Shown here: positions 1-64,000 of the stretch, in pieces | Layout: the number at the start of each line of letters is the position of its first letter | How positions within the stretch are numbered: position 1 is the first letter of the stretch | From: an uncultured virus (IMG/VR IMGVR_UViG_3300033153_010090) | Taxonomy: Duplodnaviria > Heunggongvirae > Uroviricota > Caudoviricetes | Reading direction: 5' to 3' (one strand) | Virus record (IMG/VR): IMGVR_UViG_3300033153_010090 | Length of the DNA: 64,000 nt | Position numbers and translations under genes: made by a program | The notes under the pieces: generated by a model | The model's database searches: none | Told to the model about the DNA's origin: nothing | What the model saw: only the letters and a program-made list of their open reading frames with translations

Positions 1-1138
1 CGTACCCCTGCGGAGGTCCCTTCGGAAGGTCAGTGGCCTTGCCCACCACGCGGCCGGCGATGACATCCTGGAATGCGTACTGGCTGCCGTTGTTGAACAG
101 CTGCACAGGTAGGGACTTCATGCTGAAGTCGTAGACCTTGGGGAAGACCCAGCCCACAAGCTGGTGCCCCATGTTGTCCTGGACCCGCCAGATGCCAAAC
201 TGATCGGCGACCCGGTCCTCCGTGTCCTCCTCCTCTTGCATGAGTTCGCCGCCCGCCTCAGCACCAGGTGCTGCGGTGACCTCACCCTCCTGGCCCATCT
301 GCTCACCGAGCTGACCCGGACCAGCCATCTGCTGGGCCTGGTCCGGCGGAACCTCCTCCTGCTGTGGGGCGTAGCCGTCAACTGCAGCCCACTTCACCAG
401 GTAGTTGCCGTTGGGCAGCCGCTTCATCTGGACCACATCAGGCGGGATGGCGTCCACCAAAGCACTCGCCGTCTTGACCGGGTCCGTCGCCTCGAGAGAC
501 AGGGCTGAGAGCAGGGCAGCCTGAACACCCTCATCGCCGTTGGCGTAAGCCGTGACGAGGTCCGGGTCCCGGGTGGCCTCCTTGATACGGTCGGAGTGGG
601 TGTTGAGCACGTGCCCATCAAGCTGGGGCAAGAGCGGAACAACCTCTGCCAGCTCTGCGCTCCCCATCTTCATCCCCACGTTGCCGTAACCACCAGCAGC
701 AGAAGGAGGAAAGAGCTCCTGGCCGATCATCGGCTCGGGCTGCCGCGGGACCACCTTGTCGAAGGTCTCCGGCTTGAAGAGGGCCGCCATGAGACGTGGC
801 TCCGACATCCTGCTGTAGCGCTTACCGTGAATGAAGATGTCCAGCGGCTGGAGCATCTGCTCCTTCACCACGACAGGAATGTGCACCTTGCTCAGGCGGC
901 TGGGGGATTGCGCGCCCTTGGCGGTGATCTCCACAGACCCGAAAGCGAACCCGCGCTCCTCGTCCATCTTGTCGAGCACGGCATGCGCGTCAAAGCGGCC
1001 GAGGAAAGGAAGCTGCTTGTATGCCTCCTGCACGATTTCTTGTGGCCACATGCCGACGTTGTCGCCGAGCCGTGTCTTCATGCCCGCCGACTTCTCGAAC
1101 TCGACTGGCTTATCCAGGAACAGAGGCTCTGTGCTCAT
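1..1138 (-). CDS. Probable virion/head protein, truncated at window start (MSTEPLFLDKPVEFEKSAGMKTRLGDN...)
   Basis: ATG at 1138 preceded by TAAGGAG; frame is open to the window edge; not in the ORF track; contains the EKSAG and VKTASA K-x-A motifs shared with other head-region proteins. Confidence 0.75.
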   Translation of the reverse strand, partial: MSTEPLFLDKPVEFEKSAGMKTRLGDNVGMWPQEIVQEAYKQLPFLGRFDAHAVLDKMDEERGFAFGSVEITAKGAQSPSRLSKVHIPVVVKEQMLQPLDIFIHGKRYSRMSEPRLMAALFKPETFDKVVPRQPEPMIGQELFPPSAAGGYGNVGMKMGSAELAEVVPLLPQLDGHVLNTHSDRIKEATRDPDLVTAYANGDEGVQAALLSALSLEATDPVKTASALVDAIPPDVVQMKRLPNGNYLVKWAAVDGYAPQQEEVPPDQAQQMAGPGQLGEQMGQEGEVTAAPGAEAGGELMQEEEDTEDRVADQFGIWRVQDNMGHQLVGWVFPKVYDFSMKSLPVQLFNNGSQYAFQDVIAGRVVGKATDLPKGPPQGY

Positions 1139-1147
1139 GGCTTCTCC

Positions 1148-2299
1148 TTACGCAGTAAAGCTCTTGGTGCTGAGGAGCATGGGCAACTGACTAGCCACGC
1201 TCGCTAGACCCGGGGCAGCAATGACCGGGGCCGGCGCACCTAAAACGACCTGGGCTGTGGGGCAAACAAAAGTACTGATCTGTGCGATGAGACTGGAAAG
1301 CACGGCTACCAACTGGTCACCATGGACCAATGGGTGGGCAGCAGAGGGCCCACCCAGATGAATGGTTGCTCCGTCGATGAACATCTGGGCCGCAGCCTCC
1401 AGTGTGGCGGTGGTACCCGCCTTCAAGTTCACGTCGAGGTCGCTCTCAATGGAAGCAGACTGGGCCGATCTGTAACTCATCGTCCCGCCAACTTCCGTGC
1501 TGTGGTTCCCGTCGATGGTCTCAGTCCGGTTCCCGTGGACGAGAGAGGTTACATCCTTCTGGATCTCCCAGTTGACATTCCCCTCCTTGGTGATCTCTAA
1601 ACGCACCATAGTGTCCGCGTCCGCAGCGCCAGATGCCTTCACCAACATGTTCAGTGTAGTCTGGCTACCCTCCCCATGGGAACCAGCGGTCAGTTCGACG
1701 ATGTGCTCCTTATCGTTGGCCTTCTCCTTCACCAACAACGAGAACTTTGTCATGACGTCGCCGTCGGTGGTCTTCTCCGTCCGGTCCGCAAGCCAAGTCA
1801 GCTCCCCACCGAAGGTAAACAGCTGGTAGTTCTCACAAAAGTCACGAATGAAGTTCTGGATCGGGATGTACATTCGTTGTGCAGCGGAGGTCGCCCCAAT
1901 CTGCACGCCACCACCGCGGCGGAGGATGATGAAGTTCTCATCCCGAGTCTTCATCATCATGTCGCCCGGGTTTAACTGTGCACGATTCGAGGCGAAGTTG
2001 TCATTGTCTTCATCGTGTGGAGCCTGGAAGCCCAGGATGAATGGCACAGCGTGGAGACCCTCACTGGGGGTACAAACCCACACCAGCGCACCTATTTCAG
2101 GCACCGCATAGATGCCCTCGCCGTTGGTGTAGTGGAGGTAGGGGGTCATGATCTGGATGTCGAAGTACTTCTTGTCGCCATGCTCGGAGATGGCGTCGAC
2201 GGTCCAGTCCGCAATGTTGACGTTCGTGATCCTACCGGTCTCCACGACCGGTGAGATAAACTTGGTGTCCTGAATACCACGCGTCATCAGTACAACCAC
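1148..2299 (-). CDS. Baseplate central spike/hub protein (gp5/GpV-like)
   Basis: N-terminal OB-fold-like segment (VPEIGALVWV), beta-strand repeats (HGNRTETIDGNHSTEVGG), C-terminal HLGG..AHPLVHGDQL typical of contractile-tail spikes. Confidence 0.65.
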   Translation of the reverse strand: MVVLMTRGIQDTKFISPVVETGRITNVNIADWTVDAISEHGDKKYFDIQIMTPYLHYTNGEGIYAVPEIGALVWVCTPSEGLHAVPFILGFQAPHDEDNDNFASNRAQLNPGDMMMKTRDENFIILRRGGGVQIGATSAAQRMYIPIQNFIRDFCENYQLFTFGGELTWLADRTEKTTDGDVMTKFSLLVKEKANDKEHIVELTAGSHGEGSQTTLNMLVKASGAADADTMVRLEITKEGNVNWEIQKDVTSLVHGNRTETIDGNHSTEVGGTMSYRSAQSASIESDLDVNLKAGTTATLEAAAQMFIDGATIHLGGPSAAHPLVHGDQLVAVLSSLIAQISTFVCPTAQVVLGAPAPVIAAPGLASVASQLPMLLSTKSFTA

Positions 2300-5200
2300 G
2301 GAGCTTGCTCGGTCCCGAGACCGAACTCTTTTCCGTAAGCCATGCCCGGGATGGGGTGCCTGCTGTGGATGTTGGACTTCCAGCCCTGGGCTGCACCATC
2401 TTCCAAACTGGTCTTCAACCTCGTGGCCTGCATTCTGGCCAGCCAGTCCGTCTGCATCTCCAGCGGCATGATGTTGACCCCCTTCAGGATGGGCGTGTGC
2501 TGCACAGGCTTCTTACCTGCTGAGAGTTTACTGTTGAAGCTGTTGATCTCCGAGGTGGCTGTGGTGTCTCCCCTCAAAAGCCCGTAGTGGGAACCCGGGT
2601 CGTTCACCGCGCTGAGGTTGGTCAGTGAACGGACCACCACCTCCGCGTTCCTGCGATGGAGGGGGGTCTTCTTGTTGTAGACCGCCACGATCTCGTCGGT
2701 CAGGTACCGCTGCACGGAACCGATGCCGGTGAGCGGAAGCATGTGACGGGGGTTCTTCGGACCAGACGACAGGGCGTCCCCCCGCTTCACTGCCTGTCCT
2801 TGCTTCACCGCCAGCTCGTTTCGGCCTGGAACAAAGTGGCGTTGGCCACCCACCTGCACATTCCAGCCACCAGCTGGGTCCTTGTCGACCTTCTCGATCT
2901 TGCCGGCCATGGTGGATAGCGTAGCCGCGCCGGCGACCTTCTCTGGGAGCTCGACCAGCTGCTTCAGCCTATCGAACTGCCCAACTGCGTGGGCGCTCTT
3001 CGACCCAGCGACACCACCCTCGTGGAAGGAACGGAGAACCAGCTGGGTGGTGGGCTCGCCGAGGGCCTGGGCTGCTTTGATCCCGACGTTGTCCCCCTTG
3101 GGAAACTGCTGACCGTCCTCATTCAGACCCATGCACTTGGCACAGATTCCCGAACCGTGGGCGCACTTCAACGGCGTCCGGACAGGAATCTCCTTCACCT
3201 TGTTGTTCTTGAGCCGGGTCATCACCTCGGGAGTCACCAGGGTGCCCGCCGGGATCTTCCCCTTGTCCTTGCCCCCCTTCACCCCGAACCTTATCTCCTT
3301 CGTGGTGAAGCGATCCAGCGCGTTGGTATCGTCTACGCCGAAGGTGATGCCCTTGGACGTCTCGCAGTCATCGGCGGTGACCACCTGGTTGATGGCCGTG
3401 TTGATCATCTGCTTCGAAAGAGCACCAGGCAGCTCAGTGCCTCGTCCCTTACCGATCATACCCATGCGAGCACCGTGCATGGCCGTCCAGTACTGACCTG
3501 CCGACAGCCCCTCGGAGTAGGACTTGGTGATAGGCACGGGCACCGTCTTCCCCGAGCTGTCGAGCACGAGCATGGGAGCGATAGCGAGCTGCTTAAACTG
3601 GTCCCAGCTTCCACGGGAGCCGGACTTCACCCAGTCATACATCCGGTTGCCCGAAGTCTGCATCTGCTTCTTGGTGCGGTCCGAGATGACCTCGTCAGCC
3701 TTTGTGTACAGCTTGATGACAGCGTCGTTCTTTTGCTTCTTCGTCATCTTCGACGACCGGATCTTGGTTTCGGTCGCCTTGGCTGACCGAAGAACTCGGT
3801 CCCGCTCTGTACGGTTGGGTGCGAAGTCCTCGAGCCCCATGGAGAACCCAGTCGCGTACTCGTTTCCAAGGTCCTTCAGATTGTCAGTGGTCTGAGCGTA
3901 GTCTCCCTTCTTCTTGCGAGCCACCTCAGACAGCTTCTTGGAGAGAACACTCTTCGTCATCTCGAACTTAGGATCTGTGAGCATCTTGCTGTCGCGTACT
4001 TCTTCCGGCAGTGAGTTGTGAAGAAGAAGCCGACCCACCGTAGTCTTCACCGGTTTGGCTGCGGTCTTCACAATGCTCTTCGGGTCCTCGATCTTCCCAC
4101 TTATGTTCTTGATGGTGACCACATCGGTCATGTCAATCTTGCCGAGGTGTGCAGCCTTGGCGGCCTCCGCCGGAGTGGCGAAGACATGCTTGGTCTTCTT
4201 CCCCATCTGACTCAGCTTGAAGATACCGAGAGCGGCCTCGTGGTCGGGCTTGTAGGCAATGTCACCCCACGACTGGCTGAACAGATTGTTCGAGGGGAAC
4301 ATCTTGTGAGCTTCCTTCACCGCCGCAGGGGTGACAGGAACAAAAGCGCTCATGGTGTCGCCGTCAAAGTCTGCGTTGTACCCCGACGTGACGAGCGGGT
4401 GAATCTTGATGGTCTTCCCCTCTACCAACTGCGGACGGAAGGCCTGCACACCCTGCTTGTGCAGCACCGGGTCACGCTTCAGAAGGACAGGTCGGTTCGA
4501 TGCTTCGATCTCGAGCGCGCGCCGGGCGGTCGGTGAGTCTTCCTTGATGTGCTTCTGCGCCTCCAAAGGAGAAAGACCCATCCTCACCATCCGAGCGACG
4601 GTGAAGGGCTTGTACATCTCAGAAGCCGCCTTGCGGGGGAGGCCCACCTCATCCAGATTGAGCGTGGGGTCCGGCACAATAGTACTGCGCATCGACATGT
4701 CTTGCCGACGGCCGATCACCTTGTCCTGGAAGAAGCCCAGCTTCGGTGGCTTGCCCCGCGGCCCTGCGATCTGTTCCACGATGCCGGAACGATGCCGCCG
4801 CTTGTAGGTCATGCCCGTAAGATTCAAAGCCTTCAAGCCATCGTACAACTCATTGACGAGTGGGTGCCTCTCTTCCTCTGGCATACCCTTGTCGAAGGTC
4901 TTCAACTGGTGGTTAGGAGCACCAACGCCCCCTGCATAGATGCCGTTCAAGTCTGCTTCGTTGAGGTCACCATTAGGCATCACTGAAATAGGCCGCATGT
5001 TCGCGGGCAACACGGGCACGTACTTCATCGTGTAGGCCTCCTTCGGGGAGAGGCCTGCGGTCTTCAGTGCACGGAGAAATTTAATCTTCTTGTTGGCGGT
5101 GTCGAGCTTGGCACCACGAAGATCGGCGACCGAGTTCTCCAACGAGCCCAGATCCTTCTCCACATCGATCTTGGACAGAGCACTCACAACGGCCTTGGCA

Positions 5201-8200
5201 CTTGTCTTCCCCTCGATCTCGACCTTACCCTCCATCACGCTACCGAACTCCTTTGTGTTCAGCCCAAGCAGAGTCCGTACGGGCTTCTCGAAGGTGGGGT
5301 TGGGCATGCGCTCGGAGAGCTTGATGTGGGCCCACTTGTCACCGAACCGACCCTTAGGCCAGCGGGTACCAGTAACAACGGGGTCGAAGAGACCATCCTT
5401 CTCCGGGGTCGCATCCTTGGCGCGCAACCGCCGGCCCGGGTCTTTGATCTCCCCGTTACTCAGGGCAAGTGTGCCCTTGTCAGTAAGGGGCTCAAGCACC
5501 AAGGAGTTGCCGTCCTTCTTCACGTTAACGCCGGCGCCCCGGAGCATGGACTCGAACTTCTTGTAGACGAAGGGAACCCTGGGTGGAGGGATAGGCTCAC
5601 CCGTCTGCATCTTTGCCCACAACTCGTCGTTCATGTCCGACTTGATAGTCTGCATCTCCCGAACGTTCGCGGTCGCACCGTGAGCTAACAGAGCGTACAT
5701 GCCGCTAGCGTCCATGGACTGACCCCCGTGAGGGCCACCGCGCTGTGGCGTCATGTTCCCCGTGTAGGTATCGCGGGAGCGAGCGGACAGCTTCTTCTCC
5801 GCCGTGTGGTGGAGCTTGAGAATGTACTGCTTGCCCGCCAGCACCTTCTCCTTGAAAGGCTTCTTGGTCTGTGGGTCGAACATCTCCTCGGTAGCAGAGA
5901 GTCCGTGTTGCTTGAGCTCCGCCATCACCTTCGCCGCCTGGTCAGGGACATCAGGGTCGAAGTTGTTGGTGGCGTAGATCTTACCCGTCTTCTCCGCGAT
6001 CTTTGATGCTGCGGTCTCGAACGCCTGACCAATGTTGATGCGGCCCGGAATACCAGCGGGGTTCAAGAGAATCTCGGCAGCGGTCCCGTCTTTGAACGTG
6101 GGCATCTCAACGTCGGCCAAGACAGAGGTGACGATGCCCTTGTTACCGTGCCGGCCGACTACCTTGTCTCCTACCTCGGCGGGGGTCTGGGTCTTCACAT
6201 AGACCGTAGTGTCCTTGCCATGCTTCACGACCTTGGAGACCATGCCCGGGTAGTCCTTCTCCCAGGTCTGCGGCCGGGCACGAACCGGCTTCGCTGCCTT
6301 GCGGGAGAAGAGAGCGAGCTGCTTCTGCTCGGGGGTGAGTAGTTCCTTCTTCAGCTCACCAATGAGAATGTCCCCGGACTCTACGAGTTGGCCAGGCCTG
6401 ACGACTGCATCGTCGTCCAACTTGTCAGCCTGTGCCCTGGTGACCTTACCTGCAGTCTCCGCCAAGAACTTCCTCTTGTTGAGGATGGTGTTCTCATCGG
6501 AGCGGGTGGCCTGGCGGTGAAGGTGCTCGGAGGTGAGCTTCTTGGCCGCAGTCTCCGAAATGACGATGCCGTCCTCGAAGTTCAGCCCCTTCCAAGGCAT
6601 GTACGCAGTGCGCAGGTTGGTGCCCAGGGATAGTGTTCCGTCCCTGGTGAAGGATGTGTCGGCCACAGTCTGACCAGGCTTCACCTTGTCCCCCTTCTTC
6701 ACCAGGGGGGTGGAGTTGACCACGCTCTTGTCATCGTTCAAGGGGAAGTCGTCGTAGAGCTGCACCTCATGGCGCTTGCCCTTTCCATCCTTGACCATGA
6801 TGCTCTGCTTGCCTACGCGCTCGATGGTGCCAGCGACCGGGGAGTGGTGGGCACTGAGCATACCCACAGCCTTCTCGAACGTGCTGCCACGGTCACCGCG
6901 GGTCTGAACCAACGGCTGCTCTCGGTGGACCAAAGGCACGGCCTGCTCAAGCTGACGAGAGGCCACCATGCTCCGGTTGCCCTGGTCGTTCTGCAGGAAG
7001 GGCACCATGTTGGAAGAGACGTCGTACATCCCCTTGGTAGAGTCGAAGACGTAGTCCACCTTCTTCGGATCCAGCAGCATCATGTCACCGCCGGTCTCCA
7101 CAGCCTCCACCTGCTTGGAGCGCGGAACGAGCTTCCCATTCACCTTCTTGAACTGATCCGCGAAGGCGATGTTCGCATTGAGGGCGGCGCCCGGGCCAAC
7201 CATCTCCTTCTTCCCTGTCTTCAAGTTCACGAGGGGGATCTTCAGGTCCTGCCCCACCTTCCGTGCCCCCGAGGAAAGCTGGGTCACTGCACCAATGCGC
7301 TTCCCCTCAGGCGTGTGGACGGGGTCCAGGAATCCAGTGTGACTCGGGTTGATCGACTGAGCAGCGAGAGTGATCCTCCGCTCTGAGTCGATACCATGCT
7401 GCCCGAGGATGGTGGTCTTCCGTGCGCCGACCAAGAACCCCACAGGGTTACGTTGGTCCGACCGCTCCGAGAAAGATGAGTTGGTGAAGAACGATTTGAC
7501 TGGCTTGCCGAAGGTGTCCGGCGTGACGATGTCGGTGACCTTGTCCTTGCGGTCAATGTTGTTCTTCAGCTTCCTCGAGATGTCGTAGCGAGCGTCCTTG
7601 CTCAGGCGCTCCTGCATGAGGTCCTCGGCCGACCACAGCGCCTTGAACTCTAGAGAGTCCCGGTCGTCAGGCTTGTCCTCTTGGCGGGACACCCGCAGCA
7701 ACTTGCCTGCCCCACTGAGCAGAGCTTCACCGGACACCTTGTCGAAGGGCTGGCCCAGCGTCTTGGCGGTGGTGTCCTTGAGCAACTTCGTGTTGCCGAA
7801 TGTCTCCTTCACGTGGCCACGGATCTCATCCAGGTTATCCGAGGTCTTCCCCGTCATCGCCTTGTAGAGCTTGCGGAGGGCCTGGCCTTCGTTGACGTCC
7901 TTGTTGGCCTCGAAGACCTCCGACCCCCAGGTCTTCTCCATAGCCTTGTCGTCCACACCCATAGCCTTGAGCACCGGGTAGACGGGGACGTTGGAGTGGT
8001 TGTAGCCCAGGGTCATCTGCCGCTTGGCAGGATTGAAGTCCATGTCGAACCCCAACCCTTCGGCCAGGTTCCACTGCGACGACAGCTCACCATTGTCCTT
8101 AACCCGAGTGTAGACCCCAGATTTCAGACGGAACTGATTGCCGACCTGCCACTCGTTGCCATCCACGATGTGACTGTAGCGGCGTGTGATCTTCGGTAAC

Positions 8201-8472
8201 TGAGCAATCGTGACTGTCTTGGCATCCTTCACCTTGCCGGTCGCCTTGTCACGGAGCTCGACCGTGGCCTTGACCGGAACAGTCCAACTACGACCCTTCA
8301 GCCGCGCGTCTTGCTGGCCGCGGATGTCGTCGATGTCCTTGTTGTCCTGGACGGTGACGTTCTTGATGGTGAGGGTATTCTTGGACCCCTCAACGGGGAA
8401 GTGCCCCTTGACCGCTTCAACCGTTCTCTCTTTCAGGGTCTCAAAGGCATCCTCTGGAGCGAAGTGAGCCAT
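2287..8472 (-). CDS. Single-polypeptide DNA-directed RNA polymerase, fused beta + beta-prime
   Basis: Beta motifs HTPEGKRIG, GLNFEDGIVIS, GDKVVGRHGNKGIV, YILKLHH; beta-prime motifs GRRQDMSMRSTI, KRDPVLH, NADFDGD, CAHGSGICAKC, AAQALGEPTTQLVLRSFH. Confidence 0.97.
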   Translation of the reverse strand: MAHFAPEDAFETLKERTVEAVKGHFPVEGSKNTLTIKNVTVQDNKDIDDIRGQQDARLKGRSWTVPVKATVELRDKATGKVKDAKTVTIAQLPKITRRYSHIVDGNEWQVGNQFRLKSGVYTRVKDNGELSSQWNLAEGLGFDMDFNPAKRQMTLGYNHSNVPVYPVLKAMGVDDKAMEKTWGSEVFEANKDVNEGQALRKLYKAMTGKTSDNLDEIRGHVKETFGNTKLLKDTTAKTLGQPFDKVSGEALLSGAGKLLRVSRQEDKPDDRDSLEFKALWSAEDLMQERLSKDARYDISRKLKNNIDRKDKVTDIVTPDTFGKPVKSFFTNSSFSERSDQRNPVGFLVGARKTTILGQHGIDSERRITLAAQSINPSHTGFLDPVHTPEGKRIGAVTQLSSGARKVGQDLKIPLVNLKTGKKEMVGPGAALNANIAFADQFKKVNGKLVPRSKQVEAVETGGDMMLLDPKKVDYVFDSTKGMYDVSSNMVPFLQNDQGNRSMVASRQLEQAVPLVHREQPLVQTRGDRGSTFEKAVGMLSAHHSPVAGTIERVGKQSIMVKDGKGKRHEVQLYDDFPLNDDKSVVNSTPLVKKGDKVKPGQTVADTSFTRDGTLSLGTNLRTAYMPWKGLNFEDGIVISETAAKKLTSEHLHRQATRSDENTILNKRKFLAETAGKVTRAQADKLDDDAVVRPGQLVESGDILIGELKKELLTPEQKQLALFSRKAAKPVRARPQTWEKDYPGMVSKVVKHGKDTTVYVKTQTPAEVGDKVVGRHGNKGIVTSVLADVEMPTFKDGTAAEILLNPAGIPGRINIGQAFETAASKIAEKTGKIYATNNFDPDVPDQAAKVMAELKQHGLSATEEMFDPQTKKPFKEKVLAGKQYILKLHHTAEKKLSARSRDTYTGNMTPQRGGPHGGQSMDASGMYALLAHGATANVREMQTIKSDMNDELWAKMQTGEPIPPPRVPFVYKKFESMLRGAGVNVKKDGNSLVLEPLTDKGTLALSNGEIKDPGRRLRAKDATPEKDGLFDPVVTGTRWPKGRFGDKWAHIKLSERMPNPTFEKPVRTLLGLNTKEFGSVMEGKVEIEGKTSAKAVVSALSKIDVEKDLGSLENSVADLRGAKLDTANKKIKFLRALKTAGLSPKEAYTMKYVPVLPANMRPISVMPNGDLNEADLNGIYAGGVGAPNHQLKTFDKGMPEEERHPLVNELYDGLKALNLTGMTYKRRHRSGIVEQIAGPRGKPPKLGFFQDKVIGRRQDMSMRSTIVPDPTLNLDEVGLPRKAASEMYKPFTVARMVRMGLSPLEAQKHIKEDSPTARRALEIEASNRPVLLKRDPVLHKQGVQAFRPQLVEGKTIKIHPLVTSGYNADFDGDTMSAFVPVTPAAVKEAHKMFPSNNLFSQSWGDIAYKPDHEAALGIFKLSQMGKKTKHVFATPAEAAKAAHLGKIDMTDVVTIKNISGKIEDPKSIVKTAAKPVKTTVGRLLLHNSLPEEVRDSKMLTDPKFEMTKSVLSKKLSEVARKKKGDYAQTTDNLKDLGNEYATGFSMGLEDFAPNRTERDRVLRSAKATETKIRSSKMTKKQKNDAVIKLYTKADEVISDRTKKQMQTSGNRMYDWVKSGSRGSWDQFKQLAIAPMLVLDSSGKTVPVPITKSYSEGLSAGQYWTAMHGARMGMIGKGRGTELPGALSKQMINTAINQVVTADDCETSKGITFGVDDTNALDRFTTKEIRFGVKGGKDKGKIPAGTLVTPEVMTRLKNNKVKEIPVRTPLKCAHGSGICAKCMGLNEDGQQFPKGDNVGIKAAQALGEPTTQLVLRSFHEGGVAGSKSAHAVGQFDRLKQLVELPEKVAGAATLSTMAGKIEKVDKDPAGGWNVQVGGQRHFVPGRNELAVKQGQAVKRGDALSSGPKNPRHMLPLTGIGSVQRYLTDEIVAVYNKKTPLHRRNAEVVVRSLTNLSAVNDPGSHYGLLRGDTTATSEINSFNSKLSAGKKPVQHTPILKGVNIMPLEMQTDWLARMQATRLKTSLEDGAAQGWKSNIHSRHPIPGMAYGKEFGLGTEQAPWLY

Positions 8473-8576
8473 CTTATCCTCCGAGCTTCGTCTTCAGCAG
8501 CGCCAGGCCGCCTCGAACCTCAACGTAAATCGTAGTGTCCTCAACCTGTTGCGGTCAAATAGAAACGCAATAATTC

Positions 8577-8584
8577 GGTATAAG
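8577..8584 (+). promoter_or_regulatory. GGTATAAG motif, putative phage promoter
   Basis: Same octamer lies in intergenic DNA upstream of five plus-strand transcription units. Confidence 0.55.
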
Positions 8585-8622
8585 CAGAATGGGAGGCCCC
8601 TTCGTGTTCATGAGGAGAGAGT

Positions 8623-8796
8623 ATGCCTGACACCTTCGACTGCGAATGGGAACCCCGAGATGTGTCCGACTGGTCCAGCGAGTCTTACCAGGAATTGTTC
8701 AGCGATCATCTGGATGATAACCTGATTGGAGGATGGGATGTGGATGACTCCAACGAGGGGTGCTACTCCCAGACAGGACCCGAAGGCGAGCAGTGA
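8623..8796 (+). CDS. Small acidic early protein (57 aa)
   Basis: GAGGAG RBS + ATG; MPDTFDCEWEPRDVSDW...EGEQ; 17 D/E versus 1 R and 0 K. Confidence 0.5.
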   Translation: MPDTFDCEWEPRDVSDWSSESYQELFSDHLDDNLIGGWDVDDSNEGCYSQTGPEGEQ

Positions 8797-9241
8797 TTTG
8801 GTACCTGGTCTGGATGTTCGTCGCCGGCGTTTTAAACGACCAAGCGACAAACCTCTCCCGAGACACGTACCAGTGGGAAAAAGGGCGGAACCCATTGTCG
8901 AGTGCATCGACTGTGGGAAACCGTCGCACTACCCACAAGCAGGCTGGATTCAACTAACTTACGGCTGGGTCGAGTACACCAAACGAGGGCCTCAGTACAA
9001 CCCGTACGAGGACGACCACCCTCAATGGTTATGCCCGATCTGTGCGGTCCGTAGGAAAGTAGACCCAGCCACGCTGCAGCTGGACAAGTGTAGATACTGC
9101 GGAGAACAGTTCTTCAAGAGCGAAACCGCAGTACGTTGCATCTCGGGGAATCCAGATGGCAGGGAGCGTCGCTTTGGCGGAGCGGCGCATTGGGCCTGCC
9201 TGTGCGAAGTCACAGGTCTGCTGTTGGGAAATGACTGGTAG
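8744..9241 (+). CDS. Hypothetical multi-zinc-ribbon protein
   Basis: CIDC, CPIC, CRYC and HWAC pairs; start uncertain. Confidence 0.6.
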   Translation: MTPTRGATPRQDPKASSDLVPGLDVRRRRFKRPSDKPLPRHVPVGKRAEPIVECIDCGKPSHYPQAGWIQLTYGWVEYTKRGPQYNPYEDDHPQWLCPICAVRRKVDPATLQLDKCRYCGEQFFKSETAVRCISGNPDGRERRFGGAAHWACLCEVTGLLLGNDW

Positions 9242-9494
9242 CGTCCTGCCCAACAAAGTGGACCCCATCTGCCAGCGGTGCGGAAAGGGGATCGCTACCA
9301 ATGACGTGCGCTTGTCCTGGGTTGAAGGCGACGAACGGGTCGAGGAAAGCTACTGCATGCAGTGCTTCAAAGGGCGGATCCTTGAATTCGTCGGCCCAGA
9401 GATCGAAGGACGAGTGCGCAAAGAAGAGGCGGAGCTGCATAAACTGGTGTGTCCGGCATGTGTCCGGCGTATCAGGAAGCGCAGCGGCGGGTGA
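9231..9494 (+). CDS. Hypothetical zinc-binding protein
   Basis: CQRC, CMQC, CPAC; overlaps the stop of the previous gene. Confidence 0.6.
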   Translation: MTGSVLPNKVDPICQRCGKGIATNDVRLSWVEGDERVEESYCMQCFKGRILEFVGPEIEGRVRKEEAELHKLVCPACVRRIRKRSGG

Positions 9495-9538
9495 GGAGGA
9501 GCCCTAACGGGGCCTCCCCCTCCTCCCCGCTTTTTAGC
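9487..9538 (+). terminator. Hairpin + T-tract terminator
   Basis: GAGGAGGAGCCC...GGGCCTCCCCCTCC followed by TTTTTAGC. Confidence 0.55.
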
Positions 9539-9562
9539 CCCGTAAATACCCGCGGTCAATTT

Positions 9563-9570
9563 GGTATAAG
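9563..9570 (+). promoter_or_regulatory. GGTATAAG motif, putative phage promoter
   Basis: Upstream of AAAGGAGGCCATTATG of the Myg1-like gene. Confidence 0.6.
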
Positions 9571-9604
9571 CATAGTACCAAACAGCATACCAAAGGAGGC
9601 CATT

Positions 9605-10456
9605 ATGAAGTATGCAGTCACGCACAAGGGTAAGGCGCACCGTGACGAGGTGCTCGCTGTGGGCCTGGCGCTCTACGCCGGGGTCATCACCCTGACCACG
9701 AAAGTCTTCCGGCGCGACCCGACGCCGGAGGAGCTCGAGGACCCCGAGGTTCTCGTGTTGGACGTCGGAGAGAGGCACGACCCCGGTCGTCAGTGCTTCG
9801 ACCACCACCAGCTCCCCCGGGGCACGCGCGACTGTGCGCTGTCCTTGCTGGCCCGTCACCTCCAGGTCAAGGGTAGGGAGCCCCTGACCTTCCACGAGCT
9901 GTGGAGCGACCGTCCCTGGTATCGCTTCACAGTTGGTCTGGACAGCCTTGGCCCATTCGTGGTGGCCAAGGAGCTCGGACTGGAGGAGCTCCCCCCGGAG
10001 CTCAACTCTCCATTCGAGTTGACCATTCTCGACGCGGCTGAGAACTCTTCGGAGTTCGATGAGGTCGTGAAGTTGATGGCATTCCAGACCATCGGTGGGC
10101 GTGTGGAGGACGCGCTGAAAATGCGCGACCGCCTCACGTGGCTTCAGCAGAACGCAGAGCTCCTCGTGATCAACGGAGTGAACATCCTGCTCATCGGGGC
10201 AGATGACACCTTCGGAGTCAACGAGTACCGCTCGCGCCTGCTGGCCGAGGGTGTCGAGATCGCGGCGTCGGTCAGTCACGACGACCGCGGCACTGGTTTC
10301 GCTCTCTACAGGTTCGCTGACCACCCTCGGGTGGACTTCAGTCGGATCGAGGGCGACACTGGTGTGTTGTTTGCTCACAAGGGTGGCTTCATCGCCAAGA
10401 CCCATGGGCGCAACCTCGACGATGCCCGCCGCCTCCTCGCCGCCTCCATCATCTAA
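9605..10456 (+). CDS. Myg1-family (DHH superfamily) metal-dependent hydrolase/exonuclease
   Basis: THKGKAHRDEV, LDVG..HDP...FDHHQ, FAHKGGFIA; strong RBS at the 9605 start. Confidence 0.85.
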   Translation: MKYAVTHKGKAHRDEVLAVGLALYAGVITLTTKVFRRDPTPEELEDPEVLVLDVGERHDPGRQCFDHHQLPRGTRDCALSLLARHLQVKGREPLTFHELWSDRPWYRFTVGLDSLGPFVVAKELGLEELPPELNSPFELTILDAAENSSEFDEVVKLMAFQTIGGRVEDALKMRDRLTWLQQNAELLVINGVNILLIGADDTFGVNEYRSRLLAEGVEIAASVSHDDRGTGFALYRFADHPRVDFSRIEGDTGVLFAHKGGFIAKTHGRNLDDARRLLAASII

Positions 10457-10525
10457 TCACTCGCCCGTTCGGGCACCGGGGGCTTCAAGCCCCTTCCCTT
10501 AGCTGGAAACGTGAGTCGTTACATG

Positions 10526-10533
10526 GGTATAAG
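10526..10533 (+). promoter_or_regulatory. GGTATAAG motif, putative phage promoter
   Basis: Upstream of AAAGGAGGCCATCATG of the CCA enzyme gene. Confidence 0.6.
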
Positions 10534-10556
10534 AAGGACATGGAAAGGAGGCCATC

Positions 10557-11918
10557 ATGGTGGTTCCTGGGATTGTTGAGCGCATTGTGGCGCTCGTTGT
10601 CGCCGCAGGTGGAAAGGCACTGCTCGTTGGGGGAGCGGTAGTTGATCATCTGCAGGGCCGTGAGCCCAAAGACTGGGACATTGAGGTGTACGGTCTGCCC
10701 ATGTCCCGGGTGGAACAGTTGCTGACCGAGGCCGAGCTCAACCCGAAAGCTGTCGGGAAGGAGTTTGGCATCCTCAAGATCGGTGGGGATATTGAGGTGG
10801 ATGTCTCCGTCCCCCGCAGGGAGAACAAGATCGGGAAGGGTCATCGCGACTTTGCGGTGGAGCTCGACCCGAACATGACTCCCAAGGAGGCCGCTCGCCG
10901 GCGCGACCTCACGATCAACAGCATCGCCTATGACCTCAGTACGGGAGAGGTCATCGACCCCTGGGGCGGTGTTGAGGATCTGAAGGCCGGCATCATCCGC
11001 GCCACGGACCCGGAGACCTTTGTTGAGGACCCTCTCCGGGTCTTGCGCATCATGCAGCTACTCCCTCGCAAGGGGGACTCACTGGACGCTGCCACTCTTG
11101 GGCTGTGCAAGCGGCTTGAAGGTGAGTTCCAGAACCTCTCCCGCGAACGTGTGTTTGTGGAGTGGGAGAAGCTGCTGCTCAAGGCAGAGAAGCCCAGCAT
11201 TGGGCTGACCTTCTTGAGGGCGTGCGGATGGATCAGACACTTCCCTGAGCTCGCGGCACTCGTGGGCTGTGCGCAGCACCCGGAGTGGCACCCGGAGGGA
11301 GATGCCTGGCAGCACACCTTGGTGGTGTTGGACAACGCGGCCAAGGTGAGGGGCCAGCTGCCTGAGGAGTGGCGCCTCGGGTTCATGTTCGGAGCTCTGC
11401 TTCACGATGTGGGTAAGCCCTCCACCACCCTGGAGGACTTCACCAGTCGTGGTCATGACGCGGCGGGGTTGCCACTCGCTGAGGGGTTCATGAAGAGAGT
11501 CACGAACAGCAAGTCCCTACTCGAGCAGGTCGACAGCGTCGTTGGGCAGCACATGCAGCCCGGCAACCTCGAGCGGGGCAACGCCAAGGCCTCTGCCTGG
11601 CGCCGGCTGCAGAACAAGCTGCGGCTGGATGTGCTGGGGTGGATGAGCTTGTGCGACTGGGCTTGTGTCCCAGGCCGTGATGTTCTCGCGTCGAACGACC
11701 ACAAGCCCAGCAAACTGTGCTGGAAGTGGTTCGAGGACTTGGGAGCCACGGCTGAGAAGATCGAGTCTATCCTGGGAGGGAAGGACCTGGTCGCCGCTGG
11801 ATACAAGCCGGGCCCTGCGTTCGGGAAGGCTCTCCAGAAAGCCTACGAGGCTCAGATGGAGGGGATCACCAACCGGGGTGAGCTGCTTGCTATCGCAATC
11901 GAAGACCTCATCGCCTGA
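10557..11918 (+). CDS. cca: Class II tRNA nucleotidyltransferase (CCA-adding-like) with HD domain
   Basis: VGGAV.D...DWDIE, RRDLTINS, EDPLRVLR, HPEGD..HT, LLHDVGK, PGP.FG. Confidence 0.9.
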   Translation: MVVPGIVERIVALVVAAGGKALLVGGAVVDHLQGREPKDWDIEVYGLPMSRVEQLLTEAELNPKAVGKEFGILKIGGDIEVDVSVPRRENKIGKGHRDFAVELDPNMTPKEAARRRDLTINSIAYDLSTGEVIDPWGGVEDLKAGIIRATDPETFVEDPLRVLRIMQLLPRKGDSLDAATLGLCKRLEGEFQNLSRERVFVEWEKLLLKAEKPSIGLTFLRACGWIRHFPELAALVGCAQHPEWHPEGDAWQHTLVVLDNAAKVRGQLPEEWRLGFMFGALLHDVGKPSTTLEDFTSRGHDAAGLPLAEGFMKRVTNSKSLLEQVDSVVGQHMQPGNLERGNAKASAWRRLQNKLRLDVLGWMSLCDWACVPGRDVLASNDHKPSKLCWKWFEDLGATAEKIESILGGKDLVAAGYKPGPAFGKALQKAYEAQMEGITNRGELLAIAIEDLIA

Positions 11919-11961
11919 TGAGGCGGCAACCCGTGATGCCCGGGTTTCTTAGCCTGGATTC

Positions 11962-11969
11962 GGTATAAG
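11962..11969 (+). promoter_or_regulatory. GGTATAAG motif, putative phage promoter
   Basis: Follows a hairpin-TTAGC and precedes AAAGGAGGCCATCATG. Confidence 0.6.
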
Positions 11970-11994
11970 AAAGGTACCAAGAAAGGAGGCCATC

Positions 11995-12477
11995 ATGAGT
12001 CTTATTGAGTATGAGAAGAGGGTGGGGGTAACCCACGAAGATAGGGAGCGAGTGCTACCTGGCCCCGAAGCTTTTCAGGAGGAAGCCCTTCGCAACATGG
12101 CTACGTTGGTAGTGCCGGTCCGGACTGGAGGGAGGTGGCACGAGAGCTTCTCCATCGAGGGTGTGACGCCACCGGCGGATATGGAGCTGGGTAACGTCCA
12201 CCACGCCGGGCCGTATATCTTCGTCGCCCTGTGGGGAGACGAGGAACTGACCGGTGAGGAGTACGAGCACCAGCTGTTCATGGGAGCTTTGTCGGCGTGG
12301 GCCTCAGCCGCCATCGGTGAAGCGAAGCTGGTGGTGTTCCCCATCCTCGACGCGTACAAGGACCAGCTGTGGGCTTTGGAGAGAGGAGTCTATGACCAGA
12401 AAATCGGCCACATCTCGGCGGGGCTTCCCACCCCAGATCACATCTATCTCTCAATACCCTTGAGCCGCCGCTTGTAG
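11995..12477 (+). CDS. Hypothetical early protein
   Basis: Strong RBS, 160-aa ORF. Confidence 0.7.
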   Translation: MSLIEYEKRVGVTHEDRERVLPGPEAFQEEALRNMATLVVPVRTGGRWHESFSIEGVTPPADMELGNVHHAGPYIFVALWGDEELTGEEYEHQLFMGALSAWASAAIGEAKLVVFPILDAYKDQLWALERGVYDQKIGHISAGLPTPDHIYLSIPLSRRL

Positions 12478-13247
12478 AGAGCGACGAGCTCGCCCTTCGT
12501 AGGGGAGGGATTTGAAGCGGGGTCAACTACTCGACGGCGGGCGCGGTGGTACAAGCTGGTATCCAACATACGGAGCCCAGCATCCTCTGCGTCCGCCTTC
12601 GGGTACGCGAGGGTCTTGTTTTTAGCCCTGGTCGCAGTGTCGAGGATCGCAGTGTCCGCAGTAGGTAGCGAGCCAGGTGCAGCTTCACGAACGAGCTGCT
12701 TACGCTTCTTCCCTGGGTTCGCCTGCTGCAGTTTCGCGATAGCCTCATTACGAGCTCGGTTCAGCTTGTACCCCTGAGGCCCTGAGACCACCGCCCACGG
12801 GGCAACATTTCCGGTGCGGATATTTCTCGACAGCGGCATCTTGTCAGCCAGGTGTTCCAAGTTCGTTGCAATGCCCTCGTCCTGCAACCCGCCAAGGTAC
12901 TTCTTCTGCTGAGGGAACCCCCTCCACCAGTACACACCGGGGCCATACTGAGCTTTCTCCAAATCTCCAGCAGGCGACGGCCGTATGAACCGGACAGTAT
13001 CGTCACCTCTCTCAACCCCCTCGAGGATGCCCTCCATGTTCTTTGGAGACGTGCCGTGTAGTGCATGCCCTTTCGTCGGAACAAACCGGCCCCCGATGGT
13101 TTCACCGCGCTTTTTGTTGAGCGCAACGCTGCGGCGAGCTTTCTCAAAACCCTCAGCAGCGCGGCGGTACTGCTTCACCGCCCCATGAACTCTGGCTATC
13201 TTCTGAAGCTCATCGGTGAAGGCGGAGAAAGTGGTCGTGTTCATCAC
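12444..13247 (-). CDS. Putative virion internal protein with ADP-ribosyltransferase-like motifs
   Basis: N-terminal AFTDELQKIA motif; LHGTS...IL...RPS...YGPGVYW resembles H-Y clade ART motifs; translationally coupled to the portal gene. Confidence 0.5.
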   Translation of the reverse strand: MMNTTTFSAFTDELQKIARVHGAVKQYRRAAEGFEKARRSVALNKKRGETIGGRFVPTKGHALHGTSPKNMEGILEGVERGDDTVRFIRPSPAGDLEKAQYGPGVYWWRGFPQQKKYLGGLQDEGIATNLEHLADKMPLSRNIRTGNVAPWAVVSGPQGYKLNRARNEAIAKLQQANPGKKRKQLVREAAPGSLPTADTAILDTATRAKNKTLAYPKADAEDAGLRMLDTSLYHRARRRVVDPASNPSPTKGELVALYKRRLKGIER

Positions 13248-15127
13248 ACCGCCTGTGCTTCGGGACCTCGGCGGGCAGGACGCTGTTCAGGCTGCGGCAT
13301 CTCTGCTGAGTTCACGTGGGCGCCTGCGCGCTGCTGCATCATCTGGCTGACGATGTGGTGGAGCTGTGGGTTGTCCCGCTGCATTTGCGTCAAGACGTTG
13401 GCCTTCTCCGCGTCGGGCTTCTGATCCAGCCACCCAGCAACTCGCTCTGCGACCGCGCCCATGTCCTGCGCACCGCCACGCGGAGCCTCAGCAAGCTGGG
13501 ACTGCGCGTCCGGGATGGGAGGCTCTGGTTGGGGTGGCGCCGCCGGTGCTGGTGCCGGTTGCTGCATCTGCATCATCGCCTTCTGACCTCGCATCTGGTA
13601 TTTCTGCATGACGAGCTGGGCTTCACCCTGAATGGTGGCCTGAGCCAGCGCCGTACGCCGCTGGGCCTCCATCGCCCTCTTCTGCTCCTCCATGATGCGC
13701 GTAGTCTCTTCGGTCGAGTCCCAGTCCACCTCCTCCAGGAGGGCCTTGTCGCTGAGCTTGTTCGCCTGGTTGAGCTGCATGAAGAAGGCCGACCGCTGCA
13801 GGTCGTCCGCCATCTTGAACTTCTTGAAGTGGCAGGGAGTCGCGGGCCAACCCATGAACGCCGAGATGGCGGGCATGATGAAGTTGGTGACCATCTTCAG
13901 GTGGTTGCTGCGATCCTCGATGAAGTGGTTCTCGAGCATCCGCATACTCACGTTGGAACCAGAGTAGCTCATGCCTCCGAAGGCGAACTCGAGCGGGACA
14001 CCCATACCGGTGACGATGTGGTCCGCCCAGATCTTGTACTCCTGTGAGAGCGACAGCGCCCGGCCGTCGCCGCCCAGGGTCTGCTGACCCATCGGCAGAG
14101 GGAGCAGGGGGATGTAGTTGTTGTCCATGCGCCAACGGAGGATCTCCCGTTCAGCAGTCTCCTTCCAGTCGGAGATGTTGACCGTGGAGAAGACGTCTGC
14201 ACTGGCCGCCGAGGTCTGTGGGAACAGGATGCGCAGCGGCACAATGTGCTCGACCGCGATGGCTTCCTGAGCCTTGCGCAGGATCTGCAGGTAGAAGGTG
14301 TCCTTCAGGACCGGCAGGATCATCGGCAGGCCCCAACCCTTGTCCTTCTGGGCGATGGTGGGGCGCTTGCGATGGAAGAAGTTGTTCGGGTTGAACCGGA
14401 CCGACTTGTTCCTGGACGCAGCCTGGATGAAGATCTGCGGGATCTTCTCGATGATAGACCGCTTGGCCATTCGAATGTCGTTCGAGAGCGTGGCCGGGAT
14501 GTTGTAGAAGTACTCGCTCTCACCCGTGACATCGTTGTGCACCACGGTCACGTTCTCCGGGTTCCACCTGATGAGGCGGATCTCTCGGTAGGAGCGGATG
14601 TGGATGTCCTTCACCTTGAACGAACCGTTGTAGCCACACGAGCACGAGCCGTGGAACTTGAAGTCACGGAATTTGTAGTTGCGGAACTTGTCGACCCGCG
14701 TTTCCTTCTTGCACTTCGGGCAGATGAGCCACTTCCGGAAGGGGAAGAAGATCGAGATGAAGCTGTTTCCGTAGCAGTAGTAGTCGAGGCCCGACTCCAC
14801 CCTGAACATCTTGAACTGCAACGTGTTGTCGAAGAAGTCTTCCCAGCGGTTCTTCAGATTCGAGTTGCTCGAGTCGATAACCAGGTCGGTCACCGGGTAC
14901 TCGGACATCTTCCAGACGACGTTGTTGATGATGGGATTCGTCAGGAAGTAGAACCGGCACCACCGCAGCATGCTCTTGTAGCTGCTGGGTAGATACATGT
15001 GGGCGATGTCGAAGAAGGGGGATGGGTAGCGGAGCGTACCAAGCGCCTGGCTGGTCAGGTTTCGCCCTGAGTTGCCGGCGAAGCTGGCACCACCAGAGGC
15101 ACCGAACTGCATGGAAGTAAGGCTCAT
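13244..15127 (-). CDS. Portal protein (with inserted Cys4 zinc ribbon)
   Basis: NPII..VV, DYY.YGNSF, WNPENV, FFH...GWGLP, IVTGMGVP..F...SYS pattern and Q/P-rich tail typical of phage portals. Confidence 0.75.
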   Translation of the reverse strand: MSLTSMQFGASGGASFAGNSGRNLTSQALGTLRYPSPFFDIAHMYLPSSYKSMLRWCRFYFLTNPIINNVVWKMSEYPVTDLVIDSSNSNLKNRWEDFFDNTLQFKMFRVESGLDYYCYGNSFISIFFPFRKWLICPKCKKETRVDKFRNYKFRDFKFHGSCSCGYNGSFKVKDIHIRSYREIRLIRWNPENVTVVHNDVTGESEYFYNIPATLSNDIRMAKRSIIEKIPQIFIQAASRNKSVRFNPNNFFHRKRPTIAQKDKGWGLPMILPVLKDTFYLQILRKAQEAIAVEHIVPLRILFPQTSAASADVFSTVNISDWKETAEREILRWRMDNNYIPLLPLPMGQQTLGGDGRALSLSQEYKIWADHIVTGMGVPLEFAFGGMSYSGSNVSMRMLENHFIEDRSNHLKMVTNFIMPAISAFMGWPATPCHFKKFKMADDLQRSAFFMQLNQANKLSDKALLEEVDWDSTEETTRIMEEQKRAMEAQRRTALAQATIQGEAQLVMQKYQMRGQKAMMQMQQPAPAPAAPPQPEPPIPDAQSQLAEAPRGGAQDMGAVAERVAGWLDQKPDAEKANVLTQMQRDNPQLHHIVSQMMQQRAGAHVNSAEMPQPEQRPARRGPEAQAV

Positions 15128-15861
15128 CCGTAGTACTTCCTGACTTTGCTCATTTGCTGGGCGGCTTCAGTGGGGGAAGGAGCTTCCACCGCCTGAACGA
15201 TGTTGGCTCCTCCACGGAGCCGATCCAGGATACGACCGAACTTACCACCAGCCCATGAACCACCAGTGGCCAACCCCATGGCGGGAACCATACCAACACC
15301 CCCGCCCATAACGAATCCACCTGTGCCCCCGACCTCGCGCATCAGCTGCTCGTATCGACCACCTTCCCCGGTGGGGGTTGCCTTGGGGGCAGACGCCACT
15401 CCCGGGATTGCGGAGGCAGCAAAGCTAGCGGTCAAACCCTTCTGCCCCATGGGGAGATACTTGGTGACCTTGCCCCGACCGGTCCAGCCTCGCCGAGACA
15501 ATTCATTTGCAAGGCGGCCTTGGCCCATCGCGTCGCGGATGGACTGCGGACGTTCGAGCAGATGCTTCTGGCTACCCTCACCGAAGGTCCGGGACAGCCA
15601 GCCCCCCTTGGTGGACTTCTCCGCGATGCGTGCTGCCTCACGCGGATCAATCTTGGGCCGCATGGCGTTCCACCCTGCGGGGATGCCCTCAAGAGGGTTG
15701 GCCACACGCTTGGCGGCTGTCCCAAAGTCCTGGGCTCCCGCCGCTGCGAACCGCCGGAGTCGCCCAAGGATGTCCCTGACGGGGATGGCTGCCGTCTTCT
15801 CGATGCTCTCCATCTCATCAAGCATCGCAGACCATTTGACCGCGGTCAATTCGTCACCCAC
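15124..15861 (-). CDS. Putative virion internal protein
   Basis: AMLDEMESIEKTAA motif; basic; Gly-rich hydrophobic segment near the C-terminus. Confidence 0.7.
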   Translation of the reverse strand: MGDELTAVKWSAMLDEMESIEKTAAIPVRDILGRLRRFAAAGAQDFGTAAKRVANPLEGIPAGWNAMRPKIDPREAARIAEKSTKGGWLSRTFGEGSQKHLLERPQSIRDAMGQGRLANELSRRGWTGRGKVTKYLPMGQKGLTASFAASAIPGVASAPKATPTGEGGRYEQLMREVGGTGGFVMGGGVGMVPAMGLATGGSWAGGKFGRILDRLRGGANIVQAVEAPSPTEAAQQMSKVRKYYG

Positions 15862-16718
15862 TTTGCAAGCTCCTTGAGCTGCTCCACCAGCTGCTGCCGA
15901 CGAAAAGCCATGTACCTGTAGGCTACCACGAGCTTCGCAGCTTGAACATCCTCTGCGGACTCGTCATCGATGTCCGCGGTTGGGGGCAGACGGAGAAGTT
16001 CAAGGTAGCGCTCCTTCACACCTGCGGGATCGCGGGTGAGGAACTCATCCCTGTTCTTCCCCACGTGTAGGGGGATCCACGGGGCAGGCTGCCCGTTCAG
16101 GTTGTGCTGATCCATGAAGCGACCTGTGCAGAAGTCACATCGGCCGTCATCATCATCGTCCACGGATTCGATGGTCCCGCAGTCCTTGCAGATGTAGCGC
16201 GGCCGTGACAGGTCCGTGCGGGCGAACTCCAGAGGAAGAGGAAGGTACATCACCCCGGACTCGACAGTGCAGGTGGCCACGTACTTGGAGACCTCCCCGC
16301 TGTACTCATCCTTCTTGATGTTGGCGGCGATGTCCACGCCGGCCATGAGCTGAGGGAGGGTGCAGATCTGGAGCGTGTCGAACTTGGGGATGTTGTTGTT
16401 CAACGCCTGGATGACCTTCTCAAACGACTCCCAATGCTCCCAGTAAACGTCGCTCGTGAGGAGAGTCCGGACTGCCTGGATCTTGTTCCAGTTGTGCTCA
16501 CTGATGCTGGTGGCCTTGAAGGTCTCAACGATCTCCCTCTTCAGAGTCGGAGGCTCCCACCAGATCCAGTCGGTCTCGAACTTTTCCATCAGCACCCAGG
16601 CCGCAGCCGCGGGGTGCATGTCGTGCCAGGCGAAGAAGCGGACGATGGGCTCCTCGGAAGCCCGTACCGCAGCCGGTGCTCGCTTGGGGTCAAGCCCCCA
16701 CTTCTCAAGGTCGCTCAC
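15846..16718 (-). CDS. Hypothetical protein with CxxC...CxxC
   Basis: AGGAG RBS, 290 aa, within the head operon. Confidence 0.75.
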   Translation of the reverse strand: MSDLEKWGLDPKRAPAAVRASEEPIVRFFAWHDMHPAAAAWVLMEKFETDWIWWEPPTLKREIVETFKATSISEHNWNKIQAVRTLLTSDVYWEHWESFEKVIQALNNNIPKFDTLQICTLPQLMAGVDIAANIKKDEYSGEVSKYVATCTVESGVMYLPLPLEFARTDLSRPRYICKDCGTIESVDDDDDGRCDFCTGRFMDQHNLNGQPAPWIPLHVGKNRDEFLTRDPAGVKERYLELLRLPPTADIDDESAEDVQAAKLVVAYRYMAFRRQQLVEQLKELAKWVTN

Positions 16719-16727
16719 GAGCAGCTC

Positions 16728-17846
16728 CTACAGCCTATGCTGCGCGCTGCTGCCGTCCGAAGCTGCGTCCTCCGCCATCCGGGCGAGGAGCTTCTTCTCC
16801 GGGAGCGGCAGGGACTTGAAGAGGCCAATGGGGTCCTTCACGAACTCAGCCTCGAACTTGCCTGCGAAGGTACCCTCCAACAGGTTGGGCCGGTTGCGCG
16901 CCAGGTTGAGAAGGGCCTGACCCGTCACACTGTCACCCCCCTGCTCCCAGATGATGTCGGCTGTCTTCTGCAGACCGAAGGTGGACTCCCAGGGGTCAGG
17001 CAGATCGTGGGCCCACCGGGTGTCCAGCTCGTTGTCGATGTCGAAGCGGCGAAGGCACTCGGAGAAGTAACCCTCACCGATCTGGGCGCGCTTCTCGAAG
17101 AGCTCATCCAGGTACTCGCCCTGCTCTCGGTCCGCGGCGGCCAGCTTCCGTATCGCCAGCATGGCCTTGATGTGGCCAGCGGGGGCGAAGGTCTGGGCGC
17201 CCGCCTCCTTGATGCTCTCGTCCAAAGGGTAGCCGAGGGTCTCGGCCTTGGACGCCAGCTTCACACAGCAGTGCCGGCGGATGGAGGGCTCGAGCAGATG
17301 GCGGTTGTCCTGGATGTATAGCTCAGCCTGCTTCACCCGGTCCCACGTGTCGATGGGGAACTTGGCCCCCAGCAGGTAGTCGTCCGGGTCTGTCGGGCGC
17401 GCGTTGGCCAGCTTCGGCATGGGGCGCCGGCCGGTGATGTCGACCACGGCGTCCTCGCCCAGGTTCGGGGAGCTGAACCCATCAACCTCAACGTGCCCCG
17501 CCACCTTGGTGAGAGCTTGAGGTGGGATGATCCCGAACGCGATACATGCTTGGGACAGGTTGGAGGCGGCAGTCTTCTGCGCGTCCTCGGGCAGCTTGTC
17601 CCCATGTTCCATGAAGTAGATCACCGACATGGCCGTGGTCCCGGCATCGGTACACGCGTACTTCCGCAAGACATCACCGCCGTCAAGGGCCACGAGGGCG
17701 AAGTCCTGGTCAGGAACATCGTCCCGGGGCTGAACAGCCGCGGTCTTGATCGTGTCAGGAAGATCGTCGACAGATGGGAAGCGGGCCTTCAGTGTGGCTC
17801 CCTTGTCATCGTAGTAGTCAAGGACGATTCCGCCGTACTTGTGCAT
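16728..17846 (-). CDS. Putative head/scaffold-type protein rich in K-x-A motifs
   Basis: IKTAA, QKTAA, TKVAG, VKLAS, RKLAA, EKRAQ, QKTAD. Confidence 0.75.
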   Translation of the reverse strand: MHKYGGIVLDYYDDKGATLKARFPSVDDLPDTIKTAAVQPRDDVPDQDFALVALDGGDVLRKYACTDAGTTAMSVIYFMEHGDKLPEDAQKTAASNLSQACIAFGIIPPQALTKVAGHVEVDGFSSPNLGEDAVVDITGRRPMPKLANARPTDPDDYLLGAKFPIDTWDRVKQAELYIQDNRHLLEPSIRRHCCVKLASKAETLGYPLDESIKEAGAQTFAPAGHIKAMLAIRKLAAADREQGEYLDELFEKRAQIGEGYFSECLRRFDIDNELDTRWAHDLPDPWESTFGLQKTADIIWEQGGDSVTGQALLNLARNRPNLLEGTFAGKFEAEFVKDPIGLFKSLPLPEKKLLARMAEDAASDGSSAQHRL

Positions 17847-17931
17847 CGGAGGTCTCCGTTTCGGTGGGCCATTTATCAGGCTACCGTCGCTGATCTCGCC
17901 TGGTCAAGAACGAAAATAACACGAACGCGCC

Positions 17932-17939
17932 GGTATAAG
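17932..17939 (+). promoter_or_regulatory. GGTATAAG motif at the head of the replication operon
   Basis: Divergent intergenic region, followed by AGGAGG RBS. Confidence 0.6.
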
Positions 17940-17975
17940 CACCACATAGATTAACCCACGCCAGGAGGTGCTCCC

Positions 17976-18515
17976 GTGCCCGACGACATGGACGTCCAAG
18001 ATCGGATGTATGCCTGCTTTGGAGGCTACGAAGATCGAGACTGTGACAACTGTGTTGCATTCCACGAAAGTGATGGTCCTTGCTGCTATGCCAGACAGGA
18101 CAAGTTCGACCCTGACGACGACACGAAGAACGGATGTCAGGAATGCCCCCACTTTGACAACTGCGCTGAGGCCTGTGGCTACGAGCTGGTGGAAGAGGAA
18201 GAGGAAGAGACTCCGCCGACGCGTTTCTCCAGCTACACGACGCCATTCCAGCAACAACCAAAGAAGCCCACTCCGAGAATCACCATCCGTGGGGGTGCCC
18301 CCGCAAGACAACCTGTACGCACAATGTACACCCCACCCTCCTCACAAGCCCTCGCTCGTCGACCCGCGATGACAGTCGGACAGCTCGCTCAAGTGGGGCA
18401 GCAATACGGCCGGACATCAAACCCGGAGCGTTTCTTCAAGGACTCAGTCTGGGGTTCCTTCCGTGGGTTCCTCCACGCAGCGCTCCACTTCGTCGACACA
18501 CACTACTGGGATTGA
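17976..18515 (+). CDS. Hypothetical Cys-rich protein
   Basis: AGGAGG + GTG; two C-F/Y...CxxC...C repeats. Confidence 0.7.
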   Translation: MPDDMDVQDRMYACFGGYEDRDCDNCVAFHESDGPCCYARQDKFDPDDDTKNGCQECPHFDNCAEACGYELVEEEEEETPPTRFSSYTTPFQQQPKKPTPRITIRGGAPARQPVRTMYTPPSSQALARRPAMTVGQLAQVGQQYGRTSNPERFFKDSVWGSFRGFLHAALHFVDTHYWD

Positions 18516-18577
18516 GGGCCCTTGACCAATACATACGATGTATGTATAGGGGCCCTCATCCCCTTTAAGGAGGCCAG

Positions 18578-19981
18578 ATGCGGTTCCACCAGAAGGACCC
18601 CAACAAAGCCTACGTCACCAACAACCTCCTCCTCCCTCGTGCAATCATCAACGGCCACTCGGTCAAGACAGCCTGCACCTTCATCCTTGGGAACAAGGAG
18701 ACGGTGGTGGACCCAACTGGTGTGATCGTTGGCAAGGAGCCGGACACACTCGAGCTGTGGGACGAGACTACCCACCATCTCATAGTGCCCCGAGAGTTCA
18801 TCTCGGAGGAGGACCGGAAGCTCTACAACTTTGAGTTCATCGACCTAGCGCCCAAGAGCTTTCGGCAGACTGGGGTCACGCACAACATCACGTTCCGGGA
18901 CCAGCGTCAGGAGGAGGCCTTCGATGCTGTCATGGCCAACCCCAGCGGCACGCTCAACCTGCGTTGCGGGGGAGGCAAGACTGTCATCACGCTACGCGCA
19001 GTGGCTGAAGTAAGAGTACCTACCATCGTCGTCGTGAACGCAACTGCGCTACTCGATCAGTGGCTGGAAGAGATCGACACCCACCTCACCTGCCCTGCTG
19101 GCGTGGGGCTAATCCAGGGTCAGAAGTGGGACTGGGAAGGTCGTGACATCGTCATGGCCACCATCCAGACACTATCCACTGCCGTTAGCTCGCTGCCGCC
19201 TGAGTTCTTCGAGTATTTCGGGATGGCAGTCTACGACGAGGGTCACCACATGAGCGCACCGCTATTCGTCAGGGGCGCTCACGTGAGCTCAGGCCGAAGG
19301 CTCTGCCTCACGGCCACAGCCGAGCGCACGGACAACCTGCAAGCGATCTACCAGTACCACCTGGGGTCGGTCTACTACCGAGACCTGGAACAAGATCTGA
19401 TCCCACACACCACCTTCCACTACCTCGGGTGGGACATGCCGGAGCCGGACAAGAAGCTCATTCGAGACAAAGCAGGAGAGGTCAGCACACCTAAGATTCG
19501 TAGTTATCTCGGTACGTTAGATTGGAGGAATGAAATTATCATAGCTCTTCTGGAAGAAGACCTGAAGAGAGGAAGAACAGTCTTAGTTACCAGCCATTCC
19601 GTCCCTCATGTACTGGCGATGGCTGAGCTGTATGCAGCTGACAAAACGTACCCACCTACGGTCATCATCGGCAAGATAAAAGAAGGTCGGATCGAACTCC
19701 TACGACATGGCAACCCAGTCTTTGCCACCTTCCAGCTCGTGATGGAGGGACTCGACAAACCAGAGCTGGACACGCTGTATGTCACCACCACATTCGGCGC
19801 ACCCAACGCGGTGCAACAGGGATGGGGTCGCACACAGCGGCCGCTCGCTGGTAAGCAACAGCCCCTGGTGCGAGTGTTCGCGGACCGGTGCATCGGTCCC
19901 ACCCTCGGCCAGGCCAAGAACATCAAGAAGTTTCTCCGGGTGGTGAAGTACCCGTTCGACGAGGAGACAATCGATGTGTAA
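18578..19981 (+). CDS. Superfamily 2 DNA helicase (SSL2/XPB/UvsW-like)
   Basis: CGGGKT, DEGHH, TAT, EGLD.PELD, QGWGRTQR. Confidence 0.9.
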   Translation: MRFHQKDPNKAYVTNNLLLPRAIINGHSVKTACTFILGNKETVVDPTGVIVGKEPDTLELWDETTHHLIVPREFISEEDRKLYNFEFIDLAPKSFRQTGVTHNITFRDQRQEEAFDAVMANPSGTLNLRCGGGKTVITLRAVAEVRVPTIVVVNATALLDQWLEEIDTHLTCPAGVGLIQGQKWDWEGRDIVMATIQTLSTAVSSLPPEFFEYFGMAVYDEGHHMSAPLFVRGAHVSSGRRLCLTATAERTDNLQAIYQYHLGSVYYRDLEQDLIPHTTFHYLGWDMPEPDKKLIRDKAGEVSTPKIRSYLGTLDWRNEIIIALLEEDLKRGRTVLVTSHSVPHVLAMAELYAADKTYPPTVIIGKIKEGRIELLRHGNPVFATFQLVMEGLDKPELDTLYVTTTFGAPNAVQQGWGRTQRPLAGKQQPLVRVFADRCIGPTLGQAKNIKKFLRVVKYPFDEETIDV

Positions 19982-20651
19982 ACCGTGGACTCGAAAGTGG
20001 AAGACGCAGCAGCTCGAGGCTCTGCGCGAAGAGTGGAGCCCGTGCATTCAGTGCCGAGAGCTAGCGGCTCACCGCAGCAAGGTAGTCATGGGGTTCGGCA
20101 ACCCGATGGCTGACATCATGCTCATCGGCGCAAGCCCGGGTGAGGTGGAAGACGAGGAGGGCAAGCCGTTCCGCGGTCCGTCCGGGGACTTTCTGCGCGC
20201 CACCTTCAAAGCTCTGCACTACCCGATGCGGGAGCTCTTCCTGAGCAACGTACTCGCGTGCCGCCCGCCAGAGAACCGGGAGGGTGCGACGGACGAGAAG
20301 AAGAACTGCCGGTCACGGCTGCTCGAGGAGGTCTACATCGTCGACCCGAAGATCATCATCCTGGTTGGTCGAGAGGCGATGATCGCCATGCTGAGAGGGA
20401 GGGAGACCTCCATCGAGAAAGAGCGCGGACGCATGAAGACGCTCACCGTCCTGGGCAAGAAGTTTGAGCTTCGCTATGACTGCATCCCCATCTTTCACCC
20501 ATCGCACATTCTGCGCAACGAGCGCCCGGAGAAAGACGGGAAGTACGCAGACGACTCCGATGCGATGCGGACCTACCGAGACATCGAGCAGGCCGTGCGA
20601 ATCGTGGGGCACATCAATGGCGCCTACCGGCGCTACGAAGAGGAGTTTTGA
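19974..20651 (+). CDS. Uracil-DNA glycosylase family 4-like (4Fe-4S)
   Basis: CIQC, GASPGEVED.G.PF.GPSG, SNVLACRPPENR, FHPS. Confidence 0.88.
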   Translation: MCKPWTRKWKTQQLEALREEWSPCIQCRELAAHRSKVVMGFGNPMADIMLIGASPGEVEDEEGKPFRGPSGDFLRATFKALHYPMRELFLSNVLACRPPENREGATDEKKNCRSRLLEEVYIVDPKIIILVGREAMIAMLRGRETSIEKERGRMKTLTVLGKKFELRYDCIPIFHPSHILRNERPEKDGKYADDSDAMRTYRDIEQAVRIVGHINGAYRRYEEEF

Positions 20652-21367
20652 TGTTGACTTTGAAGAAGAAGAAGGCCGAGAATGGATCCAAGAAGGCCAA
20701 GAAACCGGCCCCACGCAAGAACGCCAGCAAGGCGCCAAACACCAGCACGGTGGAAAAGATGACCCCTTCCGACGCTCCCCAGGGCGAGACCACCCCCGAA
20801 ATCGAAGCCGCTCAAACCTCCGTCGCTCAGTTCGAGGAGCTACGCGAACAGTACACTGGCATGTGGAGCCAGTTCCAAACCGACTACCCCGAGGCCTACC
20901 AGCTTTTCTCCGCCATCGAAGAGGCGAAGAGCGACCTGCAGCAGCAGGTGCTGGAAACCAAGGAGTTCATCCGGGAGGCGAAGGTCTCCATCGGCGAGTT
21001 CGTCTGCACGCTGAAGTACACCAAGCCCAAGTACAACGCCGAGACGATGTTCGAGATCGTCGGCAAGCTGCTCAACACAGCTGGGGAGAATGCGCAGCTG
21101 TTGAGCAACAGCATCGAGGGTGCTGCCAACGGTGACAAGGAGCTGGAGATCGACGAGACGATGGACCAGCTCGCTACCGTGCAGAAGATGGTCGGCATGC
21201 TCATCGAGCTCATCCGCTCAGGCGCGCTCAAGGGTGTGCAGCTGGACCAGGCCGTGATGAAGGTCCTCATGCCCCGTGATGCAACTCTCTCTGGGACGTT
21301 CAACGACGCGTACGACCGGGGTGGCACACCGCTGACGCCCTCCATCGAGACACCGAAGGTTTCATGA
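20648..21367 (+). CDS. Hypothetical protein
   Basis: Coupled ORF with GAGGAG RBS; Lys-rich N-terminus. Confidence 0.75.
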   Translation: MMLTLKKKKAENGSKKAKKPAPRKNASKAPNTSTVEKMTPSDAPQGETTPEIEAAQTSVAQFEELREQYTGMWSQFQTDYPEAYQLFSAIEEAKSDLQQQVLETKEFIREAKVSIGEFVCTLKYTKPKYNAETMFEIVGKLLNTAGENAQLLSNSIEGAANGDKELEIDETMDQLATVQKMVGMLIELIRSGALKGVQLDQAVMKVLMPRDATLSGTFNDAYDRGGTPLTPSIETPKVS

Positions 21368-21882
21368 GCACGCAACCTGAGCACGAGGTGGTGGACCTCG
21401 AGCTGACATCCTTCATCCACCAGAGCAGACAGGCAACCAGCGCCGGCGACACGGTTATCAATGAGTGGGCCCGCGGCCCAGTAGAGGAGGAGTACATGGC
21501 GAAGATGGATGAGTTCATGGGGGACGGTACGGCGACAGTGACGGTCTCCGGCGCCCTCGCGCACAACGACTTCGGCAACAAGGCAGAAGCGTTCGTGTCG
21601 GTGCGACTGCCCTGCGGCGCGACGATGGAAGCCGTCATGGGCGCGCACGAGATCGCTCGGGGGATCGTGGAGGAGAAGTGCCGGGAGAACCTGGACCGCA
21701 TGGAGGAGATCCTGGGCGTCCCCCTCTCCGCCTCAGGTGGGGAAGCGGGCAAGGTTGCAGCCCCTTCGGTGGAGACGAAGCTCCCCACAAAGGCGACGAC
21801 TCCTCCCAAGAGGAAGATCACCATCAAGAAGCCTGGCAAGAAGACACCAGCCGGGCCGAAGCCGCCCAGTTTCGAGAGGTGA
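21364..21882 (+). CDS. Hypothetical protein
   Basis: ATGA overlap with the upstream gene. Confidence 0.75.
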   Translation: MSTQPEHEVVDLELTSFIHQSRQATSAGDTVINEWARGPVEEEYMAKMDEFMGDGTATVTVSGALAHNDFGNKAEAFVSVRLPCGATMEAVMGAHEIARGIVEEKCRENLDRMEEILGVPLSASGGEAGKVAAPSVETKLPTKATTPPKRKITIKKPGKKTPAGPKPPSFER

Positions 21883-21884
21883 GC

Positions 21885-22217
21885 ATGTTCAAGTTTCCAG
21901 CCGGCATTGCCGGCACCAAGATCGATGCGGTCCGCTGCCTCCAGGGGGAGTTCGCGTGGTACCCCATGCAGGAGAAGGCGGAGCTGACCATGGTCTACGC
22001 CAACGCCAAGACCGGAGAGACGTTTGGCTCTTGCCCCATGCGCGAGTCGTTGATGAGCAAGACCACGAAAGAAGCGATGGATAAGTTTCTGAGCTTGGCG
22101 GAGGAGGATTTCGCCGCGGCGCTCATGACCCAGTCGACTTCAGATAGCGACAAGGTGCATGAAGATGTCACTGCAGAGAGTAGTGGCGGCCTCGGTAATC
22201 CATTCAGGAGGGACTGA
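21885..22217 (+). CDS. Hypothetical protein
   Basis: GAGGTG RBS, ATG at 21885. Confidence 0.7.
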   Translation: MFKFPAGIAGTKIDAVRCLQGEFAWYPMQEKAELTMVYANAKTGETFGSCPMRESLMSKTTKEAMDKFLSLAEEDFAAALMTQSTSDSDKVHEDVTAESSGGLGNPFRRD

Positions 22218-23737
22218 TGGCGAGTCTGGACTTCCGGGTCATAAGCCAGATTCTCGCAGAGAAGGGGAACATGGGTCGCGGCCTCCGCGCTGGGATTCGA
22301 CCCGACACCTTCCAGGACCCGGATGCCAGGGCTATCTTCAGGTTCATCGAACAGCACTACCGGAACTCGGAGACCTTCAAGAAGGTCCCGCTCATGGAGA
22401 CGGTCGAGTCCCGTTACCCATCATTCCACCCGGCCATACGCTCTGAGGATCACGACAACATTGAGACCCTGATCAAGGAGCTGAAGGCCAAGGCGCTGTC
22501 CAACGACCTGACACGGTTGGCAGAGGAGTTCACAGAGCAAGTAGACGACGACCCGAGGGGAGCGCTACAGGCCATGATGAACTCCCTGCCCACCATCTCC
22601 CAGCGCTACCATTCGAGTGGTGGCTTTGGCATTCAGGACATCTACGAGGGCTTTGAACAACACTATGCCGACGCTGAGTCAGGCGCCATCTACGGCATCC
22701 CATGGATCTGGGATCCGCTCACGGAGGATACGCTCGGGAAGAACAAGGGGGACTTCACCGTCTTCTACGGCCGCATGAAGTCGATGAAGACCTGGATGCT
22801 CCTCGCCAACATGGCTGCGGACTACGCCCTGTTCAACGCCAGGGTGTTGTTCTGGAGTCGAGAGATGGACCAGCGCAAGCTCGTCCTTCGTATGGCATCC
22901 ATCCTTGCAGGTGTTGACTACCAGCTCCTCAAGAAGGCGAAGCTGCCGCGCCCCTTGTTCCAACGGGCACGAGAGATATTGAAGCAGCTGACCATCGAGA
23001 CCCACAAGGCTCGTGAGGACCCGCGTAACCGTGTGAAGAGCGGGATTCGAGACATCATCCTGCTAGCGGGTCGCCACGCGCCGAAGACGTTCGAAGAGTT
23101 CATGGTCGAAATCGACCGCTACCAACCTGATGTGGTGTACGTCGACTCCTTCTACCACATGGAGTCGGGTCGCACGTCTCCAAAGATGGCTCATTGGCTC
23201 AAGGTCCAGTGCATCGCTGAGGACCTCAAGGGGTTGGCTCTCGACGAGGAAGTTCCCATCATCGGTGCAGCCCAGGCCAACCGTGAGGGTGAAAAGGGTA
23301 TGGGTGGGAACCTGACAGAGATGGCCGGCTCTGACGCCATCGGTCGAGAGTGTGACCACGCCATCCGTGTCATCAAGCGCCCTCGGAACCTGGTGTTGAA
23401 CGAACCAGAGTACGAGGGTGGGGCTCACTACGCGCGCGGCAAAGTGCTGCTACCTCACCAGCGTGACGCAGACGACAAGCCTGTGCGCGTCGGTGCTGAA
23501 TTGGCACTGGTTCTCCCAGGCAACCGTGAGGGGACGCTTGAGGGATTCAGGATCCACGCCGTGCCTGGATACAACTGGCAGTTCATCGACTTTCTCACAG
23601 TCGAGCAGGTCAAGCTATGGATAGAGGAGGACACGAAAGAGGCCAAGCGTGAAGCGGCCATGATGTTGGGCAAGGACGCGTCAACGAAGCGAAGGAAACA
23701 GGCTGAGATGAACGAAGTCGGAGGCTTTAGGAAATGA
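22217..23737 (+). CDS. dnaB: DnaB-like replicative helicase
   Basis: Walker A GRMKSMKT, WSREM, Walker B VVYVDS, AAQANR, GSDAIGRECD. Confidence 0.88.
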   Translation: MASLDFRVISQILAEKGNMGRGLRAGIRPDTFQDPDARAIFRFIEQHYRNSETFKKVPLMETVESRYPSFHPAIRSEDHDNIETLIKELKAKALSNDLTRLAEEFTEQVDDDPRGALQAMMNSLPTISQRYHSSGGFGIQDIYEGFEQHYADAESGAIYGIPWIWDPLTEDTLGKNKGDFTVFYGRMKSMKTWMLLANMAADYALFNARVLFWSREMDQRKLVLRMASILAGVDYQLLKKAKLPRPLFQRAREILKQLTIETHKAREDPRNRVKSGIRDIILLAGRHAPKTFEEFMVEIDRYQPDVVYVDSFYHMESGRTSPKMAHWLKVQCIAEDLKGLALDEEVPIIGAAQANREGEKGMGGNLTEMAGSDAIGRECDHAIRVIKRPRNLVLNEPEYEGGAHYARGKVLLPHQRDADDKPVRVGAELALVLPGNREGTLEGFRIHAVPGYNWQFIDFLTVEQVKLWIEEDTKEAKREAAMMLGKDASTKRRKQAEMNEVGGFRK

Positions 23738-24741
23738 TCTCCGGTGTCATCGACGAGATTGTGAACAACAACTTCCGTCTCGTCCGAGCCCGCGACCAGT
23801 ACATGTCGGCCGCATGCCCTTTCCACAAAGAGGGGCAGGAGCGACACCCGTCGTTCTGGGTCAACCGCATTACTGGTGAGTGGGGATGCTTCGCCTGCCA
23901 TGTTCACGGCGCCGATGTCAAGGAGCTGATGAACAAGATCGGCGTGAAGGGCACGCTGCGCGTCGATGCTCTGTTGGAAGAGGCGAAGAAGGATTCCAAG
24001 CTCGCCATGGCTCGCCAGAAGAGGGAAGCCAAGAAGAAGGCCAAGCTGAAGTTCCGGGGCCAGGAGACTCTACCAGAATCCCTGCTGGGGGTGTTCAACT
24101 GGCTTCCGACGGAGTTAATGGACTCAGGGTTCACCGAGGAGGTGCTGAAAGGGCACGACATAGGATTCGACCGAGAGAGGGGCAACATCACGTTCCCTCT
24201 TCGAGATCTGTACGGGAACCTCATCGGCTTCAGTGGTCGTCAACCTGAAGGGTGCCACCCGAAGTACAAGATCTACTCTGGCAAGAAAGTGGTGGACGGC
24301 AAGACTCGGGACAACGAGCTGGGTGAATGGTTCCCCGAGTACGGCAGTGTTGATCCACGCGACCACCTGTGGCGTGCGTGGCTCTTCTTCAACGAGCTCT
24401 TCAACGATGAGTTCCACCAGCTCATCATCGTCGAGGGGTTCAAGGCGGCACTCTGGATGGTGCAGCATGGTTGGTTCCACACGGGTGCACTCATCGGCTC
24501 GTCCATGACCAAGCAGCAGGAGAAGATCATCAAGACGATGGGCGCCGACGTCTGGGTGTTCGGCGACAACGACGACGCAGGCCAAAGCATGACCTACAAG
24601 GTATCCCGGCGGTTGGCCCGCAGCTCTTTCAACGTGTACGAGTGCGTCTACCCAGAGGGGCACGAAGACGACCAGCCGGACGATCTACGACCTGAAGAAA
24701 TCGAGGAAGTTCTATCGACAGCATGTCGAGTTGGAGGTTGA
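23734..24741 (+). CDS. dnaG: DnaG-type DNA primase
   Basis: CPFH...PSF...CFAC zinc finger, FSGR...KY, Toprim VEG and DNDDAG. Confidence 0.92.
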   Translation: MISGVIDEIVNNNFRLVRARDQYMSAACPFHKEGQERHPSFWVNRITGEWGCFACHVHGADVKELMNKIGVKGTLRVDALLEEAKKDSKLAMARQKREAKKKAKLKFRGQETLPESLLGVFNWLPTELMDSGFTEEVLKGHDIGFDRERGNITFPLRDLYGNLIGFSGRQPEGCHPKYKIYSGKKVVDGKTRDNELGEWFPEYGSVDPRDHLWRAWLFFNELFNDEFHQLIIVEGFKAALWMVQHGWFHTGALIGSSMTKQQEKIIKTMGADVWVFGDNDDAGQSMTYKVSRRLARSSFNVYECVYPEGHEDDQPDDLRPEEIEEVLSTACRVGG

Positions 24742-24742
24742 T

Positions 24743-25915
24743 ATGTCGGATTGGAGACAGGGACGCCGGAAGACCAAGGAAGAACGCGCCAAGCGCCCCC
24801 CACGCGGACCCAAGTTGTTCCACCTTCGTTGGAAGCCCCAGGTGCGGCCCATGAAGCTGCACTTCCAGCGGCCGGAGAAGCCCTACGAGGACCGGTTCAA
24901 CCCGGGACTCAAGTTTTGGTGGCTTCGTGGCAAGGCTCACTGGGTTCCCAGCGCCAGGCGCGTCAACCAGTGCAGCACGGACCAGTGCATCGTGTGTGCT
25001 GGTGCCAACCCTCAGGAGTTTGGCCTGGATCTGTCGCCCAACCTGGACCTGGGCAAGCTCGAGCCGAAGGGTTTCACCGCGGCTTCGGGTTGGATCGAGG
25101 AATGGTTCCATCTTCGGGAGAAGAAGCGCGAAGGTGGTGACGGCTACTACAAGGTCCGTGAGCTGTGCGAGGGCCGCGACTGTGATGGCTGCCGCGACAA
25201 CGTCCCCCGCGTGTACGGCCAGCGGTTCTACTGCGCCTTCTCCGAGGCCCAGTGGAGCAACTGCATCGAGCCTCTCATGGAGAAGATCGAGCGCAACTGC
25301 CGCTGTGGTGGGTACCTGTACCCCTCCCACTACGGCTGCCGCAAGTGCGGTGGGAAGCTGTTCGACATGACCAACAGCTGTCCTCACTGCGGCGATGGCA
25401 TCGATGTCGACCTGGACCCGGACACCCACTCCGCGGAATGCTCGAAGTGCAACCGGCAGTGGAGCCTCCTGGAGTACGAGGACGAGAAGCTCGGTGACAT
25501 GGCCGACTCGCTCTTCAAGTGCGCCGAGTGTGGGCATGAGGACTACCCCAAGGTGAAGCTCATCTGCTCCAACAGCTGCCAAGAAGATGGCGATCCCCAC
25601 GACATCTACGACAGCCAGATCATCCTCCGCAAGGACAGCGACAAGGACCAGTACAACCTGGTGTCCAATGGCTTCAAGATCCAGGAGCCAAACCCCAAGC
25701 TGTTCGACGCGCAGCACCAGGGGGGTGACGACGCAGCGGCCAAGATCGTGGAGTACCACAAGGAGTGTCTGGACCTGGACAAGCTCATGCCGCTCCTTGC
25801 ACCGCACGCTCAGTCCCGGGAGCTTCACATGAAGAACCCGTGGGGTGACGTGCCAAGCGACACGACGCACAAGAGGTACTCGGGTACCCCTGGTGATCGA
25901 GGCTCTGACGAGTAA
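24743..25915 (+). CDS. Multi-zinc replication protein, possibly ssDNA-binding
   Basis: Many CxxC pairs; lies between primase and polymerase; GGAGG RBS. Confidence 0.6.
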   Translation: MSDWRQGRRKTKEERAKRPPRGPKLFHLRWKPQVRPMKLHFQRPEKPYEDRFNPGLKFWWLRGKAHWVPSARRVNQCSTDQCIVCAGANPQEFGLDLSPNLDLGKLEPKGFTAASGWIEEWFHLREKKREGGDGYYKVRELCEGRDCDGCRDNVPRVYGQRFYCAFSEAQWSNCIEPLMEKIERNCRCGGYLYPSHYGCRKCGGKLFDMTNSCPHCGDGIDVDLDPDTHSAECSKCNRQWSLLEYEDEKLGDMADSLFKCAECGHEDYPKVKLICSNSCQEDGDPHDIYDSQIILRKDSDKDQYNLVSNGFKIQEPNPKLFDAQHQGGDDAAAKIVEYHKECLDLDKLMPLLAPHAQSRELHMKNPWGDVPSDTTHKRYSGTPGDRGSDE

Positions 25916-25930
25916 TTGACCGCGGGCAAA

Positions 25931-25968
25931 CGGCGGACCCGGGAATAGGCCCGGGCCGCCTGGCCTTT
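25931..25968 (+). terminator. Possible hairpin/terminator
   Basis: GGCGGACCCGGG...CCCGGGCCGCC then CCTTTT. Confidence 0.4.
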
Positions 25969-25978
25969 TGAGGAGCAC

Positions 25979-28099
25979 ATGGGACAGGAATTCAACCTGG
26001 AGGTCCCCTACCCGTTGCTAGTTGAAGGCGACGAGGAGGCCGAAGCCGTGATGGAGCTCTGGTACGAGAAGGCCAGGCTCTACCCGGATGAACCGTTCGG
26101 GTTTGACACCGAGACCCACGGCATGAAGATCGAATGGGAGACAATCAACGACCGTGGAGAGACGAAGAAGAAGGACCTTGGCCTGGACTGGATGAACGAC
26201 ACCATCCTCTTCTGGTCGCTCTCTGCTCGCATGGACCGAGACCTGCAACCTCAGTGGGAAGCCTACCTCCAGAAGTACCACCCCGAAGCTCTCGTGGATG
26301 GCTACGGCGACCCGATTCCTGCCGAACCCTACGGCCGCTGGTGTATTCGGCGGGAATGTCTCCCGATTCACGCCCCTTTCCTTGAAGACCCACGCATCCT
26401 ACTGGTGACGTGGAACGGCAAGTACGACGCCCACGTGTCGTTCAACTCTCGCATCTACGTGTGGAACACGGATCGCGATGAAAATGGTCGGATGCGCCGG
26501 CGCTACCTCGACCTCATGATCGCGGGCTACCTGCACGACGAGAACCTGCAGGGGAAGATGACGCTGAAAGACCGCGCCAAGGCATGGTGTGGCCTACAGA
26601 TGACCCCCTACAAGGATCTTTTCGACTACGACGTTGATGGCAAGAAGGCGGTGGAGTACAAGACCAGCCTCCTCGAGCTACCCATCGACAAGGTGTCAGA
26701 CTACGCGAGCTACGATGCCTACGCGACGCTCAGGCTCTTCGATGTCCTCAAGGAGAAGCTCTCCGCAGAAATCATCGAGCCTGGTTACACCATGTGGAAC
26801 TACTTTCTGGACATGGAGGTGTCAGTCACAGAGGCTCTGTGGCGCATGGAGCGCCGCGGGATGCTCATCGATCAAGACCAGCTGGGGGAGGTTCTCCCTC
26901 GCATCACCGAAGCCATCAACGTATTGCACGGCGAGCTGAACCAGGAGTTCGGCTCGTTCGTCAACGTCAACTCGCCTAAGCAGCTCACCGAGTTCTTCTT
27001 TGGTCCGGACTCAGAGCGCAAGTACAAGATGGTCAAGCCGACCAAGAAGGGTGGGTCTGTTCCCAGCACAGACGCTGAGGTGATGGAGCGGCTTGCTGCA
27101 GAGCACCAGGACCCTGTGGCCCGGGGCATCATCAAGTTCCGCAAGGTCGGCAAGATCAAGAGCACCTACGTGGAGCCGCTGACCAAGCTGACCAAGCACT
27201 ACGGTGACGACCGCATCCACCCGGGGTTCAACCAGTACGGCGCCCGCACCGGCCGCTTCTCTACGAAGACCCCCAACAGCCAGAACATGCCTCGCCCGGA
27301 CGGGGATGTGTACGGCATCAGAAAGATGTTCATCGCTCCTAAGGGCAAGGTCCTGATCGTGTCTGACTACGAGCAGTTGGAGATGCGCATCATGGCGCAC
27401 TTCAGCCAGGACAAGAAGATGGTCGACGCCATTCGGGATGGCATGGACCTGCACTGCTTCACTGTCTCCCTCATGAACAACATCCCATACGACGAGGCCA
27501 TCGCGGCCAAGAAGGCCGACGACCCTACGGAGGAGCAAAAGGAGTTGAAGCGGTTACGGCAGGCGGCCAAGGCCATTGGCTTCGGGCTCATCTACGGTGC
27601 TGGCGCTCTGAACATCGCAGGTCAGCTCGAGATCTCGAAGACAGAGGCACAAGAGAAGATCACCGCCTACTTCCGCGCGTTCCCAGGTGTGGCCGCCTTC
27701 ATCGACTACACCCATGAAAGGTGCCGCGAGAACGAATACGTCTCCACGCTCCTCGGGCGTCGTCGTCGCCTACCTCAGATCAACAACAAGATCTTCATGC
27801 AGAGGAGCACCGCCGAACGCGAGTCAGTGAACTCGATCATTCAGGGCACTGCCGCGGACATCACCAAGGCCGCCATGATCAACATCGAGTTCGACGACTG
27901 GCTGTGTGTCAACGGCGTCTTCATGCTGAACCAGATCCACGATGAGTTGGTGATGGAAGTGCCAGAAGAGAACGCCGAGGCCGCCATGCCTCGCATCATT
28001 GCCCACATGGAGCGGCCGCTCGACCCAGACGAAGACCCGCTCATCGTGCCCACTCCTGTAGATGCGAAGATTGTCACATGCTGGGCAGACGCAAAGTGA
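25979..28099 (+). CDS. polA: Family A DNA polymerase with 3'-5' exonuclease
   Basis: DTET, NGKYD, YASYD; RTGRFS..PN.QN; DYEQLE; RQAAKAIGFGLIYG; IQGTAAD; IHDEL. Confidence 0.96.
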   Translation: MGQEFNLEVPYPLLVEGDEEAEAVMELWYEKARLYPDEPFGFDTETHGMKIEWETINDRGETKKKDLGLDWMNDTILFWSLSARMDRDLQPQWEAYLQKYHPEALVDGYGDPIPAEPYGRWCIRRECLPIHAPFLEDPRILLVTWNGKYDAHVSFNSRIYVWNTDRDENGRMRRRYLDLMIAGYLHDENLQGKMTLKDRAKAWCGLQMTPYKDLFDYDVDGKKAVEYKTSLLELPIDKVSDYASYDAYATLRLFDVLKEKLSAEIIEPGYTMWNYFLDMEVSVTEALWRMERRGMLIDQDQLGEVLPRITEAINVLHGELNQEFGSFVNVNSPKQLTEFFFGPDSERKYKMVKPTKKGGSVPSTDAEVMERLAAEHQDPVARGIIKFRKVGKIKSTYVEPLTKLTKHYGDDRIHPGFNQYGARTGRFSTKTPNSQNMPRPDGDVYGIRKMFIAPKGKVLIVSDYEQLEMRIMAHFSQDKKMVDAIRDGMDLHCFTVSLMNNIPYDEAIAAKKADDPTEEQKELKRLRQAAKAIGFGLIYGAGALNIAGQLEISKTEAQEKITAYFRAFPGVAAFIDYTHERCRENEYVSTLLGRRRRLPQINNKIFMQRSTAERESVNSIIQGTAADITKAAMINIEFDDWLCVNGVFMLNQIHDELVMEVPEENAEAAMPRIIAHMERPLDPDEDPLIVPTPVDAKIVTCWADAK

Positions 28100-28542
28100 C
28101 CAGTCGACGCACATGGTTCCCTCGGAACCTTGCCCGGGACATCAGCCAACGCACAGAAACACCGTACGAGTTGGTGTGGACGGTGATGGAGGAACTAAAC
28201 ACACTCATGGCGAACGCCCTCGATGCTGGAGAGTCTGTTCGACTCATTGGTGTCGGGGTGCTTCGCTGGGAGAAGCTGAAGCCACAACGGACATTCGATA
28301 TGACCCGCGGTGAGTGGGTCAACAAACCGGAGAGACTCAAGCTGAAGTTCACGCCTGTGCGTGAGCTCAGGAGGTCGAGAGACATGGAGAAATACGGCGT
28401 GGTCACGGATGACCCAACGAAAGAAGCCGAGGAGGGCAAGGACCCCACGAAGTGCCCTATCTGTGGCGAGACCCTCGACGGGGGTGGCGCCTGTCCTGTG
28501 CATGGCACCGAGCCGTTCGAGAAGAAGGATCGGAATGAGTAA
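28096..28542 (+). CDS. HU/IHF-family DNA-binding protein fused to a zinc ribbon
   Basis: ALDAGESVRLIGVG...TRGE..KFTP..LR; C-terminal CPIC..CPVHG. Confidence 0.75.
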   Translation: MTSRRTWFPRNLARDISQRTETPYELVWTVMEELNTLMANALDAGESVRLIGVGVLRWEKLKPQRTFDMTRGEWVNKPERLKLKFTPVRELRRSRDMEKYGVVTDDPTKEAEEGKDPTKCPICGETLDGGGACPVHGTEPFEKKDRNE

Positions 28543-28939
28543 CCCAGTTGCCTACGGCTGTGCTGAGTGCGGCACCATCTTCACCACCGCGGTGATGGTG
28601 TGTCCATGTCCGGTACCGGAGACACACCATTGTCCTACTTGTGGCAGCACGGCCACGGAGCTGGGGCCAACCCCTCAGATCACCCGTGACGACGACGGGT
28701 ACTACCTCGTAGTCGCAGAGCGCGCGATGGGGCCGTACACAACCGCTAGCACAGCGCAGCTCAACCTGTGGGGCTGGTTCGGAGGGAGACCTGATGGCAA
28801 TCGCCTTGAAGAAGGGCGCCAAGAAGGCGGCCAAGAAGACTGTGAAGAAGTCTGTGAAGAAGAGTACGACGAAGGCTACTACCAAAGCCTCAGGCTCTGG
28901 CAGCGCCAAGGGGTCATCGTCCCCGAAGGCGAAGCCTAG
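28535..28939 (+). CDS. Hypothetical zinc-ribbon protein
   Basis: CAEC, CPTC; 3' end overlaps recA by 146 nt. Confidence 0.5.
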   Translation: MSNPVAYGCAECGTIFTTAVMVCPCPVPETHHCPTCGSTATELGPTPQITRDDDGYYLVVAERAMGPYTTASTAQLNLWGWFGGRPDGNRLEEGRQEGGQEDCEEVCEEEYDEGYYQSLRLWQRQGVIVPEGEA

Positions 28940-30131
28940 CAAAGCAGGGAGTGAGGCTCAGCGCTGGGTCGAGCGCATCCAGAAGGAGAAGAAGCTGGAG
29001 GGGAAGGCCCAGGTCATCATGGCCTCGGAGGTCATCACCCCCTACCATCTGCGCCGGCCGACTGGTATCCCCAGCTTGGACATCGCCATGGGTGGTGGAC
29101 TGCACGCTGGGGGTGGAATGGAGATCCACGGGACGGAGTCCGTGGGCAAGACTCACTTGGCCTACTGCATCGCCGGGCAGGTACAGAAGAATTACGGGGA
29201 CAAGGCTGCCATCCTCATCTTCTGCACTGAGATTCGTCCTGACGTGAGCTACGCCCGATTGTCTGGGTTCCAGATGGCGTACAGCGACAAGGCCATCGAA
29301 GAGCTGGACTCCATCCGTCAATCTCAAGGGCTCCCTGGGTTCACCCCCGAGGAGGTCGAAGACCTCAAGTCTCAGATCGGGGAGGTGGTGGTGGTCACAG
29401 CTTCCACGGCCGACTACGGCCTGGACGTGATCATCAAGGCGCTCGAGGCCGGCTTCTTCCAGCTGGTCATCATCGAGTCCTTGGGCGCGTTCCTGACACA
29501 ACAGCAGGAGGGGAAGGACACTGGCGAGCGCACGGTGGCTGGACCAGCGATGATGGTCACCACGTTCCAGAACAAGGTCTACCCCCTGTTCATGATGGAC
29601 CGGTCTGATGGATCTCTCTTGGAGACCACCATCATTGGTGTGAACCAGGCGCGGGCCAACGTGGGCGGCGGGCCGAAGGCCCCCAAGACCCAGGCTGCCA
29701 TGGGCGCCTTCTCCTGGAAGCACGGTCAGCTGCTCAGCGTAGAACTACGCAAAGGCGTCGCGCTCAAGAACAGCAAAAAGCAGGACATCGGCCGAGAGGT
29801 TGGCTGGAAGCTCAAGAAGGGAAAGGCCGGCACACATGACGGACTCAGTGGGACCTACCACTACTTTCACATGAAGCGGATGGAGCCTGTGTTCTGGAAG
29901 GATGTCCAGACCACCTTCTTCGGCGGCGTGGATGAGGTTCGAGACCTTGTCGACGCAGTACTCGAGGTGGGCGCTGTCGAGCGGGCTGGTGCTTGGATTC
30001 GCTTCGGTGAGAATGGCAAGTGGAACGGACAAGAGCCCTTCTTGGAGGCTGTCGTTGCCAGCGAGCAGCTACAGGCTGAGCTACGCGAGGCCCTGGTCAA
30101 GACTTCCGGACTCCTTGTGAGGTACTCCTGA
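28794..30131 (+). CDS. recA: RecA/UvsX-like recombinase with Lys-rich N-terminal tail
   Basis: TGIPSLDIAMGGG, GTESVGKT, NQAR, AGAW. Confidence 0.92.
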   Translation: MAIALKKGAKKAAKKTVKKSVKKSTTKATTKASGSGSAKGSSSPKAKPSKAGSEAQRWVERIQKEKKLEGKAQVIMASEVITPYHLRRPTGIPSLDIAMGGGLHAGGGMEIHGTESVGKTHLAYCIAGQVQKNYGDKAAILIFCTEIRPDVSYARLSGFQMAYSDKAIEELDSIRQSQGLPGFTPEEVEDLKSQIGEVVVVTASTADYGLDVIIKALEAGFFQLVIIESLGAFLTQQQEGKDTGERTVAGPAMMVTTFQNKVYPLFMMDRSDGSLLETTIIGVNQARANVGGGPKAPKTQAAMGAFSWKHGQLLSVELRKGVALKNSKKQDIGREVGWKLKKGKAGTHDGLSGTYHYFHMKRMEPVFWKDVQTTFFGGVDEVRDLVDAVLEVGAVERAGAWIRFGENGKWNGQEPFLEAVVASEQLQAELREALVKTSGLLVRYS

Positions 30132-30586
30132 TGCTGACTTGCCCGAAGTGTGGGCTGGAGCTAGAGGGTGTCACGGCCGTGACCAAGACATGCTGGAAGT
30201 GCGGAGTCCGCATGACCGTGAAAAAGAACAAGCGCGGTCGCTCCAACGCGCAGAAGCGTTCCCAGGACCAGGAGCGGCGTGCAGCACAGCGGTATGGGAT
30301 GAGGAAACAGCCGGGCTCCGGGGCTCGGGACGGTGCCAAGGGAGATCTACGCGCGCCAGGTGTACGCCGGGCGGAGCTCAAGGAGACCATCAAGAAATCG
30401 TTCAGCCTGAAGCTCGAGACGCTGGAGAAGATCGAGCGTGAAGCAACAGGTTTGGAGGACCCTCTCCTGGAAGTGGAGTTCCAAGGTGTCTTCCCTCACA
30501 AGAGATACGTGATCCTTCCGGACTGGGTCTACGAATCCATGATCAACAGATTGGAGGCACTCAATGGGACTGATGATAATCCCTGA
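30131..30586 (+). CDS. PD-(D/E)xK Holliday junction resolvase-like nuclease with N-terminal zinc ribbon
   Basis: QERR..QPGSGA..KGD...ELKET. Confidence 0.7.
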   Translation: MLTCPKCGLELEGVTAVTKTCWKCGVRMTVKKNKRGRSNAQKRSQDQERRAAQRYGMRKQPGSGARDGAKGDLRAPGVRRAELKETIKKSFSLKLETLEKIEREATGLEDPLLEVEFQGVFPHKRYVILPDWVYESMINRLEALNGTDDNP

Positions 30587-31382
30587 CCTCCTCAACGCCG
30601 ACCAGCCTTTGATCGATACCTTCGCCTCCAAGGTGACAGTGCTGGATGATCTCTACGCCTTCCAGCGGTGGCTACAAGAAGCGAAGCAACAGATCGAGGT
30701 GAACTTTCTTCTCGGTGGCGAGGAGCGGGCGAACGGTATCCATCCTTCGTCCATCAGCAAGGTGAATGGCTGCGAGCTAGCATGGCTCTGGGAGCTGACA
30801 GGGGAGATCGAGAAAAAGGAGAAGATCGACCCGCACTCTCAGAATATCTTCGACCTCGGGACTGCGATGCACAACGTGCTGCAGACTCACTTCCACGCCA
30901 TGTACGGCAACCAGTTCGAGTCCGAGGTAGCACTCAAGATCCCAGAGCTGTGTGTCACCAGCCACGCTGATGGGCTCTTCACATTCTCGGACTACCGCTT
31001 CATCCTCGAGATCAAGACCATCAAGGAGGGCGGTTCGAAGGGATGGACCACGGTGCAGACTGCACCGATGGAGGACCACCGACGCCAGGCAATGCTCTAC
31101 ATGAAGGCTGCCAACGTCCCCTTCGCGCTCATGCTCTACTTCAACAAGAACACATCGAGGATGAAGGAACACGTCATCGTCTACGACGAGAAGGTCTGGC
31201 AAAGCCTCCTCAAGGACATCGAGAAGGTCATCGCCGCTTCGAAGGGTATCGGCGGTGGCCACATCACTCCACGCCCCGGGTATGCCTGTCGCTGGTGTGG
31301 GTATCTACATGCGTGCGAGCACGGAAGGAACAAGGGCAATGGCAAATCCTCACGGAGATCCTGGGGACGGGCGGGTAGTTGA
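30564..31382 (+). CDS. Cas4/AddB-like PD-(D/E)xK exonuclease
   Basis: HPSS..C, GTAMH, HADG, EIKT, Q..LY, CRWCGY..AC. Confidence 0.85.
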   Translation: MGLMIIPDLLNADQPLIDTFASKVTVLDDLYAFQRWLQEAKQQIEVNFLLGGEERANGIHPSSISKVNGCELAWLWELTGEIEKKEKIDPHSQNIFDLGTAMHNVLQTHFHAMYGNQFESEVALKIPELCVTSHADGLFTFSDYRFILEIKTIKEGGSKGWTTVQTAPMEDHRRQAMLYMKAANVPFALMLYFNKNTSRMKEHVIVYDEKVWQSLLKDIEKVIAASKGIGGGHITPRPGYACRWCGYLHACEHGRNKGNGKSSRRSWGRAGS

Positions 31383-32097
31383 CTACCGCATGAGCGAGTC
31401 GGAGGCCAACGAGGCGTACAGCTACACTGAAAGGGTCGAGGAGCGGCTGACCAACATGGGGATCACCCCCCGTCCTCGGCCAAAGATCGAGCTGGGACAC
31501 GGGAACATCTTCCCCTCCATGAAGAAGGGAGAGTATTTCGACGGTAGGATGCCTACCTCCCTCAAGGACCTGGACCTGGACGATCTCTCTACGTTGTTCA
31601 CGTTGTTCAGCAACTGGTACGCCTACGTTCGGTACCAGACGAGTCTCTGCGCGGTGCGGAAGTCGGAGGCCAAGCGGAAGCAGAAGTTCATAGAAGCTTT
31701 CTGCCGCAACTTCTACCAAGGTGAGAGCACCCAGGTAATGCGGGACAAGGCCAAGGAGGACTCTCGCTTCGTTCAGGCTGACGCTTTCTTCGAGGAGATC
31801 AGTGCCATGCACGACGTCCTCGACGCGCAACGGAGCATCACCGCCAGGGATATCGAGATCATCAGCAGGCAGATCACCATCCGCCAGTTACAGCTCGAGA
31901 GCAACCTCAAGCATCGTGGCTTCAACAACCGAGCCAACAGGGCAGCGCGCCACTCGGTAGACGAACCGGATTCGCCGGGGGCTGATGCCTTCGAGGAGAG
32001 GAAGGAGAGGGGCAATGGAGTTCCGAATAAAGCGAAGGCCCCCGTCTCTGGGAAAGGTCCCAAACTCCCCCGCGCCCGTGACCCCCGGGCACGTTGA
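31339..32097 (+). CDS. Hypothetical helical recombination-region protein (UvsY-like position)
   Basis: Coupled ORF, predicted coiled coil. Confidence 0.65.
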   Translation: MANPHGDPGDGRVVDYRMSESEANEAYSYTERVEERLTNMGITPRPRPKIELGHGNIFPSMKKGEYFDGRMPTSLKDLDLDDLSTLFTLFSNWYAYVRYQTSLCAVRKSEAKRKQKFIEAFCRNFYQGESTQVMRDKAKEDSRFVQADAFFEEISAMHDVLDAQRSITARDIEIISRQITIRQLQLESNLKHRGFNNRANRAARHSVDEPDSPGADAFEERKERGNGVPNKAKAPVSGKGPKLPRARDPRAR

Positions 32098-32581
32098 CGA
32101 GGTCAGCTTCACCTTCGACATGCCGCCATCACAGAACAAACAGTACAAGGCGGTTCGGCATGGAAAGAGACGGGGCAAGGCGCTCTCTGAGGAAGCGAAG
32201 GCGTTCAGGGAGCATGTCAAGACTGTCGTCGGAAAGGGGATGCACAAGCTGGCAGGCTTCCCATCTGAGGACCACAACGTGGTCTACCAGCTCAACATCG
32301 TGCTGTGGTTTGAAAAGCTCGAGAACCCTGGTTGGTTCGAGCACTTCAAGAGCGGCGCACACGCAGGAGAAAGGAAGGCCAAGACTCGGTATAAGATCGT
32401 CGACGTCGACAACCGCCGCAAGTTCTTACAGGACTGGCTATGCAAGTGCATCGGCATCCCTGGCGATGAGCAGGTCTTCCGAGTCGTTGACGACAAGCAG
32501 GAGGGGATACCTGAGCGAGCTGAGGTCACGCTACGGGTAGTTGACCGCGGTCAATTCTTCCCCGGAAGGGAGGCAGAATGA
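32015..32581 (+). CDS. rusA: RusA-like Holliday junction resolvase
   Basis: PPSQNK.Y, DVDNRRKFLQD, GDEQV; start uncertain. Confidence 0.75.
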   Translation: MEFRIKRRPPSLGKVPNSPAPVTPGHVDEVSFTFDMPPSQNKQYKAVRHGKRRGKALSEEAKAFREHVKTVVGKGMHKLAGFPSEDHNVVYQLNIVLWFEKLENPGWFEHFKSGAHAGERKAKTRYKIVDVDNRRKFLQDWLCKCIGIPGDEQVFRVVDDKQEGIPERAEVTLRVVDRGQFFPGREAE

Positions 32582-32940
32582 TGAAGAAGGACACCTCGTT
32601 CCTGGCGGAGTTCAACTACACGGAGCTGGTATCCATTGCGGAGCACAATGAGATCCCGGGTTTCTACCAGGACGGGAACACCAAAGGCATTCCGCGCGAG
32701 GTGCTCGAGCAGATGATCGCTACCCTGGAACCCTGCCCTGAGCCGGAACCGTTGATGAGCTACCGTGAGCGCATCACTGAGTGGGCCCACCGTTGGTGGG
32801 CGAGGTTGCAGCCCCAGATCCAGCCGGGTTACACCCAGTGCCCTAAGTGTATTGAGGGGCAAGAGAAGAAGGGTGTGTTCCGACGATGCTCTGACGTACA
32901 AGTTGTGGACTGCTACCTACGCAACGAGAGAAGTCTCTGA
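32578..32940 (+). CDS. Hypothetical protein
   Basis: GGAGG RBS, coupled. Confidence 0.7.
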   Translation: MMKKDTSFLAEFNYTELVSIAEHNEIPGFYQDGNTKGIPREVLEQMIATLEPCPEPEPLMSYRERITEWAHRWWARLQPQIQPGYTQCPKCIEGQEKKGVFRRCSDVQVVDCYLRNERSL

Positions 32941-33998
32941 TGACCAACGGCTGTGTTTCCTGTCGGAACCTGCCTGGCTGCAAGCTGGTCATAGGCCCAT
33001 CAGGGGAGGCCGACGCCAACAAATTTCTTGTCGGCGAAAGCGAGACATGCAACAGATGGGCGCGAGTTGGTGGCCACACGCTGTTCATGCGGCAGGTGAA
33101 CTACATGAAGTTCGGGAGCGCGGTCCTCCGCGCTATCCACACCATGAAACCCCCAAACGAAGATGAGGAGGAGGACTTGGAGGCTGATTTCCTGTCGATG
33201 ATCGGGGATGGGATCACATACAACGCTCGTCGAGACCAACTTCGGTTCCTCACAACTGAAGATGGTGCGGAGTTTATCCTCGACGGCCGCGAGGAGAAGA
33301 AACCTCGCGGTAGCTACCCACTCCGCAAGTACGCCACGGACGCTGGCGGTCCGGTCCGGGCAACTGATGAGCAGGTCACGTTCATGACCACCCCTGAGCT
33401 CATCAAGCTGATCCTGGAAGCAGAGAAGGCGGCGGGACTCGTGATCCCTGCAAACGAGATGAAGAAACAGAAGAAGGCGGCTGCGGAATCAACCGCGAAG
33501 CCGACCAAGGAGGTAAGGAAGATGGCTAAGATTTCGATTCGGAAGGGCAGCAAGCCGACCACGCTCCCCAACAAGGTTGCGGGAGGTGGCAAGGCCGCCA
33601 AGCCGGCGACCAACAAGAAGGTCGACACAGGGAGCGGTGAGGCCGCCACGGAAGACGCGGTGCAGGCCGTGGGCGGTGAGGTGGACGTGGGCGCCCTCGT
33701 GACCGCGGTGGTGGAGGAGGTGGCGAAGCTCAACGCCGACCAACTCAAGGCCGTCAAGAAGGAGCTGAAGGGTGTGGTCAACAGTGTCGAGGGCGCGGTC
33801 GCTGAGCTCCGTGCGGCGATGACCAAGCAGCACACCGTGCAGCACGATGTCCTCCTGCAGCACATCTACACCACGCTGGGCACGCTCAACGAGGCCCTGG
33901 CCGAGACCAACCTCGACGAGGTGCAGCTGCTGCCCCAGGGCTACGACATCGAGGCCTACGACGCCGAGCCGGAGGGCGACCAGTCGGGGGAATCCTAG
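32940..33998 (+). CDS. Hypothetical protein with internal in-frame start (33522) and probable -1 frameshift extension to 34129
   Basis: AAGGAGG before ATG 33522; GGGGGAA plus hairpin before the stop. Confidence 0.75.
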   Translation: MTNGCVSCRNLPGCKLVIGPSGEADANKFLVGESETCNRWARVGGHTLFMRQVNYMKFGSAVLRAIHTMKPPNEDEEEDLEADFLSMIGDGITYNARRDQLRFLTTEDGAEFILDGREEKKPRGSYPLRKYATDAGGPVRATDEQVTFMTTPELIKLILEAEKAAGLVIPANEMKKQKKAAAESTAKPTKEVRKMAKISIRKGSKPTTLPNKVAGGGKAAKPATNKKVDTGSGEAATEDAVQAVGGEVDVGALVTAVVEEVAKLNADQLKAVKKELKGVVNSVEGAVAELRAAMTKQHTVQHDVLLQHIYTTLGTLNEALAETNLDEVQLLPQGYDIEAYDAEPEGDQSGES

Positions 33999-34136
33999 AG
34001 CTAGCGCCTGATGCGTTCGAGGCGCTAGACCCTGACGAGCTCCGACTCCTGGCCGATGCGGCAGGGGTAGGGTACAAGGGGCTCACCGACGATGAGCTGC
34101 GAGCCAAGCTCGAACAAGCCTCCCAGTAACCTTCAA

Positions 34137-34170
34137 GCGTCCGCCTCCTACTCAGGGGGCGGGCGCATTT
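34137..34170 (+). terminator. Hairpin terminator
   Basis: GCGTCCGCCTCCT-ACTC-AGGGGGCGGGCGC-ATTT. Confidence 0.55.
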
Positions 34171-34184
34171 GGTATCATCAAACC

Positions 34185-34487
34185 ATGGACCTGAAGATTG
34201 CCAGCCCAGAGCGGCGCGCGGATGCACGGTTGCGGAGGATCATCAGCATGATCGCCTGTGAGCGAAAGCATCAGCAACGCCGGTGGACGGACGAGGCGGA
34301 CAAACGAAGGACACCAGCTGACTGGATTGCTGTGCTGTCGATCTTCATCGGCAAAGCAGCTATGGAGACCCCGCTCTACCAGGCGAAGCTCTCTACCACC
34401 AGCTTCAAGAAACGCATCGTTCAGATCGCGGCCATTTGCATGGCCATTCTCGAGGCCATCGACGAAGGCGGAACTGATGAAGGCTGA
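34185..34487 (+). CDS. MazG-like all-alpha fold protein lacking the acidic motif
   Basis: ER.HQ..RW, DWIAVL..GK, IVQIAAIC.AILE pattern. Confidence 0.55.
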   Translation: MDLKIASPERRADARLRRIISMIACERKHQQRRWTDEADKRRTPADWIAVLSIFIGKAAMETPLYQAKLSTTSFKKRIVQIAAICMAILEAIDEGGTDEG

Positions 34488-34818
34488 GAACTACGTCGTC
34501 TCCATGACGGCATTTGAGACTGCGCTCATTGCTCTGGTTCTGATGGGGGTGACCGCCATCGTTGGTGTCGGGACCGGCTTCTACTTCGGCGCCCGCCTCG
34601 CCGCCGCGGGAGTCGTGGACCACACAAACGAGGTGCTTCAACTGTGCAACAAGGTCGTCGACCACGAGGATGATCGCGTGACCGCGTGGAAGATGAACGG
34701 TGAGAGCTGTCAAGACGAAGTGGAGCGGTATCGCACCTGGCTCACCGACGTCGAAGACTCCACAAAGCTGAGAGCCACAGTGGCACACCCCAAGCGGACC
34801 AACCGCGGAGGGCAGTGA
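34477..34818 (+). CDS. Hypothetical membrane-anchored protein
   Basis: N-terminal hydrophobic helix. Confidence 0.65.
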   Translation: MKAENYVVSMTAFETALIALVLMGVTAIVGVGTGFYFGARLAAAGVVDHTNEVLQLCNKVVDHEDDRVTAWKMNGESCQDEVERYRTWLTDVEDSTKLRATVAHPKRTNRGGQ

Positions 34819-34821
34819 GCG

Positions 34822-34859
34822 GGCCCGGCAGGTGTAACAACCTGTCGGGCCTCTTTTTT
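34822..34859 (+). terminator. Intrinsic terminator between the replication block and the convergent tRNA array
   Basis: GGCCCGGCAGG...CCTGTCGGGCC-TCTTTTTT. Confidence 0.8.
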
Positions 34860-34862
34860 AGC

Positions 34863-34948
34863 TGGCAGAGGGTAGAGGAGTCGAACCCCCAACCTTTCGG
34901 CCGCCCCGGTTTTCGAGACCGGTTGCCACCCACGTAGCAGTACCCTCT
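34863..34948 (-). tRNA. tRNA-Ser(CGA)
   Basis: Cloverleaf, loop CT-CGA-AA, long variable arm, GCCA. Confidence 0.9.
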
Positions 34949-34953
34949 TCATA

Positions 34954-35025
34954 TCGGGGTGGGCGGGTTCGAACCGCCGACCTCTCGGTCCCCGACCGAG
35001 CGCCCTACCACTGGGCCACACCCCG
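34954..35025 (-). tRNA. tRNA-Pro(GGG), C33, no encoded CCA
   Basis: CGGGGTG acceptor, loop TC-GGG-GA. Confidence 0.88.
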
Positions 35026-35090
35026 TTGTCGCTCACTGACCTCCTTCTCGTGACACACAAACCTCGTTGTTGCTCACCAGTGATCAGCTA

Positions 35091-35164
35091 TCGGGATGGT
35101 GGGGCTCGAACCCACGACCTCCGGCTCCCGAAGCCGGCGCGCTACCAACCTGCGCTACATCCCG
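35091..35164 (-). tRNA. tRNA-Pro(CGG), no encoded CCA
   Basis: Loop TT-CGG-GA. Confidence 0.92.
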
Positions 35165-35241
35165 TGGTCGGAGAGACAGGGATTGAACCTGCGACCCCCG
35201 GCTCCCAAAGCCGGTGCTCTACCAAACTGAGCTACTCTCCG
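35165..35241 (-). tRNA. tRNA-Pro(TGG)
   Basis: Loop TT-TGG-GA, ACCA. Confidence 0.95.
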
Positions 35242-35245
35242 ATAA

Positions 35246-35337
35246 TGGCGGAGCGTGAGGGATTCGAACCCCCGCGACCCGTGAAGGCCGACCTCGGGTT
35301 AGCAACCCGGCGCTTTGCCAGACTCAGCCAACGCTCC
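35246..35337 (-). tRNA. tRNA-Ser(GCT)
   Basis: Loop TT-GCT-AA, long variable arm, GCCA. Confidence 0.92.
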
Positions 35338-35343
35338 GTAGGA

Positions 35344-35454
35344 CTAGAGCGCTGGCGTACTCGGGGGTGGGTACGAGGAGGATGAGGGCGAGGGCAGACG
35401 ACCGGCGTTGAAGTGGTCGACAAAGAACAGAGCTGCCATCGTGTAGCGGAACAT
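35344..35454 (-). CDS. Leader peptide of tRNA unit 3 (MFRYTMAALFFVDHFNAGRLPSPSSSSYPPPSTPAL)
   Basis: AGGAGGG RBS; 12 of the last 16 codons are Ser/Pro; stop lies 6 nt before tRNA-Ser(GCT). Confidence 0.8.
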   Translation of the reverse strand: MFRYTMAALFFVDHFNAGRLPSPSSSSYPPPSTPAL

Positions 35455-35474
35455 GATGTTCCCTCCTACCTTTC

Positions 35475-35502
35475 AGTATCGGCATCTCCGTCGAGATGTC
35501 AA
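35475..35502 (-). promoter_or_regulatory. Sigma70-like promoter of tRNA unit 3
   Basis: TTGACA-N16-GATACT. Confidence 0.7.
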
Positions 35503-35510
35503 CAAGAAAT

Positions 35511-35586
35511 TGGGGTGACCGACGGGGTTTGAACCCGCGACCTTCCGGGCCACAGCCGGACGCTCTACCACTGAGCTACGGCCACC
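35511..35586 (-). tRNA. tRNA-His(GTG)
   Basis: Loop CT-GTG-GC, G-1 encoded, CCCA. Confidence 0.95.
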
Positions 35587-35589
35587 ACA

Positions 35590-35666
35590 TGGTGATGCCG
35601 ACCGGGCTTGAACCGGCTCTCACCGGCTTGAAAGGCCGGCGGCTCGACCCCTTCGCCTTCGGCACC
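35590..35666 (-). tRNA. tRNA-Glu(TTC), atypical D arm
   Basis: Loop CT-TTC-AA, A at position 8, ACCA. Confidence 0.8.
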
Positions 35667-35669
35667 ACA

Positions 35670-35745
35670 TGGTGGAATCGGAGGGACTCGAACCCTCGAC
35701 CCCCTGTCTGCCAGACAGGTGCTCTCCCAGCTGAGCTACGACCCC
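35670..35745 (-). tRNA. tRNA-Ala(GGC)
   Basis: Loop CT-GGC-AG, G3:U70. Confidence 0.95.
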
Positions 35746-35746
35746 A

Positions 35747-35856
35747 TACCGACCCGTTGACTTGGCTGCTGGCTATTGGCACCGCGCACGGGTCAACACG
35801 CGCTACCGGACCAGCAGTTGCCCCTCCGCTCCTGTTCGCGACCAAGAGCTTCGGTA
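35747..35856 (-). ncRNA. Unclassified structured RNA (~110 nt) between two tRNA-Ala genes
   Basis: Nested pairings TACCGA/TCGGTA, CTTGG/CCAAG, CTGCTGG/CCAGCAG, GCGCG/TGCGC. Confidence 0.45.
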
Positions 35857-35934
35857 TGGTGGACGGGAAGGGATTCGAACCCTCGACCGGCTGGGTGCAA
35901 ACCAGCTGCTCTCCCGGACTGAGCTACCGCGCCC
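35857..35934 (-). tRNA. tRNA-Ala(TGC)
   Basis: Loop TT-TGC-AC, G3:U70, one bulged acceptor base. Confidence 0.9.
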
Positions 35935-35937
35935 ACA

Positions 35938-36012
35938 TGGTACTCGTGGCGGGAATTGAACCCGCGTTACCGGCGTGAGAGGCCGGCGTCCTTACCCCTA
36001 GACGACACGAGC
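35938..36012 (-). tRNA. tRNA-Glu(CTC)
   Basis: Loop CT-CTC-AC. Confidence 0.93.
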
Positions 36013-36036
36013 ACAAACCTTGATCAATCCCTCCTT

Positions 36037-36112
36037 TGGAGCTGGTGAGAGGACTCGAACCTCCAACCTGCTGATTACAAATCAGCTGCTCTACCAGTTG
36101 AGCTACACCAGC
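36037..36112 (-). tRNA. tRNA-Thr(TGT)
   Basis: Loop TT-TGT-AA, TCCA. Confidence 0.95.
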
Positions 36113-36115
36113 ATG

Positions 36116-36180
36116 CGGGGAGCACGAGGATCGAACTCGCAACACCCCCGGCCCAGGGCGTTACCCCTAGCGGACTCCCC
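36116..36180 (-). ncRNA. tRNA-like RNA without a canonical anticodon loop
   Basis: Acceptor GGGGAGT/GCTCCCC, T arm GCGAG-TTCGATC-CTCGT, anticodon arm reduced to CCCT-GGGCC-GGGG. Confidence 0.6.
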
Positions 36181-36184
36181 GAAC

Positions 36185-36260
36185 TGGAGCTGGTGGAGGG
36201 AGTCGAACCCCCGGCCTGCTCATTACGAGTGAGCTGCTCTACCTACTGAGCTACACCAGC
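36185..36260 (-). tRNA. tRNA-Thr(CGT)
   Basis: Loop CT-CGT-AA. Confidence 0.95.
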
Positions 36261-36458
36261 ATCGCCCTTTCTGTTCTCCAAGATTCCTTTGCACGTCTTG
36301 CACGTCACTTCGCCGTCGTGTCTGGTGTGAGTGATGTATGTCTTCCAATCCAACACGATCCCACACAAAGTGATGTCTGCATCTTCAGACCCATGAGACG
36401 GACCGTACAGGGTGTCTTCTTTTGCTCTCACCCTTCGGACTGTATACCGCACATTCAC
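36243..36458 (-). CDS. Small zinc-binding protein (71 aa) inside the tRNA array
   Basis: AAGGAGGG + GTG; H...TLCG...VTCKTC; stop lies inside tRNA-Thr(CGT). Confidence 0.65.
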   Translation of the reverse strand: MNVRYTVRRVRAKEDTLYGPSHGSEDADITLCGIVLDWKTYITHTRHDGEVTCKTCKGILENRKGDAGVAQ

Positions 36459-36469
36459 AGCGCCCTCCT

Positions 36470-36545
36470 TGGAGCTGGGGACCGGGTACGATCCGGTGAC
36501 CTCTCCCGTACCAGGGGAGTGCTCTACCAACTGAGCTACCCCAGC
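36470..36545 (-). tRNA. tRNA-Thr(GGT)
   Basis: Loop CT-GGT-AC; T loop ATCGTAC. Confidence 0.92.
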
Positions 36546-36548
36546 ATA

Positions 36549-36620
36549 TGCCCGAACCTGGGTTTGAACCAGGGACACCCGGCGTGTCGAGCCGGAGCTC
36601 TACCACTGAGCTACCCGGGC
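36549..36620 (-). tRNA. tRNA-Val(GAC), C33, no encoded CCA
   Basis: Loop TC-GAC-AC. Confidence 0.88.
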
Positions 36621-36622
36621 AC

Positions 36623-36698
36623 TGGAGCACGTGACGGGGTTCGAACCCGTGACCTCAGCCTTGGCAAGGCTACGCTCTACCAACTGAGCTACACGCAC
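36623..36698 (-). tRNA. tRNA-Gly(GCC)
   Basis: Loop TT-GCC-AA, TCCA. Confidence 0.95.
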
Positions 36699-36700
36699 AC

Positions 36701-37108
36701 CTACGCTGCCTTCTTCATCCGGTCGAAGTACTGCCGCATCACCGACGCCTTCACCTCGGCGTACGTCAAACCCAGGGCCTGCGCCATGGGCCAGAAGCAC
36801 TGCTTCATCGTACGCTCACGTCCGTCTGCCTTCTCGTAGAGATCGAGCACTGAGCACTGCACACGCCCCTCGAACCGCAGATCACCCTCGAGCTCTTCGA
36901 TGAGGCACGATGTGTACCCGTTGCGCTTGCGATTGGCCGCGGTGAGCGGAGCCACCTTCGCCAACAGGTCCTTGAGCGCTGCACGCGCACCCTCGTCGAG
37001 CTTCTTGAACTCGCCCCCGTACTTGACGTACAGCTCGTCGACCTTGTTGCGCACGACGTCGTGCTTCCAGTTCATGCGGAACTTCTTGCCGCCTACGGTG
37101 ATCAACAT
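36701..37108 (-). CDS. Hypothetical protein inside the tRNA array
   Basis: AGGAGAGGGAG RBS, phage-like codon usage. Confidence 0.75.
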   Translation of the reverse strand: MLITVGGKKFRMNWKHDVVRNKVDELYVKYGGEFKKLDEGARAALKDLLAKVAPLTAANRKRNGYTSCLIEELEGDLRFEGRVQCSVLDLYEKADGRERTMKQCFWPMAQALGLTYAEVKASVMRQYFDRMKKAA

Positions 37109-37121
37109 CTCCCTCTCCTGT

Positions 37122-37337
37122 TCAGCTTGCGCTGAGCTGCAGTCCTCGTCCCAAGACGAAGAGGTTCTTGGCCAAGCACCGGACGACCTTGCCCGGCGCC
37201 TTCTCCACCATCACAGCGTCGAGGCCACGATCTGTGGTGTACCCGACGACCTTGCCGTTGAACGGCCCCTTCATACGACATCCCTTCTTCGTCCGCACCG
37301 GAGTACCGACGGGGAAAGCAACTTTGACACTCATCAC
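37122..37337 (-). CDS. Small beta-barrel (KOW/SH3-like) hypothetical protein
   Basis: AAAGGAGG RBS; FPVGTPVR...GPF.GKVVG. Confidence 0.6.
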   Translation of the reverse strand: MMSVKVAFPVGTPVRTKKGCRMKGPFNGKVVGYTTDRGLDAVMVEKAPGKVVRCLAKNLFVLGRGLQLSAS

Positions 37338-37350
37338 GGCCTCCTTTCTT

Positions 37351-37427
37351 TGGTGGGCTCGGAGGGAATCGAACCCCCGACATGCCGATTAAGAGTCGGC
37401 TGCTCTACCTAGCTGAGCTACGAACCC
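37351..37427 (-). tRNA. tRNA-Lys(CTT)
   Basis: Loop CT-CTT-AA. Confidence 0.95.
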
Positions 37428-37428
37428 A

Positions 37429-37506
37429 TGGTGGGGGCGGTCGGCATCGAACCGACGACCTCCCGGTTAAAAGCCGGGTGCTGCTGCCGCGCTGAGCTAC
37501 GCCCCC
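37429..37506 (-). tRNA. tRNA-Lys(TTT)
   Basis: Loop CT-TTT-AA; irregular D stem. Confidence 0.9.
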
Positions 37507-37612
37507 TAGCGCTTCAGTCGCCCCGGTTTCAACCGTTCCCACGTGTCCTCAGTCATCAGCACAATGTCTCTCCTCGGAAACCACGGACTCTTCAACCACT
37601 CGAAAAAACTCT

Positions 37613-37690
37613 TGGTGCCCTCGACAGGACTCGAACCTGCGACCTCCACGTCCGGAGCGTGGCGCTCTGAATCCACTGAGCTACGAAGGC
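37613..37690 (-). tRNA. tRNA-Arg(CCG)
   Basis: Loop CT-CCG-GA. Confidence 0.95.
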
Positions 37691-37693
37691 ATA

Positions 37694-37771
37694 TGGCGCC
37701 CCCGGTAGGATTCGAACCCACGACCCGCCGGTTAGAAGCCGGCTGCTCTAAATCCACTGAGCTACGGAGGC
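37694..37771 (-). tRNA. tRNA-Arg(TCT)
   Basis: Loop CT-TCT-AA. Confidence 0.95.
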
Positions 37772-37812
37772 GCAACTTGTTCATGCCGATCTCCTCCGTC
37801 GCCTGCCAACAA

Positions 37813-37887
37813 TGGTGGGCGCCCAGGGATTCGAACCCAGGACCGTTCGGTTATGAGCCGAGTGCTCTACCGCTAAGCTATGCGCCC
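37813..37887 (-). tRNA. tRNA(CAT), probably Ile2 (lysidine); elongator Met not excluded
   Basis: Loop CT-CAT-AA; GGGCGC acceptor typical of Ile2. Confidence 0.8.
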
Positions 37888-37907
37888 ACAACACCATCTC
37901 GTCTCCT

Positions 37908-37982
37908 TGGAGCCTGTACTCGGGTTCGAACCGAGGACATCCAGCTTGGAAGGCTGGCGTTCTACCACTGAACTACACAGGC
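37908..37982 (-). tRNA. tRNA-Gly(TCC)
   Basis: Loop CT-TCC-AA, TCCA. Confidence 0.95.
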
Positions 37983-37990
37983 TCATCTAG

Positions 37991-38064
37991 TGCCCAGTGC
38001 AGGGTTCGAACCTGCGCCCTCCGCTGTGTGAAAGCGGCGCTCTACCAAACTGAGCTACCCGGGC
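37991..38064 (-). tRNA. tRNA-Val(CAC), no encoded CCA
   Basis: Loop TT-CAC-AC, 3' A-CTA. Confidence 0.9.
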
Positions 38065-38081
38065 TCACTCCTTTCGATCTC

Positions 38082-38132
38082 GAGGAGGGAGGCTGGCGGG
38101 TCCAGCCATCTGTGACCTCAGCCTCCCTCCTC
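38082..38132. repeat. Long hairpin spacer
   Basis: 14-bp perfect stem GAGGAGGGAGGCTG/CAGCCTCCCTCCTC. Confidence 0.8.
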
Positions 38133-38137
38133 ACAAC

Positions 38138-38214
38138 TGGTACCCCGGGGTGGAATTGAACCACCGGCCCCTCGCTTATCAGGCGAGTGCTCTAGACCCC
38201 TGAGCTACCGGGGC
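38138..38214 (-). tRNA. tRNA-Ile(GAT)
   Basis: Loop CT-GAT-AA. Confidence 0.95.
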
Positions 38215-38259
38215 GAATACTCCCCGGGCGGTAGGCCCGGGGCGCACCGCCCATCAAAC

Positions 38260-38334
38260 TGGTAGCGGCGGAGGGATTCGAACCCTCGACTTCCGGGTTA
38301 TGAGCCCGGCGAGCTACCACTGCTCCACGCCGCA
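38260..38334 (-). tRNA. Initiator tRNA-fMet(CAT)
   Basis: 1:72 mismatch, three G-C pairs in the anticodon stem. Confidence 0.92.
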
Positions 38335-38346
38335 TCACCAACTCCT

Positions 38347-38422
38347 TGGAAGAGGCGGAGGGGCTCGAACCCCCAACCACCAGGATCAAAGCCTGGTGCT
38401 CTACCTGTTGAGCTACGCCTCT
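38347..38422 (-). tRNA. tRNA-Gln(TTG)
   Basis: Loop CT-TTG-AT. Confidence 0.92.
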
Positions 38423-38426
38423 AACC

Positions 38427-38502
38427 TGGCTGGGGCGGCAGGGATCGAACCTGCGACCTTCCGGGTCAGAGCCGACTGCTCTACCAGCTGAGCTACGCCC
38501 CA
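38427..38502 (-). tRNA. tRNA-Gln(CTG)
   Basis: Loop CT-CTG-AC, U1-A72. Confidence 0.92.
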
Positions 38503-38511
38503 TCATCAACC

Positions 38512-38590
38512 TGGCACCCCGAGCAGGACTCGAACCTGCGACCTCCTGATTCGTAGTCAGGCGCTCTGAATCCAACTGAGCTACCGAGGC
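38512..38590 (-). tRNA. tRNA-Arg(ACG)
   Basis: Loop CT-ACG-AA. Confidence 0.95.
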
Positions 38591-38600
38591 ACAACAAAAG

Positions 38601-38679
38601 TGGCGGGGCCGACGGGATTTGAACCCGCGGTCTCCTGAGTGACAGTCAGGCGAAGACGGCCAGACTCTTCCACGGCCCC
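38601..38679 (-). tRNA. tRNA-Asp(GTC)
   Basis: Loop CT-GTC-AC, GCCA. Confidence 0.95.
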
Positions 38680-38766
38680 ACAAGGTGGTGGTCGCAGCGT
38701 AGGTGTCCGTCAGCCAGGTGTCGTTACGGTTTGTCCGTGGTCGGGATCCCAGAGCTGGTGGACAGT

Positions 38767-38895
38767 TTACGCTGCCCTGGGATCTCGAAAAGGATGCTGT
38801 CCCTCGATACCGCGGACCGCAACCATCTTCGCCACGGCTGTTGCCGTAGCGGTTCTGGCTTCTTTGCTGGTCCGTATGGTTTGCACGAGTGACAT
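38767..38895 (-). CDS. Leader peptide of tRNA unit 2 (MSLVQTIRTSKEARTATATAVAKMVAVRGIEGQHPFRDPRAA)
   Basis: ATG 7 nt after the -10 box (probably leaderless); 34 different codons in 42; covers all 23 downstream tRNAs. Confidence 0.75.
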   Translation of the reverse strand: MSLVQTIRTSKEARTATATAVAKMVAVRGIEGQHPFRDPRAA

Positions 38896-38902
38896 CTTCT
38901 TC

Positions 38903-38932
38903 AAGGTAAAGGATTGTGGTTCTGAAAGTCAA
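38903..38932 (-). promoter_or_regulatory. Sigma70-like promoter of tRNA unit 2
   Basis: TTGACT-N18-TACCTT with A-rich upstream DNA. Confidence 0.6.
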
Positions 38933-38981
38933 CAACCTTTTTCTCGTCGCTACTCTTTTTTCGACGAGGTTCATATATATG

Positions 38982-39052
38982 AGTGCGGTACTGGATTCGA
39001 ACCAGTGTAGTTGGGGTTGCAACCCAACACCTCGCCTCTCGGACAACCGCAC
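38982..39052 (-). tRNA. tRNA-Cys(GCA), no encoded CCA
   Basis: Loop TT-GCA-AC, U73. Confidence 0.9.
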
Positions 39053-39053
39053 A

Positions 39054-39139
39054 TGGAGGAGGGTGAGGGATTTGAACCCCCGGAACTTTCGCCCTCACGC
39101 TTTCTAAGCGTGCGCCTTCAACCACTCGGCCAACCCTCC
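39054..39139 (-). tRNA. tRNA-Ser(AGA)
   Basis: CACGC-TT-AGA-AA-GCGTG, Ser-type body with long variable arm. Confidence 0.88.
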
Positions 39140-39141
39140 AC

Positions 39142-39219
39142 TGGTACCGGGAGAGGGAGTCGAACCCTCAGAGAACTGGGTTTTGAATCCAGCGCGTCTA
39201 CCAATTCCGCCACCCCGGC
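39142..39219 (-). tRNA. tRNA-Leu(CAA), short variable loop
   Basis: Loop TT-CAA-AA, Leu-type D arm. Confidence 0.9.
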
Positions 39220-39305
39220 GCTATACTCCTTTCGATCCCTCAACGACATCTATCTTGAGGGAGGCGCAAGGCCCCCCAGGTGTCGACCCGGGGGGCCTTC
39301 TTCTT

Positions 39306-39382
39306 TGGTACCCGGCCCGGGACTCGAACCCGGAAACTCTCGGACCTGAACCGAGCGACTGTGCCAGTTCGCCTAGCCGGGC
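39306..39382 (-). tRNA. tRNA-Leu(CAG), short variable loop
   Basis: Loop TT-CAG-GT. Confidence 0.88.
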
Positions 39383-39388
39383 ACATGA

Positions 39389-39469
39389 TGTAGCGGGATG
39401 GATTTGAACCACCGACCTTTCGGTACTCGGGGGTTACAGCCCCGTGCCTTACCACTCGGCCACCGCTAC
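39389..39469 (-). tRNA. tRNA-Tyr(GTA), no encoded CCA
   Basis: Loop CT-GTA-AC, variable arm, 3' A-TCA. Confidence 0.92.
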
Positions 39470-39472
39470 ACA

Positions 39473-39561
39473 TGGTGTCGGAGGAGGGACTTGAACCCAC
39501 ACGACCCTTTCGGGCCACCGGCTCCTCGGGCCGGCGCGTCTACCAGTTCCGCCACTCCGAC
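39473..39561 (-). tRNA. tRNA-Leu(GAG), C33
   Basis: Loop CC-GAG-GA, long variable arm. Confidence 0.9.
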
Positions 39562-39595
39562 ACATCATTCTTTCTCGTCGCCACTCACCTCAGTT

Positions 39596-39673
39596 TGGTA
39601 CGGGTGAAGGGACTCGAACCCTCAGAGACCCGGGTCTTAAACCCAGCGCATGTACCGATTCTGCGACACCCGC
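39596..39673 (-). tRNA. tRNA-Leu(TAA), short variable loop
   Basis: Loop TT-TAA-GA. Confidence 0.88.
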
Positions 39674-39678
39674 ATGGT

Positions 39679-39754
39679 TGGTGGGCCGGGGCGGATTCGA
39701 ACCGCCGACGCGCGGCTCTTCAGGCCGCCGCTCTACCGACTGAGCTACCGACCC
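39679..39754 (-). tRNA. tRNA-Phe(GAA)
   Basis: Loop CT-GAA-GA. Confidence 0.95.
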
Positions 39755-39816
39755 GCATAAGCGGATGGCGCAGCCGATAAATCGAGTTGTGAGCGTCTTC
39801 GTCATCAGTGCCCTCA

Positions 39817-39891
39817 TGGCAGGCGGCCAAGGAATCGAACCTTGCTGACGGCTGGATTTGGAGTCCGACCCGCTTACCCAGAGCGCCGCCC
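39817..39891 (-). tRNA. tRNA-Trp(CCA), non-canonical compact fold
   Basis: Loop CT-CCA-AA, G73-CCA, no 8/9 connector, extended anticodon stem. Confidence 0.8.
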
Positions 39892-39896
39892 AAAGG

Positions 39897-39972
39897 TGGC
39901 TCCAGGGGAGGGACTCGAACCCCCGACCAGGCGGTTAACAGCCGCCCGCTCTACCAGCTGAGCTACCCTGGA
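39897..39972 (-). tRNA. tRNA-Asn(GTT)
   Basis: Loop CT-GTT-AA, U1-A72, GCCA. Confidence 0.95.
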
Positions 39973-39982
39973 ACAGTTGGGG

Positions 39983-40102
39983 CTAGCGCCAGCTCGTATT
40001 CAGTCGGGGATACAAAAATAGGGAGTCGAGACAAAGAAGTAAGGAGCTCGACGTGGGGGATCGAGGAGTGGTGCGTGCGATGATGGTCTGTTCGGTACGC
40101 AT
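39983..40102 (-). CDS. Leader peptide of tRNA unit 1 (MRTEQTIIARTTPRSPTSSSLLLCLDSLFLYPRLNTSWR)
   Basis: AGGAG RBS; all six Leu codons plus Cys, Phe, Tyr, Asn, Trp and Ser codons; stop lies 10 nt before tRNA-Asn. Confidence 0.82.
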   Translation of the reverse strand: MRTEQTIIARTTPRSPTSSSLLLCLDSLFLYPRLNTSWR

Positions 40103-40119
40103 GGCTGTCTCCTAGTTTC

Positions 40120-40148
40120 AGGATGCACAGTCACATTCGATCTGTCAA
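40120..40148 (-). promoter_or_regulatory. Sigma70-like promoter of tRNA unit 1
   Basis: TTGACA-N17-CATCCT. Confidence 0.65.
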
Positions 40149-40645
40149 TACCAATTTTGAATGGCCAGATAAATACCCGCGGTCAAAGATGAGGCAATGA
40201 CAATCCACCCGGGTATGCGTAGCCACCAAGGGGAGATACCAAAGTCCGCCGCGGCCTTCTGCAGGTCAGTGAACGAACTGCTACCCCACGACCCAACCCA
40301 CAGGTCAATGAGGCCCCCACCGAGAACAACGAGCCACCCGGCCCACATCCAGTCAGGCCAGTAGCTGAAGAACGGGAAGGCCACTGCGGGGATGATGTTG
40401 GCAAGTCGCGGAGCCAGACTGATCCATCCCTGCTCGTGATCTCGCATCGGCCGGTACAGCGTCTTGCTGTTGCACGCCCACCGCCAACCGCCTTTGTACC
40501 GGTGCGGGATGACCTTGATCTCCCAGCTCTTCACCCCAACAAGGTGGTCCGCCACGACGACGTGAAGGAGCTCATGGATGTAGGCCCAGAAGAGGAAGGT
40601 GGGAACGAACCCGACGACCAGGATGATGACGAGCTGGATGATCAT
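40145..40645 (-). CDS. Membrane protein with HExxH (M50/zincin-like metallopeptidase)
   Basis: IHELLHVV, ISLAP, several transmembrane segments. Confidence 0.65.
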   Translation of the reverse strand: MIIQLVIILVVGFVPTFLFWAYIHELLHVVVADHLVGVKSWEIKVIPHRYKGGWRWACNSKTLYRPMRDHEQGWISLAPRLANIIPAVAFPFFSYWPDWMWAGWLVVLGGGLIDLWVGSWGSSSFTDLQKAAADFGISPWWLRIPGWIVIASSLTAGIYLAIQNWY

Positions 40646-40652
40646 GGCAGTA

Positions 40653-40961
40653 TCAGTTCCAACCCTCGACGCCAGTGACGAACTTCTGACGCTTCACGTT
40701 CTGTGTCATCGGATTCCACTTGGCGGTCTGAGTGACACCGCGCGCGTTGGTGCCAGTGCCCTTGCTCACAGCCTGCTGGATGGTCTTGCCGTGCCCTTTG
40801 AACGACGGAGTGAACCCAGAAGACTTCAAGGCCTTGGGCTTGAACAGCTTGCCAACACCCTTGGCGGCGCCAGCAACCATCGAGCCAAGGCCCGCATCCT
40901 TCTCGAAGCCATTGATGTACGCGAGCTCGTCGACAAAAGCTGCCATCATGATGGGATTCAT
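40653..40961 (-). CDS. Small putative virion internal protein
   Basis: AFVDELAYINGFEKDAG motif; AAAGGAG RBS. Confidence 0.7.
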   Translation of the reverse strand: MNPIMMAAFVDELAYINGFEKDAGLGSMVAGAAKGVGKLFKPKALKSSGFTPSFKGHGKTIQQAVSKGTGTNARGVTQTAKWNPMTQNVKRQKFVTGVEGWN

Positions 40962-41012
40962 AGTCAGCTCCTTTCGTGCCTCAGTGATACCACGGGTGGA
41001 GGTGGGGAGGAA

Positions 41013-41492
41013 TCAGTCAGCGTGGTCCGGGACGGACAAGGCCAGGTAGGTGACAACACCTGCGACAATGCCTACCACCACCCCTGCACCAACTCCCCAG
41101 AACATGGTGTCCCAGGGAAAGCCTTCGTTCTCATCCAGGCAAGTCTGCCACTTCTCACCAAGGCGGGTGACCTGCCCATCCAGAACCTTCTTGTCCTTCT
41201 CCAAGAACTCGATGACGAGGTCCTTCTGCTGAAGAAGTAGCCCCTGGTTGGAGATGATGGAGTCCTTCTCCTTGGACTTCTCCTTCTCAGTGTAGAGGTC
41301 GTGGTCCACCTCCAGGAGCTTCTTGAACTCCTCCAAGGTGTAACAGGTCTTCTTCTCCTCACCGACCTGGCAGAGCATCCCGGTGGGGACGTAGAAGGGC
41401 TTGCTGGACAGCTCACGCTGCTGGCACTCCTGAGCCCGGACAGGCGCGGCGAGGAGTAGAGCGAGGATCAGTCCTTGAAGAGATCGTCCCAT
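41013..41492 (-). CDS. Exported coiled-coil protein with C-terminal TM (spanin-like candidate)
   Basis: Signal peptide, coiled coil, C-terminal hydrophobic helix; overlaps the upstream gene. Confidence 0.6.
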   Translation of the reverse strand: MGRSLQGLILALLLAAPVRAQECQQRELSSKPFYVPTGMLCQVGEEKKTCYTLEEFKKLLEVDHDLYTEKEKSKEKDSIISNQGLLLQQKDLVIEFLEKDKKVLDGQVTRLGEKWQTCLDENEGFPWDTMFWGVGAGVVVGIVAGVVTYLALSVPDHAD

Positions 41493-41833
41493 GAGTTGAC
41501 CTTCCGCAGCTTCTTGACATAGACCTCGTGCTGCTTGTCCAGCTCCTCGAGCCGCTCGTTGCTGTCGTCCACCTTCAGCTGCAGGTCGAGGATCTGCCTG
41601 GCGGCCTCGTCACGGACCTTCTGGCTCTCGTCCAGCTTGGCCTGCTCCTTGACCCGCTCGAGCTTCTCGCCCAGGACCAGGGCCTTGTTCCGTTCGATGG
41701 CGGCACGCCGCCGAGCGAGGCCCAGGAAGAAGAACAAGACGCCTGTGATGAGAGCTGCAACGACAAGGCCGATGACCGAGGCATGACCCTCAATCTTGAG
41801 CTCAGTCGTTGTCTCTGGCTTCTCCCCAGGCAT
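41468..41833 (-). CDS. TM + coiled-coil protein (i-spanin-like candidate)
   Basis: N-terminal TM followed by a heptad-rich helix. Confidence 0.6.
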   Translation of the reverse strand: MPGEKPETTTELKIEGHASVIGLVVAALITGVLFFFLGLARRRAAIERNKALVLGEKLERVKEQAKLDESQKVRDEAARQILDLQLKVDDSNERLEELDKQHEVYVKKLRKVNSWDDLFKD

Positions 41834-42147
41834 CAGACAATGGTCCCGGCGTAGTGACCCTCACTGATGAGCCACTCATAGAGCCCACGCTCCACTGCGT
41901 CGTAGGTGAGCTCGTCCGCAAGTGTACTGTGCGTGGAAACCAGCGTATCGAAAGCCGCTCCATCAACGGTGAAGGTGCGCCGGCCTTTACCACGAACCCA
42001 CGCGGCATCGACGGTGTTGCCCACCTCGGTCCTGAACCGGAGCAGTCTCCGTCGATACTCGAAGCCAGTGACTCGCACCTGGGCGTAGGATGCCACACCA
42101 GGGTCAAGGTCTCCTGCGGAGATAGGTGTCGTCAGACTGAGAGGCAT
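41833..42147 (-). CDS. Hypothetical protein
   Basis: AAGGAG RBS, coupled. Confidence 0.7.
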   Translation of the reverse strand: MPLSLTTPISAGDLDPGVASYAQVRVTGFEYRRRLLRFRTEVGNTVDAAWVRGKGRRTFTVDGAAFDTLVSTHSTLADELTYDAVERGLYEWLISEGHYAGTIV

Positions 42148-42184
42148 CTTGATTCTCCTTCCTGAGGGACTGGCACAGGCGGTA

Positions 42185-42748
42185 TCACTCGTCGGTCTTG
42201 AAGACCTTCTGGTACTCCGTCAGGAGAATCGCCCCTGGGCCGCCGAGGAAGATGGTCACCGCGTCCCACCAGGGCATTCCTATTGCGAGGTTGGCCAGCA
42301 CACCGGCCCCGATTCCCAGGGTGATGGTAAGCAGTCGAATGACTGTCTTGCCCTTGCGCTTCTTCCAGAACGGACTGGTGCGCCGGATGACCATGATGAG
42401 GAGCTTCAGCAACGCGGCCAGTACCGCGGCCCACACGAAGGCCTTCTTGGTATCGGACTCCCGTGCCTTGAAGTACTCCTGTGCCTCCTCGATCGTGGCA
42501 AAGGCTGCCTCGATCACTTCCTCAGTGGAAGCGTCTGGAGCCAGGTGCTCCACGGTCTTTGTCACAGGTATGTGCTCAACGACAGGGCTCGCCGCGATGG
42601 GGACGGCACCCTTGACCTCCACGGCTGCCTTCACCAACACCTTGGCGGGCTCAGCCTTCTTCGCGACTGTGGTCGCCGGGGTAGGTGTGTCCTGGGCGAT
42701 AGCAGGTGCTGCGATCAGCAGAGCTGCGATGAGCATGAACTTACGCAT
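42185..42748 (-). CDS. Multi-TM protein (holin-like candidate)
   Basis: AAGGAG + ATG at 42748; signal-like N-terminus and about 3 TM helices. Confidence 0.6.
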   Translation of the reverse strand: MRKFMLIAALLIAAPAIAQDTPTPATTVAKKAEPAKVLVKAAVEVKGAVPIAASPVVEHIPVTKTVEHLAPDASTEEVIEAAFATIEEAQEYFKARESDTKKAFVWAAVLAALLKLLIMVIRRTSPFWKKRKGKTVIRLLTITLGIGAGVLANLAIGMPWWDAVTIFLGGPGAILLTEYQKVFKTDE

Positions 42749-43112
42749 CGGTCTTCTCCTTAGCCTCCCTTGGAGGTCTAGTTGGTTTGAGGGCACCGTT
42801 GCCTGGAACATCCCCCTTCGGGCCATCCCACAAGGCAAGCATGGCGTCCATGATGCCACCGGCGCGGCCGAACTCGGTCTTGACCTCGTCGCGCAGAGAC
42901 TCGAGTTGATTGGTCTTGAACCTGATCTCCTTCTCCATATTATTGGCCTGCGAATTCAAAGCATCGACTTTACGCTCGACCTCCATGTACTTCGCGGCAA
43001 GGCTTCTCTCAACGTCGGTGAGTTCTTCGCTGCCCTTCTTCATCTTCTCCATGACGGAGCTGAGATACTGCGTCTTGGCCTCATTCACGGCTTCTGGATT
43101 CAAAGGATTCAT
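42741..43112 (-). CDS. Coiled-coil hypothetical protein
   Basis: GGGAG RBS; follows the tail fibre gene. Confidence 0.7.
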   Translation of the reverse strand: MNPLNPEAVNEAKTQYLSSVMEKMKKGSEELTDVERSLAAKYMEVERKVDALNSQANNMEKEIRFKTNQLESLRDEVKTEFGRAGGIMDAMLALWDGPKGDVPGNGALKPTRPPREAKEKTDA

Positions 43113-43142
43113 GTTCTTCTCCCGTGCTCTTCTGGCTTCAGA

Positions 43143-46100
43143 TTATCGGAAAGTCTTCGAGTTGCTAGGCATGGTCTCAGGCCGCCCTATGACGACGAGG
43201 GTGAAGTCGAAGTAGGTGGTGGACACGCCTGCCGTTATCATGATGTCCACGTAGGTACCGTTTGGTTCGATCTCGGCATAGGTCTCATGGGTGGTGGGTG
43301 CGGACACCCCCGAGATATCGACCCACAACGTGACCAGCACACTGTTATCGGGGTCTACCGCTTCAGAGAAATGAACACGGTAGAAGTTCTCTCCGTGGAC
43401 GTTGGTCTCCCACGTCACAGTACTACTGAGGTTCCAGCTATTCCCCACAACTGACGGACCAGCAGAATTGCCGTCGATTCTTCCTCTTGCCACAGTTGCG
43501 TTCTGCGCGTTGCGCTCGCACACGTGCAGCTGAGACGCTGGGTCTTGGATGTTGCCGATGAACTCACCGAATTGGCCGAACAGCTGGTCAACGCGGTTGG
43601 TGCTGGCACTCTCGCCAAGGTTCAGGCTGTCTCCATTCGGAACAATGTGGCCTGAGGGGTCGAACGACCACACAATGACGTTGTTCGTTCGAATAGTAAG
43701 GGAGGCGCTAGTACCTCTGCGGTAACGCAGGTCAATGTTGCCGTAAGAGTATAGCTCCATGTCCCCCGCGTTGACGTTCTGCATTATGACGCCGGAGGTC
43801 CCGAAATTGTAGATCTCCAGCTTCTGTGCAGTACCAGAGCTGACAAAACCTATCTGCGCCGCTGTGCCCAGCGACTGACCACTGCGAATGAAGTCTATGG
43901 AAGCACCGTTGGCGGAGTCTTCAAGAAGAATCGTGCGATGTAGCGAGGTCGACGCTTTGACGTGCAAGGGGGCGTCCGCAGTAGCAGCTGCAGTTCCGAT
44001 ACCAAAACCGTTGGTGGTGATGTTCAGCGGGTAGCCGATGGCGCTATAGCGCATAACCTCCGCGAAGATGGTGGAGACTCTGGATCCGTCCCTTCCTATC
44101 GCTTTTCCGGAGTACGGGATGAGGTGACCACTAGAGTCCAGCTCCCAGTTGTACCCAGCGTTGTTCTTGAAGTAGATGCGGTCATAACCATCAAGCTCGA
44201 GTGCGCGCACAGCACCATTGTCAGTGCCGCGAAGGTATCCTGTAGTCCTTGTTGGCCGGGTCTCAAACTGCAGCGAGACCTCAGACTGACCAGCGTCGTA
44301 CCCCTTGAGATTCTGGAGCTCGTGTTGGGCTGTCGTTCTTGCCTTAACGCTCAGAGGAAACTGAGGGTCGTCGTCGGCGATACCAACCCGACCAGCTGCC
44401 CCCTGAAGGACCAGCACGTCACTCTCGCCGTTCCAGTCGTCGAACCGCATCCGGTTGAGGAAGTCACCGCCGTCAACGTAGACCTCAAAATAACCGGCAT
44501 CGGTACCCAGGTGGAGGAAGGACCAGTTCCCCGTACCCCCCGCCTCAAGTGTAAGACCTACTTGGTCGTCGTCAGCCTTCATGTCAAGAATGGCTTCGCC
44601 GGTCGTCTGGGCCCAGATGTCCACCCGGATATTGCCATCGACCCGGTGGATTGCGAGGTCGTTGGCTGCGCTGAATGTGCCCTCACCGATCATCACAGAG
44701 CCATCAGAGTCCACCCTGAACAGGTTTACCCCTGGTGTTGTGCTGTCCTTGAGAACGATCTTGTCAACGTGCCCCGCGTCCTCACCCGCGTCCGCGTTCC
44801 TGACGATGACGGTCTCACCGCTCACGCTTGGGAACATGTCGATAGTGTCGGGACGGATGTTGGAGTGACGCCCTGACCCCTTCCCGCTGTCGTCGTCGTA
44901 ATGCTCGTAGTCGAGGCGATTGAACGCGCCTTCGAGGCTGCGGCGGCGGTCGCCGTAGAGCCAGGTGAGCACGTCGTCGAAGGTGTCCATGGACGGACCG
45001 GCGATACCGATCAGCGCCTTCTGAACCTGGAAGTCTGTCTCCTGGGCGTAGCGAACGCTACCCGCCATCCCAGTGGGGTCACCAGTCAGGGCTTCGCGCA
45101 CGTTCGACATGCCAAGGTAGATGACCCGGATCGTACCTGCTGGCGGCTTGACGTCGTCATCGACGAACTTGATGTAGGGCTGGTCCCAAAACTCTCCATC
45201 AGTCTGAACGTCGACAACACCGGAGACCACGCCCTCCGTGGGGTTGAGGATCACTGGGTCGCCATCTTCGCCGATGAGATCAAGAGTCTTGGCGTCCACC
45301 TTCCGAAGGACCCGGTAGGTTCCGTTGTTGGACCAGGGGTCGGTCACAGTCGACCCAGACCACACCACCTCGTCACCAACGCCGACCGCGGCAAAGTCCG
45401 CCCCAGAACAGTAGATGCGGTTGTTCTTCTCCACGCGTGCGACAGCGCCTGAATAGATACTTTCGTGGCGCTGGTTGACGTTGGGGCTGGACCCAGACTC
45501 CTTGTAGAGCCCAACCGCCGTCACTTTATCGGTGGAGATCTGCTGAGTCTTCAGAGAGGTGAGTGCGCCGTTGAGCTGCTCACGGTCACCCGTCACAGGA
45601 TTCACGTTCTGGACGATTACCTCATCGGAACTGAGTCGGTTGAGAATCTTGAGCTGCAGTCCGTTCAAAGGTGACGGTGCGCCGACCAAGACCACGTACC
45701 ACTCACCAGCCGCGGTGACACCGGTAAATATATCGTCCGGGGAGGAAACTATCATAACTCCGGAGTCAGCATCCGTCGACACCGTGGCGCTAACCGAAAG
45801 GTCCTCCAGCTCAGTCACAACCTGCTCGACCAGAATCTCGTTGTGGCTATCGTCCAGGATGGCGATGAGGTCTTCCATCTTGGGAGTGACTGGACCCGTG
45901 TAGACCATGTCCGGGATCTGGATGTGGAGGTCTGTCCCGTTGTACGAGATCTCCGCTTCCTTCCGGACAGCGACACGCTTGCGGTCGATCAGCCCAGCTG
46001 TACGGTCTGAGTTGAGGGCCATCGCGATGGCCACACGGTTGAATGCTGCTGCGTCGAACGCACCGCCCCAAGGCATGGTGGCCTGGCCTGGGTAGGAGAC

Positions 46101-46568
46101 CTGCCGTGTCGGGTCCGGGTGACCCGGGCTGGTGACGTCGCCGGCGTAGCTCTCAGTCTCAGAGAAGAGACCGAGAAGGTCGAAGACATGCTCTGCAGAA
46201 GTGATGGACTCAAGCCTCAAGTAACTGCCGTCCCCTGTGGTAGGACTCTTGAGGAGAAGAAACCCATTCTCGTTGTAGGCCACCGTGAGAGAGGTATCGG
46301 TATTGATCTCCGCGACCACGTCGTCCAGGGACCAAGGGTCGCCACCAGAGAAGTTGACGGTGAACGGCCCGCCGGCATCCACGTAGATCTTGAAGGCCAA
46401 GCCGTCGAGGCTGAACCCCAAAGCGGGCTCGCGCTTGATAGCGCGGATCGTTGCGCTGCGCAGAGTCACTTCCGGCTGGAACGAGTAACCAGCCCCATCG
46501 GGGTGTGGCGACAGAGGCCACGCACCCAAGAGGGTGGCTGCGTCGAGGTGCCTGAAGTTATTGGACAT
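43143..46568 (-). CDS. Tail fibre/tail spike protein
   Basis: 1141 aa; GRVGI..DPQFPL and GFGIG..PLHV fibre motifs, repeated W..D.SGH..P. Confidence 0.75.
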   Translation of the reverse strand: MSNNFRHLDAATLLGAWPLSPHPDGAGYSFQPEVTLRSATIRAIKREPALGFSLDGLAFKIYVDAGGPFTVNFSGGDPWSLDDVVAEINTDTSLTVAYNENGFLLLKSPTTGDGSYLRLESITSAEHVFDLLGLFSETESYAGDVTSPGHPDPTRQVSYPGQATMPWGGAFDAAAFNRVAIAMALNSDRTAGLIDRKRVAVRKEAEISYNGTDLHIQIPDMVYTGPVTPKMEDLIAILDDSHNEILVEQVVTELEDLSVSATVSTDADSGVMIVSSPDDIFTGVTAAGEWYVVLVGAPSPLNGLQLKILNRLSSDEVIVQNVNPVTGDREQLNGALTSLKTQQISTDKVTAVGLYKESGSSPNVNQRHESIYSGAVARVEKNNRIYCSGADFAAVGVGDEVVWSGSTVTDPWSNNGTYRVLRKVDAKTLDLIGEDGDPVILNPTEGVVSGVVDVQTDGEFWDQPYIKFVDDDVKPPAGTIRVIYLGMSNVREALTGDPTGMAGSVRYAQETDFQVQKALIGIAGPSMDTFDDVLTWLYGDRRRSLEGAFNRLDYEHYDDDSGKGSGRHSNIRPDTIDMFPSVSGETVIVRNADAGEDAGHVDKIVLKDSTTPGVNLFRVDSDGSVMIGEGTFSAANDLAIHRVDGNIRVDIWAQTTGEAILDMKADDDQVGLTLEAGGTGNWSFLHLGTDAGYFEVYVDGGDFLNRMRFDDWNGESDVLVLQGAAGRVGIADDDPQFPLSVKARTTAQHELQNLKGYDAGQSEVSLQFETRPTRTTGYLRGTDNGAVRALELDGYDRIYFKNNAGYNWELDSSGHLIPYSGKAIGRDGSRVSTIFAEVMRYSAIGYPLNITTNGFGIGTAAATADAPLHVKASTSLHRTILLEDSANGASIDFIRSGQSLGTAAQIGFVSSGTAQKLEIYNFGTSGVIMQNVNAGDMELYSYGNIDLRYRRGTSASLTIRTNNVIVWSFDPSGHIVPNGDSLNLGESASTNRVDQLFGQFGEFIGNIQDPASQLHVCERNAQNATVARGRIDGNSAGPSVVGNSWNLSSTVTWETNVHGENFYRVHFSEAVDPDNSVLVTLWVDISGVSAPTTHETYAEIEPNGTYVDIMITAGVSTTYFDFTLVVIGRPETMPSNSKTFR

Positions 46569-46577
46569 GCTTCCTCC

Positions 46578-47114
46578 CTAGAACCGGAGCTCCCAGCGTA
46601 GCACGAGCTCTTTCGAGCTATCCTTGACCAGCGCTGGGGAGATGACCTTGTACACAATGGGTGGGTTGGTTGCGACTGCTGGGTCGAGGATCGTCCCACC
46701 GTCGTTGAAGTCGACGAACAGTGCGGCTTCTGTGACCGTCACCGGGTCCGGGAGGTCAGCCGTGCCGAAGACGTGCTCGAGCTTCTTCGATGAGGGCACC
46801 GGCCAGGAAACCTCTGCGCCCGGATCGATCGCATCCAGATAGTCACTGCCGGAGACGAGAGATGGCGCCACCATCTGGGCGATGCTCACAGCCTCCAGCT
46901 GCACTCCTGTGCCCACCGAGGCCCACCGCACCCGCCGACTGTCCAAGGGGGTGTCATGGACCACCCCCGCGCCGAGGGTGCTCCAGGCGCAGAGCTGGGC
47001 CAGCCACTCGGCACCGAACCGAGTGAGGATGTTGTGCCCCTCTCGGATGGACCCCGGGACTACGTGGCCGTCCTCCCGCAGGAACGCTGTGACGTTGGCG
47101 AGGAGCTCTCGCAT
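46578..47114 (-). CDS. Baseplate/tail-fibre attachment protein (paralog of 47115-47735)
   Basis: HN..T..G..WLA, RVRW.SVGTG, TEAALF, W.LRF. Confidence 0.7.
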   Translation of the reverse strand: MRELLANVTAFLREDGHVVPGSIREGHNILTRFGAEWLAQLCAWSTLGAGVVHDTPLDSRRVRWASVGTGVQLEAVSIAQMVAPSLVSGSDYLDAIDPGAEVSWPVPSSKKLEHVFGTADLPDPVTVTEAALFVDFNDGGTILDPAVATNPPIVYKVISPALVKDSSKELVLRWELRF

Positions 47115-47735
47115 CTAGAACCTGAAGTCCCACAGAATCTCGAAGATAAAGTCCTGGGTCTTCGTCAGTGGCTCAAAGCGCGCGTAGGCCACAGGGCTGT
47201 TGGTCGCGAAGGCTGGGTCCAAGATGGTGTTGAGGCCGGAGGACGGCACATCAACAGCCCCACCAATGCCCACCGGGGGCGCGTCCGCCTTGAAGACGTC
47301 CACGAAGAGGCCTGCCTCAGAGATCGGCACCACGGGGTTGGTCTCGGTCGTGACCTCCAACCCACTGAACTCCTTCTTGAAACGCATCGCCGGGCGGTCG
47401 CCGGGCGATGCCGGGGCGATGAACTCGGAGGACTGAAGAGCCACGAGGTAGCTCCCACCGTCATCAATCCGGGTGGGGACCTCGAGCTGGACGACCGAAG
47501 CCTCCTCAAGCTGAGTCAGGCCGGTACCCACCGACATCCACCGCACCCTGGCGTTCGTGACAGGGGTATCTGGGTCGCCCAGGGCATCCCAGGCCACCAG
47601 GTGAGCCAGCCAGTCGCGGCCCACATCGGTGAAGACGTTGTGCCGCTCACGCCGGTCGACGATGCGCCCCTGCCTGTCGCGGAGGGTGGCGAAGAAGTTG
47701 ACCTCAACGTGAATGTTGTCGAGCTTGTAGAACAT
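47115..47735 (-). CDS. Baseplate/tail-fibre attachment protein
   Basis: Same motifs; SEAGLF; PLTKTQDF. Confidence 0.7.
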   Translation of the reverse strand: MFYKLDNIHVEVNFFATLRDRQGRIVDRRERHNVFTDVGRDWLAHLVAWDALGDPDTPVTNARVRWMSVGTGLTQLEEASVVQLEVPTRIDDGGSYLVALQSSEFIAPASPGDRPAMRFKKEFSGLEVTTETNPVVPISEAGLFVDVFKADAPPVGIGGAVDVPSSGLNTILDPAFATNSPVAYARFEPLTKTQDFIFEILWDFRF

Positions 47736-47761
47736 CCCGACCCTCCTTCGCGGCCATCATA

Positions 47762-50700
47762 TCATGGCTGCAGGAATGCCTCGAAGGCCTCCACGGGGAA
47801 CATCTCTGGCAGCCGCTCGAGCCCTGGATGGTAGTTCGAGTGGATGGTGATGACTGCCTGCAAGGAGGTCTCGACCGGTCTGGCCGCCGTGTCGATCTCC
47901 ACCTTCCCCGGATGAACATAGGCCGTGATGGTGTAGCTCCCGTTGTTGGAGGGATCCTCCGAGTTCGCCACCTGGACGGTGGACCCTACCATGCCTGGGG
48001 TGAAAACGGCCAACGGGACGTTCACGTTCGGGTCAATGACCTCCAGGGCCATCTGGGGGCCAGACTGCACGGACCTGGCGCCAGGCACGACGCGACGCAG
48101 CAAGACGGGCTTGATGATCCGGAACTTGAGGCTCCCATCACCGGCCCAGGTGACCAAGGTACCGTCCATATCCACGACCGTCAGCTCGGTCTCACTGTTC
48201 ACAGAGTAGACCCGGAACTCACCTTCGTCCGCTCCCCCTGGCTCGAGAACGAGGTGATCGTCTACAGCGGCCCCGTCGGTCAGGAAGGTGGACCCGGCCG
48301 AACTGAGAACGCCAGAGTCCCCGGCTGCGGAGACTCCGTCCGTGCCGCGGGTGATGTCGCCGGTCATCCGGCGGAGCACACTGCAGCGAAGCCCGTCGCC
48401 GTACTCGAAAGTACCTGTGTCCAGAGCGACAGGGTCGTAGGACCCCGGAAGCTGCCGAGACGTGGTCTGCAGGAGCTGTAGCTTGGTCGCGCTCACCACC
48501 TGGTCGACCTCGTAGAGGCCATCGTCCAGAACACCAGAGCCTGACTGGCCCTTCCCAATGACCAAGATGTCCCCCTCACGGGCAGGGGTGGTGAGGTCAC
48601 CCGCAACACGGCCGCGAAGCACTGCGTCGTTGGGCTCGATGGTGGTGAAGTCCACGTCGATGGTGGTGCCCAGGTCCCAGACGTTGACACCATTCTCCGA
48701 CCCGGTGAGGTAGCCCGTCGCGTAGTTGATGGCGGCGTTGACATCCTCAGTGTCGAACGACCCGACCCTGTCGTCCCTGGTGACGAAGTCCCCACTCTCG
48801 TGGACGCCGCTACCGTTGCGGCGCAGAACCACAGAGCCAGGAAGGATCCTGCCGCCAGCGGGAACAGAGAGAGTGATAGAGAAGGGGTCGTACTCACTGG
48901 TGGATCCCCCACCAATGTTGACCTGCTGCTGTTGGGTCAGCTTGGAGAACCCTCCAGCAGACTCGGCCACCACGCTCCCAGTGTCCTCCGTCGTCTCCGC
49001 GTCGAAGATGATGGTGGAGGACCTGGTCTTGAACGGGGTCAGGTCGGTCCCCCACACGGTGACGCCCTGAGAGTTGTTCTGGTTCAGGCGCAACGCAGGC
49101 AGCCCAAACCCGGGGCTGGTGTACAACTGCGCGGTGATGTTGGACCCCATCGACTCGTCGAACGTCGACAGCGGGTCGTCCGCAAGACGCTTGAAGATCG
49201 ACACCAGGACCTTTGTGTAGGCCGGCTTCACCTTGGCCAGGAAATCCAGTGCGAAGTTCGCGTCGTTGAGGTCGAAGACGTTCCCGTCAATGGCCACCTT
49301 GAACGTGAAGAACTTCAGGACCTCAAGCCCAACCAGGGCAGTGCGCCACCAGTCCGGGTTCTTGATGTAGTCCTCGACCTCGACACCCTTGGAGACGGGG
49401 GCGAACCGCTCGATGACGTCGCCCTCAACGTAGGTGACTCCTGTGACTGGGTTGTCCTCCAGCCCCACGAGGACTGGGTAGAAGTAGAAGCGACGAAGAC
49501 CAAGCGGAGCGCCGGACTCGTCAACATCCTCCACCAACATGCGCCCTATCGCCAGACCCGTGGGGTCGGTGGAGTAGTTGTCCATGATGGAGATGACACG
49601 ACCACGCTCCTCCGCGAAGGGGAGACCCAGGAAGATCTGCAGCCCGAGGCGAATGTTGGCCACGGTCGGGCCGCTCGTGATGGCGTACCAGAGCCCCTTC
49701 ACCGCGCTGAGATACGACAAGCGGGTAGGGTTCTGTGTCAAGTCTTCGGACATGATGCCGACTGGAGCACCGAAGTTGTTCTCAATCGCGGGGGTGTTAT
49801 CCACCATCGCACATTCAGCCCACAAGTACTGCGGTGCAGGAGAGGTCAGGGTGAAGAGGCCGCCCTGGAACTGGAGATCCCCTCCTCCCAGGGTGTAGTC
49901 CCAGTTCTCCCGCAGGATGACCGGGGGCTCCCACAGCTCCTCCTGCAAAGAGGGAACGGTAGCGAAGTCGGAGTGCACACGGATGGCCGTGTTGTGGATG
50001 AGCGTCTTGGCTCGCATCGTGATGCGGTACGGGGTGAACGTCCTCGAGTTGATGTTCACGCCCATGGGCATGAAGGAGAGCACGGACTCTGCTGCCGCAC
50101 GGGCCTTCGCGTCCGAGGCGTCGGCAGGAACGATGCGCAGATCCTTGACGAGCTGTGTGAATTGACCGCGGTCGATTGTTTCGCCACCAACAGTCAAAGC
50201 ATCGAGCGAGAACTCAAACCCGACGCGGTCTCGGTCCACTCCGACCACTTGAGCCTGAAGCTCCGCGGTAGCTCCAATGTCTGCACGAGTGACCTCGAAG
50301 ATGATCAGGTCCCCGGTACGGACGTTGAAGTCCTCGAGGTTGAGAGACGGCACATGCAGGAGGTGAGGGATTCGCCAGGTGGCATTCGTCAGCCCCCCAG
50401 GGAACGCTGCGTCATTGCAGAAGATGATGGTCTCGGTGTCCGTGGTCTTGACCCGGTCAACCGTGCCTGCTGTGCCATTGACCACCAGCACACGGCCCTT
50501 CGCGGTACGCTGCAGGTCAAGGGCCTCGAAGTCCGTGTAGGTGATGTCGAACCCAACATCAATGCTGTCCCCCGCGCCGAAGACGCCGGAGAGCTCTGTG
50601 ATGATGACCTCATTGGTCTCGTAGTCCACGGTCGCCGTGAGCCCCGCCCCCAGCAGGTTCCCACGCCGGTCATCCACCGCAACGATGCTGCCAGGTGGGT

Positions 50701-53275
50701 CGGTGTACCCATTCTTCCAGACCCTCACAGACCCAGGGACCAGGTTGGACTCAGGCGGTAGGGTCAGGGTAGCAGTGACAGTGTCGAGCCCAGCTGTACC
50801 AGCCCCAACAGTCTGCTGCTTTGAGAAGTTTGAGAGCTGCAGGTGGAACTCGTTGGTGTTCTCCGAAGCCACGTCGTACACCGAGAGGACCTCAGAGCCA
50901 ATACCCCAGATATCCCCCACCTCAGCGACCTGGATGGCACGAGTATCGTAGTCCACCTGCCCAGTGACCGAGTATGGAACCACACCGAAGATCTGCCCGT
51001 TCCCATCGTCCTCGCCTACCTGCACGGCGCCTAACATGAGTTTGACCGTGCCAGGGATAAGCACAGAATCGTCGGGGACATCGAGTGTCCCAGAAAACAC
51101 TTCGTTCGCTGCAACCGTCCCGACCCCAATGATAGTGGAAGTCTCTACCGCAGCGAGAGCTCCGGTCTGACCCCCGGTGCCGTCCCCTGTGTACCCGACC
51201 AGGACACGCTGGGACTCTTCACGAAGGTCCGTGTACATCTCAAAGCGCTGCCAACGTCGGGGGACGTACTCCTGGATTGTGTCCAGCGACTTGTTGTAGT
51301 CGTTGGCCCACAGCTTCACGGTCTCCGCCCCGATGATCTGTGCCGTCGCCGACCAGATGCTGGCGAGATACTCCTTGTCGTCAACCAGCTTCCAGAAGTC
51401 GGAGATGTAGTTCCACAAGAAAGAGAGGTCGGGGACGATGCCGTCGCCGCAGGGAGCTCTGTTCAGGCCGATGGAGACGAACCCAGACGCAGGATCGCTA
51501 TCCACATACCCGTTGTTGACGATGAGCTGGACCTCGTACACGCCCACCTTGTCTGGGATGAAACGGACTGCCCTGTCTCCATCCCAGATGCTGGTGAACG
51601 GGTAGGGATCAGACTGCGCTGGAACTGTCTGGTCTGGGTTCACCTCGCTCCCGATTGGAACGCGAGTGAAAGACCAGTGCCAGGTCAGCGGCCGGTTGTT
51701 CGGGTCGTAACTCGGGCGACCATCCATCTGGATGATGGAGCCAATGATGGCGTTGACCTCGTTGTAATTGAGGACCGCTACAGGCTTGTCGATACCAACT
51801 GCGAAGTCCCACACCTCGGTGGTGTCATTAGGGTTCCCGTTGTCCTCGGCATATGCCGTCACCTCAACCACATCACCAAAGACGAACGGAGTGTCTCGGA
51901 CGATGTTGAACTGGTACTGGGTCACCGGGCCGAAGATGCCTACGGTGACGAACGAACTGACACTAACCTGGAACCCGACTTGTTCTGCTCCCCCAGTGTA
52001 GGCCAGTGCGCCGGCCACCTCGATGACCATGGCGACCAGGTTTATTCCAGTCGTGTCATCGATGGCCCGGAAGACGATTTCAGGAGACAGCTCGTCGATC
52101 GCAGTGCTTGGCACCGGGCTGATGGCGGTGAAGTAAGGAGAGTCAGTGTCAACCACCTCCGTCAAGAAATTCCAGGCGAATTGCGGCATCACGTTCGGCG
52201 GCACCGCGCTGTCGGATGCGTCCACAGTGACGTCGATGAGTGTCTCTGTCGGAAGATTGACTGTCTTGTCGATGACGAAGTGATAGCCATCTACGATGAC
52301 TGTGACAGCACTGTTTGGCCCATCCCACCCAGGGAAGAACCCATCGTCAGGGACTCCGACGCCATTCCAGTTATAGGCGACGTCCCCCTCTACCTCTACA
52401 ACGACCGTGGTCAGGTCGACACCAGCTCCGCCCGTGGGGGCGTCCTTGATGTCGAACGAGATGTCGGTCTCTTTCGGAATGAGAGTGCCCGTCGGAAACT
52501 CGTTGGTCACCGACGGTGCAGAGGAATCCAGGACGTCGAAGCTCCACGACCGCACTGTGACGTTCGGGGTCGTGGCCAGGTCCTGGGCTGTGACCTCCAC
52601 GTCAACGGTATCAAGCTCAGTGAAATCAACCGTAGGGTCGATGACGACCCTGAACCCATTGGCGATGACGGTGACAGCGCTACCTGGGCCATCGAAGCCG
52701 GTCTTAAACCCAGCGTTCGGATCGCCACCAACACCATTCCAGTTGTAGGCCTCCACCGCCTCGACGGTGGCGACGATGTCTGCGGCTGCGACACCAGCCC
52801 CAGTGTCAAGCACATCGAACTGGATATTGGTTGTGGGAGCACCAGACCCGCTGTCCAGAGGGTCCTCATTGACGACGGTGGGGCCCACCACATCCGCAGT
52901 CGTAAACGACCACGAGAAGGTGGTCATGGTGTTGGTGGCTATATCGTCCGCGTCAACGTCCACCCCAATCGTCGCATAGTTGGGGTGCAGACCACCCGGA
53001 GGGGTCAACGCCATATGGTAAGTGTCACCAACCGGGCCCGTCAGCCCTGCACCGCCCCAACTGTTCTGTGTGCTACCACCAGAGAAAGCAACGACGCCGT
53101 CAACAGTGACCACAACGGTGGCCGGGTCAACTCCAGAACCTGAGTCAGAAATGTCAAACTCAACACTCGAGGCCCGCGGTTGGTCAACCCCCGTCGGGGT
53201 GTTGTTCGTAACCACAGGTGCTGTGGCATCCAAGGTGGTGAACGACCAAGAGAATGGGGGCATTGAGATAGGCAT
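47762..53275 (-). CDS. Large baseplate wedge-like protein with N-terminal Ig-like repeats and a PKD-like domain
   Basis: Four D..P.V.N..P...F.I.D..GVD repeats; DGRPSYDP; GPTVANIRLGL; VKPAYT. Confidence 0.7.
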   Translation of the reverse strand: MPISMPPFSWSFTTLDATAPVVTNNTPTGVDQPRASSVEFDISDSGSGVDPATVVVTVDGVVAFSGGSTQNSWGGAGLTGPVGDTYHMALTPPGGLHPNYATIGVDVDADDIATNTMTTFSWSFTTADVVGPTVVNEDPLDSGSGAPTTNIQFDVLDTGAGVAAADIVATVEAVEAYNWNGVGGDPNAGFKTGFDGPGSAVTVIANGFRVVIDPTVDFTELDTVDVEVTAQDLATTPNVTVRSWSFDVLDSSAPSVTNEFPTGTLIPKETDISFDIKDAPTGGAGVDLTTVVVEVEGDVAYNWNGVGVPDDGFFPGWDGPNSAVTVIVDGYHFVIDKTVNLPTETLIDVTVDASDSAVPPNVMPQFAWNFLTEVVDTDSPYFTAISPVPSTAIDELSPEIVFRAIDDTTGINLVAMVIEVAGALAYTGGAEQVGFQVSVSSFVTVGIFGPVTQYQFNIVRDTPFVFGDVVEVTAYAEDNGNPNDTTEVWDFAVGIDKPVAVLNYNEVNAIIGSIIQMDGRPSYDPNNRPLTWHWSFTRVPIGSEVNPDQTVPAQSDPYPFTSIWDGDRAVRFIPDKVGVYEVQLIVNNGYVDSDPASGFVSIGLNRAPCGDGIVPDLSFLWNYISDFWKLVDDKEYLASIWSATAQIIGAETVKLWANDYNKSLDTIQEYVPRRWQRFEMYTDLREESQRVLVGYTGDGTGGQTGALAAVETSTIIGVGTVAANEVFSGTLDVPDDSVLIPGTVKLMLGAVQVGEDDGNGQIFGVVPYSVTGQVDYDTRAIQVAEVGDIWGIGSEVLSVYDVASENTNEFHLQLSNFSKQQTVGAGTAGLDTVTATLTLPPESNLVPGSVRVWKNGYTDPPGSIVAVDDRRGNLLGAGLTATVDYETNEVIITELSGVFGAGDSIDVGFDITYTDFEALDLQRTAKGRVLVVNGTAGTVDRVKTTDTETIIFCNDAAFPGGLTNATWRIPHLLHVPSLNLEDFNVRTGDLIIFEVTRADIGATAELQAQVVGVDRDRVGFEFSLDALTVGGETIDRGQFTQLVKDLRIVPADASDAKARAAAESVLSFMPMGVNINSRTFTPYRITMRAKTLIHNTAIRVHSDFATVPSLQEELWEPPVILRENWDYTLGGGDLQFQGGLFTLTSPAPQYLWAECAMVDNTPAIENNFGAPVGIMSEDLTQNPTRLSYLSAVKGLWYAITSGPTVANIRLGLQIFLGLPFAEERGRVISIMDNYSTDPTGLAIGRMLVEDVDESGAPLGLRRFYFYPVLVGLEDNPVTGVTYVEGDVIERFAPVSKGVEVEDYIKNPDWWRTALVGLEVLKFFTFKVAIDGNVFDLNDANFALDFLAKVKPAYTKVLVSIFKRLADDPLSTFDESMGSNITAQLYTSPGFGLPALRLNQNNSQGVTVWGTDLTPFKTRSSTIIFDAETTEDTGSVVAESAGGFSKLTQQQQVNIGGGSTSEYDPFSITLSVPAGGRILPGSVVLRRNGSGVHESGDFVTRDDRVGSFDTEDVNAAINYATGYLTGSENGVNVWDLGTTIDVDFTTIEPNDAVLRGRVAGDLTTPAREGDILVIGKGQSGSGVLDDGLYEVDQVVSATKLQLLQTTSRQLPGSYDPVALDTGTFEYGDGLRCSVLRRMTGDITRGTDGVSAAGDSGVLSSAGSTFLTDGAAVDDHLVLEPGGADEGEFRVYSVNSETELTVVDMDGTLVTWAGDGSLKFRIIKPVLLRRVVPGARSVQSGPQMALEVIDPNVNVPLAVFTPGMVGSTVQVANSEDPSNNGSYTITAYVHPGKVEIDTAARPVETSLQAVITIHSNYHPGLERLPEMFPVEAFEAFLQP

Positions 53276-53284
53276 CGTGCTCCC

Positions 53285-53968
53285 CTAAAGCGCCAGGTCG
53301 TCGGCGTTGACTATGACCTCGTAGGTCACCCACTCGACATAGTTTGGGTCAGCATCAATAACGAAGTGGTAGCTGGCCATGGTACCAGTAACCGTGCTCG
53401 ACAACCCATCGAACCCGAGCTGGAACCCGCCTGCTGAACCGTCGTAGGCCAGAACCCCGCCCACAGTCACGATCACCGACGCCAGATCAACACCAGCCCC
53501 ATCGTCCTTGAGGTCAAACTCGATGAGCGTAGTGACAGGCACACCTGTGCCTGTGGGGCTATTGCTACCTACGTCAACGTAGGGTGCCTCGTAATCCTCA
53601 GTCTCGAAAGACCACGAGTACTGACCCATGACGTTGGCTAGCGGCGCTTGGTCCTGCCCATCGATCGTAATGCTAACCGTGATGTAGCTGGCGAAGTCTG
53701 GGTGTGTAGTGACGGCCACATGCCAGGTGCCCCCACCTGTGTCCACGATCGTGCCGTCGTAGTCCGGTGTCTCGAAGACGCCGCCGACGATGACGTCGAC
53801 GCCACCAATGATCATTCCAAGGCTACCGAGGTCTACCCCGGCCTCTGTGTCGGTGATGTCAAACTCGACGTCCGTATCCCTGGCCGCACCTACGCCCGTC
53901 GGCGAAGGGTTGGTGACCTCCGGCGGCGTGACGTCGGTACTGAATTCGCCGAGGACGACATCAGACAT
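53285..53968 (-). CDS. Structural protein with two Ig-like repeats
   Basis: Same repeat as in 47762-53275. Confidence 0.75.
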   Translation of the reverse strand: MSDVVLGEFSTDVTPPEVTNPSPTGVGAARDTDVEFDITDTEAGVDLGSLGMIIGGVDVIVGGVFETPDYDGTIVDTGGGTWHVAVTTHPDFASYITVSITIDGQDQAPLANVMGQYSWSFETEDYEAPYVDVGSNSPTGTGVPVTTLIEFDLKDDGAGVDLASVIVTVGGVLAYDGSAGGFQLGFDGLSSTVTGTMASYHFVIDADPNYVEWVTYEVIVNADDLAL

Positions 53969-53972
53969 CAGA

Positions 53973-54224
53973 CTACTCCGCTAGCTCCAACTCTGTGAAC
54001 TCTGCCTGGATGCCAGTCTTGCCGTAGTCCAGGCCCTCAGTTAGACACCATTCCTTGAGTCGCTTCACAGCCTGGGGCGGATAGCACTGGGCGTCAAACT
54101 CGTGATCGCCACCTGAGATGATGGACACCTGCTGCACGCCCTCGACTCTGGTGAAAAAGGACAACAGATTCAGAGTCAATGTGCCGTCGGTGTTGTTGTG
54201 CAAGACAACGTGGTGGGTCATCAC
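53973..54224 (-). CDS. Hypothetical protein
   Basis: Coupled small ORF. Confidence 0.6.
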   Translation of the reverse strand: MMTHHVVLHNNTDGTLTLNLLSFFTRVEGVQQVSIISGGDHEFDAQCYPPQAVKRLKEWCLTEGLDYGKTGIQAEFTELELAE

Positions 54225-56302
54225 ACTTTCCCCTTTGCGTAGTCCCGGATCTGGGACAATGCCTTGGCCGTCGACATTAGGTGCCAGGACAAGAGCCTAT
54301 CACGTTGTCCTAGCCTGAAGATGAGACGGTTCAGGCTTGCAGGGCTCATGGCCAGGTCCCCTGAGCCTACGACCCACTCAGCCTCGACCTGACTGCCGTT
54401 GACAGTCATAAATGTTGATGTCGCGTCACCGTAGACATGACTCACAGCCACGTAGTTATCGCGGCCCGCGTCGAGTTCTCGGCCAGACTTCTGAACGTAG
54501 TGCATCTCTGGCACTATGGTCCAGGTTCCGGTCCCGCCGGCCGCAGCATTGTAGACCCCTGCTACCTTGAAGGCGTTGGTCGTCGCGTTCTCGACCGCGT
54601 GATAGCCAAGATTGCCGTTGGCGCCGGTGATCGAGACTACAGCTCCGTTCGATAGTCCGTGAGCCGTGGCGTTGACCTGAATCTTACCTACACCATCACT
54701 AAACGAGCCCACTGCTCCTGTTGATGTCGTGTACAAGCTCTGCGGCTGCGTTAGCCTAAAAAACAACTTGCCAGTATTGTCGTAGCCAAACTTGATCTCG
54801 TTGGCGTCCAGTAGGTAGGACTCCGCCGAATCAAGCCTCGGCGAAATCCAGGCCTCGATGGTCACGCCGGTTGCAGCTGCGACAGTCTTCAACATCACCG
54901 ACGTACCCGTGAGATCTATCCCATGAACGTTGTAGTCCAAGGCCCCGAGGTCCAGGTGATTATCGTTCCCCGATAGATCGTAGAGCGAAACAACGAGTTC
55001 CGAGTCGTCGAGCTTCCAGAGCCCAACCAGGCCCGGGTACAGTTCCTGGCTCAGGTATCCAGGCAGGGCGTCGTTGATCGTAACAACCTCATCTTCACCC
55101 AGCTCATAAGAGAACAGAGCCAGCTCCGCCACCATCCCGTCCCATCCGTTGCCATAGATGGACGAGCCCAGCACCAAGGCACGTATCGGATTCAAGATCT
55201 TTTTGAGGTTTGTACCGCTGTGCCACAGCACCCCGTCTCGATAGATCTTCATGCTCCCAGACGAGGAGTTGTGTATGAAGACCCAATGCTCCATCCCCGA
55301 CACGGGCGCCAACACCTTGTTGATCCGGTCTAGCGTGTGGTCGGTATCGTAGACGTCGAAGTAGGCGTAGCCATTGGACCACGGCAAGTGGATGTTGATG
55401 TACGAGTCATCGTCGTTTGTAAGACCTCTCAAGAACACTGTCTCGTATGGAGATTGCGGGGTCGTCACCCACGCGTGGATTGACCACGCCGGCTCAAGGT
55501 CAAAGGTCGGGCTTATCGGCAGAATCACGCCCCACGGCGGGTCGAAGGACCCCGGGTCCAAAAACTTGTAGGCCTGACCGAGCCCTATGGACGGATACCC
55601 AGTCTCTACGTTCTTGCTAATGAAACCCCCGGATTCCTGCGCCACCTCGTCGTAAGGTAAGATCGTCCCGGCTCTCTGGATGGCGAGTCCAGACTCAAAC
55701 AAAGCCTCAGACGAGGCCTCGGCAGTGAAGCGCCGGGCCACAGCTGCGCGCTGACCGTGCAGCCCCAAATACCTGGCCACCGTCGGTGCCCCTGACTTGT
55801 CGTGAGTATCATGGTCCCGCAGGTCAGATGACGATGGCCTAGCGATTTCCAGTTCTGGGGCTAACAGCCCTTTGCGGGCACGTAGACCGCCGGCAACCAA
55901 ATATGAGGCCAGGGCCTCGGAGACCCCGGTGGCCAATGATGGAGACGACCCTTGATACAGGAACGTAGGACCCGAGGTCACCGCGTGAGCAGCATAGTCG
56001 TACTCGATGACCCACAGACCGTCTTCCCTGGCTAAGACAACGGCCACAACGTTAGATGTATCCGTCTCCCGAGCTGCGAACGATGACACTGACGCGAATG
56101 GCCCTGCGATGATCTCGTCGCTGTGGTCCTGGTCGTAGAAGTCCACGGCGTCCGAGGGCCTAGTGACCAAATAGTATCCGCTGGCGTCGAGCCTCGCCGT
56201 CCAGATCGTGTAGGACTTGACCAGGCCCGTGAGATACACGTGCCGAACCTGCACGGCATCACCGAGCAGTGACACAATCTCTGCTGGCGTCGAGAAAGTC
56301 AT
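54221..56302 (-). CDS. LamG/concanavalin-like domain virion protein
   Basis: WSIHAWV...HW...IY.DG...G.VAEL, LVGLWKLD, DLSGNDNH, TIEAWI; start coupled to the upstream stop. Confidence 0.75.
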   Translation of the reverse strand: MTFSTPAEIVSLLGDAVQVRHVYLTGLVKSYTIWTARLDASGYYLVTRPSDAVDFYDQDHSDEIIAGPFASVSSFAARETDTSNVVAVVLAREDGLWVIEYDYAAHAVTSGPTFLYQGSSPSLATGVSEALASYLVAGGLRARKGLLAPELEIARPSSSDLRDHDTHDKSGAPTVARYLGLHGQRAAVARRFTAEASSEALFESGLAIQRAGTILPYDEVAQESGGFISKNVETGYPSIGLGQAYKFLDPGSFDPPWGVILPISPTFDLEPAWSIHAWVTTPQSPYETVFLRGLTNDDDSYINIHLPWSNGYAYFDVYDTDHTLDRINKVLAPVSGMEHWVFIHNSSSGSMKIYRDGVLWHSGTNLKKILNPIRALVLGSSIYGNGWDGMVAELALFSYELGEDEVVTINDALPGYLSQELYPGLVGLWKLDDSELVVSLYDLSGNDNHLDLGALDYNVHGIDLTGTSVMLKTVAAATGVTIEAWISPRLDSAESYLLDANEIKFGYDNTGKLFFRLTQPQSLYTTSTGAVGSFSDGVGKIQVNATAHGLSNGAVVSITGANGNLGYHAVENATTNAFKVAGVYNAAAGGTGTWTIVPEMHYVQKSGRELDAGRDNYVAVSHVYGDATSTFMTVNGSQVEAEWVVGSGDLAMSPASLNRLIFRLGQRDRLLSWHLMSTAKALSQIRDYAKGKV

Positions 56303-59300
56303 CAGGTGATGGTCTCGTTGGTCGTGGTCGTCGACTTCAACGTCCTTGCTTTCCAGAACCTGCGCCTGAGCAGGCGGCAACTGAGACCACTCAAAGATGG
56401 CGGCAGCTCATCTAAGTAGACGACCACGGCGCTGGGGCTGGACGTCGTCGGGATCTCCTTGATCTCGAACATGCGCTTGCCGATGCCCGTACCCGAGACT
56501 TCAATGTAGTCCCCCGGCACCACCTGGTTGAAGCCAGGCCCATTGAGGTCTACTGGCACACTCACGAACTTCACACGTCCGTCACCGTCACTATCCGAAA
56601 GTGTGGAGCACCCAGCAATAGGACTACCGCTGAGTTCAACGAACTCGATCTGATCGGCGTGGAAATAGACGCCGGTACGAGGGTCCCAATACCCACAAAG
56701 ATTGGTAGAGAAATCGAAACTAGAACTGTACCCAGGACAGTGCCAGTCGACGCTGTCTGGGAACTCGCGGACGATGCTGAAGTCTACGCCCGTGGTCAAG
56801 GGCGCGACCAGTGGCACCGAATCCCCAGCCAGGGTCAGTGTCGTCGCCGTCGGCACGTCGATGACCGTTGGCAGCAAATCTCTGGTCTCCGCATACTCCG
56901 TGGGCAAGAAATAACCGTCGTCCAGGAACACTCGGTCTCCATACCCAAACCCCAACAAGGCCCAGGTCAGGCCCGAGGTGTCGTTGAGGTCGATGTTGAT
57001 ACCTACTGTCAACGCGTCGAGGACGCTGGTGATGGTCACGAATCCGTAGTAGTCACCGCCGCCAGACGGTACACCGGCCGGGATTCTGATCTGCTTACCC
57101 ACGTCGGCCTGTGAGAACGGGTACAAGGTCGCCGTGCCCGTGTATGCCTCGGCGACCCCGATGCGGTTGTAGTATTTGACCTGTGTCGCACTGACGTAAT
57201 CAGTGATAGTAAACGTACCGTTGTTGGCACCCGTCGTCGCGCCGGCAATGTTGAGTTGCTTGCCCACATGGGCCGGCAGGAACGTGCCTCCGGCCACGGT
57301 CAACAGCATCTCTGGGGACGTGCCGCCAATAGTCGTACCTGTGGCCGTGGCCGCCGACGGAGCCGAGAATTCAGAGGCCCCCGTTGTCGTGATGCCGTTG
57401 GTACCGTTAGTCTCGTAGAGGGATCCGGAGACCAGCTGCAGCAAATTCGTGTAGCCGTCGCCGTCGCCGTCGTCCACGGTCTGGATCTGGTCGCCGCCTG
57501 GATCGTGGACCGCTAGCTTGCGCGTCGTCGGCCCCAGATTCTTATTACCGAGATAGGTGGCCAAGAACTTTGGGTCGTCCGCGTCCGCACACTTCAGATT
57601 CGTCGGCGCGCCTAGGATCTTGAAGTTCTCATCGCGAAGAATCAGTCCGGCGTGGCGCAAATACTGGTTGGCTGTGTAGTAGCGCCTCCATACCTTCCAA
57701 TAGGTCTTGCGTCTGGCCACATGGTCCAGGGCCGTGAGGTCGAAAATGACAGTGACGCCGTTGGACGCGGCACTCCAACCGCTTATGCCGCTTATGAAGA
57801 CATCGTCGTCTTCGTAGGTCGACAGGTCCTCGTCGTCTGTACACGCCTCCGTGCGCAGCATCTTCTTGACATCACCCCAGACCTCGCCCCTGTCACCGCT
57901 GCTATATAACTTCCAGTCCATACCCTGGGCCATGACGTAGGGTTGGTCGCTGTAGGAGGCACGGAACTCGACGTACCCGACTGCTGGGATGTCGATGAGC
58001 TTCCACCGCCTAGCCGCTCCCGCGTTTTCTGTGGCCGGGAAGTTGCGGTCCACCTGCACTGTCGTCGGCGTCAGATAAGCAATGATGACGTACCCGCCGT
58101 TGTTGTCGAAGGTCCCGACCGTCGAGTCCTCAATCTCGATGGTCTTTCCCATGTCTCCGGCCGCGAAGGTGTGAGCGCCTGCTGTCGTGAAGACATCCGA
58201 ACCTACGGCCACCGAGTAGTCATCGGCCCATTCACCCTCGGGCTTGATACGCAGGCAGGCCATGAAGTGGGCCTCGGGCGCTGGCGCTGGCTTCCCGTAT
58301 GTCGACACAAAGTCTATGAACCCGCCGTATCCGTATCCTGCCAGCGACACTGGCATGGCGACTCCCAATCCCCAATCTGGTGTCGTCTGCTCGACGGCAC
58401 TGTCTGGTTCCCACCCGCCGTCTACGCCCATGGTCTCGAAGTCCGGACCCTCAACCGTCCAAGGATTTGCTGCCTCACCGCCAGCCTCGACCCCCTGCCG
58501 CAAGATTGTAGGAGAGAAGTAGAGGCCCATGCTGTATTCAGCGTCGGATATGTTGTCCTTGCCCCATCCCACGTAAACCGGGACCGTGGTCTGCTCGTCG
58601 ATCACAAACTCGTTGGCCTGTGCTACCCCACCGTCCTGGGTAAAACGCACATTCAGACCCAACTCAAGCTCCTGCCAATCTCCGAAGGCACGACGGATGC
58701 CTGAGCCCAAGGCCAGATTCCCACCATCGTGCATGTGCGGGCCTGGAAACCCGTCGTCCTGGTCAAAGTCCAGGTCCACGTCATGTTGGTTACCCAGCAT
58801 GATCTCCCACGTCGACCCATCCCACCCAAGGCACGTCCACGGGCCGTGGTGCAGCATGACACCTATATGATTGTGGTCGTCATAGTAAATGCCGGTCATG
58901 AGCCCCTGGCTCGTCCCATCTCTGCCAAAATGCTGAGCCAGAGCCGGTTGCCACGCGTAACAGCGTTCAGAGCGTGTCGACCCGTCGCCTGACGGGGTTG
59001 AATATGCCGATCTCGTCGGCATTAGCCCTACGTCTGACCCCTGCATCGTCACACACCACATCGGAACTTCACCTGTGGTGTATGCCGACAAAAGATAGAT
59101 CTGTCCGCTCGTCTCGTCGACGACTGTATCCATCGCCCCGTTCACATCCGTGGTCGAAGCTATGTCCACCGTCAGCGGCCAGTTGTCCGCCACGCCATCG
59201 TGGTACTTGGTGACGACAATGGCCCAAGTCCCAGCTGCGCCCTCGGCCGTGTACGCCGACACGATCTCGAAAGTGTCAGTGGCGACAGACGAGATCGTAT

Positions 59301-61623
59301 AGAAACCGTTGTAGTTTGTTGTCCCGGAAATCTGGATCTCACAGTCGTTCTTGAGACCGTGTCCGGTACTGGTGACTATGACCTTGCCGCCGCCAGCGTC
59401 GGCAAACGCACCGTCGATGGCCGCCGAGTTGTCAACAAACTCGAAATTAGCCTTAGGAATTCTGGCGACACCGTCGGCGACGCTCGCTATCCAGATATTC
59501 TCGTCGAGCTCACTCGTGCCCAAGTTCGCGAACTGTGGCAAACGAGATACGACAAGAGACCGCAGCTGTCCGCCACCAAACGCATGGCCATCGCTCGGAA
59601 GCTCGGACTCCAAAACCCTATAGACCCTGCCGTCCGTCGGTGACCACTTGCAGATCAACGTGCGGCCGGAAGCCAGCCAGTAGATATTGCCGTCGCGGTC
59701 GAAGTCGCAGACACATCGTGCCTGTGTAGAAACGTTATGAGAGGCAGGTGTCCCGGACCATGGGCCGTAATGCGCCACTGCTTCATCAGCAGCTAGTGCA
59801 CCCTTCTGCATTGTCTCCGCCGTAGCCCCGCCGTGGGCTGTTGACAGGGTCATGGCGGTTGCGCTGTCAACGCTTGCGATCTCGTGGCTGTAGGTGTCAG
59901 AGCCGATGCGGACCCAATCGCCGGCCGCGAAAACCGTCGTCATGTCCACGGACCCAGTATTCCTTGTCAAGGCCGTACCGGCAACATCGAAGGTATCGGC
60001 ACCCGTGACCGTGTGTAGCCTGTGCAGACGCTTCCACGTCGTGCCTGCGTCTGGAGTGTAGCTGATTCCGCCGTCGTCCTGGTCCGTACCCAACCTAGCC
60101 CCCGTGTCGTGGAAGATCCAGGTCACGGAGTTCTCGTAGTCGCAGAGCACGCCGATGGGGTCATCAGAACATAGGCCCGTGGCGTCGTCGGCGCCTGCTT
60201 GAGCTTCGTAGGTACCCACGGCCTCTGGGTACCGGGCGTCTGCCGGGGCTCCGGGGTAGGGATGGATCTTGGCCAGACGTTTATCGGCGTCCGGAGCGTC
60301 CGGTGCACCGTGCCACGCTACCCAGATGAAGTGATCGGCGTCGACGTTCATATCACGCCAGTAAGTGATGCCCGCGGGCATGTCGGTGATGTCGTCGTCT
60401 TCATAGGTCGGGTCAAAGCCCTGAGGGCTCATCTGCGTGTAGCGATACAAGGCCTTGGGCCACATCGACGTATCCATCGACTGGCCGTTCATGTACGCAT
60501 TCAAGCACCAATAATTTCCGGCACCGTCATTGACGATGGCCGTTGCGCTGCGATTGGCTATGTCGGCTGTGCCTCTGATCTCGTTGATTGTGTTGTACAC
60601 GGGCACCGAACCATAGGTCGAGGACAACCCTCTACTTGGCCTATCGTATTTACTGTACGGCCGACGACGCCAGAAGTATTCTGCGATTGGTCCTGTGATC
60701 ATCTCCCAGACGACATTGACCACGGAGAACGTGTTGAATGGTTGTTTGACTGTCGAAGCATCCGTGTCCGCGTCCCCGCCCGTGATGGCCAGAATCTCGT
60801 AGACGCCCTCGTCAACCTCGCCTTTGCCATCGGTGACCTTGATGAACTTGCCGATGTCGCCGGCCAAGAACGTGTAACCAGCTGAGTGGAATGTGTCAGC
60901 GTCCGTTGGCCCGCCGTCGGTACCCGAAGTTCCTGTGGCCGTTCCCGTGCCACCGGACTTGGTGATGTAGACCTGGTAGATATGATGATTGAGCCTAGCG
61001 CTTGGGTAGTCGACATGGCCCCCGAACTCGACGGCCCCCTGGCTCAGGGCATTGTCTCCTGAGTCGACGTAGAAGTATCTGCTGTTTGGAACATCAGCCT
61101 GATGTAGGAACGCACTGCCTATGGTGATGCCTGGGATGTCCATCCAACTGTAGATATGTTGCAGCCCGTACCTATTGAGGGGCAGCGCTCCAGAATCCGG
61201 AAGATCTATGTTGTCTTTATCAATGCCACCATACACGGCACCCAGCGCCGTGACTCTTGCCAGACCATCGTTATCGACTGGCACCTGCACGTTTGTTGTC
61301 TGACCCTGACGGCGGTTGGAATATTGTGGTAGCGGATCCGTATAGCTGTGCGGTTTACACCAATAAGCGAACTGACCAGCTTCGTGAAAGGCGTTGCCTA
61401 GATACCGCGAGTCTTTGTCGTAGCGCATCTTAGAGTGGCGCCGAAATAGAGGCATGGCGCCCAAAATAATCTCAGTGGTGTTCACCGCACGTCTGCTAGC
61501 GATGACGCTATTGACGGCCGCGTCCAAGACGTCGGTGCCGCCATCAAAGTTCTTTAGCTCGCGTGTCTCAGAGTCACCGACGCGAATGGAGCCAAGACCG
61601 ACGTGGATAGACGACTTAGACAT
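56302..61623 (-). CDS. Very large tail/baseplate-associated structural protein
   Basis: 1773 aa, beta-rich, Asp-box-like motifs (YTPDAGTTW, SGDRGEVW), repeated F...D.GK.I motifs. Confidence 0.75.
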   Translation of the reverse strand: MSKSSIHVGLGSIRVGDSETRELKNFDGGTDVLDAAVNSVIASRRAVNTTEIILGAMPLFRRHSKMRYDKDSRYLGNAFHEAGQFAYWCKPHSYTDPLPQYSNRRQGQTTNVQVPVDNDGLARVTALGAVYGGIDKDNIDLPDSGALPLNRYGLQHIYSWMDIPGITIGSAFLHQADVPNSRYFYVDSGDNALSQGAVEFGGHVDYPSARLNHHIYQVYITKSGGTGTATGTSGTDGGPTDADTFHSAGYTFLAGDIGKFIKVTDGKGEVDEGVYEILAITGGDADTDASTVKQPFNTFSVVNVVWEMITGPIAEYFWRRRPYSKYDRPSRGLSSTYGSVPVYNTINEIRGTADIANRSATAIVNDGAGNYWCLNAYMNGQSMDTSMWPKALYRYTQMSPQGFDPTYEDDDITDMPAGITYWRDMNVDADHFIWVAWHGAPDAPDADKRLAKIHPYPGAPADARYPEAVGTYEAQAGADDATGLCSDDPIGVLCDYENSVTWIFHDTGARLGTDQDDGGISYTPDAGTTWKRLHRLHTVTGADTFDVAGTALTRNTGSVDMTTVFAAGDWVRIGSDTYSHEIASVDSATAMTLSTAHGGATAETMQKGALAADEAVAHYGPWSGTPASHNVSTQARCVCDFDRDGNIYWLASGRTLICKWSPTDGRVYRVLESELPSDGHAFGGGQLRSLVVSRLPQFANLGTSELDENIWIASVADGVARIPKANFEFVDNSAAIDGAFADAGGGKVIVTSTGHGLKNDCEIQISGTTNYNGFYTISSVATDTFEIVSAYTAEGAAGTWAIVVTKYHDGVADNWPLTVDIASTTDVNGAMDTVVDETSGQIYLLSAYTTGEVPMWCVTMQGSDVGLMPTRSAYSTPSGDGSTRSERCYAWQPALAQHFGRDGTSQGLMTGIYYDDHNHIGVMLHHGPWTCLGWDGSTWEIMLGNQHDVDLDFDQDDGFPGPHMHDGGNLALGSGIRRAFGDWQELELGLNVRFTQDGGVAQANEFVIDEQTTVPVYVGWGKDNISDAEYSMGLYFSPTILRQGVEAGGEAANPWTVEGPDFETMGVDGGWEPDSAVEQTTPDWGLGVAMPVSLAGYGYGGFIDFVSTYGKPAPAPEAHFMACLRIKPEGEWADDYSVAVGSDVFTTAGAHTFAAGDMGKTIEIEDSTVGTFDNNGGYVIIAYLTPTTVQVDRNFPATENAGAARRWKLIDIPAVGYVEFRASYSDQPYVMAQGMDWKLYSSGDRGEVWGDVKKMLRTEACTDDEDLSTYEDDDVFISGISGWSAASNGVTVIFDLTALDHVARRKTYWKVWRRYYTANQYLRHAGLILRDENFKILGAPTNLKCADADDPKFLATYLGNKNLGPTTRKLAVHDPGGDQIQTVDDGDGDGYTNLLQLVSGSLYETNGTNGITTTGASEFSAPSAATATGTTIGGTSPEMLLTVAGGTFLPAHVGKQLNIAGATTGANNGTFTITDYVSATQVKYYNRIGVAEAYTGTATLYPFSQADVGKQIRIPAGVPSGGGDYYGFVTITSVLDALTVGINIDLNDTSGLTWALLGFGYGDRVFLDDGYFLPTEYAETRDLLPTVIDVPTATTLTLAGDSVPLVAPLTTGVDFSIVREFPDSVDWHCPGYSSSFDFSTNLCGYWDPRTGVYFHADQIEFVELSGSPIAGCSTLSDSDGDGRVKFVSVPVDLNGPGFNQVVPGDYIEVSGTGIGKRMFEIKEIPTTSSPSAVVVYLDELPPSLSGLSCRLLRRRFWKARTLKSTTTTNETIT

Positions 61624-62161
61624 TGTGACCCTCCTCCCATGCCAGGCGATAGCTAACTACCACCTGCTGAGTCTCATCCTGTACCCTGACCGAGGAAAGC
61701 AACGTGGCTGCGTACACCGCGTAGATAGCCGAAGAGTTACTGCGTGTGGTGTAACCCGCCCGAGCGACGCCTACTGTCTTGAACGTGCGCGTTTTGCCCG
61801 CCGCCGGGGCAAGGACAGTACCCGTGAGCGTCCACAACCTCGACGGCAGGTTGATGTCGAAACCAGCAGGGACGCTACCGCCGGCCTGGAACGTAGACCT
61901 GTAAAGGGTCTTTAGCGGATGTGGTGCTTTCTGGTCGGAGCTTATGAAGACGTTAGCGTTAACGACCTGCTGGTCAAACAATGACTCACTAAGCTCACGA
62001 GTCACGAGGTTGGGCTTGACCTCACGCCAGACCCGCTCTCCAGTCCTGACATCGTAGGCCGCGACGTCGAACTCGCCCGTCCGCGGCTGCAAGCTGAATA
62101 GCGGCCTGCCCTCTGCCCTGTGGATCTCCAAGACCTCGTCGATGGAGAGATTACGCATCAC
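61616..62161 (-). CDS. Tail-associated hypothetical protein
   Basis: Coupled ORF; VKPNLVT. Confidence 0.7.
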   Translation of the reverse strand: MMRNLSIDEVLEIHRAEGRPLFSLQPRTGEFDVAAYDVRTGERVWREVKPNLVTRELSESLFDQQVVNANVFISSDQKAPHPLKTLYRSTFQAGGSVPAGFDINLPSRLWTLTGTVLAPAAGKTRTFKTVGVARAGYTTRSNSSAIYAVYAATLLSSVRVQDETQQVVVSYRLAWEEGHNV

Positions 62162-64000
62162 CCTACTCCTATGATCCCAAAACCACCGATCAAGACGACG
62201 GCCATGGACTCTGAACCCGCCAGGCCCTCGGCCGCATTGTCTGGGGTCTCTTCGTTTGTTTCCTTGGACGTCTCGTACCTGAAGCCCCTGAACACGTAAA
62301 GCGCCTCGTCACCCGCCAGGCCCTCGGCCACATTGTCTGGGACGAAGAACTTGAGTGGCGGGAATGTCGTCGAGCCAAAAACGTACTGGCCCTCGCTGCC
62401 GGCCAAAGACTCTGAGGCAAGGCTACTGTAATCAGGCAACCCCACCCGGTCGCTCGATGCGCCCTCCAACAACTCACCACCACGATCGTAGACCGGCCTG
62501 ACAAAATATTGGGAACCAAGTATGTAGTCCGGGATCAGATATGTCGTAGGGTCGGTCGGGTCGGCGACCACGTACTTGATCAAGCTCGCCGTCCCATGCC
62601 ACAGGGTGTAGAGATTGAAGCCCACCAGCTGATCGGCAGAGGGGTCCGTCGTCGGCCTGTAGATGTCAATGTCCAAAACGCCGTCTGGTGGCACGCCCTT
62701 GACAATCGGGTCCTGCGGCCGGGCCGTGAGCCTGGTCTTGATGTAGACGCTCTCCGACCCACCCAGGGCCTCTGTGATCGTGCCGTTGATCGTGCTGTAC
62801 TCCGGTAGAACCTCTGGCGCGTCGCCCGGGTCGGCGGCCGAGTAGAAGACGCGGCCGTTGTCGATCCAGTAGAGCAGATACTTACCCAGGGTCGGGTCGT
62901 AGCCGTGGTCCCACTGCCTAGCTGGGATGACGGTGACCTCGCCGGTCAAAGGATCGCCTTTGCGCAAGACCAGATTACCCGAGCGCACGTAGCCGATCCA
63001 GACGTTGGCGGCCGTGGCCTCAGTGATCTTGGGGCCAGTGACATCGCTCGTCGTCGTGATCTGCTGGCTACTGACGCGGAACGTGTAGCTCCGGGCGTAG
63101 GAGGCCGTAGTCACGGACACGGTCACGTTGGCGTTGATGGTGAAGGGCGTGGGTGGCTCCAAGATCAGACGCTTGCCGTTGTCGTCGTCGATGTACGCCC
63201 CGCCCCAGCCGTTGCGGAACTTGGGCACGAGGCCGTCATCGTAGGCCAGGACTCCGCCGACGGTGACCGTCAACGGGTCCTCGAATTTGAAGTCCAGGGC
63301 CAGACTCTCGCCGGTGGACACCAGGTTCTCTTGGTCGACCGGGTACTCTGGGGCGATGTCCTCTGCCACTTCCACGGTCCTGAACCAGTAGCGGATTCGG
63401 GCGCGGTTGCCCGCGTAATCGTAGACGTCAGCGCGAATGTAGATTGGGGCGTCGACGCCCAGGTCCAATGTGTCGACTGTCACATTGTACTGTCGAATGC
63501 CCTCGACGCCGTCGGCGACCACGGACCCAGTGTATGGAGCCTGGAAACTACCGCCGGAATAGATGGTCTCGTACGCACGGTTTCCGTGCTTGTCGATCTC
63601 CAAAAGCAGAGTACTCTCATCAATGCCCGCGGTCTCATCCCAGAGCTCGAAGTAGAGCGCCGTCGTCGTCGACACACGTTGTCCCAGATCTGCCGGTATC
63701 TGCCCCTGGAATGCTGGGGCCACGACGTCCGTGGGCGTGTAGAACAGGTAGTGGGCGATTATATGCTGGCCGCCGTCGTTTGTCGTGAACACATAAATCG
63801 GCACTTCTGTGTTCCAGGGCAGTTGATAGTCAGCAGGACCCCACTCGATCAACACATGCAGACCTACGCCCGCAGATGGTGTGTAGGTGACCACAAAGTC
63901 GTTGCCGTTACCCGATGGCTCCGGGACGCCATTACGAATGATTATCTTCTCCTCGTCAGGGATCATGACGTTGACGTTCAGAGATACCGTTTGAACGACG
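62158..64000 (-). CDS. Structural protein with Ig-like repeats, 5' end beyond the window
   Basis: Frame stays open upstream of 63966 to the window edge. Confidence 0.75.
   Translation of the reverse strand, partial: VVQTVSLNVNVMIPDEEKIIIRNGVPEPSGNGNDFVVTYTPSAGVGLHVLIEWGPADYQLPWNTEVPIYVFTTNDGGQHIIAHYLFYTPTDVVAPAFQGQIPADLGQRVSTTTALYFELWDETAGIDESTLLLEIDKHGNRAYETIYSGGSFQAPYTGSVVADGVEGIRQYNVTVDTLDLGVDAPIYIRADVYDYAGNRARIRYWFRTVEVAEDIAPEYPVDQENLVSTGESLALDFKFEDPLTVTVGGVLAYDDGLVPKFRNGWGGAYIDDDNGKRLILEPPTPFTINANVTVSVTTASYARSYTFRVSSQQITTTSDVTGPKITEATAANVWIGYVRSGNLVLRKGDPLTGEVTVIPARQWDHGYDPTLGKYLLYWIDNGRVFYSAADPGDAPEVLPEYSTINGTITEALGGSESVYIKTRLTARPQDPIVKGVPPDGVLDIDIYRPTTDPSADQLVGFNLYTLWHGTASLIKYVVADPTDPTTYLIPDYILGSQYFVRPVYDRGGELLEGASSDRVGLPDYSSLASESLAGSEGQYVFGSTTFPPLKFFVPDNVAEGLAGDEALYVFRGFRYETSKETNEETPDNAAEGLAGSESMAVVLIGGFGIIGVG

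Follow-up and report, generated by a model that had tools for sequence, protein, structure and literature searches.

The regulation of tRNA arrays in large phages is essentially unknown so far. The question raised by the present locus is whether a short open reading frame at the head of a block of phage tRNA genes could report on the supply of the very tRNAs encoded behind it. The window (the whole stretch of 64,000 nucleotides that was analysed) comes from an uncultured large phage with a DNA polymerase at most 34% identical to that of any cultured phage. Its array contains 38 tRNAs predicted by ARAGORN. A tiny ORF of 42 codons (leader 2) lies between a promoter-like site and 23 tRNA genes, which are referred to as unit 2 and are defined as the tRNAs between leader 2 and the next TTGACA promoter at 35502. 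Two further leader ORFs, leader 1 and leader 3, head units 1 and 3 (Table 1).

Table 1. Coordinates of the leader ORFs, promoter-like sites, tRNA units and predicted RNA folds in the window.
Feature	Position	Strand	Description
P1, -35 of unit 1	40143..40148	-	TTGACA; sequence reading
Leader 1 ORF	39983..40102	-	39 codons and TAG; AGGAG 6 nt upstream; ends 10 nt before tRNA-Asn
tRNA unit 1	38981..39972	-	Asn, Trp, Phe, four Leu, Tyr, Ser-AGA, Cys; ARAGORN
P2, -35-like hexamer	38927..38932	-	TTGACT; direct reading; heads unit 2
P2, -10-like region	38903..38909	-	TACCTT with 18-nt spacer and ATG 7 nt on, or TTACCT with 17-nt spacer and ATG 8 nt on
Leader 2 ORF	38767..38895	-	ATG at 38895 to TAA at 38769-38767; 42 sense codons, 34 distinct
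Hairpin I	38798..38894	-	Long and imperfect, within the ORF (leader nt 2-98); by folding, pairs nt 2-5 right behind the start codon
Stem A	38742..38788	-	Stem of the first-pass annotation; 11-bp arms 38784-38774 and 38755-38745, TAA in the loop
Hairpin II	38692..38777	-	Predicted long-range trailer fold; base GCAGCGUA pairs with UACGCUGC
Trailer	38680..38766	-	Stop codon to tRNA-Asp, 87 nt; A21 C34 G19 T13
tRNA unit 2	35511..38679	-	23 tRNAs, Asp (38679) to His (35511); ARAGORN; two protein ORFs inside (37337-37122, 37108-36701)
P3, unit 3	35475..35502	-	TTGACA, 16 nt, GATACT; sole promoter-like site from the consensus scan in 34,000-41,000
Leader 3 ORF	35344..35454	-	36 codons and TAG; AGGAGG at 35467-35462; Ser/Pro-rich tail; ends 6 nt before tRNA-Ser
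Leader 3 hairpin	35327..35356	-	Last codons (35356-35346) with first 11 nt of tRNA-Ser-GCT (35337-35327); stop codon at loop
tRNA unit 3	34863..35337	-	Ser-GCT, Pro-TGG, Pro-CGG, Pro-GGG, Ser-CGA; ARAGORN

The 42 codons of leader 2 specify the peptide MSLVQTIRTSKEARTATATAVAKMVAVRGIEGQHPFRDPRAA. From 34,800 to 40,200, the transcribed strand has only three TTGACW sites, each of which heads one of the leader ORFs. The -10 of P2 is weak, and the site is absent from the output of the consensus promoter scan. The first-pass annotation of the sequence had placed the ATG of leader 2 seven nucleotides past the -10 box with no ribosome-binding site, and a reading of the sequence agrees with it (TTGACT-18-TACCTT-7-ATG). 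This arrangement makes a start on a leaderless mRNA plausible. The translation of leader 2 rests on such an unproven leaderless start because no Shine-Dalgarno sequence precedes the ATG and the -10 is weak.

Under standard wobble rules, the codons of leader 2 cover all 23 tRNAs of unit 2. An exactly complementary codon is present for 19 of them, counting ATA for a putative lysidine Ile2 tRNA, and wobble is needed for the other four (GGT, CAT and GAT by G:U pairing, CGC by I34). Altogether, 36 of the 42 codons are read by unit 2 and the remaining six belong to other units. The recount agrees with the earlier claim that 34 different codons are packed into 42 and that every unit-2 tRNA is covered, and the claimed absence of Asn, Trp, Tyr and Cys codons is borne out by reading the ORF. 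The additional claim that GTA and GGG codons and the tRNAs Val-TAC and Gly-CCC are missing together as shared absences is uninformative. It was dropped, because GGG is readable by Gly-UCC and because leader 2 contains five codons (GCG, AGG, CGA, GTT and GCT) for which the exact-complement tRNAs are likewise missing. One of the two CAT tRNAs (38260-38334) resembles an initiator, and the second may be Ile2 or elongator Met. The order of the codons in leader 2 was compared with the order of the tRNAs in unit 2 by inspection, and no correlation was seen.

Complete coverage was compared with several nulls. It was not reached in any of 16,502 open 42-codon windows taken from the six frames of the phage stretch outside the array. 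An iid model with the base composition of leader 2 itself gave 23/23 in 26 of 96,744 sequences, a number that rises to 106 of 96,315 if both CAT tRNAs decode ATG only. Shuffles that keep the structure and the open frame gave 4 of 52,368, and re-coding of the same peptide with phage codon usage gave 3,520 of 200,000. When the same stretch is read in its other five frames, 13-15 of the 23 tRNAs are covered. At least 34 distinct codons were found in 16 of 7,073 windows. Across four nulls, the P value for the coverage of leader 2 ranges from below 6e-5 to 1.1e-3. The match between the codons of leader 2 and the tRNAs of unit 2 is real and far beyond chance.

The same matching is seen in the two sister leaders. 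Leader 1 covers 10/10 of the tRNAs of unit 1, which was equalled by 45 of 17,289 windows (0.26%); this coverage requires the reading of UCC by Ser-AGA and drops to 9/10 if that tRNA decodes UCU only. Leader 3 covers 5/5 of the tRNAs of unit 3, as do 1,820 of 18,160 windows, and by itself this does not reach significance (10% and 17% in two nulls). Coverage across units is lower: leader 2 covers 3/10 of unit 1 and 2/5 of unit 3, and leader 1 covers 11/23 of unit 2. Within the NNY two-codon boxes of the leaders, codons for the own unit end in U in 7 of 7 cases and codons for other units in 2 of 14 (Fisher one-sided p = 3.1e-4, with the test and the unit boundaries picked after the data had been seen). 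These U-ending codons account for 16-35% of phage usage, that is, they are the rare choice.

A like design was identified in the phiCbK-type phages of Caulobacter. The phiCbK genome (JX100813) has three short ORFs with coverages of 2/2, 9/9 and 6/6 for their respective tRNA blocks; the corresponding iid nulls are 28,030/218,881, 1,274/133,012 and 2,484/103,202, respectively. Each of these ORFs is followed by a terminator that is annotated in the record, and the third leader is kept together with its terminator in CcrRogue and CcrPW. As in the window, the units of phiCbK, CcrRogue and CcrPW consist of a promoter and a short ORF downstream of it, in which every tRNA of the following block finds a codon. 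They also use rare U-ending codons (TTT, ATT and GAT), and one of them has a hairpin that is built on its 5' side from the last codons and holds the stop codon in its apical loop. Upstream of the Phe/Val/Ile/Gln block of phiCbK (block 3), the sequence reads TTGACA-17-TAGGGT-7 nt-ATG, which is a parallel for the leaderless start of leader 2. The units differ from those of the window in that the phiCbK terminators are canonical and carry U-tracts, whereas the three window leaders are without them. The phiCbK blocks contain 2-9 tRNAs against 23 in unit 2, and they show no sequence similarity to the window. The block-2 leader of CcrRogue retains six TCG codons and one TCC codon though the Ser tRNAs have been lost, so the codons of a leader do not always follow changes in the tRNA set. 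In the literature, no publication was found that describes the control of phage tRNA genes by leader peptides, phiCbK-type units included. In the available part of the phiCbK genome paper, the strings 'attenuat' and 'leader' have no occurrences (PMC3556154).

These features can be brought together in one explanation, and we consider it rather probable that leader 2 is a sensor of tRNA supply of the leader-peptide type. Each block of the 38-tRNA array would be headed by a short translated 'test' ORF with a sigma-70-like promoter of its own, three such ORFs in all. Each ORF would be worded so that every tRNA species of its own block is needed at least once, and because each species is needed, the time taken by a ribosome to cross the leader would report the scarcity of any tRNA of the block, whether host or phage. 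Leader 2 would be translated, probably as a leaderless mRNA, and the folding of the RNA near the stop codon would link the position of the ribosome to the expression of the tRNA block. Stalling would, we infer, alter read-through or maturation, and the same inference extends to the sign of the regulation and to the output device. The regulatory interpretation offered by the first-pass annotation is, overall, partly supported. Next to the runs of codons in classical leaders, a single codon per tRNA is a poor signal for stalling, which is one weakness of a sensor of this kind.

The RNA of leader 2 is strongly structured. The whole 216-nt leader folds with -84.2 kcal/mol (z -4.34, 0/200 shuffles). 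The stem that had been described as straddling the stop codon is a real 11-bp stem (stem A), with a local fold of -23.1 kcal/mol (z -4.93, 0/200 shuffles), and the composition of the 87-nt trailer before tRNA-Asp (Table 1) confirms that it is C-rich. Stem A and hairpin II are mutually exclusive, the predicted energies being -84.2 kcal/mol for the best fold and -78.7 kcal/mol with stem A enforced. In co-transcriptional folds, stem A arises first (lengths 150-190), and hairpin II is favoured after about nt 205. The proposal that stem and trailer form an expression platform holds in part: the stem is real and is one of two exclusive folds, but it lies outside the 216-nt minimum-energy fold and no recognisable output is attached to it. 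When a ribosome footprint was placed stepwise along leader 2 and the RNA was refolded, no consistent switch was seen. Each of the three leaders has a hairpin that carries the stop codon at its loop and takes its 5' arm from the final codons of the ORF. These hairpins are significant for leaders 2 and 3, the one of leader 3 having -20.5 kcal/mol (z -4.17, 0/200 shuffles). As a whole, leaders 1 and 3 show no unusual degree of structure (z -0.14 and -0.29). Pairing of the 30 nt upstream of a tRNA with the tRNA 5' end was considered as a hallmark of leaders and rejected. Such complementarity is not leader-specific, because tRNA-Ile-GAT ranks first, leaders 3 and 1 rank second and third of 38, and Glu and Phe follow close behind.

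The strong fold also agrees with a reading in which the 5' leader of the tRNA precursor is structured and non-coding and acts in processing, stability or pausing, the open frame and the codons in it being incidental. None of the three leaders was called by gene finders, and the missing Shine-Dalgarno sequence, weak -10 and missing terminator of leader 2 would all be expected of such an RNA. The conservation seen in relatives, which speaks for the sensor reading, would be equally well accounted for. In relatives from two marine-sediment runs, 573 nt spanning leader 2 are kept with 19-20 substitutions and 0 gaps (counts only). The same relatives show 11 listed changes in the 65 nt of an inter-tRNA spacer (35026-35090) and 30 changes in 232 nt of the Thr-Thr spacer stretch. 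Leader 3 of a relative carries seven listed substitutions that leave the frame, start, stop, Shine-Dalgarno sequence and both promoter hexamers unchanged and the coverage still at 5/5, and two substitutions in its hairpin preserve pairing. The contigs of the relatives measure 9,642 and 2,518 nt (run X1), 755 nt (run X2) and 1,103 nt (run X3), and in X1 the part that corresponds to unit 1 lacks about 185 nt between 39148 and 39812. Other searches for relatives returned tRNA fragments only (INPHARED DNA), none usable (a viral contig collection) or three loci of 30-34% identity without tRNAs (metagenomes). A non-coding leader is nevertheless unlikely. Shuffles that hold structure and open frame almost never produce the complete coverage, and the other frames of the same RNA fall well below it, as given above. 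Leaders 1 and 3, with good Shine-Dalgarno sequences, the same codon matching and little structure, would be left unexplained, and so would the bias towards own-unit wobble codons.

The sensor reading calls for an output device, and this device is not a classical intrinsic terminator. A consensus terminator scan found none on the minus strand, which is a weak negative because the same scan also missed all three annotated phiCbK terminators. A permissive scan recovered 3/3 of these (-18.5 to -34 kcal/mol). Applied to leader 2, it found no hairpin-plus-U-tract terminator before tRNA-Asp; its best candidate was a bulged hairpin of -12.9 kcal/mol with a UUUU tail inside the ORF. A hairpin with UUUU at 38791 was rejected as too weak and within the translated frame, as was a 6-bp hairpin with a U-run in leader 1. 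With the space from the ORF to tRNA-Asp free of intrinsic terminators, leader 2 lacks the output of a classical attenuator.

Rho loading on C-rich leader RNA is a candidate output. Leaders 1 and 3 have C/G ratios of 2.0-3.6 and little structure, and among 78-nt windows of the array transcript upstream of a tRNA, C/G of at least 2 occurs in these two leaders only, with one further window that trails the last tRNA. In the trailer of leader 2, the C/G ratio is 1.8, and folding into hairpin II is predicted. A second candidate output, for leaders 1 and 3, is a fold in which the leader arm pairs with the first 11-17 nt of the first tRNA and sequesters its 5' half. For leader 2, the simplest Rho and hairpin readings have stalling lead to less read-through, which is the opposite of a homeostatic loop.

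The same anatomy would be seen if leader 2 were translated and codon-matched and yet did not gate its tRNAs, serving instead, for example, to load a pioneer ribosome that shields the beginning of a long untranslated transcript, or to time, by a single round of translation, the escape of RNA polymerase from pausing at hairpin I irrespective of tRNA levels. Pairing of bases 2-5 beside the start codon in this hairpin would restrict initiation to the first co-transcriptional ribosome, and no output device of the kind that a gate calls for was found. An ORF of this kind would have no reason to cover its own unit completely and specifically or to use rare own-unit wobble codons, and the like ORFs of phiCbK are wired to canonical terminators. 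We regard it as quite unlikely.

A more specific form of the sensor reading is put forward tentatively. In it, the 42-codon 'panel' leader would be a kinetic integrator that sets the whole 23-tRNA operon by a device other than an intrinsic terminator, forming with its sisters three independent feedback loops, specific for codon classes, on the decoding capacity of the phage. The total transit time would report a shortage of any one of the 23 tRNA species, which may include a shortage caused by host tRNA-cleaving defences. The stop-in-loop hairpin would compete with the second fold, and the output would be Rho loading or precursor folding.

That an ordinary promoter spacer happens to contain a fitting frame has to be weighed too, as the ORF was chosen, and the unit boundaries and wobble rules were set, after the sequence had been seen, very many windows were scanned, and leader 3 alone does not reach significance. 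Such a coincidence is very improbable given the P values of leader 2 under the four nulls, the independent 0.26% added by leader 1, the wobble-codon bias and the recurrence of the pattern in an unrelated cultured phage family. A small protein gene with a 42-residue product of its own function would fit the open frame behind a promoter-like site and the other small ORFs within the array, but it is the faintest of the prospects, as the peptide matched no family in Pfam, full HMMER searching among 1.84 billion representatives returned 3 hits only, whose position in 3-6 repeated stretches of proteins of 332-419 residues indicates low-complexity matches, an exact look-up in a protein collection found none of the three leader ORFs or overlapping frames (one of ten queries was present, a 166-aa neighbour), and the coverage is set by the choice among synonymous codons in addition to the peptide.

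Several known regulatory systems resemble the sensor proposed for leader 2. Leader-peptide attenuators of enterobacteria include trpL, hisL, leuL and pheL, and some are multivalent, such as the thr leader (Thr and Ile) and the ilvGMEDA leader (Ile, Leu and Val). Rare CUA codons heighten the sensitivity of the leu leader. Like leader 2, these attenuators have a short ORF right behind the promoter and alternative pairings near the end of the ORF, are enriched in codons whose decoding is improved by the downstream genes and use rare ones, and they monitor several kinds of codons, as leader 2 would. They differ in that they regulate biosynthetic enzymes, whereas leader 2 precedes tRNA genes themselves. 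Their codon runs serve one to three amino acids, as against 23 tRNA species mostly represented once each, and they end in a hairpin-plus-U-tract terminator, unlike leader 2, the mRNA of which is probably leaderless.

Rho-dependent control by leader peptides is known from tnaC of the tryptophanase operon and from the mgtL/mgtP and corA leaders of Salmonella. In this type, as here, the leader ORF adjoins C-rich, G-poor RNA with no intrinsic terminator, and a ribosome near the end of the ORF could hide or expose a Rho loading site. The signal sensed is a free amino acid or Mg2+, whereas leader 2 would sense tRNA supply, and the trailer of leader 2 has a C/G of just 1.8 and a predicted fold. Control of this type works with about 70-80 nt of C-rich, G-poor and unstructured RNA at or behind the end of the ORF, a feature that leaders 1 and 3 show. 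The T-box riboswitch is likewise a leader RNA upstream of translation-related genes that answers to the state of tRNA, but it binds one uncharged tRNA directly and requires no ORF; a search of 38680-38980 against Rfam matched no family, T-box included, whether the gathering threshold or E values up to 1 were applied. An attenuator-like leader with a Phe-codon ORF and a terminator was reportedly described in a 1985 paper before the E. coli tRNA-Phe gene pheV. If so, it would come closest as a precedent for a tRNA gene controlled by a leader peptide, although with a single tRNA, a single amino acid, a cellular gene and an intrinsic terminator.

If the sensor reading is true, phages would gauge decoding speed directly and adjust their tRNA supply by codon class. 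The logic of trp, his and ilv attenuation would be extended to tRNA genes and to a 23-way sensor, and a concrete, testable link would be given between phage tRNAs and the depletion or cleavage of host tRNAs. The terminator-less version in the window, if it works, would point to a second, new output mechanism. The design can be tested at the bench, phiCbK being a cultured phage of the genetically tractable Caulobacter, and leader ORFs could serve as an annotation rule for the tRNA arrays of phages.

Small ORFs are also present inside the array, at 36701-37108 and 37122-37337. The 135-aa protein encoded within the array has one relative, which is 83% identical and lies on a contig of 766 nt.

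Leader 2, a short open reading frame (ORF) ahead of the 23 tRNA genes of unit 2, is best read as a translated sensor of tRNA supply, that is, a 23-way leader peptide and one of three such leaders in the tRNA array. This is the best-supported reading and we regard it as reasonably probable. It draws on the anatomy of the leader, the specificity of its codon matching, a wobble-codon bias, mutually exclusive folds, indel-free conservation and the recurrence of this design in cultured phages of an unrelated family (phiCbK type). The observation in the first-pass annotation was itself confirmed, and the interpretation placed on it was partly supported.

The array contains 38 tRNA genes identified by ARAGORN, all on the minus strand (39972 to 34863); Rfam confirmed them and showed no further families there. 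The source is an uncultured large phage (G+C of the window, 60%) with genes for a family A DNA polymerase, DnaB-like helicase, primase and UvsX-like recombinase, and no close relative was found among the cultured phages searched. The phage has a tRNA nucleotidyltransferase; the CCA end is already encoded in the tRNA genes examined. Only three TTGACW sites (40148, 38932 and 35502) are present on the minus strand between 34,800 and 40,200. Each lies at the head of one of the three largest non-coding gaps opening a tRNA run, and the array was therefore split into three units, each behind its own leader.

Features of the window and of the Caulobacter phages compared with it
Feature	Position	Strand	Description
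RNA-polymerase beta-like protein	2287-8472		2,061 aa, fused; matched as a single chain by several phage RNA-polymerase beta-subunit families
tRNA nucleotidyltransferase	10557-11918		phage-encoded
Leader 1	40102-39983	minus	39 codons; promoter at 40148; AGGAG 6 nt ahead of ATG
Unit 1	38981-39972	minus	10 tRNAs: Asn, Trp, Phe, four Leu, Tyr, Ser-AGA, Cys
Leader 2	38895-38767	minus	ATG to TAA; 42 sense codons, 34 different
Hairpin I	leader 2 nt 2-98		predicted, within ORF
Hairpin II	leader 2 nt 119-204		predicted long-range fold
Unit 2		minus	23 tRNAs, Asp through His
Protein ORFs inside unit 2	36701-37108; 37122-37337	minus	135 aa; 71 aa
Leader 3	35454-35344	minus	36 codons; promoter at 35502; AGGAGG; ends PSPSSSSYPPPSTPAL
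Unit 3		minus	5 tRNAs: Ser-GCT, three Pro, Ser-CGA
tRNA-Ser	39054-39139	minus	anticodon AGA (A34)
CAT tRNAs	38260-38334; 37813-37887	minus
Thr-GGT/Thr-CGT gap	36261-36470	minus	209 nt
Hairpin, tRNA-Cys/unit-2 promoter	38940-38975	minus	7 bp, CTCGTCG/CGACGAG, A-run flanks
Canonical terminator	34821-34852	plus	13-bp stem + CTTTTTT
Upstream-complementary tRNA sites with flanks	38215-38259; 39755-39816; 35667-35669		Ile-GAT; Phe; Glu-TTC
phiCbK block 1b			Glu, Asp; leader MTHLLTRYEREATGLDTTTA; coverage 2/2; iid null 28,030/218,881
phiCbK block 2			Pro, Pro, Lys, Lys, Leu, Leu, Leu, Ser, Ser; gp083, 45 aa; 9/9; iid null 1,274/133,012
phiCbK block 3			Phe, Val, Ile, Ile, Val, Gln, Gln; leader MSKTYRQFVRQIQVVRNIRAGRSRMADEGFRD; 6/6; iid null 2,484/103,202
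phiCbK leader ORF + terminator units	1082-1144; 2541-2678; 4342-4440		within the 47000-53000 segment
phiCbK doubtful tRNAs (ARAGORN)	3684-3754; 5233-5307		Ala-TGC; Ile-AAT
Third-unit counterparts, CcrRogue/CcrPW records	L006 4079-4174; L007 ~2593-2688

The split of the tRNAs among the three units follows codon class. All U-starting families (Phe, Leu-UUR, Ser-UCH, Tyr, Cys, Trp) except Ser UCG are read by unit 1, along with Leu-CUN and Asn; Pro-CCN, Ser-AGY and, through Ser-CGA, Ser-UCG fall to unit 3; and the remaining codons belong to unit 2. One of the two CAT tRNAs (38260-38334) carries initiator hallmarks (a 1:72 mismatch and three G-C pairs adjoining the anticodon loop), and the other could be an elongator Met or a lysidine Ile2. 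Two protein ORFs lie on the tRNA strand within unit 2, which would thus be a mixed tRNA-mRNA transcript. No Pfam or PHROG family was matched by either; for the 135-aa protein a single relative was found, on a 766-nt contig and at 83% identity. The gap between tRNA-Thr-GGT and tRNA-Thr-CGT contains an open frame that encodes a Cys-x-x-Cys motif (…EVTCKTCKGILENRKG…) and had no Pfam match.

The coverage of a unit is the number of its tRNAs with at least one readable codon in a leader ORF. Leader 2 had been claimed to cover every tRNA of unit 2 and, under standard wobble rules, it attains 23/23, with an exact complementary codon for 19; unit 2 can read 36 of the 42 codons. Inspection of the frame bore out the absence of Asn, Trp, Tyr and Cys codons, the position of the ATG 7 nt past a -10-like box (TTGACT, 18 nt, TACCTT, 7 nt, ATG) without a Shine-Dalgarno, and the 87-nt C-rich trailer (39% C). 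The shared absence of GTA and GGG codons and of their tRNAs proved uninformative, because Gly-UCC reads GGG and the ORF contains GCG, AGG, CGA, GTT and GCT without exact-complement tRNAs.

Null cases attaining 23/23 were counted. None was found among 16,502 open 42-codon windows drawn from the remainder of the window in all six frames, and the maximum in a sparser sampling (7,073 windows) was 22/23. Sequences drawn iid with the ORF's own base composition succeeded in 26 of 96,744 cases (106 of 96,315 with both CAT tRNAs restricted to ATG), shuffles preserving predicted base pairs and the open frame in 4 of 52,368, and the leader 2 peptide re-coded with phage codon usage in 3,520 of 200,000. 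The other five frames of the stretch cover 13-15 of the 23 tRNAs. Amino-acid composition, synonymous codon choice and reading frame thus each contribute to coverage.

The sister leaders match their own units. Leader 1, whose second half is SSSLLLCLDSLFLYPRLNTSW, contains all six Leu codons and covers 10/10 unit-1 tRNAs (nulls, 45/17,289 windows and 991/140,839 iid sequences). The count depends on inosine editing of A34 in tRNA-Ser-AGA; with this tRNA limited to UCU it is 9/10, and at least 9 is reached in 5,644/140,310 null cases. An AGA anticodon is unusual among bacteria and phages. Leader 3 covers 5/5 unit-3 tRNAs, which is unremarkable alone (null 1,820/18,160). Cross-coverage is lower: leader 2 covers 3/10 of unit 1 and 2/5 of unit 3, leader 1 covers 11/23 of unit 2 and 3/5 of unit 3, and leader 3 covers 6/10 of unit 1 and 10/23 of unit 2. 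In two-codon NNY boxes with one G34 tRNA, the own-unit codons of the leaders are U-ending in 7/7 cases (AAT, TTT, TAT, TGT; CAT, GAT; AGT), against 2/14 for NNY codons of other units (Fisher one-sided p = 3.1e-4, for a pattern noticed post hoc, after the data were seen). In the long genes of this phage such U-ending codons account for just 16-35% of usage, and the slowest-read codon would be expected in a sensor.

The design recurs in Caulobacter phage phiCbK (JX100813, region 47000-53000 examined), where each tRNA block is preceded by a short ORF and then a terminator annotated in the record; gp083 is annotated as a hypothetical protein. The block 3 leader starts 7 nt past a TTGACA-17-TAGGGT promoter, the same leaderless geometry as proposed for leader 2. 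Its codons include TTT and ATT, and one of its segments is complementary to the 5' arm of the terminator, as read directly off the sequence; the stop codon of the Glu/Asp leader is placed in the terminator's apical loop. CcrRogue and CcrPW both retain the block 3 leader with its terminator. Block 3 of CcrPW has gained Asn and Arg tRNAs and its leader has three AAC codons in place of one AAT. Block 2 of CcrRogue has lost the Ser tRNAs, yet gp083 retains six TCG and one TCC, which counts against co-variation. An attenuator-like leader was reportedly described in 1985 ahead of the E. coli tRNA-Phe gene pheV. No description of phage tRNA genes controlled by a leader peptide turned up in a full-text literature search, and the tRNA-coverage design is apparently absent from print; 'attenuat' and 'leader' have 0 occurrences in the accessible part of the phiCbK genome paper (PMC3556154). 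Interest is high because the design is directly testable in phiCbK and Caulobacter, and the terminator-less version in the window may point to a second output mechanism.

Chief among the rivals is a precursor leader that is structured but non-coding, its frame being incidental. It accounts for the fold of the 216-nt leader 2 RNA (predicted at -84.2 kcal/mol, z -4.34, 0/200 shuffles equally stable), but leaves unexplained the rarity of full coverage among the pair-preserving shuffles, the sister leaders and the codon bias. The 11-bp stem noted around the stop codon (stem A) does exist, with the stop in its loop (-23.1 kcal/mol, z -4.93, 0/200 shuffles). It is predicted to form first in the growing transcript and to be supplanted by hairpin II after about nt 205; the complete fold with stem A enforced has -78.7 kcal/mol. 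The two are mutually exclusive, so a switch is physically possible.

For the proposed expression platform no output was recognised, and nothing like a hairpin with a U-tract was found between leader 2 and tRNA-Asp. A terminator is a classical feature of the trp/his/ilv attenuators, and leader 2, tested for it and without a recognisable one, is not filed within that family. A simple terminator scan carries little weight here, as none of the three annotated phiCbK terminators was detected by it. A permissive scan recovered them (-18.5 to -34 kcal/mol), and its best match in leader 2 is a bulged hairpin (-12.9 kcal/mol) with a UUUU tail, within the ORF. The phage does use canonical terminators, though its leaders are without them, as one at 34821-34852, which abuts the last tRNA, ends the replication genes of the plus strand. 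The hairpin between tRNA-Cys and the unit-2 promoter lacks a U-tract on the strand that is transcribed; unit-1 transcripts therefore probably continue into leader 2.

Leaders 1 and 3 are structurally unexceptional (z -0.14 and -0.29) and end 10 and 6 nt from the first tRNA. They are the only places upstream of a tRNA in the array transcript with C/G of at least 2; the sole other such window is 3' of the last tRNA. The minus-strand RNA at 34807-34884 is C-rich (C/G = 2.0). The final codons of both leaders are predicted to pair with the first 11-17 nt of the adjoining tRNA, with the stop codon at the loop (leader 3, -20.5 kcal/mol, z -4.17; leader 1, -20.9 kcal/mol, z -1.56). The 30 nt 5' of tRNA-Ile-GAT, tRNA-Phe and tRNA-Glu-TTC are likewise complementary to the tRNA 5' part (-26.7, -22.1 and -23.1 kcal/mol; median, -13.6 kcal/mol), so the feature is not leader-specific and may be a general precursor-processing feature of the array.

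In the sensor reading, a ribosome stalled on leader 1 or 3 would cover the only rut-like RNA of the array and would also stop the leader from trapping the tRNA 5' strand, and a homeostatic loop would follow from either. Leader 2 is presumably translated from a leaderless message and presumably coupled to expression. In its simple readings, a lagging ribosome would let stem A form and leave the C-rich trailer open, a sign opposite to the homeostatic loop, which is a real weakness of the sensor reading.

Relatives were identified in contigs from marine-sediment sequencing runs. Two records span 38576-39148 (tRNA-Asp, leader 2, tRNA-Cys and most of tRNA-Ser) and carry 19 and 20 substitutions without any gap. 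At least 11 changes fall in the 65-nt Pro-Pro spacer. The Thr-Thr spacer stretch, with one gap and at least 30 changes over 232 nt, has diverged much more rapidly than the leaders. By these substitution and gap counts, the rate of evolution of the leader region is about as low as that of the tRNAs, and its frame is unshifted. The leader 3 ORF of a relative has at least seven changes, four of those listed being synonymous. Among the changes listed, the promoter hexamers, Shine-Dalgarno, start and stop are unchanged, a TCC (Ser) to CCC (Pro) change leaves coverage at 5/5, and two changes in a hairpin arm keep pairing (A-U to G-U, G-U to A-U). Relatives' contigs give almost no cover across 36791-37333, most of the two-ORF stretch of unit 2. 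The rearranged arrays of the relatives are natural experiments on leader/tRNA co-variation. In one sequencing run (X1) the array is about 185 nt shorter between 39148 and 39812, and in a contig of another (X3) the tRNA-Pro-TGG sequence runs straight into the Tyr/Leu portion of unit 1.

Follow-up and report, generated by a model that had tools for sequence, protein, structure and literature searches.

Codons of a phage tRNA array in the short reading frame before it: a candidate sensor of decoding capacity

The question raised by this locus of an uncultured phage is why a short open reading frame (ORF), placed directly before ten tRNA genes, is written in the codons that these tRNAs read. The original prediction had pointed out this frame, here called leader 1, in the window, i.e., the whole stretch of 64,000 nucleotides analyzed, and its description of the sequence proved accurate. 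The codon string given for the 3' half matches the minus-strand ORF exactly; seven Leu codons include all six types (TTA, CTT twice, CTC, CTA, TTG and CTG), and TGT, TTT, TAT, AAT and TGG, for Cys, Phe, Tyr, Asn and Trp, occur once each. As was also claimed, the first 14 codons contain none for N, W, F, L, Y, S or C, and the ten tRNAs located 3' of the leader have the predicted identity and order. The frame belongs to a 38-tRNA array composed of three modules, each running from a promoter-like site through a short ORF into a tRNA unit (Table 1).

Table 1. Positions of the leaders, their signals and the tRNA units in the window
Feature	Position	Strand	Details
Leader 1, -35-like hexamer TTGACA	40143..40148	-	shares bases with the stop codon of the 166-aa gene upstream
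Leader 1, -10-like hexamer CATCCT	40120..40125	-	17-nt spacer; weak match (A2, T3, T6)
Leader 1, Shine-Dalgarno AGGAG	40109..40113	-	6 nt upstream of ATG 40102
Leader 1 ORF	40102..39983	-	39 codons and TAG; translation reads MRTEQTIIARTTPRSPTSSSLLLCLDSLFLYPRLNTSWR, then the stop
Leader 1, putative sensor tail (codons 20-39)	39986..40045	-	15/20 residues are unit-1 amino acids
tRNA unit 1	38981..39972	-	Asn-GTT, Trp-CCA, Phe-GAA, Leu-TAA, Leu-GAG, Tyr-GTA, Leu-CAG, Leu-CAA, Ser-AGA, Cys-GCA
Leader 2, promoter-like site	38903..38932	-	TTGACT, 18-nt spacer, TACCTT
Leader 2 ORF	38895..38767	-	42 codons and TAA; weak ribosome-binding site; within conserved long hairpin
Conserved hairpin 2	38690..38776	-	between leader 2 and tRNA-Asp; basal stem holds the last codons of leader 2 and its UAA stop
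tRNA units 2 and 3a	35511..38679	-	23 tRNAs with three small protein ORFs interspersed
Small protein ORFs among units 2 and 3a	37337..37122, 37108..36701, about 36455..36243	-	
Leader 3, promoter-like site	35475..35502	-	TTGACA, 16 nt, GATACT
Leader 3 ORF	35454..35344	-	MFRYTMAALFFVDHFNAGRLPSPSSSSYPPPSTPAL; AGGAGG 7 nt upstream; Pro/Ser-rich tail
tRNA unit 3b	34863..35337	-	Ser-GCT, Pro-TGG, Pro-CGG, Pro-GGG, Ser-CGA
GC-rich hairpin at array end	34821..34852		plus-strand terminator-like site; terminator for the convergent plus-strand gene

Leader 1 has the outward signs of a gene. Among the 43 TTGAC[AT] sites of the window only five have an nAnnnT hexamer 16-18 nt 3' of them, and three of these five pairs are the sites preceding leaders 1, 2 and 3; it is this promoter-like site that points to a transcription start for leader 1. 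A Shine-Dalgarno core of at least 4 nt is present at -20..-4 in 23 of the 33 window ORFs taken as genes, and the AGGAG of leader 1 is placed in a manner resembling that of the genuine genes of the phage; leader 1 is probably translated. From the stop codon to tRNA-Asn, the first of the ten tRNA genes, there are 10 nt. The tail is composed of rare and wobble codons, with a CAI-like score of 0.43 (the lowest 0.2% of gene windows) versus 0.69 in the head.

The claimed match between leader 1 and unit 1 held and goes beyond chance: under standard wobble rules a readable codon is found for all ten tRNAs, and the last 20 codons by themselves contain at least one for each of the ten. When all stop-free stretches in the six frames of the 64 kb were scanned, full coverage of unit 1 was attained by 117 of 56,480 stretches of 38 codons and by 3 of 79,604 stretches of 20 codons, two of these three being leader 1 itself. 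When the bases of leader 1 were shuffled and only the shuffles staying open were counted, coverage of 10/10 appeared in 99 of 14,158 mononucleotide and 10 of 14,661 dinucleotide shuffles, and the shuffle value was 24/10,739 when U34 was limited to A-ending codons. Read in its other two frames, the stretch covers 6/10 and 7/10, so the signal is frame-specific. Ser-AGA is counted only if A34 reads TCC, the coverage being 9/10 otherwise, and with Watson-Crick pairing only it becomes 5/10, which is not significant. CTA occurs in leader 1 of both the window and the related contig described below, yet Leu-TAG tRNA is absent from both arrays. The choice within two-codon boxes is also biased: leader codons matched to their unit end in T in 7 of 7 cases, while the others end in C in 12 of 14 (Fisher p 3.1e-4), and genes of the phage use these T-ending codons at 15-34%. 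The unit borders and tail lengths underlying these counts, as well as the co-variation test given below, were chosen post hoc with the data already seen. The prediction that leader 1 is a leader-type ORF with codons matching the tRNA unit 3' of it is supported and strengthened.

The other two modules repeat the arrangement. Each leader fully covers its own unit or units (10/10 for leader 1, 13/13 and 10/10 for leader 2, and 5/5 for leader 3), while coverage of units not its own ranges from 2/5 to 7/10. For leader 2, which covers 23/23 tRNAs of units 2 and 3a, local shuffles gave full coverage in 3/9,356 and 5/13,032 cases, the rule limiting U34 to A-ending codons gave 0/7,082, and the other frames cover 14/23. 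Under this strict rule full coverage of its tRNAs occurs in 5 of 53,729 stretches, which we presume, rather than read off from their positions, to be leader 2 itself, because five stretches lie at leader 2 under the standard rule. The coverage by leader 3 is not significant alone (0.10-0.32, local shuffles included) and is not frame-specific, and a TCA codon is present in this leader in the window while tRNA Ser-TGA is absent. Its promoter-like site is the sole sigma-70-like site within 34500..41000, with 10 of 12 consensus matches, and its stop codon is 6 nt from tRNA-Ser. All leaders are located in lower-GC spacers. The three small ORFs within units 2 and 3a matched no Pfam or PHROG family. 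For the hairpin at the array end, we infer a possible role on the minus strand also.

A related phage contig, L003, has about 75-83% identity to the window in the leader regions; another contig, L010, obtained from a DNA motif scan, is the same as L003 in the aligned region of leader 1. All three modules are kept in both, with coverages of 10/10, 20/20 and 7/7, and in unit 1 the tRNA order is unchanged, with Ser-GGA replacing Ser-AGA. The leader 1 homologue of L003 is an open frame at 628..741, and homologues of leaders 2 and 3 lie at 2525..2647 and 6001..6117. At the protein level, leader 1 has a homologue (P0006) with 66% identity and an E value of 3.1e-6 in a search of 1.84 billion representatives, and leader 3 (P0004 and P0005) is a called protein in two other lineages, one of which has an in-frame 2-residue indel. 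The signals before the frames are also maintained: TTGACAGATCGA at the -35 region of leader 1 is identical in L003, where the -10 counterpart, read from the alignment, is CACGAT with a spacer of 18 and the Shine-Dalgarno counterpart is GGAGG at a similar distance; TTGACT of leader 2 is conserved; and the leader 3 promoter has the counterpart TTGACG, 16 nt, GATAAT, while in close variants of that promoter the flanking bases vary and both hexamers are constant.

Within leader 1, two records of related DNA contigs have no gaps across the ORF, and the tail core TCC CTA TTT YTS TAT YCC is conserved at the nucleotide level in L003. Peptide homologues in two further lineages retain the Leu/Cys/Phe/Tyr/Asn/Trp tail; in P0006, L, C, F, Y, N and W are kept and the substitutions D>S, P>S and R>L go toward unit-1 amino acids. 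Across the three leader 1 sequences, amino acids of unit 1 are absent from the first 14-17 residues and account for 15, 17 and 18 of the last 20. Close variants of leader 3 differ by four synonymous and three non-synonymous changes and, by our own reading, second codon positions are unchanged.

The comparison with L003, which concerns two homologous and not independent DNA lineages, further connects leader codons with tRNA content. The wobble choice recurs (unit-matched codons T-ending in 7 of 8 cases, others C-ending in 12 of 15; p 0.0033). The genes for tRNA-Glu(UUC) and tRNA-Gln(UUG), which are behind leader 2 in the window, are behind leader 3 in L003, and GAA and CAA codons have been lost from leader 2 and gained in leader 3 there (hypergeometric 0.050 and 0.024); at the level of sequence, leader codons track the relocation of these tRNAs. 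In L003, which is without Pro-GGG, CCC falls from three to two and CCG rises from one to three. The correspondence is imperfect: leader 1 of L003 has no TTA despite tRNA-Leu(TAA) in the array, and GCC is retained in its leader 2 though Ala-GGC has been lost.

Further searches found little. The 166-aa neighbour and a 1141-aa protein gave no loci in the viral or genome contig collections, and a search of metagenome contigs gave two loci only, at 38% identity, of which L002 carries one tRNA-Leu, preceded by a plain promoter with no leader. Alignment searches found no match to leader 1 in viral contigs and none to leader 3 in genome contigs; besides L010, the motif scan returned four tRNA-free stretches, which we took as chance. 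In the phage collection there was no close relative, DNA matches being confined to tRNAs, and the best PolA identity among the matches listed was 34.4%.

How could the leader act on the tRNA genes? The original prediction had offered, as one reading, a terminator formed by a GTCGAG/CTCGAC stem and a T-run. The repeat and TCCCTATTTTT are both present in leader 1, but this reading did not survive: the stem is not conserved in L003, the terminator scan calls none in the leaders, the tRNA begins only 10 nt beyond the stop codon, and leader 1 folds no better than its shuffles (z 0.05). The intrinsic terminator considered here, a 6-bp stem with a 16-nt loop and a T-run 7 nt off, was accordingly rejected, the scan not calling it. 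The scan and folding gave no terminator or antiterminator hairpins in leaders 1 and 3, whose RNA appears unstructured (z of 0.05 and -0.21 in the window, with further values of -0.05 and 0.47), and the Rfam scan of 34000..41000 gave tRNA matches and sub-threshold noise only, with no T-box and no leader family. The region of leader 2 is different, folding with z of -5.85, -4.45 and -3.90; a conserved hairpin encloses the start of this leader, in hairpin 2 the window and L003 differ by compensatory changes at 8 of the 48 consensus pairs, and the hairpins, though conserved, are without a U-tract.

A Rho/rut-type gate, the other reading offered in the original prediction, would fit what is seen in leader 1. 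When all 78-nt stretches of the strand in the 64 kb are ranked by C minus G, leader 3 is joint first and leader 1 third, and both are again among the top three C-over-G-skewed stretches in L003. The C/G ratio is 2.1, a skew that could result from the pyrimidine-rich TNN/CCN codons themselves and may be a by-product of the codons rather than a rut site. The strong ribosome-binding site could also leave the leader covered by ribosomes even at fast decoding.

Taken together, we lean toward the view that leader 1 is a genuine mini-gene, which is translated, acts in cis and gauges the decoding capacity for its ten tRNAs, and is one of three such modules. Anatomy, codon match, frame specificity, conservation and co-variation with tRNA content are supported by the sequence; from these we infer that leader 1 is translated, which sign the control has and that Rho takes part. 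Since the codons of the mini-gene are those read by the tRNAs that follow it, the phage probably senses their decoding and tunes its own tRNA supply. Ribosomes would pass a head of ordinary codons and then enter a tail of rare and G:U-wobble codons, at least one per unit tRNA. If unit-1 tRNAs are scarce, as in early infection, in a poorly decoding host or after host-inflicted tRNA loss, ribosomes would linger on the tail; if they are abundant, ribosomes would reach the stop codon 10 nt before tRNA-Asn and then depart. Occupancy of the unstructured, C-rich and G-poor leader RNA would permit RNA polymerase to enter the tRNA genes, the likeliest route being the masking of a Rho loading site by the ribosome, as in tnaC, and tRNA synthesis would become demand-driven and self-limiting. 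More tentatively, and with somewhat less than even confidence, we suggest that tRNA genes of large phages are demand-controlled blocks, each gated by the summed ribosome dwell time on a sampler; in the present phage the masking of Rho entry would do this with no terminator hairpin involved. Every block would come with a promoter, and its sampler with a single slow codon (wobble or rare) for each tRNA that follows.

Other explanations deserve weighing against this feedback. The leader might be translated constitutively without any sensing, the ribosomes shielding a naked 5' leader from Rho or RNases or aiding the processing of the first tRNA. This view would agree with the strong ribosome-binding site, with a 5' UTR that is inferred to be very short, with C-rich RNA lacking structure, and with stop codons that in both genomes lie 6-12 nt ahead of the first tRNA, but it leaves unexplained why every tRNA of the unit is represented, why matched codons are the rare U-ending and unmatched codons the common form, and why GAA and CAA have moved alongside their tRNAs; we regard it as rather unlikely. 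That the ORFs encode functional small peptides (arrest, membrane or regulatory), conserved for their amino acids and not their codons, is suggested by the conservation of LC..SLFLY..N..WR in leader 1 and MFRYTMA...RLPSPS..SYPPPSTP in leader 3, the latter with a PPP run; PPP runs slow ribosomes. No Pfam family was matched, however, both DNA lineages preserve the third positions of the rare synonymous codons TGT, TTT, TAT, AAT and CTA, and the tail substitutions S>P, D>S and R>L exchange the unit's amino acids rather than holding a fixed sequence. Co-variation between tRNAs and codons would also be unexplained, and this explanation is unlikely.

The same anatomy as that of the favoured feedback could also serve control of the opposite sign, in which a stalled ribosome would break the coupling of translation to transcription and bring about early termination. 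The unit would then be expressed only if its codons are read well beforehand, which would amount to positive feedback or a commitment switch; early termination after stalled translation is classical polarity. However, the RNA behind the stalled ribosome would be a few leader nucleotides and then structured tRNA, a poor substrate for Rho, the C-rich stretch is the very part covered by the ribosome, and it is hard to see what a supply gene would gain from positive feedback, which makes this version improbable. Least credible of all is that AT-richer, pyrimidine-rich spacers are open and codon-diverse by accident. The leaders do lie within lower-GC spacers, the coverage by leader 3 falls short of significance under composition-preserving shuffles, and the observation was picked after the sequence was read. 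Against accident, the shuffle values of leaders 1 and 2 preserve local composition, the signal is specific to a frame, a promoter-like site stands at each of the three modules, and conserved open frames, an in-frame indel, a called homologue (E 3.1e-6) and the repetition of the pattern in L003 would all have to be coincidental; we consider it very improbable.

The closest known systems are the leader-peptide attenuators of enterobacterial amino-acid operons (trpL, hisL, leuL, thrL and ilvL), of which thrL and ilvL are multivalent; pheL (PMC3082878), too, is an attenuator of this type. As in these, the leaders here are short ORFs with their own ribosome-binding sites directly upstream of the genes that would be regulated, the codons would report a supply that the downstream genes provide, ribosome speed is the proposed signal, and leader 1, like thrL and ilvL, reads several amino acids together. 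Unlike in these, the genes behind the leaders are tRNA genes and not those of biosynthetic enzymes or aminoacyl-tRNA synthetases, each isoacceptor of a unit of 5-23 tRNAs is sampled once or twice with no run of a single codon, and leaders 1 and 3 have neither terminator/antiterminator hairpins nor an Rfam leader family. At tnaC of the E. coli tryptophanase operon, a stalled ribosome blocks Rho access to a rut site beside the ORF without an intrinsic terminator (PMC8429421). Leaders 1 and 3 are C-rich, G-poor and unstructured, with Rho dependence being a proposal here; tnaC, however, senses free tryptophan via the nascent peptide at the stop codon, while the present leaders would likely sense tRNA supply at many sense codons, and a long spacer is lacking, the tRNAs beginning 6-12 nt past the leader stop.

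Two other comparisons are instructive. In bmrB of Bacillus subtilis bmrCD, a small upstream ORF likewise reports general translation speed through ribosome-mediated attenuation, but there alternative stem-loops and an intrinsic terminator lie within the ORF; leader 1 has neither, and the target of bmrB is a drug exporter. T-box riboswitches also tie expression to the state of a specific tRNA via codon-like triplets in a 5' leader, but they bind uncharged tRNA directly without translation, have a conserved fold and control synthetase or amino-acid genes, whereas leader 1 opens with a start codon preceded by a ribosome-binding site, carries a signal tied to one frame, and has no T-box match in Rfam. 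For a Phe-rich leader at E. coli tRNA-Phe genes there was no support at pheV of K-12, whose promoter borders the tRNA directly.

The usual explanation for the matching of tRNA genes to codon demand is global growth-rate control, and a cis-acting sensor of decoding speed controlling tRNA genes was not found described in the literature searched. If the proposed feedback is true, decoding speed would be linked directly to tRNA gene expression with isoacceptor resolution, and phage tRNA arrays would be regulated supply circuits and not passive patches for codon usage, which bears on the reasons for nearly complete tRNA sets in phages and on the way phages deal with hosts lacking or destroying particular tRNAs; the leader could also let the phage notice when host tRNAs are depleted or cleaved. 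The design is compact, with a promoter, a ribosome-binding site and about 40 codons, and could act as a natural reporter of individual tRNA availability. On the reading of demand control, leader and tRNA content would co-evolve, and the wiring would therefore be legible from the sequence; since it can be so read and is present in unrelated phages, including cultured mycobacteriophages, it is directly testable.

A screen of eight ORFs upstream of tRNAs in three unrelated phages gave p 0.0053 for the single ORF of Phabba and nothing below p 0.1 for the four of CcrRogue and the three of BcepSaruman. In cluster C mycobacteriophages, a 14-codon Leu/Ser ORF, MFALLSLSSSLRLS, precedes one Ser and three Leu tRNAs. 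Its codons CTC, CTG, TTG and AGT match tRNA-Leu(GAG), Leu(CAG), Leu(CAA) and Ser(GCT) directly behind it. Its ATG comes 7 nt after a -10-like TACAGT, and the mini-ORF looks leaderless. It differs from the leaders in the window in coming from an unrelated group of phages, in its much smaller length and in involving two amino acids only, and, unlike in leader 1, a GC hairpin lies between the ORF and the first tRNA. We found no publication on this mini-ORF before the Ser/Leu tRNAs; when its region was used as a query, at least 80% of it was covered in 204 of the 206 matching phage records.

The original prediction, that the short minus-strand ORF 5' of tRNA unit 1 (Asn, Trp, Phe, Leu-TAA, Leu-GAG, Tyr, Leu-CAG, Leu-CAA, Ser-AGA and Cys) carries codons for the tRNAs behind it, is confirmed by our reading of this ORF, leader 1. 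The codon string quoted there exactly matches its 3' half; its seven Leu codons include all six types, TGT, TTT, TAT, AAT and TGG occur once each, and the first 14 codons are free of N, W, F, L, Y, S and C. We scored coverage as the number of tRNAs in the following unit for which the ORF offers a codon they can read, under a fixed set of standard wobble rules (C or U for G34, G for C34, A or G for U34, and U, C or A for A34), and leader 1 covered 10/10. In a six-frame control over the 64 kb, full coverage occurred in 117/56,480 stop-free 38-codon windows, at 14 places, and in 3/79,604 20-codon windows; two of these three belong to leader 1. When the leader 1 bases were shuffled, 99/14,158 mononucleotide and 10/14,661 dinucleotide shuffles that stayed open reached 10/10, and the other two frames of the stretch gave 6/10 and 7/10. 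The effect survives if U34 reads A-ending codons only (24/10,739), and coverage is 9/10 if A34 reads U only; with Watson-Crick pairing alone it falls to 5/10 and the effect is gone, because leader 1 uses wobble codons. The stop codon lies 10 nt from tRNA-Asn, and a ribosome-binding core similar to that of leader 1 precedes 23 of the 33 ORFs taken as genes.

Features of the leaders and the tRNA array, with counterparts in L003 (a related 148-kb viral contig) and cluster C mycobacteriophage loci (L012, L014, L015)
Feature	Position	Strand	Basis
Leader 1 ORF	40102..39983	-	translation MRTEQTIIARTTPRSPTSSSLLLCLDSLFLYPRLNTSWR, then stop
Leader 1 AGGAG	6 nt 5' of ATG	-	ribosome-binding-site core
Leader 1 promoter-like site	TTGACA 40148..40143	-	CATCCT after 17 nt
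Leader 2 ORF	38895..38767	-	translation MSLVQTIRTSKEARTATATAVAKMVAVRGIEGQHPFRDPRAA
Two long hairpins	38680-38910; L003 2505-2740	-	between tRNA units 1 and 2, overlapping leader 2
Leader 3 ORF	35454..35344	-	translation MFRYTMAALFFVDHFNAGRLPSPSSSSYPPPSTPAL; AGGAGG 7 nt 5'
L1' (leader 1 of L003)	L003 628..741		TTGACA, GGAGG; translation MHRAIQITTIPIKRDGRLSFLCSLSSLFLYSNSGWRL; stop 12 nt 5' of tRNA-Asn
L2' (leader 2 of L003)	L003 2525..2647		
L3' (leader 3 of L003)	L003 6001..6117		TTGACG-16-GATAAT
14-codon Leu/Ser mini-ORF	L012 9548->9504; L014, L015 about 625-690	L012 (-)	cluster C mycobacteriophages
72-nt spacer	36113-36184	-	between tRNA-Thr(CGT) and tRNA-Thr(TGT); T-arm/acceptor-like end GTTCGATCC...CTCCCCGCA
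Small ORF	about 36455..36243	-	between two Thr tRNAs; Cys pairs (..TLCG..TCKTC..); AGGAGG site
Strong GC hairpins	39305->39220; 38137->38065	-	spacers within tRNA units

Two more leader-like ORFs were found in the remaining array spacers, which gives three modules in the window. Leader 2 covers all tRNAs of the two units behind it (13/13 in unit 2 and 10/10 in unit 3a), with full coverage in 3/9,356 and 5/13,032 shuffles. Under the strict rule, in which U34 reads A-ending codons only, coverage of these units was complete in 0/7,082 shuffles and in 5/53,729 six-frame windows, taken to be leader 2 itself because the standard rule located five such windows there. Its ribosome-binding site is poor, and the start is possibly leaderless. 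Leader 3 ends 6 nt before tRNA-Ser(GCT), which is followed by Pro(TGG), Pro(CGG), Pro(GGG) and Ser(CGA), and its PPP is written CCA CCC CCG, with one Watson-Crick codon for each of the three Pro tRNAs. Its 5/5 coverage alone is not significant (0.10 six-frame, 0.18-0.32 in shuffles), and comparison with the other frames gave no frame specificity. Scored against units other than their own, the leaders reached 2/5 to 7/10. The sole sigma-70-like site that a promoter scan called in 34500..41000 precedes leader 3; of the 43 TTGAC[AT] sites in the window, only five are followed by an nAnnnT hexamer at a distance of 16-18 nt, and three of these five are the promoter-like sites of the leaders. When the three leaders were combined by Fisher's method, on their shuffle values for the whole ORF, the result was about 1e-5, a hand calculation with a test chosen post hoc.

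Synonymous codon choice is a second signal, independent of coverage. In two-codon boxes read by G34, all seven codons matched to the following unit end in T (TGT, TTT, TAT, AAT, CAT, GAT and AGT), whereas 12/14 of those whose tRNA lies outside that unit end in C (Fisher p 3.1e-4). The genes of this phage favour the C-ending form, and seven out of seven T-ending codons have a probability of 2.4e-5 under its usage. This usage was taken from 31 ORFs (15,624 codons) chosen by length and high GC3, excluding low-GC3 and tRNA-overlapping ORFs and adding two neighbours of leader 1; in this set Leu is encoded by TTA in 1% and by CTA in 6% of cases, and TTT, TAT, AAT and TGT make up 15-34% of their own boxes. 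The probability of finding all six Leu codons among seven is 0.0035 on the same basis. By a CAI-like score, the head of leader 1 (0.69) and the whole of leader 3 (0.75) show ordinary usage, and among gene windows the leader 1 tail, at 0.43, is within the bottom 0.2% and leader 2, at 0.52, within the bottom 0.6%. Slow G:U-wobble codons are the kind to be expected in a sensor of tRNA supply.

An alignment search with leader 3 led to L003, which has a syntenic array of 37 tRNAs with all three leader modules; another related contig, L010, is identical to it across the aligned leader-1 region. Mean column identities between the window and L003 in the three leader alignments are 74%, 76% and 83%. 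Coverage was 10/10 for L1' (81/11,371 shuffles as good), 20/20 for L2' (1/8,233) and 7/7 for L3' (607/11,497, and 70/11,506 under the strict rule), and the L003 leaders read in other frames gave 4-5/10 and 13/20. The two-box rule held as well, with T-ending codons in 7/8 matched cases versus 3/15 others (p 0.0033). The most telling evidence in this comparison is a relocation: in L003, tRNA-Glu(TTC) and tRNA-Gln(TTG) lie downstream of L3' and not in the leader-2 units, and GAA and CAA, exactly the codons of these tRNAs, have been lost from L2' and gained by L3' (hypergeometric chance 0.050 for the loss and 0.024 for the gain, with 8 codon types lost and 6 gained). Other codon differences track tRNA content in part only. 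L003 has no Pro-GGG, and CCC goes from 3 to 2 and CCG from 1 to 3; it has no Ala-GGC, yet GCC is kept; TTA is missing from L1' although Leu(TAA) is present, and CTA stands in both versions of leader 1, with a Leu-TAG tRNA in neither array.

Queried without a profile against 1.84 billion representatives, leader 1 had one match, the 38-aa protein P0006 (MRTEHTIVERTIPRTASGSRLLCSSSLFLYSLLNTNWR; 66% identity, E 3.1e-6), which retains L, C, F, Y, N and W and in whose tail the changes D>S, P>S and R>L are towards unit-1 amino acids. In the window, L003 and P0006 alike, the first 14-17 residues are devoid of unit-1 amino acids, which account for 15, 17 and 18 of the last 20; the third positions of the rare codons TGT, TTT, TAT, AAT and CTA are kept between the window and L003. 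Two metagenome contigs cross leader 1 without gaps. Homologues of leader 3 called as proteins, P0004 and P0005, retain RLPSPS..SSYPPPSTP.L and differ by an in-frame two-residue indel. A close variant of leader 3 in sediment metagenome contigs has seven listed substitutions (four synonymous, three non-synonymous), of which 0/7 hit second codon positions and none changes the promoter hexamers or the ribosome-binding site; three amino-acid differences of P0004 are identical to those of this variant. A Pfam search with the leader peptides found nothing. For the 166-aa protein encoded next to leader 1, homologues with 72% and 65% identity were found.

On balance we lean towards the view that the leaders serve as a ribosome-read gauge of decoding capacity controlling each tRNA unit. 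As to the output step, a GTCGAG/CTCGAC terminator stem had been proposed for leader 1, and this part did not hold; the stem is not conserved in L003, received no terminator call and lies in a leader whose folding equals that of shuffles (z 0.05 for leader 1 and -0.21 for leader 3; -0.05 and 0.47 for their L003 counterparts). A terminator scan found no terminator-like site in leaders 1 and 3 or in their L003 counterparts, and a hairpin would not fit into the 6-12 nt between stop codon and first tRNA. A classical terminator/antiterminator switch in these two leaders is therefore unsupported. Leader 2 is built differently: two long hairpins overlap it (z -5.85 to -3.90, and -3.45 for the L003 counterpart), its UAA stop lies within the base of the second one, and compensatory changes between the window and L003 at 8/48 consensus pairs suggest a conserved structured RNA.

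For leaders 1 and 3, a Rho loading site masked by a slow ribosome would fit the composition: among 78-nt stretches of the transcribed strand ranked by C minus G, leader 3 is joint first and leader 1 third (C/G about 2.1), and in L003 these two are first and joint second. Such masking by a ribosome on the leader is described for tnaC (PMC8429421). Slow decoding of the leader would then allow read-through into the tRNA genes, and fast decoding would leave the leader naked and permit termination. The skew could also be simply a by-product of TNN/CCN codons, and the signal might lose sharpness if ribosomes re-initiate at a strong ribosome-binding site. A Rho-type, hairpin-free output step is the route we favour for leaders 1 and 3, tentatively and with clearly less confidence than the gauge reading itself.

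The closest systems are multivalent amino-acid attenuators, tnaC and bmrB (PMC4191407); the novel aspect here would be that leader-peptide control is applied to tRNA genes themselves. A full-text literature search, largely confined to journals without subscription, turned up no description of tRNA genes under leader-peptide control, and an Rfam scan of the leader/array region returned tRNAs only. A supposed Phe-rich leader before the E. coli tRNA-Phe genes was not borne out at pheV. We also screened eight upstream ORFs in three unrelated phages (Phabba, CcrRogue and BcepSaruman); none stood out in CcrRogue and BcepSaruman, and one did in Mycobacterium phage Phabba (p 0.0053), where MFALLSLSSSLRLS is encoded directly 5' of tRNA-Ser(GCT), Leu(CAG), Leu(GAG) and Leu(CAA). 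A -10-like TACAGT lies 7 nt 5' of this mini-ORF, and a GC hairpin stands between the ORF and the Ser/Leu tRNA genes; the mini-ORF is near-invariant in Iota and Daffodil, and the Phabba query was at least 80% covered in 204/206 matching phage records. The cluster C mini-ORF is apparently leaderless.

The window is a piece of a large uncultured phage (GC about 60%) with genes for a DnaB-like helicase, a PolA-type polymerase, a UvsX-like recombinase and a tRNA nucleotidyltransferase. The phage genome collection contained no close relative; DNA matches were confined to tRNAs, and the highest identity for PolA among the matches listed was 34.4%. The array has 38 tRNA genes on the minus strand, from 39972 down to 34863, and is partly ordered by codon box: every tRNA for a codon that begins with T (Phe, Leu-TTR, Ser-TCN, Tyr, Cys and Trp) is in unit 1 (38981-39972), which additionally holds the Leu-CTN and Asn tRNAs. 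An A34 anticodon is unusual in bacteria and phages; the tRNA-Ser at 39054-39139 (minus strand) has AGA, its L003 counterpart (1594-1685) has GGA, and TCC is used in the leaders of both.

The 72-nt spacer, which neither ARAGORN nor the Rfam tRNA model called as a tRNA and whose counterpart is absent from L003, is likely a decayed tRNA gene. The small ORF, whose 3' end overlaps tRNA-Thr(CGT), matched no family in a Pfam search and is probably a real gene, because 5/8 substitutions listed in close variants fall at third codon positions. One 1.1-kb metagenome contig fuses 35175-35255, near tRNA-Pro/Ser, with 39430-39657 and runs onward to leader 1; this contig represents either a variant in which the bulk of the array is missing or similar tRNAs joined in assembly. 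In L003, the hairpin at 1414-1438 received a terminator call for the opposite strand, and the flanking A-run suggests the same for the GC hairpins within the window's units, which may be antisense-transcription stops or processing sites. The L003 array also holds two ORFs that we judged by reading their translations: one of 202 aa (3723..4331) has an HNH-like motif, and one of 93 aa (7025..7306) looks HU/IHF-like.
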